This document shows, piece by piece, positions 1 to 64,000 of a stretch of DNA of 64,000 bases. The stretch is from contig CAUYUJ010000237.1 of the NCBI GenBank assembly GCA_963575745.1, forward strand, positions 558,001 through 622,000. The letters run 5' to 3'. The notes under the pieces were generated by a model, which worked only from the letters and a program-made list of their open reading frames with translations, searched no databases and had not been told where the DNA came from. This DNA comes from Prorocentrum cordatum (taxonomy: Eukaryota). Positions within the stretch are counted from its first letter, which is position 1. The number at the start of each line of letters is the position of its first letter. A program made the position numbers and the translations under genes.

Positions 1-678
1 CCATTTTGAGCAGGGTTCGCCGTCGGTGTCGCCACGGACGCTGTCCACTGACGGCAAGAAGCCGCCTGCGCAACAGCGGGCGTTGTGGATTTTGGACAGC
101 ATTTGGCCGTTGGGCATCGTGCCCATTTTTCTGTGCCGATTATGGACGTGCCAAGCGGCGGCGCGCCCGGGCGCGCTCCCGAGATCTCTGGCGATGTGTG
201 TTTTCAGTCGTCGGGTGTTCCTCGATGTGGGCCTCGGGGGCCCGTTGCCAGGCCCCTGCAGGACCATGACGCATGAACCCTGGGCGGAAAAAACTACCCC
301 TGGGGAAGGGGTCAGGGCATTCTTTGGGCCGCGCATGGACAAACATATCATACCGTCGGATGTCTGGGAGCGCGCGCCGCGGCAACGCCTCTGGAGGGCG
401 CCGTGGGGCGGCGGCTGGGGGTCCCGACGGTCCCATTCGGAGAGGGATTGGCCAGGCAGGTCCGGGGAGAGAAGAGATCGGCAAAGATGGGCCAAACGAT
501 GGGCCGAGGGGGGGGGTCGAAGGAGTTACCGCAACGCAGAGCACAGCTGGTCCCGCCAGGGAGCCCCTTGGGCCCAGGGAGGAGGCGGAAGAGGGTGGGG
601 GGAGTGGTGGGGCGGAGGCGGCTCAGAGGAGGAACGTCTACTGATATCGCTACCCGTCCCTCGTCGCCACAGCTGGTC

Positions 679-887
679 AGGGGCAACGATAGGGCTGGAT
701 AGGAAGAAGGGGGATGCATCGACCCCCAGTCGTCCATTTATCGCCCATAGGGGCCCGATAGCCCTACCCCGCCCAGGAACGGGGGGATTTGCGATCGGAG
801 GCCTATTGTCGATCTATCGGCGATGTGTCACCGATTCTAGGTCGATATGTTTCCTCCCCAGGCCAGTCTTCCCATGTCGTTGCCCCT
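679..887. mobile_element. MITE-like element with terminal inverted repeats
   Basis: TIR AGGGGCAACGA..TCGTTGCCCCT. Flanks CAGCTGGTC (670-678) and CAGCTGGAC (888-896) resemble a 9-bp TSD with one mismatch. Confidence 0.6.
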
Positions 888-1062
888 CAGCTGGACGCGC
901 CTCGAAACCCTGGTCAGAGCGCACCGCTGGAGCCTGGTGCGCGCGCTTCTGGATTCTTGGGGCGGCGTCGCCCCGAGACAGGCGAGGGCGGCGACGGCCA
1001 CAAGGACGAGGCAGAAGACGGAAGGCGGAGGGGAGCAGAGAGCAGGAGTGGCAGCAGAAGGG

Positions 1063-1153
1063 TGGTGATGAGGACAAATAGGAACGAGATGATGATGATG
1101 ATGATCCTGATGATGATGAGGACGAGCAGGAACGCGACGATGATGACGACGCT

Positions 1154-1184
<31 letters not shown>

Positions 1185-1290
1185 CTGTTGATGGTGACGA
1201 TGATGATACAGATGATGGCGATGATGATGATGATGCTAATGATGCGGCTGATGATGATGCAGCTGATGATGATGATGATGATGATGATGC

Positions 1291-1327
<37 letters not shown>

Positions 1328-3345
1328 AATGATGATGATGGTGATGATGATGATGATGGTGACGATGTCGATGCTGATGCGGATGATGATGACGATGCTG
1401 ATGAGGATGATGATTCTGACGATGAGGATGACGATGCTGCTGCTGATGCTGCTGATGCTGATGCTGAACATGCTGATTGTGATGATGATGCTGATAGTGA
1501 TAATGATTGTGATGCTGATGCTGATGATGCTGATCAGGATGAGGATCATGATAGGTATGAGGTGATGCTTAGGACGATGACGCGGATGATGATGACGATA
1601 TTGATGTTGCTGCTGCTGATGATGATGATGATGATGTTGACGATGCTGGTGATGAGTCTAGTGATTGCGATGAAAACGACAATGCTGATACTGGTGCTGA
1701 TGATGCTGCTGCTGGTGACGATGGTGATGGTGATGGTATTGATGATGCTGATGCTGCTGTCGATGACTATGACTAGGATGAAGACGACGATGATGATGAC
1801 GACAATCATTCTGCTGAACTGGTTGCTGATTCTGGTGAAGATGATTGCGAAGTGTATGCTGCTGCTGCTGCTGCTCACGATGAGTATGCTTCTGCTGGTG
1901 ATGATGATGATGATTATGATGACGCTTATGATGATGCTGATGATGATGGTGATATTGATAATGATGATTATGATTATGATGGTCATGGGTGGTGATTCTG
2001 GTGATGCTAATGACGACGATGGGGATGGCGAGGATGGTGAGAGCGATGCTGCTGACCATGACCGTGATGATGATGATGCTGATGACGACGACGACGGTGC
2101 TGTTTATGATGAGGATGGTGCTGATGATAGTATGGATGATGATGGGGATGCTGATGATGGTGATGATGACCAGGATGAGGATAGTATGAGGTTGATGCTG
2201 AGGACAATGATGCGGATCATGATGACGATGTTGATGCTGTTGCTGCTGATGATGATAATGATGATGATGAGGATGATGATGACGTTGGCGATGCCAATGC
2301 TGACACTGATGCTGATGATGATGCTGCTGCTGATGATGATGATGGTGATTAGGTACATGGTGATGAGGATGATGATGATGAGGATGCTGATGATATTGAT
2401 GATGATGTTGATGACTATGTTTCGGATGGCGACGATGACGATGACGATGATCGTGCTGCTGAGAATGTTGCTGATCAGGATGGGGCTGATGATGTCGTTT
2501 GTTCTGCTGCTGCTCACGACGATGATGCTGCTGATGATGATGACTATGATGGTGCTGATGAGAATGGTGCTGACAGTGATGGTGCTGGCTATGACCGTCC
2601 GTTGCTGCCAATGATGATGCTGATGATGGTGACGATGACGACGAATATGACATGATGTTGCTGATGTTGATGCTGCTGATGATGATGCTAATGATGACTA
2701 CGATACTCCTGCCGATGCCCATGCTGCTGATGATGACGACGATGACGATGATGATGACGATGGCGATCACGACATCAATTTCATAATGATGACGATGCTG
2801 ATGCTGATGCTGATGATGACAATGATGCTGAGAATGATGATGAGGCTGCTGATGATGATGATGACTACGATACTTTTTATGATGCCGATGCTGCTGATGA
2901 TGGCGACCATGACGATGATGATGACGATGGCGATGACGATACCAATGATCATGAATCTGATGCTGCTGATGATGCTGATGGTGACGATGTCGATGATGAT
3001 GATAATGATGATGTAGATGATAATTATGCTGATGATGAAGATGCTGATGATGATGGTGGTGGTGATGATGATGCTGATGATGATGATGATGATGATGATG
3101 ATAATGACGCTGACGATGATGATGACGATGAAGATGACGATGATGATGATGATGATAGTACTGATAATGATGCTGATGCTGGTGATGATGATTATGATGC
3201 TGATGCTGGTGATGAGGTTGAGGATGTCGATGCTGATGATGAGGATGATGATGAGTATGATGCTGACGATGTGGCTGCTGCTGCTATTGCGGTTGACGAT
3301 GATGCTGATGCTGACGATGATGATGAAGCTGATTATGATAATGAC

Positions 3346-3379
<34 letters not shown>

Positions 3380-3466
3380 CTGATGCTGATGCTGATGCTG
3401 ATGCTGATGCTGATGCTGATGCTGATGATGATGCTGATGCTGATGATGGTGATGATCATGATGCTA

Positions 3467-3526
<60 letters not shown>

Positions 3527-3658
3527 CTGATGATGATGATGATGAGGAGGAGGAGGAGGAGGAGAAGGATGAGCATAAGGAGGAGGAGGAGGAGGAGGAG
3601 GAGGAGGAGGAGGAGGAAGAGGAGCAGAAAGAGGAAGAGCAAGAGGAGGAGGAGGAGG
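1063..3658 (+). repeat. Compound degenerate (GAT)n microsatellite grading into (GAG)n
   Basis: About 2.5 kb of GAT with GCT/GAC/GGT/AAT variants, switching to GAG near 3545. Confidence 0.95.
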
Positions 3659-3683
3659 CTTACTTGCCTTCTCTTTGCCGCAG

Positions 3684-3769
3684 GAAGCTGGGGGTCTTCG
3701 ACCCAGCGAACATGAGCAACGAGATCCCGTCGCCATGGCCATGGGAGAATGAGATATTCCGCGCTGGAG
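3684..3769 (+). CDS. Candidate internal exon of an unidentified gene (KLGVFDPANMSNEIPSPWPWENEIFRAG)
   Basis: Pyrimidine-rich acceptor TTGCCTTCTCTTTGCCGCAG|G, donor GAG|GC, open complex peptide lying between two microsatellites. Confidence 0.45.
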
Positions 3770-3804
3770 GCGCTTTGGGGCTCCCCCCGCACAGTCTGTC
3801 AAAA

Positions 3805-3890
<86 letters not shown>

Positions 3891-3891
3891 C

Positions 3892-3934
<43 letters not shown>

Positions 3935-4028
3935 TGTGTTTGTGTGTGTGTGTGTGTGTGTTTGTGTGTGTGTGTCTTTGTGTGGGTCTGTCTGTGTGTT
4001 TGTGTGGGTCTGTCTGTGTGTGTATGTG
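3805..4028 (+). repeat. (TGCG)n/(TG)n microsatellite
   Basis: Directly visible. Confidence 0.95.
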
Positions 4029-4238
4029 CCCTCACTGCAGCAGCCACCTCCGTGCCTCTCTTTCGCCCTCGCCGCGCTCTTGAGCGGGTCGCGGCCTGTG
4101 GCGTATCCAGGCCGCTCCTGCGCTTTCCCGGCGGGGTGTGTCCGCACTCCGCCGCACGTCGCCATCTTCCTCGTACACAGGCTGTGGCCCGTTTCTCGTT
4201 GCATGCGTCAGCCACGTCTTGACCACCCACCAGCAAAG

Positions 4239-4259
4239 GCCTGGTGGTGATTGATATAG
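4239..4259 (+). CDS. Candidate 21-nt microexon (GLVVIDIG), phase-compatible with 3684-3769
   Basis: AAAG|GC acceptor and ATAG|GC donor. The phase-1 join gives ...FRAGGLVVIDIG. Confidence 0.25.
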
Positions 4260-4548
4260 GCACGTGCCGCCCTAGAACTCGCTGCGTCAGATCAACCGGC
4301 CGGGAGGTGAATCAAAATGTGTGTGCGCTGCACATTATGCGTTTCGTTTCAGTGGGCCATGCATCCTCTGGGTGGGCAGCAATCTGATCCGGGACACCCC
4401 CCTTATCCCCCCCCCCGTAGCCCCCCGTGCCCCCTCCCCCACACACCCCCACCGCCCGTCAGGGAGGGTATAAAGGGATGGGAACCGACTGCACTGCGAG
4501 GTTACTTTGGAGTGGCGACGACGACGAAGAAGAATACGATGACAGCGT

Positions 4549-4656
4549 CACACACACACACTCACACACTCACACACTCACACACACACACTCACACACT
4601 CACACACTCACACACACACACTCACACTCACACACACACACTCACACACACACACA
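4549..4656 (+). repeat. (CA)n/(CACT) microsatellite
   Basis: Directly visible. Confidence 0.95.
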
Positions 4657-5196
4657 CCGAATGACCGGCGGATTCTATTTGCTCAATATGTCATGGCTTG
4701 GTTTCCATTTTCGCCCTCCAGTGAAGCGTCGTTGCGATTGTCAAAGTTAGCTTCTTCCTCTCGAGCTCGGGCTGCATGCGGTGCATGTGGAGATACCAAC
4801 ATAGCCGCATGAAGCGCAACCTGCAATTCGGGATTCGCCCGCGCTTTCTCCCCCGCGTGCGAGGGGCGTGCGGGCATTCGGATCTTGCCGCAGGACGCCG
4901 CAGGCGGCGAACTCCGGAGCCCTCGGGGACGTGGTCATCCCCGCGGGGGGTCGCTTCTGCTTTCGTCGCTCCCCTCTGCTTCTGGTGCGCTGCATGTGCC
5001 TCTCTGTCGTGAGCGTGTCTTTTCCGTGCGCGCAGCCGTTCGGCGGCTGCCTCCCATCGGCAAGGGTCGGTGGTGCTGACCTTTTCAGCGCGCTCCGCTA
5101 CGGTCGGACCGACTGGAGCGGAGGGATGTTCTTCTGGCTTAGGTCCGACTGTACCCGCCTCGCTGAGTTGGACCAGCCGGCACGCGAATACGATCA

Positions 5197-5256
5197 GTGT
5201 GCGTGTGCGTGTGCGTGTGTGTGTGTGTGAGTGTGTGTGTGTGTGTGTTTGTGTGC

Positions 5257-5296
<40 letters not shown>

Positions 5297-5300
5297 GCGT

Positions 5301-5346
<46 letters not shown>

Positions 5347-5365
5347 GTGTGTGTGTGTGTGTGTG
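5197..5365 (+). repeat. (TG)n microsatellite
   Basis: Directly visible. Similar tracts at 6338-6548 and 13458-13496. Confidence 0.95.
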
Positions 5366-5660
5366 ATTCGAGCACATTCGCCATAAGCGCGTCTACCACT
5401 CGCGCTGGCAAGTCCCGCCCGCGCGTACCAGAGGCTGCCGCCACGCGGCGGAAAAGAAAAAAGGTGGGGGCGTGCGCGATGTGCATGTGTGTATAGATAC
5501 ATAAATATATTTACATATATATATATATATATATATCGGAGGTTGGGGGGTGAGTCCGACATGAAACGGAGACCCCCCCTACCAGGAAATCTATTTCGGT
5601 TTCGGGTTCGTGTCGTGCGTGCCGTGCGTGCGTGCGGGCGAGGCGAAGCTGCGTGGGCGG

Positions 5661-5950
5661 GAAATCCTCCTGTGGCTGCGCCGCGGCCAGACCAAATGTT
5701 TCTCCTCCAGCGGCCGGTGGCCCGCGGTGTCCCGCCGGTGTCCCGCTGGTGTCCCGAAATCCTCCTGTGGCTGGGCCGCGGCCGGACTCAATGTTTCTCC
5801 TCCAGCGGCCGGTGGCCCGCGGTGTCCCGCCGGTGTCACGCTGGTGTCCCGAAATCCTCCTGTGGCTGGGCCGCGACCGGACCAAATGATGCTCCTCCCG
5901 TCAAACGGTGGCCCGCGGTGTCCCGCTGGTGTCCCGCCGGTGTCCCGCCG
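5661..5950 (+). repeat. 95-bp tandem repeat, about 3 copies
   Basis: Units begin GAAATCCTCCTGTGGCTG at 5661, 5756 and 5851, with internal GGTGTCCCGC subrepeats. Confidence 0.9.
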
Positions 5951-6395
5951 TGGCTGCGGCGAGCTATCCAACGCAAGTCTACATGCAAACCGACATGCAA
6001 ACCGAAAAGCACATCGAAATACAAATCGACATGCACATCGAAATGCAAATCGTAAGGCGCCGTGGGTTGCGCATTTACAAAACATCGGCGCCTGCGGCGA
6101 GCTTTCCAATGCTAGTCGACATGCAAATCGAGATGCAGATCGAAAGGCAAATCGACAGGCACATCGATATGTCGAGTGCGCTTCGTCAACATCGCCACAT
6201 CACATCACGCTCACGATCACAATCACACTGATCACTAGACTGCGCACCACAGGCATCGTCAGAACAACAGTCACCACTGTTGCCCATTGCTGGCCCCCCC
6301 CAACCTCCTTATCACCCGCAGGGTGGTCGTATAGGTATGTGTGTGTGTGTGTGTGTGTGTCTGCGTGTGTGCGTGTGTGCGTGCGCGCATGCGTG

Positions 6396-6446
<51 letters not shown>

Positions 6447-6476
6447 GTGTGTGCGCGCGCGCGTGTGTGTGTGTGC

Positions 6477-6525
<49 letters not shown>

Positions 6526-6927
6526 TGTGTGTGTGTGTGTGTGTGTGTATCACTGTTTGCGCAGGCCGCTCTTTCCTGGAAGGATCGGGCCATCGCTAAC
6601 GGCCCGTCCGCGGGGGACGGTGAGGAGCCCATTTGCTGGACCCCGACTTGTCCACGGACGACCAGCTCAGCTCTTCCTTGGCCCCCAGCTCCCAGACCGG
6701 ATCTCTCGCATATCCTGGGTCCGCCCAAGCTGCGGGGGAGGCCTGCTCACAGAAGCGGGGCCCCTCCGGGGATCTCTCGCGGCCGACTCGTCGTGCTCCC
6801 CCTCGCTCCAAGCGGTAATTCGGGGCCCGCTCCCCTGCTCGCAGCTCTGCGCTGCCGCTGCTTCCCCACCCCGCTTCCCACTTTGGGACTGCGCGGTGCT
6901 TCCACTCTCCGTCGCCCCTTCCTCTGG

Positions 6928-7078
6928 TAGGGGACCACATGCGAACCCTACCCCTACCCCCACGACTTCTGAGGGGGAGGGTGGGTTCACCTCGTTCGGG
7001 AGCTCCCGACCGAAGTGAATTTTACCCCCCCCTCAGAAATCGTGGGGGGTAGGGGTAGGGTTCGCATGTGGCCCCCTT
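6928..7078. mobile_element. Foldback (almost fully palindromic) MITE, copy 1
   Basis: Arms CCACATGCGAACCCTACCCCTACCCC../..GGGGTAGGGGTAGGGTTCGCATGTGG centred on GGGAGCTCCC. Flanked by CCTCTGG direct repeats. Confidence 0.85.
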
Positions 7079-7637
7079 CCTCTGGGCTGCGGCCGGCTTC
7101 CCGTCCCTCCCGGGTTCTGTCTGGTCTGCGTCGCTGCTCTGCGTCGCGGCGGTGTCGCTCGTCGAGTGCCGCCGCCTCTGCCTTCGGGCGCTGCCTCGGC
7201 TCTCTCGCTCCCCGCCCTGCCCGGGTGGGTTGGCGCGGTCGTCCGCTGCGGTCTTAAGCGGCCGGGGGGCCGGCCGCGCGCGCGGGTTCGGGGCCGACGG
7301 TTCTGCTTGCTCCGCCTTGCCGCTGCGCGCGAGGCCGCGGCCGCCAAGAGGTGTGTGTGTTGTTCAGGAGGTCTCTGCACGCAGCACTTGAGGATGGTGT
7401 TTTCGATGCGCCGTCGACGGCAACACCACACCGCTCACTCTCTGGGACTTCGCCTCCGGCTCCTGTCCAAGGCGATCTTTTTCCTGTGCAAGCTCCTCAG
7501 CACCGCCTGCACCCCGCGCCCTCCGGCCGCCTGAGGCCCCGCCCGCCTGTGCTCTGTCTCCCCAATTAGCGCTTCGCGCGCCCCGCCTAGCTCTTAACCG
7601 GAAGAGGCTCGCTCTCGACCCGCAGACCAAAAGGTGT

Positions 7638-7790
7638 TGTTCAGGAGAGAGACAACACACACACAGACACGATTCATCGTCGACCCCCAGGAAGATATGC
7701 CAAACTGTGGGCAGTGTGGGGGGGGGAAGACAAAAATCCAGAACACATGGGAAAATTTTGGGAGTCCTCGGATATTGTGCGTATTTATTG
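7638..7790 (+). mobile_element. Dispersed repeat family CAGGAG..ACACAGACAC(A/G)ATT, diverged copy
   Basis: Similar to 16605-16765 and 33256-33427. Confidence 0.6.
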
Positions 7791-8135
7791 GAGAGGCCTG
7801 ACGGCCGGAGCCGGCGACCCTGATCGAAGGGGCTTTTTGGGGAAGCTTCGTGGGGACTCTTGGGGGCGCCCTGGAGCATCTGGGGAATTCTGAGAGCCTT
7901 TCGCGGTTGACGGGTCGAATTGTCCGCTCGGGTCTGCCGTCTGGGCACTTTTTTTGGAGTGGTCATTGGGGGTCACCCTCAGGGTCGTCTTGGAGGCGTC
8001 TCGGGGTCTTTGGTGCCTCCGTGTGTAATTTTCAAACTCTCGGATTTTGTGCGTATTTGTTTGTGTGCCCTTGGGCCCCTCGCGCTGTCCGCGGCCGCTC
8101 CGTTTGCGGCCGTGCCCGCCCCCCACGACGCCCCT

Positions 8136-8255
8136 GGCATCGTTCGGGCGTGTGCATTTTGTTCTCGGCGAGAACCATCGAGGACCACCATGGACCATCG
8201 AGCAAAAAAATCACGCACGACACCGACAAATGCAGGGGAACGTCCGAGCGACGGC
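8136..8255. mobile_element. ~125-bp MITE (GGCATCGCTCGGACGT TIR family), diverged copy
   Basis: Internal sequence homologous to 15531-15671 and 37371-37495. Confidence 0.75.
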
Positions 8256-8362
8256 AAGCGCCGGGCCCCGGCCCGAGGCCGCCGCCCCCCCGCTCTCGAG
8301 CCACCGGCCCTGCTTTTTCTCCGCGCGGCCGGTGGGATGCTGCCCCCGGGGCCCGGCTCCGG

Positions 8363-8363
<1 letters not shown>

Positions 8364-8441
<78 letters not shown>

Positions 8442-8678
8442 TGTGTCTGTGTCTGTGTCTGTGTCTGTGTCTGTGTCTGTGTCTGTGTCTGTGTCTGTGT
8501 CTGTGTCTGTGTCTGTGTCTGTGTCTGTGTCTGTGTCTGTGTCTGTGTCTGTGTCTGTGTCTGTGTCTGTGTCTGTGTCTGTGTCTGTGTGCGTGTGTGT
8601 CTGTGTGTGTGTGTGTGTGCGTGTGTCTGTGTCTGTGTCTGTGTGTGCGTGTGTCTGTGTGTGTGTGTGTGTGTGCGT

Positions 8679-8750
<72 letters not shown>
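8364..8750 (+). repeat. (TG)n/(TGTGTC)n compound microsatellite
   Basis: Directly visible. Confidence 0.95.
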
Positions 8751-8801
8751 GAAGTGCGCTTCTAGCACTGTGGAGGGCGATCAATGGAGAGGAAGCATGT
8801 T

Positions 8802-9013
8802 TCGGGTATGGCCAGGACCCCGGGTAGGGGGACCCGGTTAGTGGTAGGGCCCTGGAGTTTTCGAATTGGCCAGAATCATTAAACCAGGTTTGCCATAGCT
8901 GGCGTTTTTTTTTGGGTGACGGCAGTTCCGGTTAGTGGAAATGGGACGGGGGGGCGCCCCCGGTACAGATCACTAAACCAGGTTCCACTAAACCCAGTTC
9001 TACCAACGCCCGA
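8802..9013. mobile_element. TCGGG..CCCGA MITE with 5-bp TSD ATGTT
   Basis: ATGTT-TCGGGTATGG..CCAACGCCCGA-ATGTT. Internal GGTTAGTG/CACTAAACC motifs. Confidence 0.75.
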
Positions 9014-9517
9014 ATGTTGCCAAACAGTTCCCAGATGTCTAAAACATGTGTTCAACAGGTTTTAGACATGCGAAAAAAAAACAGGATGACAACATGTTTA
9101 GAGCATGTTTCCGACATGCGGAACACATTTTCAACTCAATGATAGGACTGTTAGGGTGTCCATTGTCGTGGCATCTACAATCAGATCACCACTATATCAT
9201 TACATACAGCTAACGTATATGCTCAGGTATTTGTGTACACACCGCGCTGCTCTCCGCGCAGCGCCCTGAAGGATTCGCTACCCTCTTCCTCACTCACCTC
9301 CACTTACGGGTGACCGTATAGGTTCGACTCTTGAGTCGCAGGGACCCCGCGCCTATCCCCACCGCCGCCACGAGCGAATATGCGCAGACACCCTCCACTG
9401 GATCGGGGAGGGCGGCGGTGTATACACCACCCAGAGCCCGCGACGCGGTAAGTACACCGCCCCCTCTCCCTGAAGCTGCATGCGAAGCTCGTCGGAGCAT
9501 GTTTCTGTGTATATACT

Positions 9518-9669
9518 TCGGGGGTGGACAGAACCCCCAACAGTGACACGTCGATTAGTGAATTGTCCGTTTTCGGTTTTCGAGAGGGCGCCGTGGCCGT
9601 TATTTTCCAGGCTTGCGCCCGCCAGGTTTGGGCCCGAAGTCGTTTTCACTAAACCACGTCAATCCCCGA
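9518..9669. mobile_element. TCGGG..CCCGA MITE with 5-bp TSD ATACT
   Basis: ATACT-TCGGGGGTGGAC..GTCAATCCCCGA-ATACT. Confidence 0.8.
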
Positions 9670-10888
9670 ATACTTTCGCTGCGCACCACCTGGCCCCTGC
9701 GCCCACCGGACTCAGCGCAACTTCGCCGTTCGGGCGTTGGCCTGCCTTCCCGCATCGAGGACACGATCGGCACTCCTGCGGCCGCCTCTCCCAAAGCACC
9801 AAGCCGTGGTCGAGCCCCCTGCCGACGCGCGAGAACGCTGCGACCTCCTCGCCTTCCGGCCGTCCGCCGTACTGGCAATCACAATCCTGGACCGCCCCCC
9901 TCCAAGCGCCCCTGCGGACTGGCTCGAGCGGTGCCCCTCCGCCCGCGCCGTCCGGGACCGGACTCCTCGCGGCCGCTTCCAGCTCCTGGGAGGTGCGGTA
10001 ACCCTCCAGCGCTTTCACACCGGAGCCAGGCGACTGCGGCCCTGTCCTGGACCTGTCTCCCCCCCCGCCTCGGCCCTCGCGTTGCCCTCCTCACCGTTCC
10101 AAGAACGCTGCCTGGTCTGGTAGGAGGCCAGCTGGGGTCCCTTCTGCGACCCCGGCCCCGTTCCTGACATTGGCCTCCGGATGGATCAGCTCGGCAATCT
10201 GCTGCAGTACCAGCGGATCCACTGGGCGGTTCTGGTCTTCACCCGCACTGGAACGCCACCAGCATACCGCCACGGTCTCCCCTCGAGCCGCCTGCATCGG
10301 CTGCTTCCTCCCAGGTGCTGACCGTCGGGAGATGCTCCGCTGGGACCACTGCAGCGAGAAGGCTGCGGCCCTTTGCCATCAGAGCCACACCAGAGCCACG
10401 CCATCATAGAGGCCCTCCCTTCCGGCGACGTAGCGCCGGGTCCGCCCCCCAGCTGGCCACCACCCCTACCCCCTCTCTAGACGTCGTGGCCTCCCCTGGC
10501 GCCGCCCTCCACCGACATCCACTCCGCCACTGTCTCGTGCGTCATCTGTGCACAGGGGCTCCCCAGCACCTGGAAAATCCACACCGCTGGGGCTCTGGGT
10601 GCCCTGCTGGCGGAGTCTTGCCCTGACAACACCACCGTTCGTCTGGTTGCCCAAGGGCACCCAGGTGTGCTGCCAGGGTGTCGAGAACATGTCCCAAGCC
10701 TCTCGCGCCCTTGCCCTCCACCCCAACCTCCACCCCGACCACATCCTCCGCTAGACGCTCGCGGGGACAAGGCTCTCGAAGCCATCAAGTCCTAATTACA
10801 CACTGGACGCGCGCGTCCGTGCAGTGAACGGCGGCCAGGACCTCGACACCCCAGGCCGGGGCAAGAGGTTTGCACTCTCCTCCTGGGA

Positions 10889-11081
10889 TCGGGGGCGGAA
10901 AAGAGGGGGGTGATGACTAGGGGGGGTGGATATCATGGCGTGGGCCATGATATTTCCCCAGATCTCATGGCGCCTCTTCTTGTTTCATTACGTCCCTGGC
11001 CCCCCCGCCGGGCCGCGCACATGCCGCCGGTCATGATTTGCACCCCTCCCTCTTGGAAACCTCCCTCTTGGCCGCTCCCGA
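10889..11081. mobile_element. TCGGG..CCCGA MITE with 5-bp TSD TGGGA
   Basis: TGGGA-TCGGGGGCGG..CCGCTCCCGA-TGGGA. Body similar to 17880-18067. Confidence 0.8.
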
Positions 11082-13960
11082 TGGGACTTCTCCCGGTACT
11101 GGTTCACCTCGGCCGCGACCGAGCGCGCCAACGCCTGGAGGTTCTCTCCCTCAGCTCCCCCTGCGTGCCCGGCCGCCGTGAACGGCGCGCTCACCGCTCT
11201 CACTGGCGACCACGCCCAGCTCTCCCCCCACGCCCGCGCCCGAGCGGCCGAGGCCGTGGCCATGGGGATCCCCTCTGGAGAGGCGGGTCCGTGTCGGCTG
11301 GTGTGCCGTGCAACGCGTCTTCCCTCATTGTCCGTTTCGGCTCCGAGGCGGGAATTTCTGCATGACCACCGCCCGGAGGGTCCGTTTTCGGAGCCTCGGC
11401 AGGCGGTGGATGTGGACAGATTCGGACCCCCGGGGGCCGAGCTATATCCACATCCACCGCCCGCTGGGTCACCAGGACGTCGGTTCCCAGGCGGTGGACA
11501 TGGATAAATTCCCGCCTCGCAAGCTCTGTCTCTGGGGCACAGAGCGGCAGCTCCATTCTGTGGGAAACGTAGCCTTGTACACGAGCCTGCGTCTTTTCAC
11601 TCAGGAAGATGGGGCGGTGGCCACAGTCCATCCAGTGTGCGGGGCTGGGTGTCCCGTGCGCCTGCCCCCTGAGAGGCCCGCCCTTCGGGCCTGCAGTGCG
11701 GGCCTGTCTGACTGCCTGTCCTCCGGAGGAGCTCATCCAGACCCTCGCACACGACCCGCACCGCCTGGCCCCCATCGCCGGCGCTCGGTGGCCCGTGCAG
11801 CTGCGCGTCCGCACCAGAGCCGAGCCCCCCCCCCCCTACGTCGTGCCTCGTGGCGCCGCCCCCGCGCGGGTGGCACGAGGCAGCAGGACGCCTCCCCGAG
11901 GTCGCGCGGCTGGAGCAGACGTGCCCGCCGTGGACCTGGGAGGGCATGCTCTTCCTCCGCGGCCTCGGCGCGTGCCTGGGCGGCCGCCGGCAGGGGCGGT
12001 CCGCCTCGCAGGCCCGGGAAAAGCTCGCCCTCGGGTCGTGGGCATGCTGCTGGGCAGCGCTCCTCCTCGGCGCCCGACCCAGCCAGAGGGTCACGTTGGG
12101 CCACGCTGTTCTCCTGGTCGCCTCCTCGTCGCGCTCTCCATGGTCCGCCCCTCGGGCGGTGAGGGGCTCTGTGGCCGCCCCCCCCCCCCCCCCCACGGGC
12201 GGCCACAGGCCGCACTCTCCGTGGTCCCCCCCTCGGCGACGCGGGGCCGGCCCCTCGGCGGCATGCCTTTGGCGCGGCCCAGGCTTGCCAGGGACCCTTG
12301 CCTCGGCTCGTGCCGGCTCTGTCCGCCGCCTCCCTGGCACGCCAGCGCGCTGTGGGCGCCGTCGGCCTGGCTTCCGCCCCCTGGGAGGGCAGTGCTCTCT
12401 TGGTCGATTTTGCCGGCGGCAGCCAGATATCTCGCGCACCCTGGGCACTGGCAGGCTCCTGGGCGGCGCTTCTCTTGCGCCTGATCCAGCCGCAGAGCCT
12501 GGACATAGCTTCGCGGTTGGTCTGCTTCGCCTCGCCGCGCATCGCACCCCGTGGTTCCCACCGGCTGCGGCACGAGCGATTTCGCAGGGCTGGTCCCCAA
12601 GCGGCTGTCCTCCTGCGGCCCAAGCCTGCGGGGGCGGATCTCCCTCGGCTGGCGCTGGAGTGTCCGTGCGCCGCCTCGGTTCTCGTTTCAGTGCGATGCG
12701 TGCGTCGGCGGCCTGCCTTTCGATCAGGCTGCCGCCCGAGCCACCTCCGACGGCGCGCCTGCGCCTCTCAGCGCACAGCCGCTGCACCGCGCAGGCAGCC
12801 CGGCTCTCGCTCGGCGACGGTGGGCCGGCCGACGGACGGGTCGGCAGGCTCGGCAGTCCCAGCGCAGGGCAGCCTGGCGCGCTCGCGGCTACTGCTGCTC
12901 GCGGGGCACTCCGTGCCCCCGTCTCACGGTGTTGGGCCGGCGGTTTCCTTTGCCATGCCAGGCTTGGCTGCCACCTGCTCGCAGCGTCAGCACTGCTGCC
13001 CCACTCTTCGGCCAGCTGTCACGCGCGCGTCGGCGCGCCGTGGGGGCGTTTGCTGCACTTCCTGGCCACACTGCTTCCTCTCGCACGGCCGGGGTCACGC
13101 ACCTGTCGCGGCCTCAGGCCGCGCGGTGCGCCCGCTTGGGTGCTCCCCTGGCTGCACTTTTTCGGTCTATGTCTTCCGGCCTTCCTCTGCGGGACCCGGT
13201 CGCGCCTACCTGGCCCCCTGCACGCCGCCCCTTCGGGCTCTGGCCGCCCGCACGCGCGCGTTCCCGTCAGCGGGTGTGTCTCCTTTCGCCCAGGGGCTTC
13301 GAGCAGTCCGTTGCACACGGCGGGCCGGGCTGGGCCACGATGCTCGGTGAAGGTATCGGTTGGACATCGCAGCTGAGCTTGCGCGGCAGTGGTGCCGTTC
13401 TGCTGGCGGAGGCAAAAGCGTGCACGGCCGCGCGCGTATATGCGTGTTGGTACCTCTGTGTGCTTGTGTGTGTGTGTGTGTGTGTGTGTCTGTGTGCATG
13501 TTGCCCGTGTGGCTCGCGGCCGCTCGGTGGGCATGCGCCTCGGTCGCTCGACTGCGCGGCGCCGTTCAGCCGTGCCCCCCCCCCGCTCCTCTTCTTCCTC
13601 CCTCCTCGATCGGGCTGGCGGTCGGTGTTGGCTTGCGCTCGCCCCTGCGTTTCCTGTGCTGATCGGTTTCGGCCCTGGGGGCGCGTGCACGCGAAGCCTC
13701 AAGGCATTCCGACTCGCTGCGGCGCTCCACCAGGAAGCTGGTACTCGTGGCAGGCGCGTCCTGTCACCATGCGCCCGTCGCCCGGAGCCAGCCGGGCGTG
13801 GGAGGAACGGAACAAGCGCGTGTGAATGTGATTGCGCGGTGCTCGCGTCCGTTTGTCGACTGGCGGGCGCTCTTTGGTCGTCATCGGCGCGGTGCTTTTG
13901 TACTGCGTCTCTCGGTTCTGCCAGGGCCCGTGTGAGTTGTCAAATCAATGACGACGATCA

Positions 13961-13975
13961 CCATTTTGGCTCAAG
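13961..13975 (+). other. Relic dinoflagellate spliced-leader (DinoSL) 3' core
   Basis: CCATTTTGGCTCAAG equals the last 15 nt of the 22-nt DinoSL and lies 80 nt upstream of ATG 14055. Confidence 0.85.
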
Positions 13976-14054
13976 ATTTTAGCGGGTGCTCTCCAGAGGC
14001 CCTCCACATTCATTCTTTTGATCTCTCTCTTACATCGCTCACGGCCTGTGCGAG

Positions 14055-14395
14055 ATGTGGGCACCCATCCTCACCTGCGCTGGCTTCGCCATGGCGGCGG
14101 CGAACACAATCGTGGCCCCCGTGGCCTCCCAGCAAGTTGCAATGCTAGGGCGCAGCGCTGGGCTTGGAGACGAAGGCGAGGACTCGCTCGGGGATGGCTT
14201 CGGAGACGAGGTGTACACGGACGACGAGAAGGAATTTCTGAATGGGGGCTTTGGGAACCTCGACGTCGACCTCGAGGGCATCTCCGAGGACAAAAAGCCC
14301 AAGAAGAGGCTCGCGAAGTTGAAGAGGAACTTCACCCTGGCGACCGGAAAGCTGGACGAGATCATCCCAGAGCTGCAGACCGACTTCAAGTATCA
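14055..14395 (+). CDS. Exon 1 of a putative secreted/GPI-anchored protein (3' boundary uncertain)
   Basis: MWAPILTCAGFAMAAA signal-like start, acidic linker, then KKRLAKLKRNFTLATGKLDEIIPELQTDFK. GC3-rich codons. Follows the relic SL. Confidence 0.7.
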
Positions 14396-14536
14396 AAGCT
14401 GCCTTCGGGAAGTTCCGCCACCGTGCCAGCGCAGCACTCTGCGGCGGCGCTTCGAGCTCCGCCCGGCAGGCCCCAGCAGGCGGCACCTCACGCCTCTGTC
14501 TCACGAGGAGCTCTCGCGAGGCCTGCCCGAGTGGTA

Positions 14537-14712
14537 CAGTGGAGGCCCATGCCAAGAAGCACTTGGCTTGCCTTCGGGGTGCCCTGGATTTCTTTGGTTT
14601 CAGCGGTTTTGCTATGGAGCGCGTGACGTTCCCACGCCGCATTTCAATGGGCGTCCTGGGGTTCCGGGGTTGGGTTTCTTGTGGAAGGTTTCGTGTGGTC
14701 GGGCCTCCACCG
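14537..14712. mobile_element. Tc1/mariner-type MITE family A (TA TSD)
   Basis: TA-CAGTGGAGGCCC..GGGCCTCCACCG-TA. Related to 17198-17403 and 54419-54520. Confidence 0.8.
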
Positions 14713-15286
14713 TATTGGAGTTGTCTTGGGCTCCTGTGGGGTCGTGCTGGGCCCCTCTTGGGACCCTCTTGGGCCGCCCTGGCCCTCATTGGCAATATTG
14801 GTGACATGCTGGGCCGTCTCTGGCCTTCCCTCGGGCGTCTGAGGAGCCTCTCTGGGGGCCGTTCTGGGGGCTACCCATCTGTCGTTGAGAGTAGGTATTT
14901 TTGGGTTCCCAGATTTCAGCCTACTTTAAGCGCAGTCCTACCTCATTGATCGAGTGGCTTCCCCTCTTCCCTCCTCCCTAGGAAGCGGGCGGGCACCCAT
15001 TCTACTTTCAACGCCTTCCTACTTCATGCTTCTACCTACTTCTTCCGACCGAAGGGTATCCAGGGTGGGAGGTGCTTCTCGGCGCCATCACATGCCTCTC
15101 TTTGTTTCTCTTTGGCTCCTTCGAGGCCCTGTTGGAGCCAGGCTGGGCCGAGGGGGCCGGGAAGCGCGAGACACCAAACCCACGGAGCGCCTCGTGCTGT
15201 TGAATGATGTTGGGCCTTCCTGGGGGGCCTCGTGGCCTTCTATTGGGCTGGCCCTGAAGCGTGTTGGCGCGCCTTGGGCGCACCTT

Positions 15287-15440
15287 CAGGGGGCTACATG
15301 CGAACCCTACCCCTACCCCCCACGAGTTCTGAGGGGGAGGGTGGGGTTCACATCGTTCGGGAGCTCCCGAGCGAAGTGAACCCCACCCTCCCCCTCAAAA
15401 ATCGTGGGGGGTAGGGGTAGGGTTCGCATGTAGCCCCCTA
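15287..15440. mobile_element. Foldback MITE, copy 2
   Basis: AGGGGGCTACATGCGAACCC..GGGTTCGCATGTAGCCCCCT, flanked by ACCTT direct repeats. Confidence 0.85.
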
Positions 15441-15530
15441 ACCTTGGGGTCCTCGGGGGCGCTGCTGCGTGCGTCCTAAGGGGACGCTGTGCTCTCTCTC
15501 GGCGGCCTCCGGGGCCACCCTGGGCCGACC

Positions 15531-15671
15531 TCGACTCGGCATCGCTCGGACGTGTGCATTTTTTTCTTCGGCGAGGACCATCGAGGAGCATCCTCGATCA
15601 TTTGGCGAAAAAACCACGCACGAAACCGACAAAAAGCACAGGGAATGGACGTCCGAGCGATGGCGAGTCGA
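15531..15671. mobile_element. MITE with 23-bp TIR (GGCATCGCTCGGACGT family)
   Basis: TCGACTCGGCATCGCTCGGACGT / ACGTCCGAGCGATGGCGAGTCGA, one mismatch. Confidence 0.85.
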
Positions 15672-15793
15672 AGCCTCTGGAGAGCCCTAGAGATCCGTGG
15701 GGACGCGTCGAGCTGCCCAGGGGTCCTCGGCAGGGGTGGGGCGGCAGACGCAGGGAAGTGCTTGCAGGAGAGGGGGGGGGCTCAGCAGACTTA

Positions 15794-15970
15794 CAGTCGG
15801 GGCGCTGAAGAAGGAACCGTTTTCGTTGGGGAGGGGCTCGGTGTTCCTTGATTGTTTCACAGTTTGCCTCAGGCTTTCTTTATAGGTTTTTGATGGGAAG
15901 TTGAAGTTTAACTTTGGAGAAAAGGGGCCTCGTTCCTTACTTTGGGTTCCTTAGGGCAACGCCCCGACGG
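15794..15970. mobile_element. Tc1/mariner-type MITE family B (TA TSD)
   Basis: TA-CAGTCGGGGCG..CGCCCCGACGG-TA. Homolog at 60114-60377. Confidence 0.8.
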
Positions 15971-16362
15971 TACGGCAGGTTCGCGCGGCGTTGGCGCGCC
16001 GGCGACGCTGGCGAAGGCGTTCGAGGTGGAATTCTGCGATGCGGGAGCACCGAGGGACAGCGTTTAACGCCATTGGGACCCCACGGAATTCAGCCTTGAA
16101 CGATCGGGGCCGCGATCGACGGTTCAAGGTTGAACGATCGACGCAGTGTCAAAAACCTTTGCGCGCGCCGACGCCGCGCGAACCTACCGTGGACGCAGGG
16201 AAGTGCTTGCAGGACGGGGGGGGCACCGGAGACTTGCGCACGCTCCCTGCCAGACAGCCCCGGACGTCCTAGGCGATTTCGTGGGCTGCTTGCGTCTCGA
16301 CTTCGTTTTGCAGCAAAGGCGGATTGAAGACAAAACGAGGGAAAGCGAGCACAAAGCGAAAA

Positions 16363-16555
16363 TCGGGCCGGACGAAAGGGGGGATTGGGAAAGGGGGGGT
16401 ACGAAATTTGCTGCATGCAGCTGGTTTCGGCCCCGCCGCCGGGCCCATTCCTCGATACATGGGCGCCTCTGGCGCCGGGAGGCGCCGGGAAAATCAGCTA
16501 CGTGAGCTGATTCTCAAACCCCCCCTTTGATATCCTCCCCTTTCGCCCGGCCCGA
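16363..16555. mobile_element. TCGGG..CCCGA MITE flanked by 10-bp direct repeat AAAGCGAAAA
   Basis: TIR TCGGGCCGGACGAAAGGGG/CCCCTTTCGCCCGGCCCGA. Homologs at 49562-49753 and (partial) 40508-40680. Confidence 0.85.
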
Positions 16556-16604
16556 AAAGCGAAAACGAGACACACACACACACTGTTTAGGCCGATGCCT
16601 GTTG

Positions 16605-16765
16605 CAGGAGGGGAAAAACACACAGACACAATTAATCGTCGATCCCCAGGAAAATATAGGAAAACATGGGAAGTGGGGGGTAAGACAGAAACCCCCAAAA
16701 GATGTGAAAATATGGGGACTCATGTTATCTGTGTCTATTTATTTGTGCGTCCCAGGACCCCTTCA
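16605..16765 (+). mobile_element. ~165-bp dispersed element associated with direct repeat CTGTTGCAGGAG
   Basis: Direct repeats at 16599-16610 and 16766-16777. Homologous to 33256-33427. Confidence 0.7.
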
Positions 16766-16863
16766 CTGTTGCAGGAGAGGGGGGGTGGGGGGCCCTCCAG
16801 AGACCCGGCGCGCGCCCTCTGCCAGAGACAGTCCCCCCGGGGCGTCCCGCCGCGCGCCTCGAG

Positions 16864-16936
16864 CCGTGCCAATTCGTTCGGGGGCACGGCGGCGGACAAG
16901 ACGCAGCAGCTCAAGGTCGCGCTCGCCTGGTTCAAG
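16864..16936 (+). CDS. Probable internal exon (..GGTAADKTQQLKVALAWFK); 5' boundary uncertain
   Basis: GC3-rich codons and a TTCAAG|GT donor in phase 0 matching the next exon. Confidence 0.55.
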
Positions 16937-16946
16937 GTCGGAAGCT

Positions 16947-17180
16947 CTCCTCCTCCCCCTCCTCCTCCTCCTCCTCTCCTCCTCCTCCTCCTCCTCCTCC
17001 TCCCCCCCTCCTCCTCCTCCTCCTCCTCTCCTCCTCCTCCTCCTCCTCCTCCTCCTCCTCCTCCTCCTCCTCCTCCCTCCTCCTCCTCCTCCTCCTCCTT
17101 CCCCTCCTCCCCCTCCTCCTCCCCCTCCTCCTCCTCCTCCTCCTCCTCCTCCTCCTTCTCCTCCTCCTCCTCCGCCTCCG
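16947..17180 (+). repeat. (CCT)n microsatellite (intronic)
   Basis: Directly visible. Confidence 0.95.
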
Positions 17181-17197
17181 CCTCTCCCTGGAACATA

Positions 17198-17403
17198 CAG
17201 TGGGGGCGCGCATCAAGAAACCATATGCTTGTCGTCGGGGTATCCTGGGTCTCTTCGCTCTGCGCGCGGCGCGGCGACCTCCCGCGGCCGTGGAAGGAGC
17301 TGCTGCGTTCAGAGTGCTCCAGGTTTCCCCTCCGGTGCACTTCGCGCGCGGGTGTTCAGGGTTGGGTTTCTTGCGAGGGTTTCTTGCGGCCGCGCCCGCA
17401 CTG
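17198..17403. mobile_element. Tc1/mariner-type MITE family A (TA TSD)
   Basis: TA-CAGTGGGGGCGCG..CGCGCCCGCACTG-TA. Confidence 0.8.
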
Positions 17404-17627
17404 TATACATTACCAGTGGCGGTCTGTTTTTTCAGTCCCACGACTTTTTGAGGGTCGGGGACGACGTCGGGGTGGTGTAGTGGATACTTTTTTTGCAGTT
17501 TTCCAAGGGAAGCAACGAAACATGTATACACCAGGATCCCGTATACACCAGGATCCGCGTTCCTGTGCGAATTTCAGCGCAGGGTCGGACAAAAAGCGTC
17601 GGTGTATAGAGTTCGTTTTCCTACAAG

Positions 17628-17858
17628 GAGAAGCAGAGGGACCTGGAGAGGGCGAAGAAGGAGGCGACGAAGGCCATGAAGGAGCTCCGCCAGGAGGCTG
17701 AGAGGCGCCGGCTCTCCGCCTCGGAGCGCCGCCGCGCCAAGGAGAGGGAGCGCAAGGCGATCGAGGAGGCAACGCGCACCGCAAAGGCGGCGATGATCAA
17801 GAAGGCGCAGGCCCTGATGAGCGCCAAGGGCCAGGACAGCTCTGGCCTGCTCGGCGAG
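17628..17858 (+). CDS. Internal exon, charged coiled-coil segment (EKQRDLERAKKEATKAMKELRQE..LLGE)
   Basis: Acceptor TTTTCCTACAAG|GAG, donor GAG|GC, 231 nt phase 0-0, strong codon bias. Confidence 0.8.
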
Positions 17859-17879
17859 GCTCGACGAAGAACCAGAACG

Positions 17880-18067
17880 TAGGGGGCGTCCAATCGGGGG
17901 GTGATGATTCGGGGGAGGGAGGGTGGGTGAGTGTCATGGCCAGGGCTATGATGCCTCCCCGGGTTGCATGGCCCGAATTCTTATTTCGATGCGATCCCTG
18001 GCCCCCCCCCCCTGGTCCGCGCTGCCTCGGGCCATGACTTGTGAACTCCCCTCCTGGACGCCCCCGA
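17880..18067. mobile_element. Intronic MITE related to 10889-11081
   Basis: TIR GGGGGCGTCCA/TGGACGCCCCC and shared internal motifs. TSD not preserved. Confidence 0.65.
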
Positions 18068-18267
18068 GCAAGGCACGACCGGAGACTTTCGGAGGCCCGC
18101 GCGGAATTTTCCGATCTTCGCCAGGCCCCCCAGCTGGCGCCTCCGGCGCCGCCGCTGGCGCGCTCCGCGCGCCAGGGAGCCAGGGAAAGAGAGTCCAGCC
18201 CTATACCCAAGACATCCGCAAGGACCTCCGAACATCTACGTTTGTGCAGCAGTTTCTTCTTCCAGAG

Positions 18268-19017
18268 GCGTCCCTCAGCATCATGGTCGACGTGCTCATG
18301 GCCCTGCCCGCCGCCGTGGAGAACCCAGTCTTCATCAAGCGCCTCCAGAGGGCGAAGGATCAGGTCACGGACTCCGTTTCGGCGTTCCTCAACATCACCC
18401 GGCGGAAGACGGCGAAGTTCGTGCTTGCGAGCAGCAAAGCGTCCGACGTGGAGCTCTCCTTCCTCATGGCGCGCTACTTCCACGAGGCGTCCTTCCGGGT
18501 CAAGGCGATGCAGTCGGATGCCGAGAAGGTCGCCAGGGACCTCAACGTCGTGATGCCCCGGAAGCTCCGCACTTCCTTCAACCCCATCCTCAAGCAGCTG
18601 CGGTCGAACGCGGTTCCGTTGCGGGTGAACGCAAGTCAGATGGCGGAGGAAACGCTGTCCCAAGCGTGCACCCAGATGGGTCAGCTGATGGCGAACATCA
18701 CCCAGTACGACAACCAGCTGAACACGCTGCACACTGGCCTGCACAACGTCTGGCAGATGTCCGAGCTGATGCTGCCGCACATGAGCCGGATATACCCCAT
18801 GAAGACCATCATCATCGACACCGTCAAGGACTTCATGATGCTGGCGACCACGCAGATTGCCAGCCTCCAGGAGGCGGCGGACGAGATCGTGACCAACGTC
18901 GGGCCCGTCGTCACCGAGCGGATGCAGTGCACGTGGGGCGCCGCGGGCCCCCGCGGCGCGGGCCTCTTCGTCCTGCTGGCGCCGCTGGCAGCGCTGGTCG
19001 GCTCGCTCGCCCACTAG
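18268..19017 (+). CDS. Terminal exon: helical domain plus GPI-signal-like hydrophobic C-terminus
   Basis: Acceptor TTCTTCTTCCAGAG|GCG in phase 0. 249 codons with very high GC3, ending CTWGAAGPRGAGLFVLLAPLAALVGSLAH*. Confidence 0.85.
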   Translation, partial: ASLSIMVDVLMALPAAVENPVFIKRLQRAKDQVTDSVSAFLNITRRKTAKFVLASSKASDVELSFLMARYFHEASFRVKAMQSDAEKVARDLNVVMPRKLRTSFNPILKQLRSNAVPLRVNASQMAEETLSQACTQMGQLMANITQYDNQLNTLHTGLHNVWQMSELMLPHMSRIYPMKTIIIDTVKDFMMLATTQIASLQEAADEIVTNVGPVVTERMQCTWGAAGPRGAGLFVLLAPLAALVGSLAH

Positions 19018-20459
19018 GCGCCCCGCGCGGGGCGGGCGGGGAGCCGAGGTCTGCGGGCGCAGCGCTCCCCACGCCCGCGCCCCAGGCGGCCCTCAGGAGA
19101 GGAGGTGCGCGGCCTCCGATTTCGTGTGTGTGTGTATATGGCTTTTGCCACTTCCAGTGGTGCTCCCTGCCCAGACTCATGCGCGATTCGCCCTTCTCGT
19201 CCTTCCTGTCTGTTGCGGGGCTTTGGGGGCGGGCCTCTTGGAGGCATCGAGGTGGCCCTCCTGGAGCCTCGACAGGGCTCCCCGGGGTTTGGGGGGTCCT
19301 TCCTCTGATGGGCCTCCTCTGGGAGAGGGCTCCCTGGGGTCTCTGCAGACTCTCCCTCTCGGGCCTCTCTTTGGGCACCCCTCAAGGGCTTTCTCGAAGG
19401 TTTGTCGCGTTCCGTGCTGGGAGCCCATTGGGCCGTCCCAGGGCCCTCTTGGGCCCCTCGGGCCAGTCTTGGGCACTTCCCAGGCCGTCTCGCCCGAAAA
19501 GCCGAGAACAGCCAGGCCACTCGCAGACCTGCAGAAGATCCACGACTTCTGCCTCTCGAGGCCCTCTGAGGATCCTCTTTCAAGCTCCCTTTCGGCTGGG
19601 GGTGCCCTGGGCCGTCTCGAGGCTATCTTGGTGTTCCTGGGGCCTCTCCGGCGTGCTGGAGCCCCTCCGGAGCCATCTCCGGAGTCATTTGGGGAACCTT
19701 GGCGGCCACGGATCCGAGGGCCCCAGAGGCGCGTGGACGAGCTTGTCGGGGGACTCCCTTCCCGCGCCCCCCCCATCAAACAGGATTTTGGACCCCAGGA
19801 GAGGGAGATAAGGGGGGATAGGGGGACAGCTAATCTTCTCACGCGCCTTTCCATCCCTGGCAAGCGGGGGTCGGTGGATAGTCAGCCCTCATGCTGTCGA
19901 ATATCTGTTCCTCTCCCGTCGGGCCGCTTCTTTTGTGTTTCGCAGCGCGGGCCAGACTGCGCAAAGCAGCATTGGCAGGACTGGGGGACGATCATCCTCT
20001 TCGCGTTGCTGTTTCTGCAAGCTGGCGCTTTAAACAAGTGAGAGCTCGAACGATCTACCTCGACGACCTTGCATTAATGTCATTTGAATGTTTGGGTGAC
20101 GATAGGAAGAGCAAGAGGACGATCAGGACGGATGATGGACAAAGGAAGAGGTGGAGGAGGAGGGAGAAGGATAAGAGTGAGAAGAGCAAGGGGATGATGA
20201 TGATGAGGAGGAGGAGGAGGAGAAGGAGGAGGAGAAGGCGAAGTGGCATGGAGGATGGCGTGTAGTGAGGAGTATTGAAGAAGAGCTGGGACGATAAGGA
20301 CGGGTGTGAGCAGTACCAGCAGTGGCAGTTGCAGCAGTGCGTAGGAGGGGTGAGACCTGAGGCGGCGAAGAAACAGGAGCTTCAAGATGATGGAGGAGGA
20401 TGAGAAGGAGGAGGAGGAGGAGAAGGAGGAGAAGGGGAATGAGTGAGAGGAGGTGATGG

Positions 20460-24015
<3,556 letters not shown>

Positions 24016-26070
24016 GTCATGCTGGTAATTTTTGTCGTAGTATTCGCAGTTCTCACCATCACCCTCATCTGCGCCACCGAGTCGCCGTTAGTGTTTTCGC
24101 AAGCGACCGCCATCGCCGCCATCATCGGTCAATCGCATTCACCACTGACACATGTACATCATCATCATCATCATCATCATATCATCATCATCATCATCAT
24201 CGCCATTGGCGTCATCAGCATCGGCGCCGTCATTGGCCTTGTACTCGTCACCGTCATCATGGCCTACACCATCGCTGCTATCATCATCGTTGCCGCCGTT
24301 GTCGACGTCGTCGCGATACTGCGCCCGCCCGAGTCACCGACCATCACTGACGTGCCTGCGCGCCGGCGCGGGCTTGGAGGCGCGCTGGGAAGCTCCAGGC
24401 GGTAAACGCCATCGCAGCTGCGTCGGCTGTGCCAAACCAGCTGGCCGCTGTGCGCGCGAGCTTGCGCGAGCTAGCGCAGCCGCAACAGGCGCCAGCCACT
24501 GCCAAGTAGTCACCGCAATCGCGGCTGCATGGGTTCTGCAAAATAAGTTGCGGGTGGGAGGGCGGTATGTTTGCGCGAGCAGTGGAGTTGACGACTTCAG
24601 CTTATGCAAGGTTGTCTTCTTTTTTTCACACAGGATTTCAACATTTGGTCTCCTGATCGTCTTATAATTCGAGCGACTTTGGGTTTTTCAAAATGGTGGT
24701 GCTGCTGCTGCTGCTGCTGCAGCGTTGGCTTCGTTTGAGGATTGGCGCTTTGCCCCCGTCGTTTCAAACGACGTTCTCGCCCCTGCGCGGGCCGTTCTGT
24801 TCTGGACCCGTGTCTTTCCTCACCGTTGTTGGCCTCCTCGTTTCCACTCCTCCGCCTTCCTATGGTCCTCCTTGTCTGCCCATTCCTTCTACTCCAGCCC
24901 GTGCTGCTGCTGCTATTCGTCCTCGTCCTTCCCCTTCCTCATCATCCTTTTCCTCCTGTTCATCCTCCTGCTCATCCGCAACCTCTTCCTTTGTTTCACA
25001 GCTCTCCTACTTCTATTACGCAGATCATGAACACGTTTTTTGTTTTTTTGGTTTCAGGTCCGCTATGATACGCGCTGTTGGATAGAGAAGAAATCGATGC
25101 GCATTGGGAAGGTGTTAGTGATAGGGATAGGATGTCAAATCTGGCGCAAGGGAACTGGTCATCTTCAAAGCACCGATCGTCCTCTTCCCCACGAGCGTCC
25201 CGTGACTTGTTTGTTTTCGCGCCGCCGGCGCCGAACCTCCCGACCCGGGGGCCCCCAAACCGCCCAACAGCATCCAAAAGCCTCGTTCCTCGATCATTGG
25301 TCATCGATTCGGCGGCTCGCCGGGGGGAGGGGGGCGGAAGTTAGAAGGGGGGGCTCTTCGCAGAAGGCTGCGGGGCTTATCAGAAATCTGTCCTACGGTC
25401 TTGTGGGAAACCCTCTCTCATAATCGTGCATACACTAAGAAGAAATAAAGTATCAACTGTACTATGACTTGCAATACGGGGAATCAAAGGAAGAGCAACG
25501 CTACAACCAATACTAAAACTACCCATAATAATACCAAACGGACTTGCAATGATATGAAGAGTAGTAAATGTCATAATGATACACATTATGGTGAGACTAA
25601 CAAGCATACGAATGCGAATGCCAATGCTAATGCTAATCGAACGAATAGGAGGGACACGCGTAGTACCAATGATAACCATAATGATATCACCAATGCCAAG
25701 AAAGTTCGTAGCATGAATACGGCGAAGCGTGTTCATGATAGTAACAAAGAGAGAGTATGAGTTCCACGAATTCCCCAATCAGGATACCATTCATCACAAG
25801 ACGATCAAGAACGATGAGATGAATGCGACGAATACCACCCATCACGTTGACAGCAGGCATCAACAGTAACCTGCATGCGGAGAAGACACATACGAGGACT
25901 TCTGGTAAGCTTGAGAAGCAGACTGTGCGGGCCTCTGCCCCTCTTCCCGCTGTCCCGACCCGACCGCCCTCGCTCCTCGATCCCGCTCGGCGGCGCGCCG
26001 CCCGCGGCCCCCGCCCGGGCGCCCCCGCCCGGGCGCCCCGCCGTCGCCCTCGGCGCGCCCCCGCCGTCCA

Positions 26071-26117
26071 GGCGAGGTGGACGACGCCGAGCTCCTGCGC
26101 ATCTTCAAGGAGCTGTG
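26071..26117 (+). CDS. Possible isolated exon (GEVDDAELLRIFKEL, weakly EF-hand-like)
   Basis: CCAG|G acceptor and GC3-rich codons. No partner exons identified. Confidence 0.3.
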
Positions 26118-26591
26118 TGGGGGGGGGGGCAGAAAGGGAGGGGGCAGGGGACGATGGAGGAGAGGGATGGAGGCGCAGGCGGCGGAGGAGGAGGAGGAGC
26201 AGGAGGAGGAGGAGCAGGGGGAGGATGGGGAGGATGGGGAGGAGAAGGAGGATGTTAGCGGTGACGACACGGGGGGAACACACACACAGGAAACGAGGAG
26301 GAAATAGAGGCAGCAGTCCGACTAGTCCCCAGGTGAGTCAGACCAAGGCCCGACGTCGACTGTAATACCGTCAAGCTTGGGATGTCTACCCTGCGCTATG
26401 CGATTCCAGGAAGGCCGCCTTCCCTGAGCCCCATTCGGGGAAAGAGGGCGACACTCATGGCAGAGACCTTGCACTTGACCGCCGCTGGTGTGGTTAACGC
26501 AGCGGCGGCATACACAACAATGAAGGAGGAGGAAAACGAGGAGAAGGAGGAGCAGGAGGAAGAGGGAAAAGGAACATAAGGAGGTGCATTA

Positions 26592-26633
26592 GGATGATGA
26601 TGGTGATGATGGTGATAATGCTGAGGATGCTGC

Positions 26634-26665
<32 letters not shown>

Positions 26666-28995
26666 CTGTTGCCGCTGATGATAATGCTGATCATGATGGT
26701 GATGATGATGGTGGTGGTGGTGTTGATGATGCTGATGATGCTGATTTTGATACGGATGATGCTGATGATGATGATGTTGATGATGAGTGTGATGGTGATG
26801 TTGACGATGTTGATGCTGATGATGATGCTGATGCTGATGATTATGACAATGCTGATTGTAATGATGATGGTGATCGTGTTGATGCTACTGATGATGCTGA
26901 TGATGCTGATGATGATGATGATCTTGATGCTGCTGATGACAATGATGATTTGACGATACTTATGGTGTTGCTGAAGATGCTTATGATGCTGATGCTGATG
27001 CTGACGTGCTGATGGTGATAATGATGATTACGATGCTGATGATGCTGATGATGAAGATAGTGCTGACGATTATGATGATGATGATGATGATGAGGATGAT
27101 GATGATGATGATGATGACGATGATGATGATGATGATGCTGGTGATGATGCTGATGGTGATGATGCTGCTGATGCGGCTGATGAGGATGATGATAATGTTG
27201 ATGATGGCGACGATGATGATCATGATGATGCTGCTAATGCCTGTGAGGATGTCGATGATGATACTGACACTGATGATGCTGGTGATGCTGATGCTGATGA
27301 TGCGGTTGATGCTGCTGATGATGACGATGATGATGCCGATGACGATGATGCTGCTGCTGTTGATGTTGACGATTGCGATGACGATGCTGATTGTGGTGCT
27401 GATGCTGGTGATGACGATGCTGATGATAATGACGACGCTGCTGTTGATGATGGTGTTGCTGCTGATGGTGATGATGATGCTGATGATGCGGCTGCTGATG
27501 CTGATACTGATGCTGATGATACTGATGATGATGATGTTGATGCTGCTGCTGATGCTGATTATGATAATGCTGATGCTGCTGATGATATTGATGGCGCTGA
27601 TGACGCTGATGGATATGATAATGCTGCTGACGATGATGATGCTGATGATGACGATACTGATGCTAATGATGCTGATGATGCTACTGATGCTGATGCTGCG
27701 GCTGATGCTGCGGCTGATGATGCTGATGATGATGCTGCTGATGATGATGATTATGACGACGCTGATGAGGATGATGATGCTGATGCTGATGCTGATGCTG
27801 ATGCTGATGCCGATGTTGATGATGATGCGGATTATGCAGTTGATGATGATGACGCTGATGGTACGGAGGATGAGGAGGAGGAAGAGGAGGAGGAGGATGA
27901 GGAGAATGAGGAGGAGGAGGAGGAGGAGGAGGAGGAGGAGGAGGAAGAGGACGAGGAATAATAACAAGAAGACGAACAAGAGGAGGAGGAGAAGGAGGAG
28001 GAAAAGGAGAGAGGAGTAGGAGGAGGAGGAGGAGGAGGAGAGGAGGACGTGGCGGAGGAGGAGGAGGAGGAGGAGAAGGAGGAGGAGGAGGAGGTGGGGT
28101 AGGAGGAGGATGAGGATAATGAGGAGGAGGCATAGGAAAAGGAGGATGAGGAAGGGGAGGAGGAGAAGGAGGAGGAGGAGAAGGAGGAGTAGGAGGAGGA
28201 GAAGGAGGAGGCAGACGAGGACGAGCAGCAGGAGGAGGAGGAAGGAGGAGGAGGAGGAGGAGGAGGAGGAGGAGGAGGAGGAGAGGAGGAGGAGGAGGAG
28301 GAGGAGGAGGAGGAGGAGGAGGAGGAGGGAGCAGCAGGGGGTGGCGGAGGAGGAGGAGGAGGAGGAGGAGGAGGAGGGGGAGGGAGGAGGAGGAGGAGGA
28401 GGAGGAGGAGGAGGAGGAGGAGGAGGTGGAGGAGGAGAAAGAGAAGGGAGTAGGAGAAGGAGGCGGAGGAGGTGGAGGAGGAGTAGGAGGAGGATAATGG
28501 GGAAAACAGGGGGAGGGGAAGGAGGAGGATGCAAAGGAGGAACAGGGAGGAGGAGGAGGAGGAGGAAGGAGGAGGAGGAGGAGGGAGGAGGAGGAGGAGG
28601 GAGGAGGAGGAGGAGGAGGAGGAGGAGGAGGAGGAGGAGGAGGAGGAGGAGGAGGAGGAGGAGGCGGGGGAGGAGAAGGAGGAGGAGGAGCCAGCACCAG
28701 CAGCAGCAGCAGCACTAACAGCAGCCGCCGCCGCGGCCGCCGCCGCAGCAGCAGCAGCAGCAGCAGCGGGGAGGAAGAGGACAATGATGATTGCTTCATT
28801 AAGGGAAATGTTGAAGGTTTGGAGGAGGATGAGGTGGAAGAAGAAGAGGAGGCAGAGGAGGAGGAGGAGGAGGAAGAGAAACATGAGGAGGAAGAGGAGG
28901 AGGAGGAGGAGGAGGAATGGGAAGGAAGAAGAGGAGGACGAGCAGTTGGCGGATGAGGGGGATGGCGGGGATGGGGAGGAGCAGGAGGAGGAGGA
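26592..28995 (+). repeat. Compound (GAT)n then (GAG)n microsatellite with a short (GCA)n
   Basis: Switch from GAT to GAG near 27865. Confidence 0.95.
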
Positions 28996-29349
28996 CAGGG
29001 TTTGGCCCACGTAAAACACATCCGATACTGCATCTTCCCTGTTGCAGTCTCGTCCGAGGCCTGACCCCAAGCGTGGCCCCTAGTTCCGCGTTCAAAGCGA
29101 CAGTTCATCAGTCACAGAGCACGAGGCGAGCCTTGGCATACACGAGCCCGATCTCAGCGACACACCGCACGAGTTCTGACAGCAGCTCATCAGACATACG
29201 TTCGCCCTGCAGAACGGCACAGTTCATTCATCATGGCGGGCGGAGGTCACCCAGGGAAATGGAGGTCAGCAGGAGCGTCAAGAAACGGCACAGCCGATGT
29301 TCGTGTGGACAGCATTCTACGGAACAATCCACCTCCTCCTCAGCAGCGC

Positions 29350-30800
29350 TCACAGAGTCGTGGCAACGCAGAGGACGGGGTGGTGACGAAGTATATCAAG
29401 AGGCTGCCGCCTCTGCCCAAGAGGGCGGCGAAGACACCTTTGGCATCCAGGGCACTGTCGACGAGGGCGGCAGACCATAACTCTTTTCGCCAGGACTGCT
29501 ACATGTAAAGCCACGTGGAGAAGATCATGCACCTGGCCAAGAAGGCGGACAACATGGAGGACGCGGAGCGGCACGACATGGAGTTGATGGTGCTGAAGAG
29601 CGCGCTCGCGTCACCCCAACCAGCACGAGATTAGAAGCGAGGCGTCAACAAGTGAAACTTGGGCAAAGTTCGGGGCATATCGTCTACAACGCAAAGCTAC
29701 ATGAAGGACTCAGTGGCGCAGGAGCGAATGATCGACTTGGAGATCGCACGAGAGCCGCCACCAGCAGCATAATCATGTGGTGGACCGCCCGGCTGTGGCA
29801 TATGGAGGCGCCTGTGCAGCAGGGGGCGCAGTACTTCCAGATGCACGGCCTAACGCCCTTCGTCACGCCGGGCGGCCAGCTCGTCCCAGGAGCAGTGGTG
29901 CACATGACCCCGGATGGGCACAGCGCGCCTGGGACGCGCGGGGCCGATCAGCATGGCGCAGCGGCAGGGGCGGCAGCGGCGCCCATGTCCGCACCGATGG
30001 CGGCGGACCCACCGCTGCCGCCGCCAGCGGCGCCACAGCCGCCGCCGCAGCCGATAGCGCCTTCAGCGTCGGCGTCGGCGGAGCAGCAGGAAAAGGTGCT
30101 CATGACCTTCTGGGTGGGGTGGAGCGGCGCCAGCAGATGCAGGATCATATCTAGGGCACCCTGGTGCCTTGGATGCGTCACCTAGCTGCGAGTCGGACAT
30201 CACCTACAGCGGCGACGGCACCTACGCAGTCTGCAACAGCCACGGGACCGCCGCCGCCCCTGGTGCCAGGGCTTGCGACGCCAGCAGCGATGGCCGTACC
30301 GGTTGCGCCTGGAGCGGCGGCGGTGCCAAGGGCGCCCTCCGGTCGATGCCCGACCCCTGGTGCAGCAGCGGCAGCAGCAACATCTCCGTCGATACCGCCA
30401 ATGCAGGTCTCACCAGCCCGCATGAAGAAGGAGCAACTTTTCTCGCCGAAGGAGCCCGCGGTCTCGCCAGCTGCGTAGCGACCAGTACCAGATTCTCCGA
30501 CGCCGTTCGAGCCTAGGCTCATGGAAGCACCCGCCTATCCGCCGCCACAAGAGCCCATCAGCCCAATGGAGCCGATGATCACGACCCAGGTGGAGGACAC
30601 CTACTTGCAGGGAATGGCCCCCCGAGGGATCCATCACCATGCGGGGGCAGCAGGAGGAGCTCACGACATCCCATGCCCAGAGGGTGGTCTCTTCAAGGCA
30701 GCGCGCGCTTCGGCTGCAGGGGGCTCGAGTTCAGCGGCGGCGCGCAGGCATCTTCGGGGGGGCCTCGCCCACTTCCACTATGGATGGGCGGGGCGACGGC
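29350..30800 (+). pseudogene. Decayed coding-like segment of unknown origin
   Basis: Protein-like stretches (VVTKYIKRLPPLPK; IMWWTARLWHMEAPVQQGAQYFQMHG) broken by stops. No family recognised. Confidence 0.3.
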
Positions 30801-31849
30801 CAGGGCCCTAGCAGCCGCGGCGCCGAGGCAGGGAGTTCTTGTGCAGGCTTGCAAGTTCCTTGCATTTGTACCGCGAGCTTCGAGACCTTGCCGAGGGCCA
30901 GGGGGTTGGTCCAGAGGTCCAGGGTCAGCTTCGGGCGTCTTAGCTCGCAGAACTCCATGCTACATTTGTCTCCTAGAGGCGTGGGCGGCAGCTGCCCTGA
31001 GGGTTTGCCCTCGACGGCTTTTGTTTTTTTGTTTTGTTTTTTTGTTTTTATTTTTTTTCCACGCGCGGATCGCTCTACGCAGTGGTGGGGGGGGGGGGGC
31101 TGGGGGCGCGGCCAGCGGTGAGGGCCAGGGAAATGAGGGGCACCTACGAGATAGGGGAGACGCAGGGAGGGCGCGCCAGCGCGACGCCATTGGACACGGG
31201 CCCGGCGCGGCCGCGAGCACCGCGCTCGAACTGCTCGCCAACCTCTATGGCTTGTCCTGGGTATTGGCCGCGAGTCCAGGGCGCGCCGTCTCGTTTGGTC
31301 GCGGTGGCACGTCTAACATCGGAGCTGCCAAGGGTGGCGGCGTGCCGGCGTCCGACGCGAAGCTGGCTCGGCTGGCCCAGTTTGCGCGGGGCCCAACCGT
31401 GTCCAGCGCCCGTGCCCGCGCGTCCGCGGGCCGCGCGGAGGCCCGCCGCGGCCGCCCGCGAAGCGCGCTGGCGGACAACGTCGCGAAGATCGCCGTGAGG
31501 TCCCCCGGGCCGGCTGCGCCTAGGCCTCGAGGAGTTGGATCTGAGCCGTAAGTCTGGGGTCTTCTAGACTTTGGGAGTGGGCCTCGACGGGGGGCAATTC
31601 TGCCCGCGCGTGCCGTGGCTTCGTGCTCGAAGATGACGCGCGTCAGGTGTCGGGGATAGGGCGGACTTGCGCGGCGGGATTGAGAATGGGCGCGAGGGCC
31701 AACCGACGGTCGCCCGAATGGCGTATGCTGCCGTCGCCATGAGGAGTTGCGATCTGCGCAGTCTATTTGCGTGGAGCGCCGCCGCGGCACGAAAGGGTCG
31801 AAAGCGCGCGAGGCGCGCGGAGGTTCTCGGGGCGCAGCTTTCAAGTGAG

Positions 31850-34800
31850 GGGGCCCACACTATCGAGGCCCACCTACGCGCGCCTTGTCCAGCTCCACGC
31901 GTCTGCGGACAGAGGGTCTGGAATGCCCTTCGCGCCTCCAGGTGGCCGCCTGGGCCTCCACCTCCGGCGCGCGCTGCCTCCTAGCCGTGGGCCAGAAGGA
32001 GGCCCGGCGCCCGGGGGCTGGGCCCGCGTCTTTTCGGGGCCACTGCAGTGCCTGATCGGGCGTGATCCATCGGTTAATGCGAGGCCCCCCGTGCGGGGCG
32101 ATCAGAGGCGATCCTCTGCTCTTCAGTCTGCAGCTCATTAGAGCGACGCGGACGTCGCCGCGCATTCCGACGCGTCGCATCGACGCGGCAACAGTCAATT
32201 TGAACGCGCCGGTCGCGCGCGCCCCGCGCGTCGGCAACGCTGGAGCTGAGCGCGGCAAGTCCCGGGGAGGCATGCGAGGTGTCTCGGAAAGATGGGGACG
32301 GGAACTTCAGCATCGTGCCGGCAGATGTTTCGGGATAGTTAAATCATATTTCTTGGCTGAAGCGCTAGCGCTGGAGTGGGCGATCGACTACTTAACTTCG
32401 GCATTTGGGTAGGAATGAGTGAGCTGGCACGCAGAATTTTTCTTGCAGCGGGCAGTACCAATTTATCTATAGTCTCCTTATCTCTGGCTGTGTGCTTGAC
32501 GCATCGTGCCTCCACTGGAAGAAAGAAATTGTGTCTCGTCGACGGCAGCTGCCACCTGCGCGGGGCGCCTGAGGTTCGTGGCTGGGTCCCAGGGCACCAG
32601 CGGCCAGAGCTCGACGGGGGTGGTCTCGGCTAGTTGTCGCCGGCGCGTTCTCGGGAGATGAGGATGGTTTCGCTTTCGTTTTAAGCGAAGTGGGCACGAC
32701 GCACCGCATCGACCTCATTGTCGCGAGCGAAGAGTCAGCCACGCGCAGAGGGGGGTGGGGGGAGGGGGGAGGGCTTCTTAAAGCACCTCTGCATCTTAGA
32801 AGGCGCAGGCCTGATCTGCAGATGCAAGGCCGGCGCCATCTAAGAAGCGGCCTCCCTCTAAGAAGCCCTCCCCCCTCCCTCCACCCCCTTGCGCGCGCCG
32901 CCAAAAGAGATGTCTCAGTCCCTGCCAGCAGTGGGAGTTGACGTTCGGTTTGCCCCCGCCAGGGGAGCTGGTGGCCATTTTCCCGAGCTCGCGGAGCTTA
33001 CTTGGCCACGGCAGTCCGCGCGCGGTGTTGCGGGGGGGCCCGCGCTCGATCGGAATTGGATGCTGCTCGAGGGGCGGGGGCGGCAGCTCGTCCGGGCTGC
33101 CCGCGCCGTGGAGCTCGGGCCGCGGGGAGCTGGCGCGGGCGGTCGGCTGGGCGACGCCAAGGGGTTTGCGTGGGAACGGGCCCAGATGCACTTCGAGAAG
33201 GACCCCGTGACTGTGCCCCCGATAAGAGCACATCTCAGTGAGGAGACCAGGTGATAATTTCAGGAGGGGAAAAAAAACACAGACACAATTCATCTTCGAT
33301 TCTCCAGGAAATATGGGAAATCTGGGACGTGGGGGAAGACAAAAAACAAGAAGATATGTGGAAGTATGGGGAATCCTGTTATTTGTGTGTATTTGTTTGT
33401 GTGCCCCAGGGCCACTTCAAAAACCATATCTCAGTGAGGAGACCAGGTGATCATACGAACCCGAAGGGCGGTCGAGAAAAGCCGGATCATGGTCATGCGT
33501 GACGGGGCTGGTCAAGAGCTCCAGGGGGTGGCTTTGCGCCCGGGCGCAAGACATCGGGGAGGTCCCCGTCCGAGAAGAATGGAGGCCGATCGCGCGGCGA
33601 CCAAGCAGATTCGGAATGACCTCGTTGCTGCGTGGACTAGGTTCGAAATCGGCGCGACCGATTTCCCCCGGGAGCTTTTGCCTTTGGCGGAGGGGGGCCT
33701 CGAGCTCGGGTGGTTCGTCGAGGCCTCGCGCGAAGTTTTGCGCAGGGCTCTGGATGCTAACTGCAGGTCTGACTCGGAGCGACGCGCACATCTGATTTCG
33801 GGCAGTAACGAGGCGCATGCCTTAAGACAAGGGCGGCAGCTTGCGCGCGTGCTCATCGCCCGTGGCGGCAAGAGGCATCGCAATAATTCGTCCACCCCCA
33901 TCTCGCGCGTGGCCCAGCGGTGGCCCATTGCTTGCGCCGAAGGAAGACACGGGCGACCTTCAGCTTCACGTCGGTCACATTGAGAGGGCCAATCGGGGGG
34001 CAATGCGTTGAGTGCGTATACAACGAGTGGTGATCGAACCTAAGTGAAGGCGCGCCGCTCACCGTCGATGGCCTCTAAGAGCTTTAAAGATCCCCGGGGA
34101 ATTCAAGAGCGGCGCGGCTGGGGGGCCCAACTGTCTTGACCATGCATGTTTCCTGCTGGGGCCGGGCGGTGCGGGGCGAGCGCGCCGCGAATGTGCGCCG
34201 AAGTGGCTCTCGCCGGGCGCGAGCCCCGCGCCGTGCAGGAGGGATTTGCGATGCATTTCTTCAGGGGAAAAGGGGGGGCGCAAAGCCGAGAGGGAGCGTG
34301 CCGTGCTCGTTGGAACATTGTTCGCAAGGTGCATCACACGTTTGTTCGCTCCAGAGTTTGGCCTGTCATAGACGGGTGCATGCTTGGCGCGCGTTGCGGA
34401 GGTTTTGCAGAGGGCGCTGCGCGGCCGTGGCCGCCCATGTCGTTCGGGGCGGGTTCATGTCCAGCACGGAGCGGAGATTGTCGGCGTCGCCCTGTTGTTG
34501 GATGTAGCGGCTGCGCTTTCAAAGCGTCGTCAAGCAACTCGTCGCCGGGGTCCCGGGCGAAGAGGGGGACTGGCTCGATGCCGCGCAAAGCATTGCAACA
34601 CCCCTGCGGCCATTTGTCGGCCGCCCAGGTTTTTGAGGGCCGGCCTACCCTGGGCCAGCGTACTCTCAGGATCAACACTTTTTGTCACTCGTCAGGGGCA
34701 CCCGGGCTGGAGGATGGTGGATCGCGCGAAACGCCTCGCATCGCGTGAGGCATGTTCATGGGGCTAGACGTGGCGCCATCGTGGCCACTGGCAGCTTTTA

Positions 34801-35050
34801 TATAGCTGCCCATCGTCGAGGATAACGAGGTATCCGCGTCGGCGAGACACTCATTCAGCCCAGGCAGCGCGAATGTAGGTTCTCTGCCGAGCAGGACTGG
34901 GGCTAGCAGTCCAAATCTGCGTCTTTTGTTGATGGCCTCCCGCGCCGACGCGCCGTGGAAGATGCCGGGCGCTTTCCCAAGAAGGCCGCGGCCATGTGAA
35001 CATCGTCTACCGTGCGGCGTCGAATTTCGGTCTCGAGCTCGACGCCCACA
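31850..35050 (+). mobile_element. Highly decayed non-LTR retrotransposon (APE/EEP endonuclease remnants, possible downstream RNase H remnants)
   Basis: Remnant motifs SPRI..RIDAATVNLNAPVARAP, LVDGSCHL, GTTHRIDLIV and GHFP in EEP-like order, with many frameshifts. Confidence 0.4.
33256..33427 (+). mobile_element. 172-bp insertion flanked by a perfect 24-bp direct repeat
   Basis: ATCTCAGTGAGGAGACCAGGTGAT at 33232-33255 and 33428-33451. Confidence 0.8.
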
Positions 35051-35129
35051 GAGCAAGTTGGATGCGTCCTATCGCTGGGGGCCGCGGCGGCTGAAGGGGG
35101 GGGCGCGGGGGGTGGGGCGTGCGTGCGCG

Positions 35130-35835
35130 GTTGGGTTCCGCCTCCTATTCTGGCACACCCGTCACACGTTCTGTGGCTCCATCGGGGGCTCCACCCGGGG
35201 CCCACATGGTGCAGTCTGCATGCGTCCCCGCCATTCATTTCGGCACACCCTGCACACGCTTCGTTGCCCCATAGGGGGCTCCATCCAAGGACCCAATGGT
35301 GCCGCCCGCATGCGTCCCCGCCGCCCATTTCGGCACGCCCCTCGCACGTTTCGTGGCTCCACAAGCAGTTCCACCCAAGGCGCCAATGGCGCCGTTCGCA
35401 TGCACCCCCGCAACCCGTGTCGCCACCCCCCTCACAAGTTTCGTGGCCCCATAGGGGGCTCCACCCAAGGCCCAACATGGTGACGCCCGCATGCGTCCCC
35501 GCCACCCATGTCGGCACACCACTCACACGTTTCGTGGCCCCATGGGGAGCTTCACCGAACGCTTAAGCGACACCCTTCGCATGCGTTCCCGCCACCCATC
35601 ACGGCACACCCGTTAAACGTTTAGTGCTCCCGTGGAGAGCTCCACCGAAGGCTCCATTGGCGACGTGCGCATGCGGTCTCCCATCCATGTCGGCACACCC
35701 CTCACACGGTTCGTGGCCCCACAGGGAGCTCCACCCAGTGTCCCAGTGCCACTGGTCGCATGTGTCCCCCCACCCATCCCCTAACATGTTTCCCACGTTT
35801 CGTGGCCCCACTTGCAGCTCCACCCAAAGCCCCAC
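35130..35835 (+). repeat. ~90-bp tandem satellite, about 8 diverged copies
   Basis: Recurrent CGGCACACCC..CACGTTTCGTGGCCCCATAGGG..CTCCACC..CGCATGCGTCCCC about every 90 nt. Confidence 0.9.
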
Positions 35836-36733
35836 GAGGAGATCCAGTGAAGGCGATATTCATAACGACTGTATTCACAACTGCATCTGGTTGGGTCGTT
35901 CGCAAGACTAATGTTGAAACGCCTCTTGGCGGATGCATTGTGTAACGAGTGGTGCAAAGGGTGCTTAAGTCAGATGAGCGGATGTGCATTGGAGCTTCCT
36001 GTGGACCCAGCCCCGTTGAGGCCTCTTGATCCGTATCTGCTTCAGGGCCCGTGGCCACTGTGCGCGACTTTGGAGTTGGTTGGGTGGGGCCCCTGACGTC
36101 ACAGCAGCTCAGTGCATGTGTAGTGCCCCTTTCCTAGGAAGAGGCTGCGAAGCCATCGGCCTTCAGAGTCTGCGTGCGTGCGTGCGTGCGTGCGAGGCGG
36201 AGGACCCCTGCTCGGGAGCCCAAGGCCAGGCCGCTCCCCGCGGCGTCGCCGAGGGTCCGCCCGAAGGCTCCTTGGCCGCCGGCGGGGGAAGGGGGGGGGG
36301 GGGCGGTCCCAGGTGCAGGCCGGTCATTCCGCGTCGAGCGGCCTAACGGTCGGTCCCTGCTCAAGAATGGGCCTCCTGGATTCTAAAGGAAGGCCAGGCG
36401 GGGCAGCCTCGCGAGACGAGGCCCCGCACAGCTCGGCAGGGGAAGCCGCAGAGCAGAAGCGAGAGGAGGACGGCGAAAGCCAGGAGCGGAGCGGCGGGGG
36501 GGCGCGCGTGGGGCGAGGATGGGGAGGGGGGCGTCGGCGAGGAGGAGGAGGAGGAGGAGGAGGAGGAGGAGGAGGAGGAGGAGGAGGAGGAGGGCGACAG
36601 CGAGGAGGGGGACGGCGGCGAGAAGAATCGGGGCGAGGAGGAGCGAGGGGGGCAGGCGCATGCCGGCAGCAAGCAGCTGCGCCAAGCGGCAGCGAGGCAC
36701 AGAGCGAGAGCCAGCGGCAGCAGGTACGTACTT

Positions 36734-36898
36734 ACAGTCGACCCGCATAGGAAGGATGTGCAACCTTCCCAAGGCTACCCTTGCATCCTTGCCCCCCTCG
36801 CTCCATCCTTGGCCACTTTCGTCGGCCGCGCCCCGCTCGAGAAGCTTCGGCATGGCCTTCCAAAGCCCACGAATCCTGATGCTGCGTTCTTATGATCG
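36734..36898. mobile_element. TA-CAGTC MITE family C, left end intact
   Basis: TACAGTCGACCCGCATAG.. Shares the CCAAGGCTACCCTTGCATCC body with 48427-48596. Confidence 0.65.
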
Positions 36899-37370
36899 GC
36901 GTCACCCCAACAACAATGCGTGCGTCGCCCCCCCCCCCCCCCGGGGCGATGCGCGCACCGAGAAATCTTACAGTATATGCGTCGTGGCGGGCGCTTTCTG
37001 GCCACACCGCTCGGGAAACGATGTGCCACAATAAGGGTATAGGTCGGACGCGCGCCTTCAAGGAGGAGGAGGAGGAGGAGGAGGAGGAGGAGGAAGGAGG
37101 AGGAGGAGGAGGACGAGGCAGCGGAGGGGGAGGAGGAGGATGAGGAGGAGGAGGAGGAGGAGGAGGAGGAGGAGGAGGAGCAGGAGGAGGAGGAGGAGGA
37201 GAAGCGTGCGCCTCGCCGTGCTCCGCTGGGGAGCCCCGCGGGGGGCCCTCGTCGCCGCGGCGGGCCGCGGCTCGAGTGGAGGGGCAACGCTGGAGGGCCC
37301 CTTCTGGCCACGCCAGCGGGCCCCCTCCGCGCGCCTCTGCGCGCCCCATGTGAGAAGGATCGACTGTCTT

Positions 37371-37495
37371 GGCATCGCTCGGACGTGTGCGTTTTTCCTT
37401 CGGCGAGGACCATCGGGGAGCATCCTTGATGATTTGGCGAAAAAACCACGCACGAAACCGAAAAACGCACAGGGAATGGACGTCCGAGCGATGCC
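37371..37495. mobile_element. 125-bp MITE with perfect 16-bp TIR
   Basis: GGCATCGCTCGGACGT / ACGTCCGAGCGATGCC. Confidence 0.85.
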
Positions 37496-37775
37496 CAGCT
37501 GTGCTCAGACTGCGGACCGCGAGGCGCGGCGGGGGGCCACGGCGAGGCGCCCGGCGGCGCCGCCCGCAGCGCCGGCGCCCCGCCGGCCCGAGGAGCACCG
37601 CGAGGCGCAGGGCTCGAGAGCACCCAGCGCCGCCGGCGGCCGCACCTCCGCGTCGGCGGAGGCCGCGGAGGCGCTCTTCGGGTGTCGTCGTCGTCGTCGT
37701 CCTCCCCCGCCTCTCCCTCCTCCTCCTCCTTTTCCTCCCCCTCCTCCTCCTCCTCCTCCTCCTCCTCCTCCTCCT

Positions 37776-39330
37776 TCGTGGAACTGGTAGACGATTTCGG
37801 AGATGTGGTTCTCCGCACGTTGTGTAGCCCAGCCTTTGTCAAGAAGGCGCTCCACCAGACGGTTTTGAGATCCCTGGAGAGAGACATCGCCGAGCCGTTG
37901 CTGCCCGCGGCCGCCCGCTGCTGCTGCGACCAGGTGCGAGCGGCCCTAGCGAGCAAGCGCCTCTCCCCGCAGCAGAAGGGCTGCATCAAAGCTTTGTGTT
38001 GTGGGGTTGTGTGGACGAAGGAGGTTGCAGTAGAGCGTGGATACCAGTTGGAGGATGTCACTTGCAGCCTTTGCTAAGACGGCCAGGACTCCCTGGAGCA
38101 TTGTCTGTATTTCTGTTCTGTTTGCTCTGAGAAGCGTGAGGAAGTTGTCGAACGTCCCAAGGACAAACGGCCTGATATGTCCACGGTAAATTTATCGGAC
38201 CCAGAGACCAACTTACATTCTTGAGGGGGATCTTCGAGCACCCTGGAGATGTGCACACTCGTCCTTTGAACGCCAGTGGGTTCATTGTGGGATGGCCAGG
38301 GAGAGAAAATGAGGGCCCCATTGATTTGGAGGTACAGGGCGACTTGTTCTTCGATGGGTGTTGTTATAAGCATGTGGTTCCCGAGCTGTCCAGGGGAGGT
38401 TGGGGGTTCGTTGTTGATAACCAGGAGCGTGAAGTAGTCTGTTTTGCCAATGGCCCGATATGGGCTCCGAATCCACAAGCGCCCCAAGCCGCTGAGTTTA
38501 CTGCTATTCTGCCGCGGGACAGTTTGCCCTCCCTGGATCCAAGGTGCTTTCGGTTTGTGCAAACGTGGTTCACCAGTTGAACCACCCTGCGAGGGGGCAG
38601 CTTTCTGACAAAAAGGGTTTACGGCGGTGCTTTTATTCATTTCCAGCCGACTGGGCTTGAGTCTGTGGTGAAAGTGAAAGGGCACGCTGTTGATGACCTT
38701 GATAGGTCCGATGAGATCAGATATCACAAGACGGGTGATGATTTTGCCGATCAGCTGACCAAGACGGCAGCGTTACGGCACCCGGAACCAGACCTAAAGC
38801 AGATCGAGAAATTTTCCAAGCAGCTTGTTGTGTCGAGGCTGGCTTGTGTCCTGGCTGGGACGCTTCTTCCCCTGTCGCCCCGTTTGTATTCTAGTTTAGA
38901 CATGCGTAACGCGCTTTTTGTGAAGCAAAGCTCCGCAGCAGAGCAGTGAAGTTGCGCGTCAGTGGAGCTAGCAAGGTAGATTCTGGCAGTGTGAACGTTG
39001 CTTCCGTGGTTCAAGGGCCGACCAAAAGCCTCCTCCTGGTTGTTGTCAAGGTGGCCCTGGGATCGGAATCCGTGGTTGTGACGGGCTCCGCCTCCAGTCC
39101 CTTGGGCGCTCGATGATTTCCCTCGACTCTTCGGGCAACTGTTTTTTGTGTGCTGCTAAATGCGGCGGGCAAGTGCGTGGATTATGCAATGAATGCAGAC
39201 CACTTCCCCAAATCAGGGCCCAAGGAAGGAAGTACTCGTGGAACCGAATCTCCACGGATTGGCATCGCAGGCTCGACGGTGTTACAGTTGACGTTGGGCC
39301 TTGGTTGATCTCCCCCGATGAGTGATCGCT
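37776..39330 (+). mobile_element. 5'-truncated non-LTR retrotransposon pseudo-ORF: CCHC zinc finger plus RNase H
   Basis: CSLC*DGQDSLEHCLYFC, followed by LFFDG, GGWGFVV, QAAEF, VKVKGH and GDDFADQLTKTAA RNase H motifs. In-frame stops and a frameshift. Confidence 0.8.
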
Positions 39331-39419
39331 TCCCTTTTTCTTCCTCCCTCTGTGACCCTCTGTTTTCCGTTTCCCCCCTTGCCGCGGATGTCTAAAACAA
39401 TGTTTTCGTCCTCTTCCGA

Positions 39420-39872
39420 TTCCCCCTCCTCCTCCCCTCCTCCTCCTCCTCCTCCTCTTCCTCCTCCTCCTCCTCCTCCTCCTCCTCCTTGTCGTCCTCC
39501 TCCTCCTCATCATCATCGGATTCCTCTTCTTCCTTCTCATTCTTTTCTTCCTCCTCCTCCTCCTCCTCCTCCTCCTCCTCCTCCTCCTCCTCCTCCTCCT
39601 CCCCCTCTGCTTCCTCCTCCTCCTCCTCCTCGTCGTCCTCGTCCTCTTCCTCCTCTCCTCTTCCTCCTCCTCCTCCTCCTTCTCCTCTTCTTCTCCTCCT
39701 CCTCCTCCTCCTCCCCCTCCACCTCCGCCTCCGCCTCCGCCTCCTCCTTCTCCTCCTCCTCCTCCTCCTCTTCTTCCTCCTCCTCCTCTTTCGCCTCGTC
39801 CTCCTCCTCCCCCTTCTCCTCTTCCTCCCCCTCCTCCTCCTCCACCTCCTCTTCCTCCTCGTTTTCCTCTTC
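39420..39872 (+). repeat. (CCT)n microsatellite
   Basis: Directly visible. Confidence 0.95.
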
Positions 39873-40739
39873 CCTACCTATTGGCAGGGGCATCCCCAAG
39901 CAATAGGTTTCAAACGGAGGCCGAGGGCCGCAGTTCTGGATTCATGCATTCAGTTGCCCATGAAGTGATTGAGGGCAGCAGTTCTGGATCCCAGCAGACT
40001 ACTATTCCAGAAGCTTTCGCCGCGAGTGACCGCTTTCGAGCCCTGCTTGCGCGCGGACAAGTGCCGAGGCTTGCCGCCAATGTGTTGGCGGCCCTTCATA
40101 ACGAGGGAGGGAGTGGGGGGACTGGTCGTCGCCGTCGCGGGGGGAGGGAGAGGGGATCGACGTTCTGAGGTGCCGCTCGTGCCAGCGGGGTCGGTGCGTG
40201 CGCGTCCGCGCCAAGGCGGCTTCCGCGGACCAGCGGCTAGTATGTGGCCGCCGCTCAGGGCCACGGCGGTCGGTTCCAGAGGTTGGCCTTTCCGCCGCAC
40301 AGGGCCCGAGCGTTTTTCCAGGACTGGCAGTCTCGCTCCGCGGTTTCTTCCGTCTCACATCTCGGCGGGGGGGCCCGCTGTGGCCCCCCTTCCATATTCC
40401 CTGCAGTTGCCGCGTCGCGAAGCGATGGAATGAACCAGCGTTGAACTGATCCCTCATGCTTTCGAATCGGATTCTCCTCTTCCTCCTCTTCCCCTTCGTT
40501 CTCCTCTCGGGTCGGCCATACAAGGGGGATGGAAACCAGGAGAGGGGGGTACGAAACCTGCTGCATGCAGCCGGTTCCGGCTCCGATCTGCCGCCGTGCG
40601 CTTTCCTCGATGCAGGTGACGCGTCTGGCGCCAGGAGGCACTGGGAAAGTCAGCGACGTGAGCTGACTCGCTGGCCTGACGCGTATGGCTCTCTCAAGCC
40701 CGTGCTTATTTTCAGTACGCGTGTCAACGTTCCGGCCCC

Positions 40740-41170
40740 TGCTCGGGCTCGTCAGGATTCGAATCAAGCTGGCGGTGGCATGCGAACACAGCAAGTGCAT
40801 GAGTGACACAATGCTGCGTGCAATGCTGTCGCAGACAAGCAAGCGGCGACTGTTCCACAGCATCCCTCCATCAGTTGTTTCGGCCCTCGGAGGGTCCGCT
40901 CGTCGCCGCGGCTGGATCTCCGCCCGGCATGACACGGGCCAGGGCGGTGCTCGGGAGAAGTCCGGCCGGGGATCGAGCTTGAGAAGTGGATTGCTCACGG
41001 TCCGCGGGGCGGTGCAGCCGCGGTAGGGTCCCCATCAGCTGCCCAGGCGCCGCCTGCGACGAGCATGCCGACCTGGGCGAGGCCACGCTTGCGGCGGCAC
41101 AAGCAAGCGCAAGCGGGCCCGGCACGGCATCATCGCCCTGGCATCGCCCTCGAACCACGCGGGTTTCTGC
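40740..41170 (-). mobile_element. Possible decayed LINE reverse-transcriptase N-terminal fragment
   Basis: Minus-strand remnants GAWAADG.P, WPVS and NSRRLLVCDSIAR resemble the KAxGxDG / WP..W / R.I.L..... region, spread across frames. Confidence 0.3.
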
Positions 41171-42519
41171 AGGCCGTGAGGCGAGAACCACTTTGTGAAA
41201 AAGGACCCGCCCAATATCCTGGAAGATGCGGCAAGCCTTCAAAGACGAATGTGCGCGGCACTAAAAGGAGAACCACCTTTTGAAAACGGCCCGCTACCGA
41301 TCCGGGAAACGTGTACAATGTTTCAAGACGAGTGCGGGCGACGCGAAGGCTGGAGCCGCATTTTGAAAACGGCCCGCCCTCCATCTGTGAAGCTGTTGTA
41401 ATTTTCACGCGTCGGGATCGTAGATGTTGAGGAATTCGAAGGCGAATCGCCCAGCCCGCCCTGCGGGAACCTTCAGGGTCCGAAGGAAGGAGTTCGTCAA
41501 AAGGAGACGGGGTGGATGAGGAGGAGGGTGCGGATGAGCAGCACCAGTGCACACCCAAGACGCATCAACGATGTTGCAACGAAACGTCCCTCCAAGTTCC
41601 TTCCTCGCAGGGCCCTACAAGAATGTGTGTCCATTTCGGGGAATGGTTCATTGAAGAGAGCTGTCTGAGAACATTAAATCGTTCGAGCACATCTTGTCTG
41701 GAACTTCGGCATCGCGAATCAACGCTGCCGTTGCGTCTGGCTGGCCAATCCGAAATATTGCCTGAACATCTTGCCTGAGATTTCACCGCGAATCAACGTG
41801 ACTGTTATTTGCATTCTTTCCAAATGACTGCGCGCGGCGCTGAAGTGAGAGACACATTTCGAAAAAAAGGAACCAGCCTCCATCAATGAAGCTTCTGCGC
41901 TGCACATGTTTAAGGCGTATATGTTCGGCGCTGAAGCGTCAGCTACATTTTGACAATGTGCGCGGCGCCTGTGCGAGAACCACAGTTTGAAAACCACCCG
42001 CACTCCATCTGTGAAGCCCTTGCGAACTTTGAAGAAAAATGCACGCGGTGCTTAAGCGAGAGGCAGCTTTTCAAACTCACCCGCTTTCCATCCGTGAAAC
42101 TGTTGCCATGTGTCCTCGTATCCTAAGATGTTGTTCTTGCTATTACTCAGACGCCTCTGGACCTCCGCCCTCGCACCTCACACCCTCCTCCTCCTCTTCC
42201 TCTTCCTCCCACACACCCACTCATACCGAGTCACTCAGACTTCAGGTTCACTCGCACCCAGACTTTGTTCACTCACACTCAGACTTCAGGTTCACTCACA
42301 CTCATCCAGACTCGCTCATATTCAGGTTCACTCACACCCAGGCTTTGTTTGTATTCAGAGACGCTCACACCCAGACCCATTCATGGTCAAACTCGCTAAC
42401 CCTCAGGCCACTCAGACTCACTCGCAATCAGATTCCATCATTTTCAGACCCATTCTCGCTCAGACTCACTTGGGCCACTGCTCACCGCGATCAAGCAGGC
42501 GTGGCTTATGGGCACCCCA

Positions 42520-43050
42520 AGAGGGAGCCACCACAGTAAGGACACTGCAGGATTCGCGCCGAGATCGTGGGGATGTCTCTTGGTGGTTTGCCGATTCGGG
42601 TGCTCAGCGTCCTTTGCTGTCGGAGCAGTTTGTGAGGATGTCTCAGGCGAGGCGCTGGGTTTCAGCACTACCAAAGGGGAAGCCGCTAGGGTGAGGACAC
42701 TGCAGGAGTCGCGCCCAGATCGTGGGGATGTCTCTGGGTGGTTTGCCTATTCGGGTGCCCAGCGTCCTTTGCTGTCGGAGCAGTTTGTGAGGATGTCTCA
42801 GGCGAGGCGCTGGGTTTCAGCACTCTCAAGAGGGAGCCGCCACAGTGGAGACACTGCAGGATTCGCGCCCGGATTGTGGGGATGTCTCTCGGTGGTTTGC
42901 CTATTTGGGTGCCCAGCGTCCTTAGTTTTCGGAGCAGTTTGTGAGGATGTCTCAGGCGAGGCGCTGGGTTTCAGCACTTCCAAAGGGGAAGCCGCTAGGG
43001 TGAGGACACTGCAGGAGTCGCGCTCAGATCGTGGGGATGTCTCCGGCGGT
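42520..43050 (+). repeat. ~155-bp tandem repeat, about 3.4 copies, alternating A/B linkers
   Basis: GACACTGCAGGA units at ~42541, 42696, 42850 and 43005. Confidence 0.9.
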
Positions 43051-43674
43051 TTGCTAATTGCTGCCCCCAAGCTTCTCTTGGGGCTTTCATCCTCCTCTGC
43101 GTCACTCCGGCGCACGCATTCCCATGCAGACTTACTCACGAGCACCTCTTCTTCACACAGACCCTCTCAGCACATGCAGACCCACTAATACTCAGAGCCC
43201 CTCATACTCAGATTCGCTAATACCTAGACTTAGCCATTCGCAGACTCCCTCATACTCAAATTCGCCCATACCTAGACACTCATTTTCAGACTCGCTCAAA
43301 GTCGAACTCACCCACACCCAGACTGATTAACACTCAGACTCATTCGAAATCAGACTCACCCATCCCCAGACTCACGCGCACTCAGACTAAATTGTTCCAG
43401 GCTCGCTCATACTCATACTCACACCTTAGATCCATCAGACTAGTATGAGATGCACATGCGGGGATCTCCGCCTCGAGTACTTCAATTTCATGCGCGCCGT
43501 GCTGAGGCGAGAGCCATATCTTGAAGACGACCCGCCCCCCCATCCGTGAAACTGGTGCACATTTCAAGCGTCGGGATCGTGCATGGTGAGAAGCCTCATG
43601 CGAAACGACCGGCCCGCCCTGCCGACACGTCTAGCGGTCCGACGGGGAGGAGCTATTCATAAGGAAAAGGACTG

Positions 43675-44057
43675 GAGGAGGACGAGGAAGAATAGGAGGA
43701 GGCGGAGGAGGAGGAGGAAGAAGAGGAGGAGGCGGAGGAGGAGGAGGAGGAAGAACGGAGGGACAATCGAGGTGGAGGGGAAAAAGGCGGCGGAGGAGGA
43801 GGAGGAGGTGCAGGAGGACGAGGGCGAGGACAAGGGCAAGGACAAGGACGAGGGAGGAGGAGTTGAGTGAGGGAAGGAGAAGCACAAGGAAGAGGATGAC
43901 GATGATGACACTGATGATGATGCTGATGCTGCCGGCTGCTGCTGCTGATGATGATGGTGGTGATGATGCTGATGATGATGATGCTGATGACGATGCTGAT
44001 TCTGATGATGATGATGATGATGCTGATGACGATGATGATTATGATGATGCTGCTACT

Positions 44058-44111
<54 letters not shown>

Positions 44112-44472
44112 AGTGGTGGTGGTGATGATGATGATGATGATGATTGCGATGATGACGACGACGAGGAAGTTGAGGAGGAGGAGTTGAGGAGGAGGGGAGG
44201 AGGAGGAGGAGAGGAGGGAGGAGGAGGAGGAGGAGAGGACAGGAGGAGACGAGGAGGAGGAAGAGGAGCAGGACGAGGAGGGGAGGAGGAGGAAGAAGAG
44301 GCAACGGAGGGAGGAGAAGGAGCGCAGGGGGAGGCAGAGGGAGGATTGAGCGGAGACCGGAGATGGAAGGACAGGACGGAGGAGGCGGATGATGATGACG
44401 ATGATGATGATTATGCTGATTGATGATGATGATGATGATGACGATGATGATGATGATGATGATGATGATGAT

Positions 44473-44505
<33 letters not shown>

Positions 44506-44518
44506 CTGATGCTGATGC

Positions 44519-44560
<42 letters not shown>

Positions 44561-45180
44561 GATGATGATGATGATGAGGAGGAGGAGGAGGAGGGAGGAG
44601 GGAGGAGGTGGAGGGGGTGGAGGAGGAGAGGAGGAAGAGGAGGAAGAAGAGAGGAGAGGAGGAGGAGAGGGAGGAGGAGGAGGAGAGGGAGAGGAGGAGG
44701 AGGAGGAGGAGGACGAGGAGGAGGAGGAGGTGCTGTTGGAGGAAGAGGAGGAGGAGGTTGAGGAGGAGGAGGGGCAGGAGGCGAAATAATAGGCAAACGA
44801 GGGAGCAGAAGAAACGCAGGGAGAGACAGCAGGGATGATTCAGCGGAGAGGGTGGGTGGGGTTGGATTAACAGGATGGAGGAGGAGGCGGATGATGATGG
44901 GTGATGATGATGAGGAGGAGGAGGAGGAGCAGGAGGAAAAGAAGGAGGAAGAGGATGAGGAGAAGGAGGAGGGGGAGGATGAGGATAAGGAGGCAGGGGA
45001 GGAGGCGGATGATGAGGAGGAGGAGGACGAGGAGGATAATAATAATACTAATAATAATATTAATAATACTCATAATTATAGCAACAATATAAATAACAAT
45101 AATAACAATAATAACAATAATAATAATGCTATTACTAATAATAATACTAATAATAATAATAACAATAATAACACTAATAA
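43675..45180 (+). repeat. Alternating (GAG)n/(GAT)n microsatellites ending in (AAT)n
   Basis: Directly visible. Confidence 0.95.
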
Positions 45181-46604
45181 GGAACATGAAGAGGCCGAAC
45201 TCTTCGAGCGTTACGCTTGAAGCCCGCTCAATATAAAAGGAGGAGGGTTAGGGCAGGAGGAGGAAGAAAAAGAAGAGGACAAGGACCAGTGTCAAGTGTA
45301 ACCCCCCCAAGTGTCATCAGCGATGTTGCTATACACCCTCCCTCGAAGTTCCATCTTCATAGGCACCCGCAGAATTTGCTTTCGTTGCTGGAAGTGCCCC
45401 GTTGGAAGGCTACCGTGTGAGAATGTTCAATCGTGCCAAAATGCAATTTCTTTGACTCTACGCCGCGATTGAATATGGCTGTTGCTTCCTGACGATCCTG
45501 CATCGTACCAGAGCATCCTTCCTGGAACATCACACCGCGAGTCAACGCGACAGCTGCTTCCTGACGATCATACTGGAACGGCCTTACGGCGGGTGCCGCC
45601 GACCCTGAAGGGGGACGAGGACCACGACAGCGGCGTCGGCGGCGCCGACGAGGCTGACGTGGGGCAGATTCGTCCGGGATTCTTCGAGGGGCCTCTTCGG
45701 AGCGCGCTCGTAGGCCTCTGGGGGACAGCTTGGCGGCGCCTTGGGGGCATCCTGGGGGCCTCTTGAGGGTCCCTTCCAGCTTCCTCGGGCGCCTCCCTCC
45801 TCCGTCGTGGATCCGCCGCGGCCGCCGGGGCCCGCCGCGGCCTGCCGCTGGCGTGCGACCGCTGGCGTGCGAGCGGCCGCGGCCGTGCGCGCGGAGGCCC
45901 GCCGCAGGCCAGCGGAGCCTGCGCGGCCGCGCGGCTGGCCGCCGCCGGCCAGCGGCGCGCGCGCGCGCGCCGAGGCCGCCCTCGGCGAGGCCGGCGCGGC
46001 CGGCGACGAGCCCGAGGGGAGCGGCGCAGAGGCCGTCGCGCCGCGACGACGACGACGGCGGCGGCGGCGGCGGCGGCGGTGGCGACGACGGCGACGACGG
46101 TGGCGGCAGTGGCGTGAACGGCGGCGGCGACACCGGCGGCGACGGCGACGACGACGGCGACTGTGGCGGGAAGAGGGGGCAGGGAGGGAGGGGGAGGGAG
46201 GGGTGCGAGGGAAGGAGGATCAGGCGGAGCAGCAGGGAGGGGGAGGAAGACGAGGACCAGTGTAGACCCAAGAGTTCTCAACGATGTTGGAATAAACCTT
46301 CCCTCCAAGCTCCCTCTTCATAGGCCTCTACAACGGTTCATTTTCTTTGACGGAACTGCCTCGTTGGAAGACAACCGCTTAAAGACCCTGAAGCATACCA
46401 AAACATTGTTCTCAGGATTCCAACGCCACAGATATACCTGACTGTTACGCCTTGACGATCCTGAGTCGTGCCAGAACGCCATTCCTGGGACGTCAACACA
46501 GCGGATCAACGTAACTGTTGCACCCGCGTAGGCCCGAATCATTCTAAAACACCATTTCTGGGAAGTGGATGATGGGAACGCATGCAACTCTTACACATGT
46601 TGTA

Positions 46605-47005
46605 AACGAATGTGCGCGGAGCTGAGGCGAGAACCACATTTAGAAACGGAGCCGCCCTCAATCCGTAAAGCTCTTGCGCATGTTTGAAACGAATGTGCGC
46701 GGCGCCAAGGCGAGAGCCACATTTTGAAAACGGGTTCCGTTCAGTCCGTGAAGCTCTTGGAAGTATTTAGAGCGAGTGTGCGCGGCGCTAAGGCCAGAAC
46801 CACATTTTGAAAACGGGTTCAGTTCAGTCCGTGAAGCTCGGGCAAATATTTAAGACGAGTGTGCGCGGCGCTACGGCGAGAGCCGCATTTTGAAAATGGG
46901 TTCCTCTCAATCCGTGAAGCTCTGGCATTTTTAAACGAATGTACACCACGATAAGGCGAGAGCCACATTTAGAAAACCACCCGCCCTCCATATGTGAAAC
47001 TATTG
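46605..47005 (+). repeat. ~80-bp tandem repeat (about 5 copies) of a family also found dispersed
   Basis: ACGAATGTGCGCGGCGC.AAGGCGAGA.CCACATTTTGAAAACGG..TCCGTGAAGCT. Further copies at 41180-41400, 41820-42105 and 63960-64000. Confidence 0.85.
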
Positions 47006-47129
47006 CGAACTTTTAAGCATCAGAGTAGTACATGGCGAGGGAGCCTCAGGCGAAACGCCCTGCCCGCCCGAAAAACTGGCTTCGGGGTGCGACATCGAGA
47101 AGCTCTTTATAAGGAAAAAGGAAAAGGAA

Positions 47130-47480
47130 TGGAGGAGGAGGAGGAGAATGAGGAGGAGGAGAAGAAGGAGGAGGCGGAGGAGGAGAGGAGGAGGAGGAGG
47201 AGGAGGAATCTGAGGAGTGGAGGAGGGGGAGGGAGGGAGGAGGAGGAGGAGGGGAGGAGGATGAGGAGGAAGGAGGAGGAGGAGGAGGGGAGGAGGAGGA
47301 GGAGGAGGAGGAGGAGGAGGAGGAGGAGGAGGAGGAGGAGGAGGAGGACGAGGGTCTCAGTCATTATTGGCAACCGACCTACATCGGCAGCGACAGGAAG
47401 AGATGGAGGAATGAAAAAGGAGGAGGAGGAGGAGGAGGAGGAGAAGGAGGGGCGGAAATTGGAGGAAGAGGGAGGAAGGG
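47130..47480 (+). repeat. (GAG)n microsatellite
   Basis: Directly visible. Further GAG runs at 36540-36592, 37061-37200, 49275-49340, 57049-57221, 58328-58528 and 59875-59962. Confidence 0.95.
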
Positions 47481-48050
47481 AGGGAGCGAGGCATGGGGGG
47501 ATGAGGGATGGAGGACAACGGATGGATGGATGGATGGATGGAGGGAGGCTGGACACGCTAGGTGTGCCCGCGCAATGTCTGACATCCTACCCTGCCCACA
47601 CTGCCCTTCCCATTGCGCTGAATTCATCAGTATCTGCGGGCTGGGGTGCCCTAGAGGACCTGGATCCCCAACGTGACCCACTCGTGTGGTGCGTGAACAA
47701 GAGAGGGGGAGGGGGGGGGGCTTTCTACCATGCAGGAGGAGGTGGCGGATGAACACGAGGATGGCCAGGAGGAAGAGGATGATGAGAAAGGGCGAGGGGC
47801 CGGGAGAGGGGGAGCGAGATGGGGAGGATCAGCACCAGCAGGATCAGGGGGAGTAGGATGAGCGGGAGGAGCAGGATGACCAGGGGAGGCGAGGGAGGAG
47901 ACACGAGGGGGGCGGCAGCGACAAGCAGCGACTCGGACCCAGAAGCGTGGCCCGCGGTGGGGCGGCAGCGCCACTGCGGACGACTTGGGGGCCGCGCGCC
48001 GATCCCGAAGCGTGGCCAACGCTGCAGCGGGAGCAGCATGCTTTCGATAC

Positions 48051-48246
48051 TCGGGCGATCGCAAACACGGAGTAAATGGGGGCGTGGTTTCGCGCCGGGT
48101 CCCGTTTTCATGGGAGATCGCGGACTTCCGCCGCCGGGCGAGGCGGCACCGACCGCTTTTTGGGGGAGGGCACCTCCCCCGATCCATGGATTTGGCGACC
48201 GCGCGCCCAATCCGTGGACCGCTGATCCATGTTTGCGCGCCCCCGA
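48051..48246. mobile_element. TCGGG..CCCGA MITE
   Basis: TCGGGCGATCGCAAACA..TGTTTGCGCGCCCCCGA. Flanks GATAC/AATAC (4 of 5 match). Confidence 0.7.
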
Positions 48247-48426
48247 AATACCGAGGACGTACCGTTCCGATCGACAAGACACGAATGCACTGTCGGTATT
48301 GAGCATCATGCGCTGTTGCATGCTCAATGTGCACAAGAGGCGGCGGGCGGCAACGTTGCATATAGGGGAGAGAGAGAGAGAGAGAGAGGGAGAGAGAGGG
48401 AGAGAGAGGGAGAGAGAGAAGAGGGC

Positions 48427-48596
48427 ACAGGCAATCCGCATAGTGAGGATGATCAACTGTCCAAGGCTACCCTTGCATCCTCGGCCCCGTTGGCCCATCC
48501 TCAGCGACTTTCGCCGGCCAGCCTCGCTCGGAAAACGTTGAGATGGCCCTCCAAGGCCCTTGCATGACCGCGCCTCAGTGTTCTACGGGTTGACTG
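48427..48596. mobile_element. TA-CAGTC MITE family C, right end intact
   Basis: Ends CTACGGGTTGACTG-TA. Body homologous to 36734-36898. Confidence 0.65.
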
Positions 48597-49561
48597 TAGT
48601 ATTCGTAGTGTGTGGTTGTTGAGGGGGCAGGGGGAATAGCGGGAGGAGGAGGAGGGAGAAGGAGCTCTTCCTTCCCCTGCCCTGGCCCCCAGTCACCTCC
48701 TGTTTTTTTTGTTGTCCTCCGTGCACCCCTGCCCCCCGCCTCCCCCCTTCTTTTCGAAGGGAGGACCCTGGGGGCACGATGGATGGGAGGCGCTGAGAGA
48801 GAGGGGCCACGGGGAGGGACAGAGAGGCGAGGCGGTGGTGGCGAGCAGAGGGGGTTCACGAGGGGGGCGTGGGCAGGAAGTGGGGAGGGAAGGCGGCAGG
48901 AGGAGGGACCACAGCCAGAGCTCCAGGAACCAAAGCATTTTTTCGTCAAGCTTGAATGGCGCCTGTGAAAAGGAGGAGGGACCACGACATGGATGGGAAG
49001 AGGGACGATAGGAGAAGGAGGAGGGAGGACGGACGAGGCCGATGAGGAGGCAGGCACGAGTGAGCCCAGTAGGCGTCAGCGATCCTGCCACGCACGCCCT
49101 CCCGTCCCAAGTCCCCGCCTCATGATTGCTGGCGGCTGGCCTTTCTTTCACTGCGGGAAGCGTCCATTCGAAGGACGAGCGCCACACAGGCCTCTGCCAT
49201 TCAGGCGAGAGCTACTCGTGGAAAGCGATGCGTCACCCATCCGCCTTGCCGCCAGATGCGCAGAGGAAGGGGGGAGGAGGAGGAGGAGGAGGAGGAGGAG
49301 GAGGAGGAGGAGGAGGAGGAGGAGGAGAAGGAGGAGGAGGTGCGAACGCCTGGAGAAGAAGCAGACCTGGTGTGTGGTCAGACAGCTGGAGGACGTGCTG
49401 AGTGAGAGCGAGCCCCCCTGTGCAAAAGGGAGCCACCTTCCGCCCGTGCCGCTGCTGCCCCGTCCGTGCACCCGGCGCGGGGGGCACGAGCGGCGGAGGG
49501 AGCCTCCAGCGAGGGCCGGCCGTGGAAACGACCTGTGTGCGAACATCGGCGCGAACGAAGT

Positions 49562-49753
49562 TCGGGTCGGGCGAGAGGGGGGGTTGGGAAAGGGGGGGTA
49601 CGAAATCTGCTGCATGTAGCTGGTTTCGACCCCACCGAGGGGCCCGTTCCTCGATACATAGCCGCCTCCGGCGCCGGGAGGCGCCGGGAAAATCAGCTAC
49701 GTGAGCTGATTCTGAACCCCGCCTTTGCTATCCCCCACTTTCGCCCGGCCCGA
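49562..49753. mobile_element. TCGGG..CCCGA MITE with 5-bp TSD GAAGT
   Basis: GAAGT-TCGGGTCGGGCGA..TCGCCCGGCCCGA-GAAGT. Homolog of 16363-16555. Confidence 0.85.
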
Positions 49754-51136
49754 GAAGTGGGTACGGAAAGAGTGGGTACAATGCCCAACATCAGTTCTGG
49801 TTCATTTTGGACAGGACTCGCTGTCGGCGTCGCCGCGGCACGTGCACATCTGAGATAGGGGGCCGCCTGCCCAACAGCGGCCGCTGTTGGTTTGGGACAA
49901 CATTTGTTGTCGGGCATTGTGCCCATTTTTTCCGTATCCATTTAGGGCGTCCAAAGAGCAGCTGGGGGCTGTTGAAACCGTTGTGTGCGGTGCTCAACCG
50001 AGAGGAGCACTACAGCAAGGACGCCCCCTCCATCCGTGCAGCAATTGGCACGCTCAAGCCCCGGGAGCATACGCGTTGTTCCTTTCTAGTTCTTCGAGGG
50101 TTCTTTGATTTCCTTGGGGGCCAAGATCCTTTCATCTCTAATTGTTCTATCCTGGGCCTCTTCCTGGCCACTGGGGGGCCAGGAAAAATTGGAAATGAGC
50201 ACAATTAGAACTGAGCACGGTTCGAAATGAACGACGTGTGCTTTGCAAGGAAACGTCCAGAAGACCATCGTCCAGCCCGGACGAAGCGACAGGCCTGGTG
50301 GCGCGCAGAGGAGGGGGGAACGGGGAGAAGAACGGAGGGGGAAGAAGCCAGGAGCGAGGGCGGAAGAGGAGGAGCAGCAACGGTAGGATATGGAGGGGTG
50401 GGGCAGGATAACAGGGCTAGGATCGGGATAAATCGCTCCAGAGCGTTCCGGAGCGCTCTCAGAGCGCTCCGGAACGCTCTGGAGCGGCCGCGGCGCCCAA
50501 TACATCCTCCAAACCCGCCGAGTCTCAGAGATTTCGAGTTATCCTGATCCGATTTTGTCCCGATCTTCGCGTCGTTTTAGGCAGGACTCAGCAGGACATG
50601 GGAAGAAGGAGGAAGGAGGAAGTGGAAAGGTTGAAAGCAGACCATGGGTGAGTAGCAACGGGGGGGAACTCGAAGAATCAGGGAGGCTGGATACAGCATA
50701 CTGGACAAGAGGGAGGCACGGAGGAGACATGGCAATGAGGAAGAAGAAAGGGAGAACCAGGGGGGAGGATCATAAGGATCCTACAATAACCCACCAACCC
50801 TCGAAATCTGCTCCCTCCTGCCCCTTCCCCTCCTCCACGTCTTCAGCGTAGTGCACACCCCCGGCAACGATGCCCTCTGGCATCTTCTTGCGGATTTCCG
50901 AGCTCCGAGTTCCAAGTTCCCCTCCTCCACCCTCCCCCATACATCCTTCGCTCGTGTCTCCAATCCCATCCCTCCCTGCATGCGTGCTTCCCTGGCTCCC
51001 TCCTTGGGTCCTGGTCGACTTCCTCTTGTAATTTCTCCCGCAGCCATCCAAGGGGATTCAAGCGGCTCGGGTCTGGACGGTGCTGAAGTCCCCAGCATTA
51101 CCAGAAATTGTTGCCTTGCGCGCAAGACTCCAGGCC

Positions 51137-52132
51137 ATGATGGAGATCTCGAAGGTGAGACAGCAGAGAGTCCAACGAGATGCAGCTGCATTGTCTGCTG
51201 CTATTAAAAATTATGGAAAGACGACCCAGTGGGTAATGGCGCTTGCGTCCTTACGACATGCACTGCGTTCAAGCGTTCAGGCCGACGTCGTCGTGTACAA
51301 CGTCGCCATCAGCACATGTGGAAAAGGCAGACAGTGGCAGCAAGCGCTGTCATTACTGAGGGAAGTGTGGAACTTGAAGCTGGAGCCAGACACGATCACC
51401 TGCAACGCTGGAATTAGCGCATGCGAGAAAGGTGGACAATGGCATCAGGCACTGTCGTTGCTAAGGGAGCTGCGGGAGCATGGGGTTTGGCCAGATGCCA
51501 TCAGCTATAACGCAGGAATTAGCGCGTGTGAAAAAGGTGGGCGGTGGCAGCATGCGGTGTCGCTGCTGGTGGAACTGTGCGATGTGAATTTGGAACCAGA
51601 TGTTTTCAGCTACAGTGCTGGAATCAGTGCATGTGAGAAGGGTGGTCGGTGGCAGCAGGCGCTGTCGCTGCTGATGGAGCTATGCGAAGCGAATTTGGAA
51701 CTGGATGTTTTCAGCTTCAGTGCTGGAATCAGCGCATGTGCGAAAGGTGGGCAATGGCAGCAGGCCTTGTCGCTGCTAGGTAGTCTGAGGGGGGCGAAGA
51801 CGGAGCCGAACGCCGTCAGCTATAACGCTGCAATCAGCGCGTGCGAGAAAGCTGGGCAATGGGAGCGGGCACTGTGTCTCCTGGCAGAATTCGACAAAGC
51901 AAGACTAAATCCAGATGTCATCAGCTACAGCTCCGGAATCAGTGCGTGCGAGAAAAGTGGACAGTGGCAACGGGCCCTACTATTGCTTGGGGACTCCTGG
52001 GCATCGCGGCTGCGTCCGAACGCCATCTGCTACAGCGCTGCAGTCAGCGCCTGCGAGAAGGGTGGCGAGTGGCAGCACGCTCTGTCGCTGGTGCGGGAGA
52101 TGGGGGGAGCGAGGGTGGCGCCAGACGTCATC
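51137..52132 (+). CDS. Pentatricopeptide repeat (PPR) protein, block 1 (9 P-type motifs)
   Basis: 35-aa repeats such as PDAISYNAGISACEKGGRWQHAVSLLVELCDVNLE. Similarity stops at PDVI, although the frame stays open to 52345. Confidence 0.9.
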
Positions 52133-52579
52133 ATCGACACCTCTACCGTTCTGGCACGCAGGCGTGCCGGGGCAATGCCTCCCGTCCAGGAGCCCTCCCC
52201 GCCAGGTGCCCCGGCGGCCCAGGCAGGAAGGCCCTCGGCGGCGCGCCTCCGACGGGCTCCGGCGGGCTGGAGGTGCCCCCCCCCCGCCCCCCCCACGGCT
52301 CCGGTGGGCGTCGGCGTGCCTTTGGAACCCGTCTCGGAGCCCTGACGATCGACGGAGAGGCTTCCGGAACTGCCCACGAGGCCCCCACGGCTCGCCACGA
52401 GCGGTCCCAGACGCTCGACGAGGCATCCGAGGTGCCCCAGGAGAGGCCCGAAGAGGCGCCAAGAGAGAGGCTTCAGATGTCACAACTCACTGCCAGTCAA
52501 CTGTTTCCCTAAAAAGCCGTGCCTGTCAGGGAACCAATTTCGCTTTTTACTACCTGGTGAGTGCACCGCTGGATCCAGG

Positions 52580-52720
52580 ATTGCCTCCCGTTGCCTCCCG
52601 TGGCCTCCCATTGCCTCCCGTGGCCTTTCGTTGCCGCCTCGCGTTGCTTCCCGTCGCCTCCCGTGGCCTCTGGTTGCCTACCGTGGCCTCCCGTTGCCTC
52701 TCGTGGTCTCCCATTGTCAT
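52580..52720 (+). repeat. 10-bp minisatellite (T[TG]GCCTCCCG)n
   Basis: Directly visible. Confidence 0.8.
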
Positions 52721-53642
52721 CCCTTTCCCTACCCCTTTATTGGTCTTCCTGCATCAGTTCCTTAGGTCCCTACCCTCATCCCTGTGTCCCTCTCCTTAGA
52801 TCCCTATCGCTAGATCCCAATCCCTATATCCCCATTCCTTTATCCTAAGCCTCATATCCCTGGCCTGATGCTCTTAGCCCTGCCCTTATACCGATCCCCC
52901 CATCCTTGGCCCCCCAATTGTGGCCGACCATCGCGCCCCCCCGTCGTGACCCCCGTATTGTGGACCCCACCTTAACTGTGCTGAAAGCTATTCGGAGGCT
53001 TCTGCCGCAGGGGTGCTGCTTGTCATGTGCTTTCGGCTTCCAGGCCCTCCGGCCCAAGCTGGCCTCAGGAGGGCTCCACACGGCTCGGAATGCCGACGAC
53101 AGCCACGGTAGATTTCCAAGAGGGCCTCGGCGTGTCTGGAGAAGCTCCCAGGACGGCCCGAGGCCGCCACAAGAGGGCCCCAGAGCGTACCACGAAGCCT
53201 CCAGGACGGCCCAAAGATGGCACCACGAAGAGCCCGAAGAGTGTCCGAGAGGCCCCGGAGAGCCCCAACCCAAGGCAGCAGAGGAGAGGTCCGACGAGTT
53301 GGCCCAAAGAGGGCCCCAGCCAGCCCCAGGGGACCCCGACGTGGCCGCAGACGGCTCCACAGGGCATCGAGACGCCCCCAGTACGGTCCAAGAGAGCCTC
53401 GGCACGGCCCCCAACGCCAGAAGCACTCAGCAGCAGACGGCACTGGCAAACAGAGCCGGCAATCAGCAGCACCCCGCGACAGCAAGCTGAAGCGTAACGC
53501 AGGCCAGCAGGCACGCGCTGTCGGGCCACCGGGCTGAGTACCACGCGATCAGGACGGCTCGCCAAACGGCTGGCAAAAAGGCAAGCGATCCCTACACTTC
53601 CGGAACTTACCTTGGACGGTAGTCCACGGGCCGACCCTAGTC

Positions 53643-54377
53643 ACCTACAACGCAGCAGTCAGCGCATGCGGGAAAGGAGGGCGGTGGCAGCAGGCGCTGT
53701 CTTTGCTGAGGGAGTTGTGGAACATGGATCTGGAGGCAGACGTCGTCAGCTACTGTGCAGGGATAAGCGCGTGCGAGAAAGGTGGACAGTGGCAGCAAGC
53801 CTTGTCTCTGCTGCAGGAAATGCGCGAAACAGCGTTAGAGCCGGACAGTATGAGCTATAGTGCTGCAGTCAGTGCTTGCGAGAAACGTGGGGAGTGGAAG
53901 ATGGCACTGACGTTGTTGGGCGACATGCTCAGATCGCAAGCGTTGCCAGAACCTATCATTTACAACGCTGCTATAAGCGCATGTGAGAAAGCAGCGGAGT
54001 GGCAACACGCTATGTCTCTGCTGAGAGAGATGCGTGCGATGAAGTTGGAACCAGACATTATCAGCTATTGCGGTGGAATCAGTGCATTCGAGAAAAAGGG
54101 CCTGTGGCAGCAGGCGTGCTCGTTGCTCAGAGAGACGAAGGAGGTGCAGTTGGAGGTGGATGTCATCGGCTACAGCGCTGCGATTAGCGCGTGCGAGAAA
54201 GGTGAGCAGTGGCAGCAGGCATTGTCGTTGCTCCGGAAGTTGTGCGAAGAACATGTGGAGGCAGACGTCACAAGCTACAATGCCGCGGCCAGCGCTTGCG
54301 AGAAATGTGGGCAGTGGCAGGTGGCGCTGTCGCTGCTCAGAGAGATGGAGAGAGCAACGCTGGAGCCAAATGTCATT
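53643..54377 (+). CDS. PPR block 2 (exactly 7 motifs, 735 nt)
   Basis: TYNAAVSACGKGGRW.. to ..LEPNVI with no stops. Confidence 0.9.
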
Positions 54378-54418
54378 CCATTACTTTTACCAAGTGGTTG
54401 GCCCGCGCAAGGAAGCTA

Positions 54419-54520
54419 CAGTTGAAACCAATGCCAAGAAACACCCTGCTTGCCTCCAAGGTGCCCTGGGTTTCTTGGGTTTCGATGGTTTTGCTGTGGG
54501 AAGCGTGACGTTCCCACCCC
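54419..54520. mobile_element. Partial MITE family A copy
   Basis: TA-CAGTTGAAACCAATGCCAAGAA..GTGACGTTCCCAC matches the 5' part of 14537-14712. Confidence 0.7.
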
Positions 54521-54747
54521 AAAAATCACAAGACAGTTCGCCGCTTGGGCCCAACCTCCAGCCCAAACGGCGAGCATAAATCGGGCGTAGCCCCGCATGC
54601 ATTCGAATGCCCACACTTCGTCCTCGTACTACTCGTATTTCTCCCCGTCCTCCTCCCCATCCTGATACTCGTCGTCGTTCTCCTCCTCGTCCTCCTCCTC
54701 ATCCACCTCGTCTTCCTCGTCTTCCTCCTGCTCGAGCTCGGTTTCCT

Positions 54748-55000
54748 ATCGATTGCGCCATAGGTTGCGCCTTCGGCGGCCGAGAATAAAACCGTCTCCG
54801 ATCGGTTGCTCCATAGGTTGCCCCCTCGGCGGGCGAGAGTAAAACCGTCTCCGATCGGTTGCGCCATAGGTTGCGCCTTCGGCGGCCGAGAATAAAAGCC
54901 GTCTCCCATCGGTTGCGCAATAGGTGGCGCCCTCGGCGGCCGAGAATAAAAGCCGTCTCCTATCGGTTGGCAATAGGTTGCGCCCGTGGCGGCCGAGAAT
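54748..55000 (+). repeat. ~54-bp tandem repeat, about 4.5 copies
   Basis: ATCGGTTGCGCCATAGGTTGCGCCTTCGGCGGCCGAGAATAAAACCGTCTCC units. Confidence 0.9.
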
Positions 55001-55142
55001 ATCACCGTCGCGTAACAGGTGCGACCAGTCTGTTCAGTTCAGTTCAGCTCAGTCCAGCTCAGTCCAGTCAGTTTTCACCTCGCGAGAAGCACATTCGGGC
55101 CCCGCCCGCAAGCAATGGACGTCCTGGGGCCTCAGGGTTGGG

Positions 55143-55683
55143 CTCCTCCCCCCTCCTCGTCCTCCTCCTCCTCCTCATCCTCCTCCTCCCCCTCCTCCTC
55201 CTCCTCCCCCTCCTCCCCCCTCCTCCTCCCCCCTCCTCCTCCTCCTCCTCCTCCTCCTCTCCTCCTCCCCCCTCCCCTCCTCCTCCCCCTCCTCTCCTCC
55301 TCCCTCCCCCCTCCTCCTCCTCCTCCTCCTCCTCCTCCTCCTCCTCCTCCTCCTCCTCCTCCTCCTCGGGTGCAGCCCACTGCTCCGAGAGCCGGGGCGG
55401 GCCTGGAGCCCCCGGGGAGCGCCCGATGGGGCCTCCGGGCTGCTCTCGGCGGCAGGCCCCGGGCGCGCCAAACCGCGGCGCCCCGACCGGGCCCCCGGAG
55501 CCGCGCCCGGCCGAGCCCGGGGCTGTCCCTCCTGGGAGACTCTCCGGGGCTGCCCCCCCTCCCTCCCCATCCTCCTCCTCCTCCTCCTCCTCCTCCTCCT
55601 CCTCCTCCTCCTCCTCCTCCTCCCTCCTCCTCCTCCTCCTCCTCCTCCTCCTCCTCCTCCTCCTCCTCCTCCTCCTCCTCATC

Positions 55684-55749
<66 letters not shown>

Positions 55750-55901
55750 GCATTCATCATCATCATCATCATCAGCATCAGCATCAGCATCAGCATCAGC
55801 ATCAGCATCAGCATCAGCATCATCATCAGCAGTCACCATCATCATCATCACCATCAGCAGCATCATCATCATAATCAGCAACAGCCGCAGCAGCAGCCTT
55901 C

Positions 55902-55933
<32 letters not shown>

Positions 55934-56030
55934 CGTCGTCGTCATCATCATCACCATCACCATCATCATCATCAGCATCAGCATCAGCATCGTCATCAGC
56001 ATTCACCATCATCATCATCACCATCACCAG

Positions 56031-56065
<35 letters not shown>

Positions 56066-56104
56066 CCATCAGCAGCATCATCATCGTCATCATCATCATC
56101 ATCA
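55143..56104 (-). repeat. (CCT)n and (CAT)n microsatellites (GAT then GAG on the minus strand)
   Basis: CCT at 55143-55366 and 55570-55680, CAT at 55681-56104. Confidence 0.95.
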
Positions 56105-56462
56105 GTCTCCCAGGAGCCAGGGCGGCTCCTGGGAGACTCTCCGCTCCGGAGACCCCCGAAACCACGGAAGTTCTCTTGGGCCGCCTCGGGTGCTGGGGGG
56201 CCAGTCTGGGAGTCGCACCCTCGCCCCTCAGGAGCTTCCCTGGTCCCCAGGAGGCAGTGGCAAAGCCATGGCCAAGCATATCTGGTTGTGCTCCTGTTCT
56301 TTCGGTCTCGTCGTAATTCTGGGCTTCTGGAGCCGGCTAAGCATGGCTTGAGCTGGAATTGCGAGGGGAGGGGAGGAGCAGGAGGAGGATAATGGGGAAG
56401 GAAGGAGGGAAACCGATGAAAGAGGCAGGAGGGAATTGGATGGCCATTCGCAGGTTCATCTT

Positions 56463-56552
56463 ATCAGATACACTGCTGGAGTCGACGCGTGCGATAAAAG
56501 CGGGCATATCATGCAGGCGTTATCATTGATCAGCGAGATGCGGGGTATGAAG
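56463..56552 (+). pseudogene. Orphan degenerate single PPR motif
   Basis: IRYTAGVDACDKSGHIMQALSLISEMRGMK, in a different frame from block 3. Confidence 0.6.
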
Positions 56553-56610
56553 GCGCTTGTGCACTTCGGCGCCAGTGCCGGGAATGTCAGTCCACGGGTC
56601 TGCCCTAGTC

Positions 56611-56820
56611 AGCTACAACGCTGGAGTCAGCGCGTGTGAGAAAGGCAGGCAGTGGCAGCAGGCCTTGTTGTTGTTACGAGAGTCGTGGGAGGTTATGCTG
56701 AGAGTCGATGTTGTTGCCTACAGCGCTGGGATCAGCGCGTGTGACAAGGGCGGACAGTGGCAACAGGCGCTGTCGCTGTTGAGGGAGGCCTTGGACTTGA
56801 AGCTGGAGCCGAATGTCATC
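56611..56820 (+). CDS. PPR block 3 (exactly 2 motifs, 210 nt)
   Basis: SYNAGVSACEKGRQW.. to ..LEPNVI. Confidence 0.85.
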
Positions 56821-57230
56821 ACCATGCCTTCACTGCCACACTCTCCAACCAGTGCTTGCACTTTTGGGTTCCCACTCCTCTTCCTTAGGAGGAACTGGAT
56901 CGGTACGCCAGGCTCTCGGCTGGCTTCCGCTTGGTGCCGGCCCCCGTGGGCGCCTCGTGCGCGCCCCGCGCGGGGTTGGTATGCCGGTATGCCGAGGTTT
57001 CGCTTGGTGTCTGCATGGGCCGGTTTCCCACCACCGCTACCATAGGCAGGAGGAGGAGGAGGAAGAGGAGGAGGAGGAGGAGGAGGAACAGGAGGAGGAG
57101 GAGGAGGAGGAGGAAGGAGGAGGTGTAGGAGGAGGAGGAGGAGGGAGGAGGGAGGAGGAGGAGGAGGAGGAGGAGGAGGAGGAGGAGGAGGAGGAGGAGG
57201 AGGAGGAGGAGGAGGAGGAGGACTTGTGAC

Positions 57231-58135
57231 TCCTGCTTAGCTTCCCGGACTCTGAGGAGGATCTGGCGCTGCTCCGCTCCTGCGGCGGCCCCCACGCGTC
57301 AGGCTGGCAGACCGTCTCGCCCGGCGAGCGCGGGCAGCAGCTGAACGACCCTGACTTCCGCTCAACGGCACGCTGCCTGCTGGGCCAAGACGCGGCGCCC
57401 GCCGGGGCCACCTGCCAGAACTGCACACGGCCCGGGGGGCGGGCTGGCCATGCAGCGCTGCGGCGACCCGCTCTGCGCCAAGGCCCACCACGCCTGGCGC
57501 TGCGCGCGCGGAGGCGGGCTGAAGGCGCGCGGCGGCGACTTGGAGACCGCGTGGGAGCGGATCCACGCCGAATGCAGCTTCCGAGTCGCGCGGCAGACCC
57601 CAGTACCGGCCTCGGACCGCTGGCGCTGGCACTGCGCAGGCTGCGAGGCAGGCGGCACGGCGCCCGCGCGCCTGGCGGCGGGGGCGGCCGGCGCCAGTTG
57701 CGGGACTGCGCTGACGGCCGGGCGCGAGGAAGCCATCCTCGACATGGAGCCCCGGCGGGCGGACGCCCCCGCGGGTGTTCGCCGACGGCACCGTGCGCTA
57801 CGGCGTGCCCTGCGACGCCGACGGGCTCCAGGCCGCCGTGGCGCGCGATGGCGCCGTCGCCAGGGGCGCCGAGGTTGACAAGCACGCCCGGTACCCTGCA
57901 GGGCGCGGGCCCTGGCGCATGGTGCCGCTCGCGCTCGAACCGGGCGGCCGCCGCGGCCTGGCCGCCTTGCGCCACCTGCGGCGCCTGGCGCGAGACTGCG
58001 CTTAGCTCCTGGCCGCGGACGACGGCCCGGCGGCCGCGGCGGCAGCCAGCGCTTTGGCGCGCCGCTAGGGCGCTGAGTTTTCGATGGTGCTCCAGGCCGC
58101 CACGGCGCGCCAGCTGCGCACGGCGCTCGGGGCGG
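57231..58135 (+). mobile_element. 3' fragment of a CRE-like non-LTR retrotransposon (zinc knuckle plus restriction-like endonuclease), disrupted
   Basis: LRSCGGPHASGW, LNDPDF, C..CGDPL..AHHAWRC..GG, ILD..ADGTVR, AEVDKHARY, VPLALEPGGRRG and FSMVLQ in typical order, with frameshifts and stops. Confidence 0.75.
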
Positions 58136-58204
58136 AGGGGGAACGCCCGCGCGCCCGGGCCGCCCTGGCCGCCTCGCTGGCTGGGTGATCCGGCGTTGCT
58201 GCAG

Positions 58205-58272
58205 GGTCAGGCCGGCTCCGGTTTCGTCTACTTCGCGTACACCATCGCCGCCATGCTCGTGGAGTTCAGTGG
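58205..58272 (+). CDS. Possible isolated exon with a hydrophobic segment (GQAGSGFVYFAYTIAAMLVEFS)
   Basis: TTGCTGCAG|G acceptor and GC3-rich codons. Partner exons unknown. Confidence 0.3.
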
Positions 58273-58989
58273 GGGCATGCCCTCGGGCGTTCGATAGACC
58301 GCCCTGGGGATTGCAGGAGGAGGGAAAGGAGGAGGAGGAGGAGGAGGAGGAGGAGGAGGAGGAGGAGGAGGAGGAGGAGGAGGAGGAGGAGGAGGGGAGG
58401 GGGTGAAGGAGGAGGAGGAGGAGGAGGAGAGGAGGAGGAGGAGGAGGAGGAGGAGGAGGGGGAGGGGGAGAAGGAGGAGGAGGAGGAGGAGGAGGAGGAG
58501 GAGGAGGAGGAGGAGGAGGAGGAGGAGAAGCAGGACCCTCCCATCTTCCCTTCTCCCCCCGTCCTACCTGTGATGGTGGTGGTCGAACTTTGGCCCATCA
58601 TGTCTGCGGGCACGTCGTGGGCGCCCAGAGTTGGATGGATCTGCCGAGGTTTCGCCTGGCGCCCGCGCCGTGGGGGCGTTCGATGGGCTCCCAGCGGGGG
58701 TGGGGGGCAATGCCGAGGCTTCGACCGGTGACCGCGCCCGGGGGCGCCTCGCGGGCGCCCCGCGCAGGGGCAGTGTGCGGACGCTTCGCCTGGTGCCCGC
58801 CCGGGGGCGCCTCGTGGGAGCCACTGCAGCGGAGGAAAAGATTCCCAATCTCTCTGCCCTTCGCTCGTTTTCCCCTTTTTGGGCCTCCTCGGGGGCCCTC
58901 GTCGCCACCGTTTGAGTCGCCTCGAAATGCTGGTCAGAACGCGCCCCGGGAGAGGTCCAGGGAGTAGCGGTATCAGTACTTTTTGGTTT

Positions 58990-59360
58990 CCCCGCACATA
59001 GCTTACACCGCAGAGCTTACACCCCACAGCTCACGCCAGATGTCCGACACCGCGTAGCTGTCGCCACATGGCACACGCTACCCAGTTCATTCGACCTAGA
59101 TCAGCTCGGACAGCTCTCACACCGCATAGCTTGCACAACACACCGTACACCACATACCTCACACCGCATAGCTCACGCCACATGGCGCACGCCGCATAAC
59201 TGACGCAACACAGCGTATAGCACATCTATTTCGCCACATAGCCTACACAACATAGCTCGCACAACATACCTTACACACATTGAACGTAATCAGTTTGCAC
59301 AGCATTGCTTTCACCCCACAGGTTCCACCGAATAGCTTACTTCGCATAGCTCCCACCGCC
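58990..59360 (+). repeat. Degenerate CACACCGCATAGCT minisatellite
   Basis: Recurrent 14-nt motif. Confidence 0.7.
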
Positions 59361-60113
59361 ACAGTGCAATGATTTATTGTTTGGGGTCCAAGCGGGCTAA
59401 CATGTTTTCAGAAGAGGCGCGTGCGATCACTGGCAAGGTTTGGCGTTGCGCACCCTTCCTGCCCCTGGAGGCTCACGAGGTACTCTACCACAGTCTCCAC
59501 ACCACAACCCTTAGGCCTACACCTACCTTCTTTTTTCCTCCAGGCACCTCGATGCGCCATTCACTGACCACCAGATCGGTGCAGACCGAGGAGCAAGCGC
59601 GGTGCCGAGAAACAAAATAGTCTACGGAAAGAACATGTTTAGTGTCGAAGCGCGCGCGGATCGCGAAAGTGGCAGGTTGATGTTCTTGGATGTGATGCCC
59701 AGCGTGTCTTACAGTAGGCACATCGAGTACAGAAACGGGCTGCCAGCCGAGGCCCCTCTGGAAGTTCCTCCTTCCCCCCTCTGGCCATTGGGACCTCCAG
59801 AAGCCCTGGGGCACCTCATGCTCGGTTCGAGCTTCGACGACAGGAGTGCCAACAAGCGTGCAAGGTTTACGGTCGGAGGAGGAGGAGGAGGAGGAGGAGG
59901 AGGAGGAGGAGGAGGAGGAGGAGGAGGAGGAGGGAGGATGAGGAGGAGGAGGAGGAGGAGGAGTGTCGCCCCGCCGGTCCTGGCCTGGCCACGCCCCGGC
60001 GCGCCGCGCCAAGCGCGCCCCAGGCCTCGAGCGTCAACGTCTTGAGCTCTTCCCAGCGCCTCCCCCCCCGCGCAGCGGCACGACCCGCCCCTCCACTCGC
60101 AGGGCATAGCGTG

Positions 60114-60377
60114 CCGCTGGGGCCCTGAAGAAGGAACCCTTTTCGTTGGGGAGGCGCTCGGTGCTCCGTGATTGTTCGACGGTTTGCCTTCTGCTTTCCC
60201 GAGGTCTTCCATGGGACATCGAAGCTCAACTTATGGGAGAAAGGCTCCGCGTTCCTTAAGTGTTTCGCAGCTTGCCTCAGGTTTCCCTTATGTTTTTGAT
60301 CGGAAATTGAAGTTTCACTTGTGGAAGAAAGGGGCCCCGTTCCTTATCTAGGGTTCCTTAGGTCAGCGCCCCGACTG
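60114..60377. mobile_element. MITE family B copy with internal duplication
   Basis: Shares CTGAAGAAGGAACC.TTTTCGTTGGGGAGG with 15794-15970 and ends CGCCCCGACTG-TA. Confidence 0.75.
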
Positions 60378-60848
60378 TAGCGTGTCGCTGGGGACGCCGC
60401 CGCGACTCGCTGAGCAGCAGTTCCTGACCCTACGACCGTCTGCAGCTGCCGTGCACCACCCCTCAGCGCTGCGCACTCTCTCTCTGGCCTCCGGCACCGA
60501 CCGCGCGGGGGCGCGCCGGACCCCGCGAGCGGCGCCAGGAGCCTGCAACGAAGACGCGACAGTAGTCTTCGCCATGCGAGATTGCGAAGAGACAGCGGGA
60601 GCTTGGAGCGAATGTTCGAGCAGCACGTGCGCGCGCGAGAGGAAGTGCTCGACATCGGCGGCATTCGAGGAGGCGCGCTCGAGAAACATGGGTCTCCAGT
60701 CCCTGCGGGGTTCTAGATCTGGCCGAAACCAGTGCGTTCCGACCAGAGCATCCCCACCGCAAAACGTGATCGACATCGACAGAGATTTCGGCAGGCGCCT
60801 ATGCGCTTAGTCTCCTGGTTGTTTTTACCCATGCGGTTCGCGCTGCTC

Positions 60849-61511
60849 AGTTACAGCGCTGGAATCAGCGCGTGCGAGAGAGGCGGCAAATGGCAGGAGG
60901 CGTTGTCCCTTTTGGGTGAGATGTCGGAAACGGAGGTGGCGCCGAATCTAGTAAGCTATAATGCTGGGATGAGGGCCTGTGCACAAGTCGGGCAGTGGCA
61001 GCGAGCACTGTTGCTGTTCAGAGACATGAAGGCTGTGAATTCGGAGCCGAACATTGGCAGCTACATGTCTGGAATCAGTGCGTGCGGCCAGAAAAGAGGA
61101 GATGGCCAGGCACTGTCGTTGCTAAGCGAGGTGACCGAAGTGGGGTTGGAATTGGACGTTCTTGCATATAATATTGCAATCAGCGCGTGTGAGAAGGGTG
61201 GGCAGTGGCAACACTCGTTAGTGCTGCTTTGTGAGTTGGAGGAAGCGGCGCTGCAGCCAGACACTGTCACTTTCAGTCCAGTCCTTAGCGCTTGTGAGAA
61301 AGGCGGGCAATGGCAACAGTCGTTACTGTTGTTGGGCAGGCTCCTAGAGGCGAAACTCGAACTGGATTCTTTCGGGCACAGTGCTGGAATCAGAGCTTGC
61401 GAGAGAGGTGGACAGCGGCGACCAGCGCTACCCGTCCTGGGGGAGCTGTCGCAGTCGGCGCTGTCGAGAGCCGACGTGCTCGCACGGAGAAGTCATCTGT
61501 CCGAGCGCTGA
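60849..61511 (+). CDS. PPR block 4 (about 6 motifs, last degenerate, then stop)
   Basis: SYSAGISACERGGKW.. with TGA at 61509-61511. Confidence 0.85.
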   Translation, partial: SYSAGISACERGGKWQEALSLLGEMSETEVAPNLVSYNAGMRACAQVGQWQRALLLFRDMKAVNSEPNIGSYMSGISACGQKRGDGQALSLLSEVTEVGLELDVLAYNIAISACEKGGQWQHSLVLLCELEEAALQPDTVTFSPVLSACEKGGQWQQSLLLLGRLLEAKLELDSFGHSAGIRACERGGQRRPALPVLGELSQSALSRADVLARRSHLSER

Positions 61512-62351
61512 GTGCTTCAACGAGTTCGAGTCCGAGATCATGATTGTATTGCACGTGAGCGTACCTGTCATCGTCGGCGCCGTGCTGGATCCGCATGGAG
61601 CGCGACTGCGACGGGCGAGCCGCAGAGGAGGCACAGCACGAGCGTTCACGGTATGTCACGCTGCCCGGTTGGTCTGCCCGCCGGGCACGAGAGGCTGCCA
61701 GAGAGTCCAGCCATAGGTCTCACTCGTTCACGGTCTTGAGGCTTGCCATCGCCATCGCTGCTTGAATGGCATTGTGTTGGCGGAAGGAGGAGCGCGGCCA
61801 CCGTCACAGTGATCGGGATCCCTCAGTTGGCAACGTGTGTCAGCCTTAACGGCGGATGGCCAACACGCATGATCTTGAAAGAGCTTGTGTTGGTTGACCC
61901 CTGCTAGAGTGCCGCTCAAGCTCAAAATATGCCATAGCGGACGAGGAAGAGGAGACTGTCAGACCCTTCCCCTCCCCCCTGGGCTGGCCTTCGAGCTCCA
62001 AGAGAAGCGCAATCGTGAATGGATTTGGTGATGGGGAGGAGGTGGTGGCAGAGGGAGCATGCTGGATCCTGGGGAGGGGGAGGGGAGAGGGAGGAGGCAG
62101 ATGAGGCGGGGCAGGGAAGTGGGGAACGGGGGAGGAGGAGGGGCAGGACGAGATGTGGAGGCTGGATGCGGGAGGCAGGATGAGAAGGAGGAGGGAGAGG
62201 AAGGAGGATTTGGTGGACGAGGACCTGGGTGAACCACATGAGCACCACGGATGCCACCATGCACCCTCCCGTCCCAAGTCCCTTCCTCATCGGTCCTTTA
62301 CAGGCCATCCTTTTCACTACAAGAGGCGTCCCCGAATCAACCAGCACCCTA

Positions 62352-62504
62352 CAGTCGGCCCGGATTAGTAGGTCGACCCTGCCAAATCGAGGGTACCCTT
62401 GTGTCCTGTGTCTCGCGACCTGTGCCTCCTGCATGCCTACGGCGGTGTGGCTCTCGCAAGGGTCTCGTGTCCTCTCGCGTGTCCTGTCCAATCAAGGCCG
62501 ACTG
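62352..62504. mobile_element. Tc1/mariner-type MITE family D (TA TSD)
   Basis: TA-CAGTCGGCC..GGCCGACTG-TA. Confidence 0.75.
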
Positions 62505-64000
62505 TAGACGCGGCGTCCCCGAAGCAACCAGCACCCTGTGTGCTTGCCCTTCGGGCGCGAGCCTTGCCTTGAACAGAACCGCCGCGCACGGTGCGCGCAC
62601 TTGCACGGTGCTGCTCTGAAAAGAACTCGCCAAAATGCTCCCTTGCGAGGGCGACGCGAACGTTCGCGAGGACGGCCGGCCTTTTCGGCGGCCGACGCAC
62701 GGGCGGCGCACGGGCGACGAATGCGCGACGCAACCCTTGTCGCGAAGGGGGGGTGTCAGCACGCCGGTCGTGTTACTGGGCCTCAGCACGCGCACCCTTG
62801 CAGGAAGTCGGGCGGAGGTCGGCACGGCATGAGCACACGGTTCTCAATTGAGGCTTTAAAGGACTTCCGCCGCCCGTGTGGCTGCTGCAACACCTTTTCG
62901 CCACTACGCGCCGGTCGTCGAAAGTAGGTGTTTTTGGATGCCCAGATCCCAGTCCACCTCAAGCGCCTTCAGGCAGGGCAAGCCTACTCTGGGGTTGTCC
63001 GGGGTTGTCCGGGCTGCCTACTCTGTGCGGCCTCCAGGTAGGGGCAAGCCAGCATTTCAAGCTCGACAGCGCAGACCTGGCAGATAATTGCACGCACTCG
63101 GCGGACGTGCTGATGTGTCTTCCGCCTAGGGCAACCTCCCTGGCGCGCGCGTCAGCCGGGCTGTAGAGTCACTGTCGGGTTCCACGTTTCGCGGATCCTT
63201 GTGGCATGACCCAGCGAGCACATTTGCGGGATTCACCCGTGCCGCCCTTGTTTGATCGTGATAGTTGGCGCGCGTCGGTATACGGCATTTCACTTCTCAG
63301 CTAGAGCTTGCTTTAGCGAGACCAAGCAGCTCCTATGGATGTCTGACTTGTGATCGGACGTTCTTTTGATGTATGCGGCGAATGCCTTGTTATGTCGGGG
63401 GTTGTTTCCCGCGATGAACGCGGTCGGTTCGACAAAAAAAGAATATACTTCAAGCGCCTATGCTTCTGCTGTTCTTTGTTGTTCTCTGCGAGGGCACGAA
63501 CCCAATCGACATTATCCGCTGTCCTACTTCGTGTTTTTATCTGCTACGCCCGGCCGGCGTGTATGGCGGCTGTCTTCGAGGAAGTCTCCCAGGTCACGCC
63601 TCGTTTTTTAGTTGACAGGGGACCGCCCTCCGTCCGTGCAGGCGCTACATCTGCTCAAGTTTTTTTTTTCCCCCTTTTTCTGTTTTGCTCGAAGACGCCT
63701 CTCGTGCGAGGCGTCGTGTGTCGGCGGCGAGCCCTGGGGGGCGTGGGGGGAGCGAGAGGGGCGGGCCTTCTCAACAGAATGCTCAGAACCCCCCCCGGCC
63801 TTCTGAGGACTTGTCGAAACCTTCCCCGAAGACACTGTCGCTTTCTTAGAAGGTGCGGAAGCTTTCGAGAAGTCCTGCCGCCCTCTGAGAAGGCCTTCCC
63901 TTTCTCACTCCCCCCCTTCTCTCGCCGCCGAATGTTGAGAAGAACCGTCCTCCATCTCTTGAGCGATACAAGTTTTTAGAACGAATGTGCGCGGCGCTTG

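What the first reader, a model, noticed from the sequence alone, without database searches (positions are those of the whole stretch)
51137..61511. PPR array built from whole-motif cassettes that break at one register, without canonical splice donors
Seen: four same-strand PPR blocks of 9, 7, 2 and ~6 motifs, separated by 1.5, 2.2 and 4.0 kb of repeat-rich DNA. Blocks 1-3 end exactly after x(D/N)VI and blocks 2-4 resume at (S/T)Y. Blocks 2 and 3 are exact multiples of 105 nt. Joining them restores an unbroken ~24-motif protein. The gaps begin ATCG/CCAT/ACCA and end ..TC, and I find no GT/GC/GA donor that preserves the register. Known: P-type PPR base specificity is set by motif positions 5 and 35. 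The break falls between positions 2 and 3, so each specificity pair stays inside its cassette. Inference: either an unusual intron class, or modular cassettes that can be skipped or shuffled in frame to change the RNA target, for example in organellar RNA processing. This is the best candidate for an undescribed system in the window.
Basis: partly seen in the sequence, partly recalled or inferred. Interest (0 to 1): 0.8.

Follow-up and report, generated by a model that had tools for sequence, protein, structure and literature searches.

The report
Odd in-register introns, dinoflagellate PPR gene
One dinoflagellate gene for a long RNA-binding repeat protein is split by long introns that always sit at the same spot of the repeat and are cut out where the usual splice signal is missing, which standard gene finding appears to misread.

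Summary
There are four same-strand PPR blocks (9, 7, 2, 6 motifs). They are separated by 1510, 2233 and 4028 bases, and all break at one point of the 105-base repeat. Contigs of public runs from two studies join block 1 to block 2 exactly there (52130>53641). Nothing is laid on the gap, and no placement gives a G[TCA] donor (TC..AG at the leftmost). Contigs also leave block 2 at 54376, again without a G donor. An environmental contig of a close relative (L010, 85-89% identical) joins the block-3 end to the block-4 start in the same register. This is therefore one gene of a Prorocentrum-like dinoflagellate with non-canonical introns.

The gaps form one intron family. A 3' box, GTCCACGGG-N4-CCCTAG, has 2 copies here against 0.08 expected. 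It recurs before PPR motifs in 4 of 15 environmental loci and in 6 database ORFs. The intron ends look like a dead PPR motif. A decoy GT lies 4 bases upstream of the real cut, and 10 of 49 P. cordatum-labelled PPR models carry the frameshift that this GT..AG pair would give.

Cassette skipping or shuffling is not shown. Junctions 2 and 3 of this locus lack direct RNA proof.

The parts
51044..52130 (+). Exon 1: short 5' leader, ATG at 51137, 9 PPR motifs, ending ..GACGTCA
   Evidence: Contigs start at 51046 (X8) and 51051 (X7) and run with 0 other letters to 52130. An AG lies at 51042-43 just upstream. Use of that AG as a spliced-leader acceptor is inferred. Pfam PPR hits come and motif units.
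52131..53640 (+). Intron 1 (1510 nt), removed in RNA-like contigs. Its ends are TC..AG, or CA..GT, AT..TC or TC..CA within the 3-letter repeat TCA.
   Evidence: Joint 52130>53641, side 149, both=3, in X7 and X8 (one study) and X1 (a second study). Depth across the gap is zero in all 4 runs.
53622..53640 (+). 3' box copy 1: GTCCACGGG-N4-CCCTAG, ending at the acceptor AG
   Evidence: The pattern has 2 matches in the window against 0.08 expected, and 0 of 100 shuffles reach 2.
53641..54376 (+). Exon 2: 7 PPR motifs
   Evidence: Contigs of X7, X8 and X1 cover 53641-54376 with 0 other letters and all leave the window sequence at 54376. A contig from X5 (polyA RNA) begins its match at 53641.
54377..56608 (+). 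Gap 2, taken as intron 2. The 5' cut lies after 54374-54376 (next letters AT/TT/TC). The 3' end is inferred at the box AG (56607-08).
   Evidence: The 5' end comes from contigs. The 3' end is inferred by homology with intron 1. The partner exon is not shown directly.
56467..56555 (+). Degenerate PPR motif inside gap 2, in a different frame from block 3. It is read as the dead motif of the intron, though it could be an extra exon.
   Evidence: nhmmer E 9e-10, regex hit at 56469, sequence.
56590..56608 (+). 3' box copy 2. It starts GT and ends AG, and is preceded by ..AATGTCA.
56609..56818 (+). Exon 3: 2 PPR motifs (boundaries +/-3 nt)
   Evidence: Units 56611-56820. Two-motif exons between the same kind of intron ends occur in L002 and in ORFs P0006 and P0007.
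56819..60846 (+). Gap 3, taken as intron 3 (4028 nt), with repeat TCA at both edges. Its ends are TC..GC, CA..CT, AC..TC or CC..CA, with no AG in register.
   Evidence: L010 nt 1-56 match 56766-56821 (89%) and nt 54-687 match 60847-61480 (85.5%), overlapping by TCA. There is no RNA of this locus for this junction.
60847..61511 (+). Exon 4: 6 PPR motifs, with TGA at 61509-11
   Evidence: dN/dS against L010 is 0.31 over 210 codons.
61480..61512 (+). 33-nt stretch (TC..AG) that holds the stop codon and is absent from L010. It may be a small intron or an indel.
   Evidence: blastn of L010 against the window and reading. Not tested with RNA.

Best explanation
The four blocks are exons of one nuclear gene of a GC-rich, Prorocentrum-like dinoflagellate. 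The gene encodes a P-class PPR protein of about 24 motifs, presumably a sequence-specific binder of organellar RNA.

The gene is interrupted by at least three long introns. All lie at the same nucleotide of the 105-nt repeat: exon ..(A/G)A(T/C)GTCA | intron | TCA(G/C)(C/T)TAC.. exon. Their removal therefore joins whole motifs.

Shown: intron 1 is removed precisely at a site with no G[TCA] donor, and exon 2 also ends at a non-G site.

Inferred: the introns are taken out by a spliceosome that uses the AG of a conserved 3' box (GTCCACGGG-N4-CCCTAG) and tolerates a non-GU 5' site 4 nt downstream of a decoy GT.

Inferred: all three introns, and the relatives in other PPR genes of this lineage, descend from one intron that was itself a dead PPR motif. 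That intron spread by duplication of motif-plus-intron modules and was later swollen by microsatellites and dispersed repeats.
For: (1): joint 52130>53641 in X7 and X8 (study P4) and X1 (study P1). The side is 149, with 0 other letters, and depth across the joined-over gap is zero in 4 of 4 runs. No joint 52126>53641 (the GT..AG product) is listed.

(2): three contigs stop matching at 54376 and go on with loose ends of 14 to 173 letters that begin CAG.TAC. The X5 contig (polyA RNA, study P2) starts at 53641.

(3): L010 joins a block-3-like end to a block-4-like start in register; dN/dS is 0.31.

(4) Family evidence:
- The box pattern has 2 matches against 0.08 expected.
- Homologous 3' ends occur in i1, i2 and i3.
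- TAGTCA[CG]CT[AT]C stands before a PPR motif in 4 of 15 environmental loci, all with GC 0.61-0.66, and in 0 of the 11 others.
- 6 of 231 stored proteins begin with the translated box ..HGxxLVSY.
- L015 holds a whole intron of about 1 kb of this kind, L002 holds a 2-motif exon between two, and P0020 points to one of about 90 nt.

(5) Dead-motif origin: the 5' parts of the L015 and L002 introns align to a normal motif start (A3), and a degenerate motif lies in gap 2.

(6) Decoy GT: 10 of 49 P. cordatum-labelled hits, against 0 of 182 others, carry ..P(N/D)-SATxLGSARAR. That is the product of GT(-4)..AG|TCAGCTAC. 26 of 49 against 6 of 182 carry some out-of-frame PPR signature. The published pipeline allowed only GT/GC/GA donors (PMC10666404, passages).

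(7) The nearest proteins are dinoflagellate PPRs, and the best are labelled P. cordatum.
Against: - Only one junction (J1) is seen joined in this locus.
- The evidence is assembled contigs, not raw reads. X7 and X8 are of unrecorded kind and X1 is only guessed to be RNA.
- No DNA run of the same organism was laid, so a DNA copy without the gap is not excluded directly.
- The 30-letter loose-end consensus behind 54376 fits neither candidate next exon exactly (24 of 30 letters each, by my own count). It is not in the window at up to 3 mismatches, so the partner of exon 2 is unknown.
- Intron 3 has no in-register AG if it is spliced as in L010.
- No conserved pairing of intron ends was found, and there is no robust structure for the box.
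- The protein-signature regexes were written after seeing examples.
- No database protein is identical to blocks 1 or 3, so the species is not fixed.
Confidence: 0.7

Rival explanations
1. The RNA comes from another, uninterrupted DNA copy (a paralogue, allele or retrogene). On this reading the window copy is a PPR gene invaded by three insertions, and the 3-nt repeat TCA is a target-site duplication.
For: Repeats of 3 letters stand at J1 and J3. The gaps hold dispersed repeats also found at 14.5 and 15.8 kb of the window. No contig crosses an exon-gap edge. No DNA run was laid.
Against: The contigs match the exons with 0 other letters over about 1.8 kb. The three gaps, by contrast, are old and diverged: only their ends align and blastn finds no gap-to-gap match. 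A copy predating the insertions should therefore differ in its exons. All 24 motifs are open. J2 shares only 1-2 letters, which does not fit a constant duplication. A retrogene would itself derive from an RNA spliced at this site.
Confidence: 0.08
2. The introns were created by a mobile introner or MITE-like element that targets the PPR junction (..GTCA^TCA^GCTAC..). It would duplicate TCA and be removed through pairing of its inverted ends, as proposed for Amoebophrya introner elements.
For: The boundaries are non-canonical and carry a 3-nt direct repeat. Conserved ends occur in several genes and contigs. Intron 1 has a 9-bp stem (8 Watson-Crick pairs plus 1 G.U) within 40 nt of its ends, and 14 of 500 shuffles reach it. 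P. cordatum introns are reported as enriched in such elements (PMC10666404, passage).
Against: Intron 2 shows no such stem (362 of 500 shuffles reach it). Intron 3 has only 7 bp (59 of 500). The conserved ends resemble the start and end of a PPR motif rather than terminal inverted repeats. Lengths range from about 90 nt to 4 kb with unrelated interiors. No transposase-like ORF was found: 0 Pfam hits in 5 gap ORFs.
Confidence: 0.15
3. This is a regulated cassette system. Whole-motif exons would be skipped or recombined in frame to make PPR proteins with different RNA targets.
For: All exons are whole numbers of motifs and all introns share one phase. Exons of one to two whole motifs recur in relatives.
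Against: No skipping isoform has adequate anchoring. The 9 other joints have sides of 20-27 letters and mostly skip lengths that are not multiples of 105. Only the region up to 54640 could be laid. The same anatomy follows from duplication of one intron.
Confidence: 0.06
4. The joint is an artefact of reverse-transcriptase template switching or of assembly across similar repeats.
For: The joint lies in a tandem repeat and has a short direct repeat at its edges.
Against: The shared sequence is only 3 letters, far below the assembly word size. The same joint appears in 3 runs of 2 studies at the depth of the neighbouring contigs (12.4, 13.4 and 5). The gap has no cover at all. A third study's contig starts at 53641.
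Confidence: 0.03

Closest known systems
Non-canonical introns and introner elements of Amoebophrya A25/A120 (Farhat et al. 2021, PMC7789003; passages read)
   Same: Both are in the dinoflagellate lineage. In both, the boundaries are neither GT/GC/GA nor fixed, 3-5 nt direct repeats overlap the exon/intron edges, and there are repeated intron families. Ordinary mappers and gene predictors fail on both.
   Different: The present case is in a core, GC-rich, Prorocentrum-like dinoflagellate and is confined (as far as seen) to PPR genes at one register. The conserved ends look like a dead PPR motif with a 3' box rather than 8-20 nt terminal inverted repeats. An AG acceptor is kept in 5 of 6 genomic 3' ends. 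Lengths reach 4 kb, whereas the Amoebophrya analysis covered 40-1000 bp.
Identically repeated intron boundaries (IRIB) of dinoflagellate introns (Mendez et al. 2015, PMC5032977; abstract, sections 11 and 15 read)
   Same: A short identical sequence stands at both intron edges and once in the mRNA, so the cut cannot be placed uniquely.
   Different: The IRIB always contains GG, usually AGG, and is compatible with G[TCA]..AG|G. Here the repeat is TCA, with no G at the cut and T after the AG.
Standard core-dinoflagellate splice sites GT/GC/GA..AG (reviews and genome papers PMC11453091, PMC12584245, PMC10666404; passages)
   Same: An AG acceptor is used at intron 1. The introns are long and repeat-filled. 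The gene lies in a GC-rich genome, and the transcript 5' end sits next to an AG.
   Different: The donor is not G-initial at J1 and J2. The nearby GT is bypassed by 4 nt.
Nonconventional introns of euglenids (as summarised in PMC11282704; passages)
   Same: Both have variable borders, short repeats at the junctions and widely varying length.
   Different: The lineage is different. The +4..+6/-8..-6 CAG/CTG pairing is absent here (by eye). Circular excision was not tested.
P-class PPR proteins of plants and algae
   Same: Both have tandem 35-residue motifs, and Pfam PPR, PPR_2 and PPR_3 hits are found. N/S/T at position 5 and D/N at position 35 occur in 18 of 24 motifs (the code itself is recalled, not from a call).
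   Different: Plant PPR genes are mostly intron-poor (recalled). Here the array is cut into whole-motif exons.

Membership tests
P-class PPR protein | Tandem ~35-aa helical-hairpin motifs recognised by the PPR profiles | tested here: met
   PF13041, PF01535 and PF13812 score above their cut-offs for blocks 1, 2 and 4. Block 3 scores PF13041 26.8 bits against a cut-off of 30. There are 24 units of exactly 105 nt.
Core-dinoflagellate spliceosomal intron (G[TCA]..AG|G) | First intron base G (GT, GC or GA) | tested here: not met
   At J1 the possible starts are TC, CA, AT or TC. At J2 they are AT, TT or TC. For J1, 0 of 45 frame-keeping canonical pairs keep the register.
Core-dinoflagellate spliceosomal intron (G[TCA]..AG|G) | AG at the 3' end, followed by G | tested here: inconclusive
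   An AG is possible at intron 1 (leftmost placement), and TAG|TCA occurs in 5 of 6 genomic 3' ends. The next base is T, not G. Intron 3 has TGC|TCA.
IRIB introns (Mendez 2015) | Identical 2-9 bp repeat at both boundaries, kept once in the mRNA | tested here: met
   TCA at J1 (both=3) and at J3 via L010. Only 1-2 letters at J2.
IRIB introns (Mendez 2015) | The repeat contains GG/AGG, with the cut between the two G | tested here: not met
   The repeat is TCA, and there is no GG at either edge.
Amoebophrya-type introner element (Farhat 2021) | Non-canonical boundary with a 3-5 nt direct repeat overlapping the edges | tested here: met
Amoebophrya-type introner element (Farhat 2021) | 8-20 nt inverted repeat within about 30 nt of both ends | tested here: inconclusive
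   Intron 1: 9 bp including one G.U, reached by 14 of 500 shuffles. Intron 2: none (362 of 500). Intron 3: 7 bp (59 of 500).
Amoebophrya-type introner element (Farhat 2021) | Multi-copy family spread over many unrelated genes | tested here: inconclusive
   Copies with conserved ends are seen only beside PPR motifs, and every search was seeded with a PPR block. No own genome is held.
Euglenid nonconventional intron | Pairing of +4..+6 with -8..-6 (CAG/CTG) that brings the ends together | tested here: not met
   The intron-end sequences show no such triplets at any of the allowed placements (read by eye).
U12-type (minor) intron | 5' /RTATCCTT and a matching branch site | tested here: not met
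   The 5' ends are TCATCGAC, TTCCATTA and TCACCATG. The consensus itself is recalled and also quoted in PMC5032977.

The most novel reading that the evidence does not exclude
Core dinoflagellates of the Prorocentrum kind may possess a class of register-locked introns, born from dead PPR repeats. On this reading they are recognised by their conserved ends (the exon junction ..GTCA and the 3' box) instead of a GU donor. Because every such intron has the same phase and homologous ends, whole-motif exons could be skipped during splicing, or gained and lost by recombination between introns. The cell or the lineage could thereby re-programme the RNA target of a PPR protein.
Probability: 0.1. Interest if true: 0.85.

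Novelty: new variant of a known kind. Interest (0 to 1): 0.65.

Why it matters
Splicing in core dinoflagellates is described as GT/GC/GA..AG, and annotation pipelines are hard-wired to that rule (PMC10666404, PMC12584245, PMC11453091; passages). Boundaries of any kind are so far reported for the parasitic Amoebophrya (PMC7789003).

An RNA-supported non-G donor in a Prorocentrum-like genome would show that tolerance for non-GU donors reaches into core dinoflagellates. So would a conserved intron family of this kind.

It would also explain why many P. cordatum PPR models are short or switch frame at motif junctions, and it gives a concrete rule for repairing them.

It offers a tractable case of intron birth from a dead repeat unit. 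It also offers a conserved 19-nt element next to the 3' splice site whose role can be tested.

My searches of the held library found no description of such introns in PPR genes or in Prorocentrum. Roy et al. 2023 (Curr Biol) and Safonov & Berdieva 2025 (Protistology) were not readable here. The supplements of PMC10666404 on introner elements were not opened.

Tried and rejected
- Own genome: none is held, so no genome-wide tally was possible.
- Exact 27-mer of the exon-2 end in metagenome contigs: 0 matches.
- Protein database: no hit identical to block 3 (near and longer lengths) or to block 1 (near lengths), with best identities of 70% and 57%. No annotated model of this locus was seen.
- Loose-end consensus behind 54376: not in the window at up to 3 mismatches. 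It is probably a blend with a paralogue contig and is not used as evidence for either partner exon.
- The 9 other joints (sides 20-27, 'between: not known') were treated as cross-matches of paralogous PPR contigs. They are not taken as skipping isoforms.
- Bins without cover upstream of the gene (49189-49566, 49945-50133, 50701-50889) look RNA-like but prove nothing.
Their shares are not used.
- Rfam at gathering threshold: 0 matches. tRNA scan: 0 genes.
- Pfam on 36 other long ORFs, including 5 inside the gaps: 0 families.
- Consensus fold of the box region: -2.26 kcal/mol with a positive covariation term. I noticed by eye an apparent compensatory change between L003 (GTGGAC..GTCCAC) and L015 (GTGGCC..GGCCAC), but the ungapped alignment did not confirm it.
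- nhmmer did not report the PPR-like 5' parts of intron 1 or of the L015 intron at E<=10. That homology rests on alignment A3 and on reading frames.
- A recursive or two-step canonical splicing route was considered. It was rejected because some step must still cut after ..GTCA.
- Earlier findings of this scan: nothing relevant.

Full report
**What is there.** The stretch 51032-61511 holds four open frames on the + strand that are PPR arrays. A regex scan found 22 motif starts, all on the + strand. Of these, 21 lie in the four blocks and one at 56469 lies in another frame. A DNA profile built from the 24 units of 105 nt recovers 9, 7, 2 and 6 units, plus the extra degenerate unit at 56467-56555 (E 9e-10). 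Pfam PPR families hit only these four of 40 long ORFs tested across the window. Block 3 is just under the PPR_2 cut-off. Block 2 is 7x105 nt and block 3 is 2x105 nt. Blocks end ..(D/N)VI and resume (T/S)Y. The gaps measure 1510, 2233 and 4028 nt. They are full of trinucleotide arrays and of repeats also found at 14.5 and 15.8 kb of the window.

**Whose genome.** The nearest proteins are dinoflagellate PPR proteins, and the best are labelled Prorocentrum cordatum (up to 70% identity to block 3). None is identical. The window has about 60% G+C. No whole genome is held. I call the organism Prorocentrum-like and do not fix the species.

**RNA evidence.**
- Which runs hold it: four runs of one study hold 0.48-0.49 of the sampled words of 51032-54425. 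That is close to the exonic share of that stretch (about 0.54 by my count). Other runs hold less.
- What was laid: I laid X7 and X8 (study P4, kind unrecorded), X1 (P1, guessed RNA) and X5 (P2, polyA RNA) on 49000-54640.
- Junction 1: one contig in each of X7, X8 and X1 runs from block 1 to block 2 across a joint 52130>53641. The shorter side is 149 letters, there are no other letters, and 3 letters (TCA) fit both sides. No run has any depth on the gap that these contigs join over. The possible intron ends are TC..AG, CA..GT, AT..TC or TC..CA. None is G[TCA]..AG.
- The decoy GT: the product of the nearby GT (52127) with the AG (53639-40) would lack GTCA and shift the frame. No such joint is listed.
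- Start of exon 2: an X5 contig begins its match at 53641.
- End of block 2: contigs of X7, X8 and X1 all stop matching at 54376 and continue with 14 to 173 loose letters. This exon therefore also ends in register, before AT, TT or TC.
- Start of the transcript: contigs begin at 51046 and 51051, next to an AG at 51042-43. This suits a trans-spliced 5' end (inferred). The first in-frame ATG is at 51137.

**What is not shown for this locus.** The 30-letter consensus of the loose ends behind 54376 begins CAG.TAC, as a motif start should. However, it equals neither block 3 nor the degenerate motif (24 of 30 letters each, my count), and it is absent from the window at up to 3 mismatches. It comes from two contigs with agreement 0.82 and may blend in a paralogue. 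The partner of exon 2 is thus open. It could be block 3 at the box AG (my reading, by homology with intron 1). It could instead be the degenerate motif. In that case the 19-nt box (GT..AG) between ..AATGTCA and TCAGCTAC would have to go as well.

**Evidence from relatives.**
- The search: a scan of metagenome contigs with block 3 gave 15 loci.
- L010 and junction 3: L010 is a close relative of the 3' part of this gene. Its nt 1-56 match 56766-56821 (89%) and its nt 54-687 match 60847-61480 (85.5%), overlapping by TCA. That contig therefore carries the predicted block 3 to block 4 junction..NVI|SYS... With dN/dS 0.31 over 210 codons, the exon is under purifying selection. Applied to the window, this gives intron 3 the same TCA repeat as intron 1 but no in-register AG.
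- The same intron ends elsewhere: L002, L003 and L015 (GC 0.61-0.66) are genomic-looking. Before a PPR motif they show the same 3' end..CCAC(G/A)GG-N-CCCTAG|TCA(G/C)CTAC. L001 carries a reduced form. The 11 loci of lower GC show none.
- Intron and exon sizes in relatives: L015 holds a whole intron of about 1 kb. L002 holds an exon of exactly two motifs between two such introns.
- Database ORFs: 6 of 231 stored proteins, all unnamed ORFs from short contigs, begin with the translated box (..HGxxLVSY). They then run through one to three motifs into intron-like sequence. One of them (P0020) implies an intron of only about 90 nt.
- Within the window: the box pattern occurs twice, against 0.08 expected. 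The 3' end of gap 3 aligns to it in diverged form.

**Origin.** The first 60-70 nt of the L015 and L002 introns align to the start of an ordinary PPR motif, with two extra bases after ..GTCATC (alignment A3; reading frames). Gap 2 keeps a recognisable dead motif just upstream of its box. The shortest family member is about one motif long. I infer that the ancestral intron was a dead PPR motif lying between two live ones. Its removal restores the register by construction. The three introns here are copies made when motif-plus-intron modules were duplicated, and they were later bloated by repeats. A rival origin is a mobile element that targets ..GTCA^TCA^GCTAC... The inverted-repeat test is weak: intron 1 has 9 bp reached by 14 of 500 shuffles, intron 2 has nothing, and intron 3 has 7 bp reached by 59 of 500. 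The box shows no robust fold.

**A side check on published models.** Using the decoy GT with the box AG would give ..P(N/D) followed by SATxLGSARAR, which is the next motif read out of frame. This signature occurs in 10 of 49 hits labelled P. cordatum and in 0 of 182 other hits. Some out-of-frame PPR signature occurs in 26 of 49 against 6 of 182. In the contexts printed, 22 of the 26 switches lie at the motif junction (my count by eye). The regexes were written after seeing examples. The published pipeline recognised only GT, GC and GA donors (PMC10666404, passages). I read this as indirect evidence that such introns are common in Prorocentrum PPR genes and are mis-modelled. It is not proof.

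**How it compares with what is known.**
- Standard core-dinoflagellate sites: introns are described as GT/GC/GA..AG, often with G after the AG (PMC11453091, PMC12584245; passages).
- IRIB introns: identically repeated boundaries that always contain GG are described (PMC5032977; abstract and sections 11 and 15). Here the repeat exists but holds no G.
- Amoebophrya: strains A25 and A120 have more than 60% introns with other boundaries. Some of these have 3-5 nt direct repeats and 8-20 nt inverted repeats, and no U1 snRNA was found (PMC7789003, passages; PMC11282704, passages). The present case shares the boundary freedom and the direct repeat. It does not convincingly share the inverted repeats.
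- Other classes: the signatures of euglenid nonconventional introns and of U12 introns are not met.

I therefore file this as a new variant of the non-canonical dinoflagellate intron, not as a member of any one described family.

**Function of the protein.** It is a P-class PPR protein of about 24 motifs. In 18 of 24 motifs, positions 5 and 35 carry N/S/T with D/N combinations. Under the recalled plant PPR code these would read a specific RNA string. The target and the compartment are unknown, and the N-terminus before the first motif is short.

**Verdict.** 'Unusual intron class' is supported for junction 1 and for the 5' side of junction 2, and by a relative for junction 3. 'Cassette shuffling' is unsupported. 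Confidence in the main reading is 0.7 and interest is 0.65.

Noticed in passing
window 61480-61512: A 33-nt stretch (TC..AG) that contains the gene's TGA is absent from the close relative L010. If it is removed, the frame stays open for about 75 more codons in the window. It could be a further small non-canonical intron or a plain indel.
   Followed up: partly
window 56585-56611: An ATG at 56585 is in frame with block 3 (MSVHGSALVSY..). Six database ORFs start at the same place (M-D-x-x-HG..). The starts may be GTG or TTG called as M by a prokaryotic gene caller, so I do not read this as a real N-terminus.
   Followed up: partly
window 52200-52212 and 54455-54468: About 75-85 nt into introns 1 and 2 there is a shared CCAGGTGCCCCGG / CAAGGTGCCCTGG, which looks like a canonical (C/A)AG|GT donor. 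It is not used in the contigs seen.
   Followed up: no
window 50410-50580: All four runs lay high-depth short contigs here, and these leave the window at 50579/50580 into different sequences. It is probably a dispersed repeat that is transcribed or shared among many transcripts.
   Followed up: no
window 54417-54520 / 14535-14638 and 60119-60379 / 15799-15972: Dispersed repeats (78-83% identical) are shared between the introns of the PPR gene and a region 36-45 kb upstream.
   Followed up: no
window 20000-24000 and 26000-29000: These are long stretches of extreme GC skew (0.4-0.7) and low-complexity ORFs. No Pfam family was found in any of 36 non-PPR ORFs tested across the window.
   Followed up: no
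L003:1120-1190 and L001:380-445: These are short interruptions (about 45-55 nt) inside other PPR arrays, ending ..CAG|GTAACGATCAATCAG and ..CCACCGGCTAG|TCACC. They may be small or decayed members of the same intron family.
   Followed up: no
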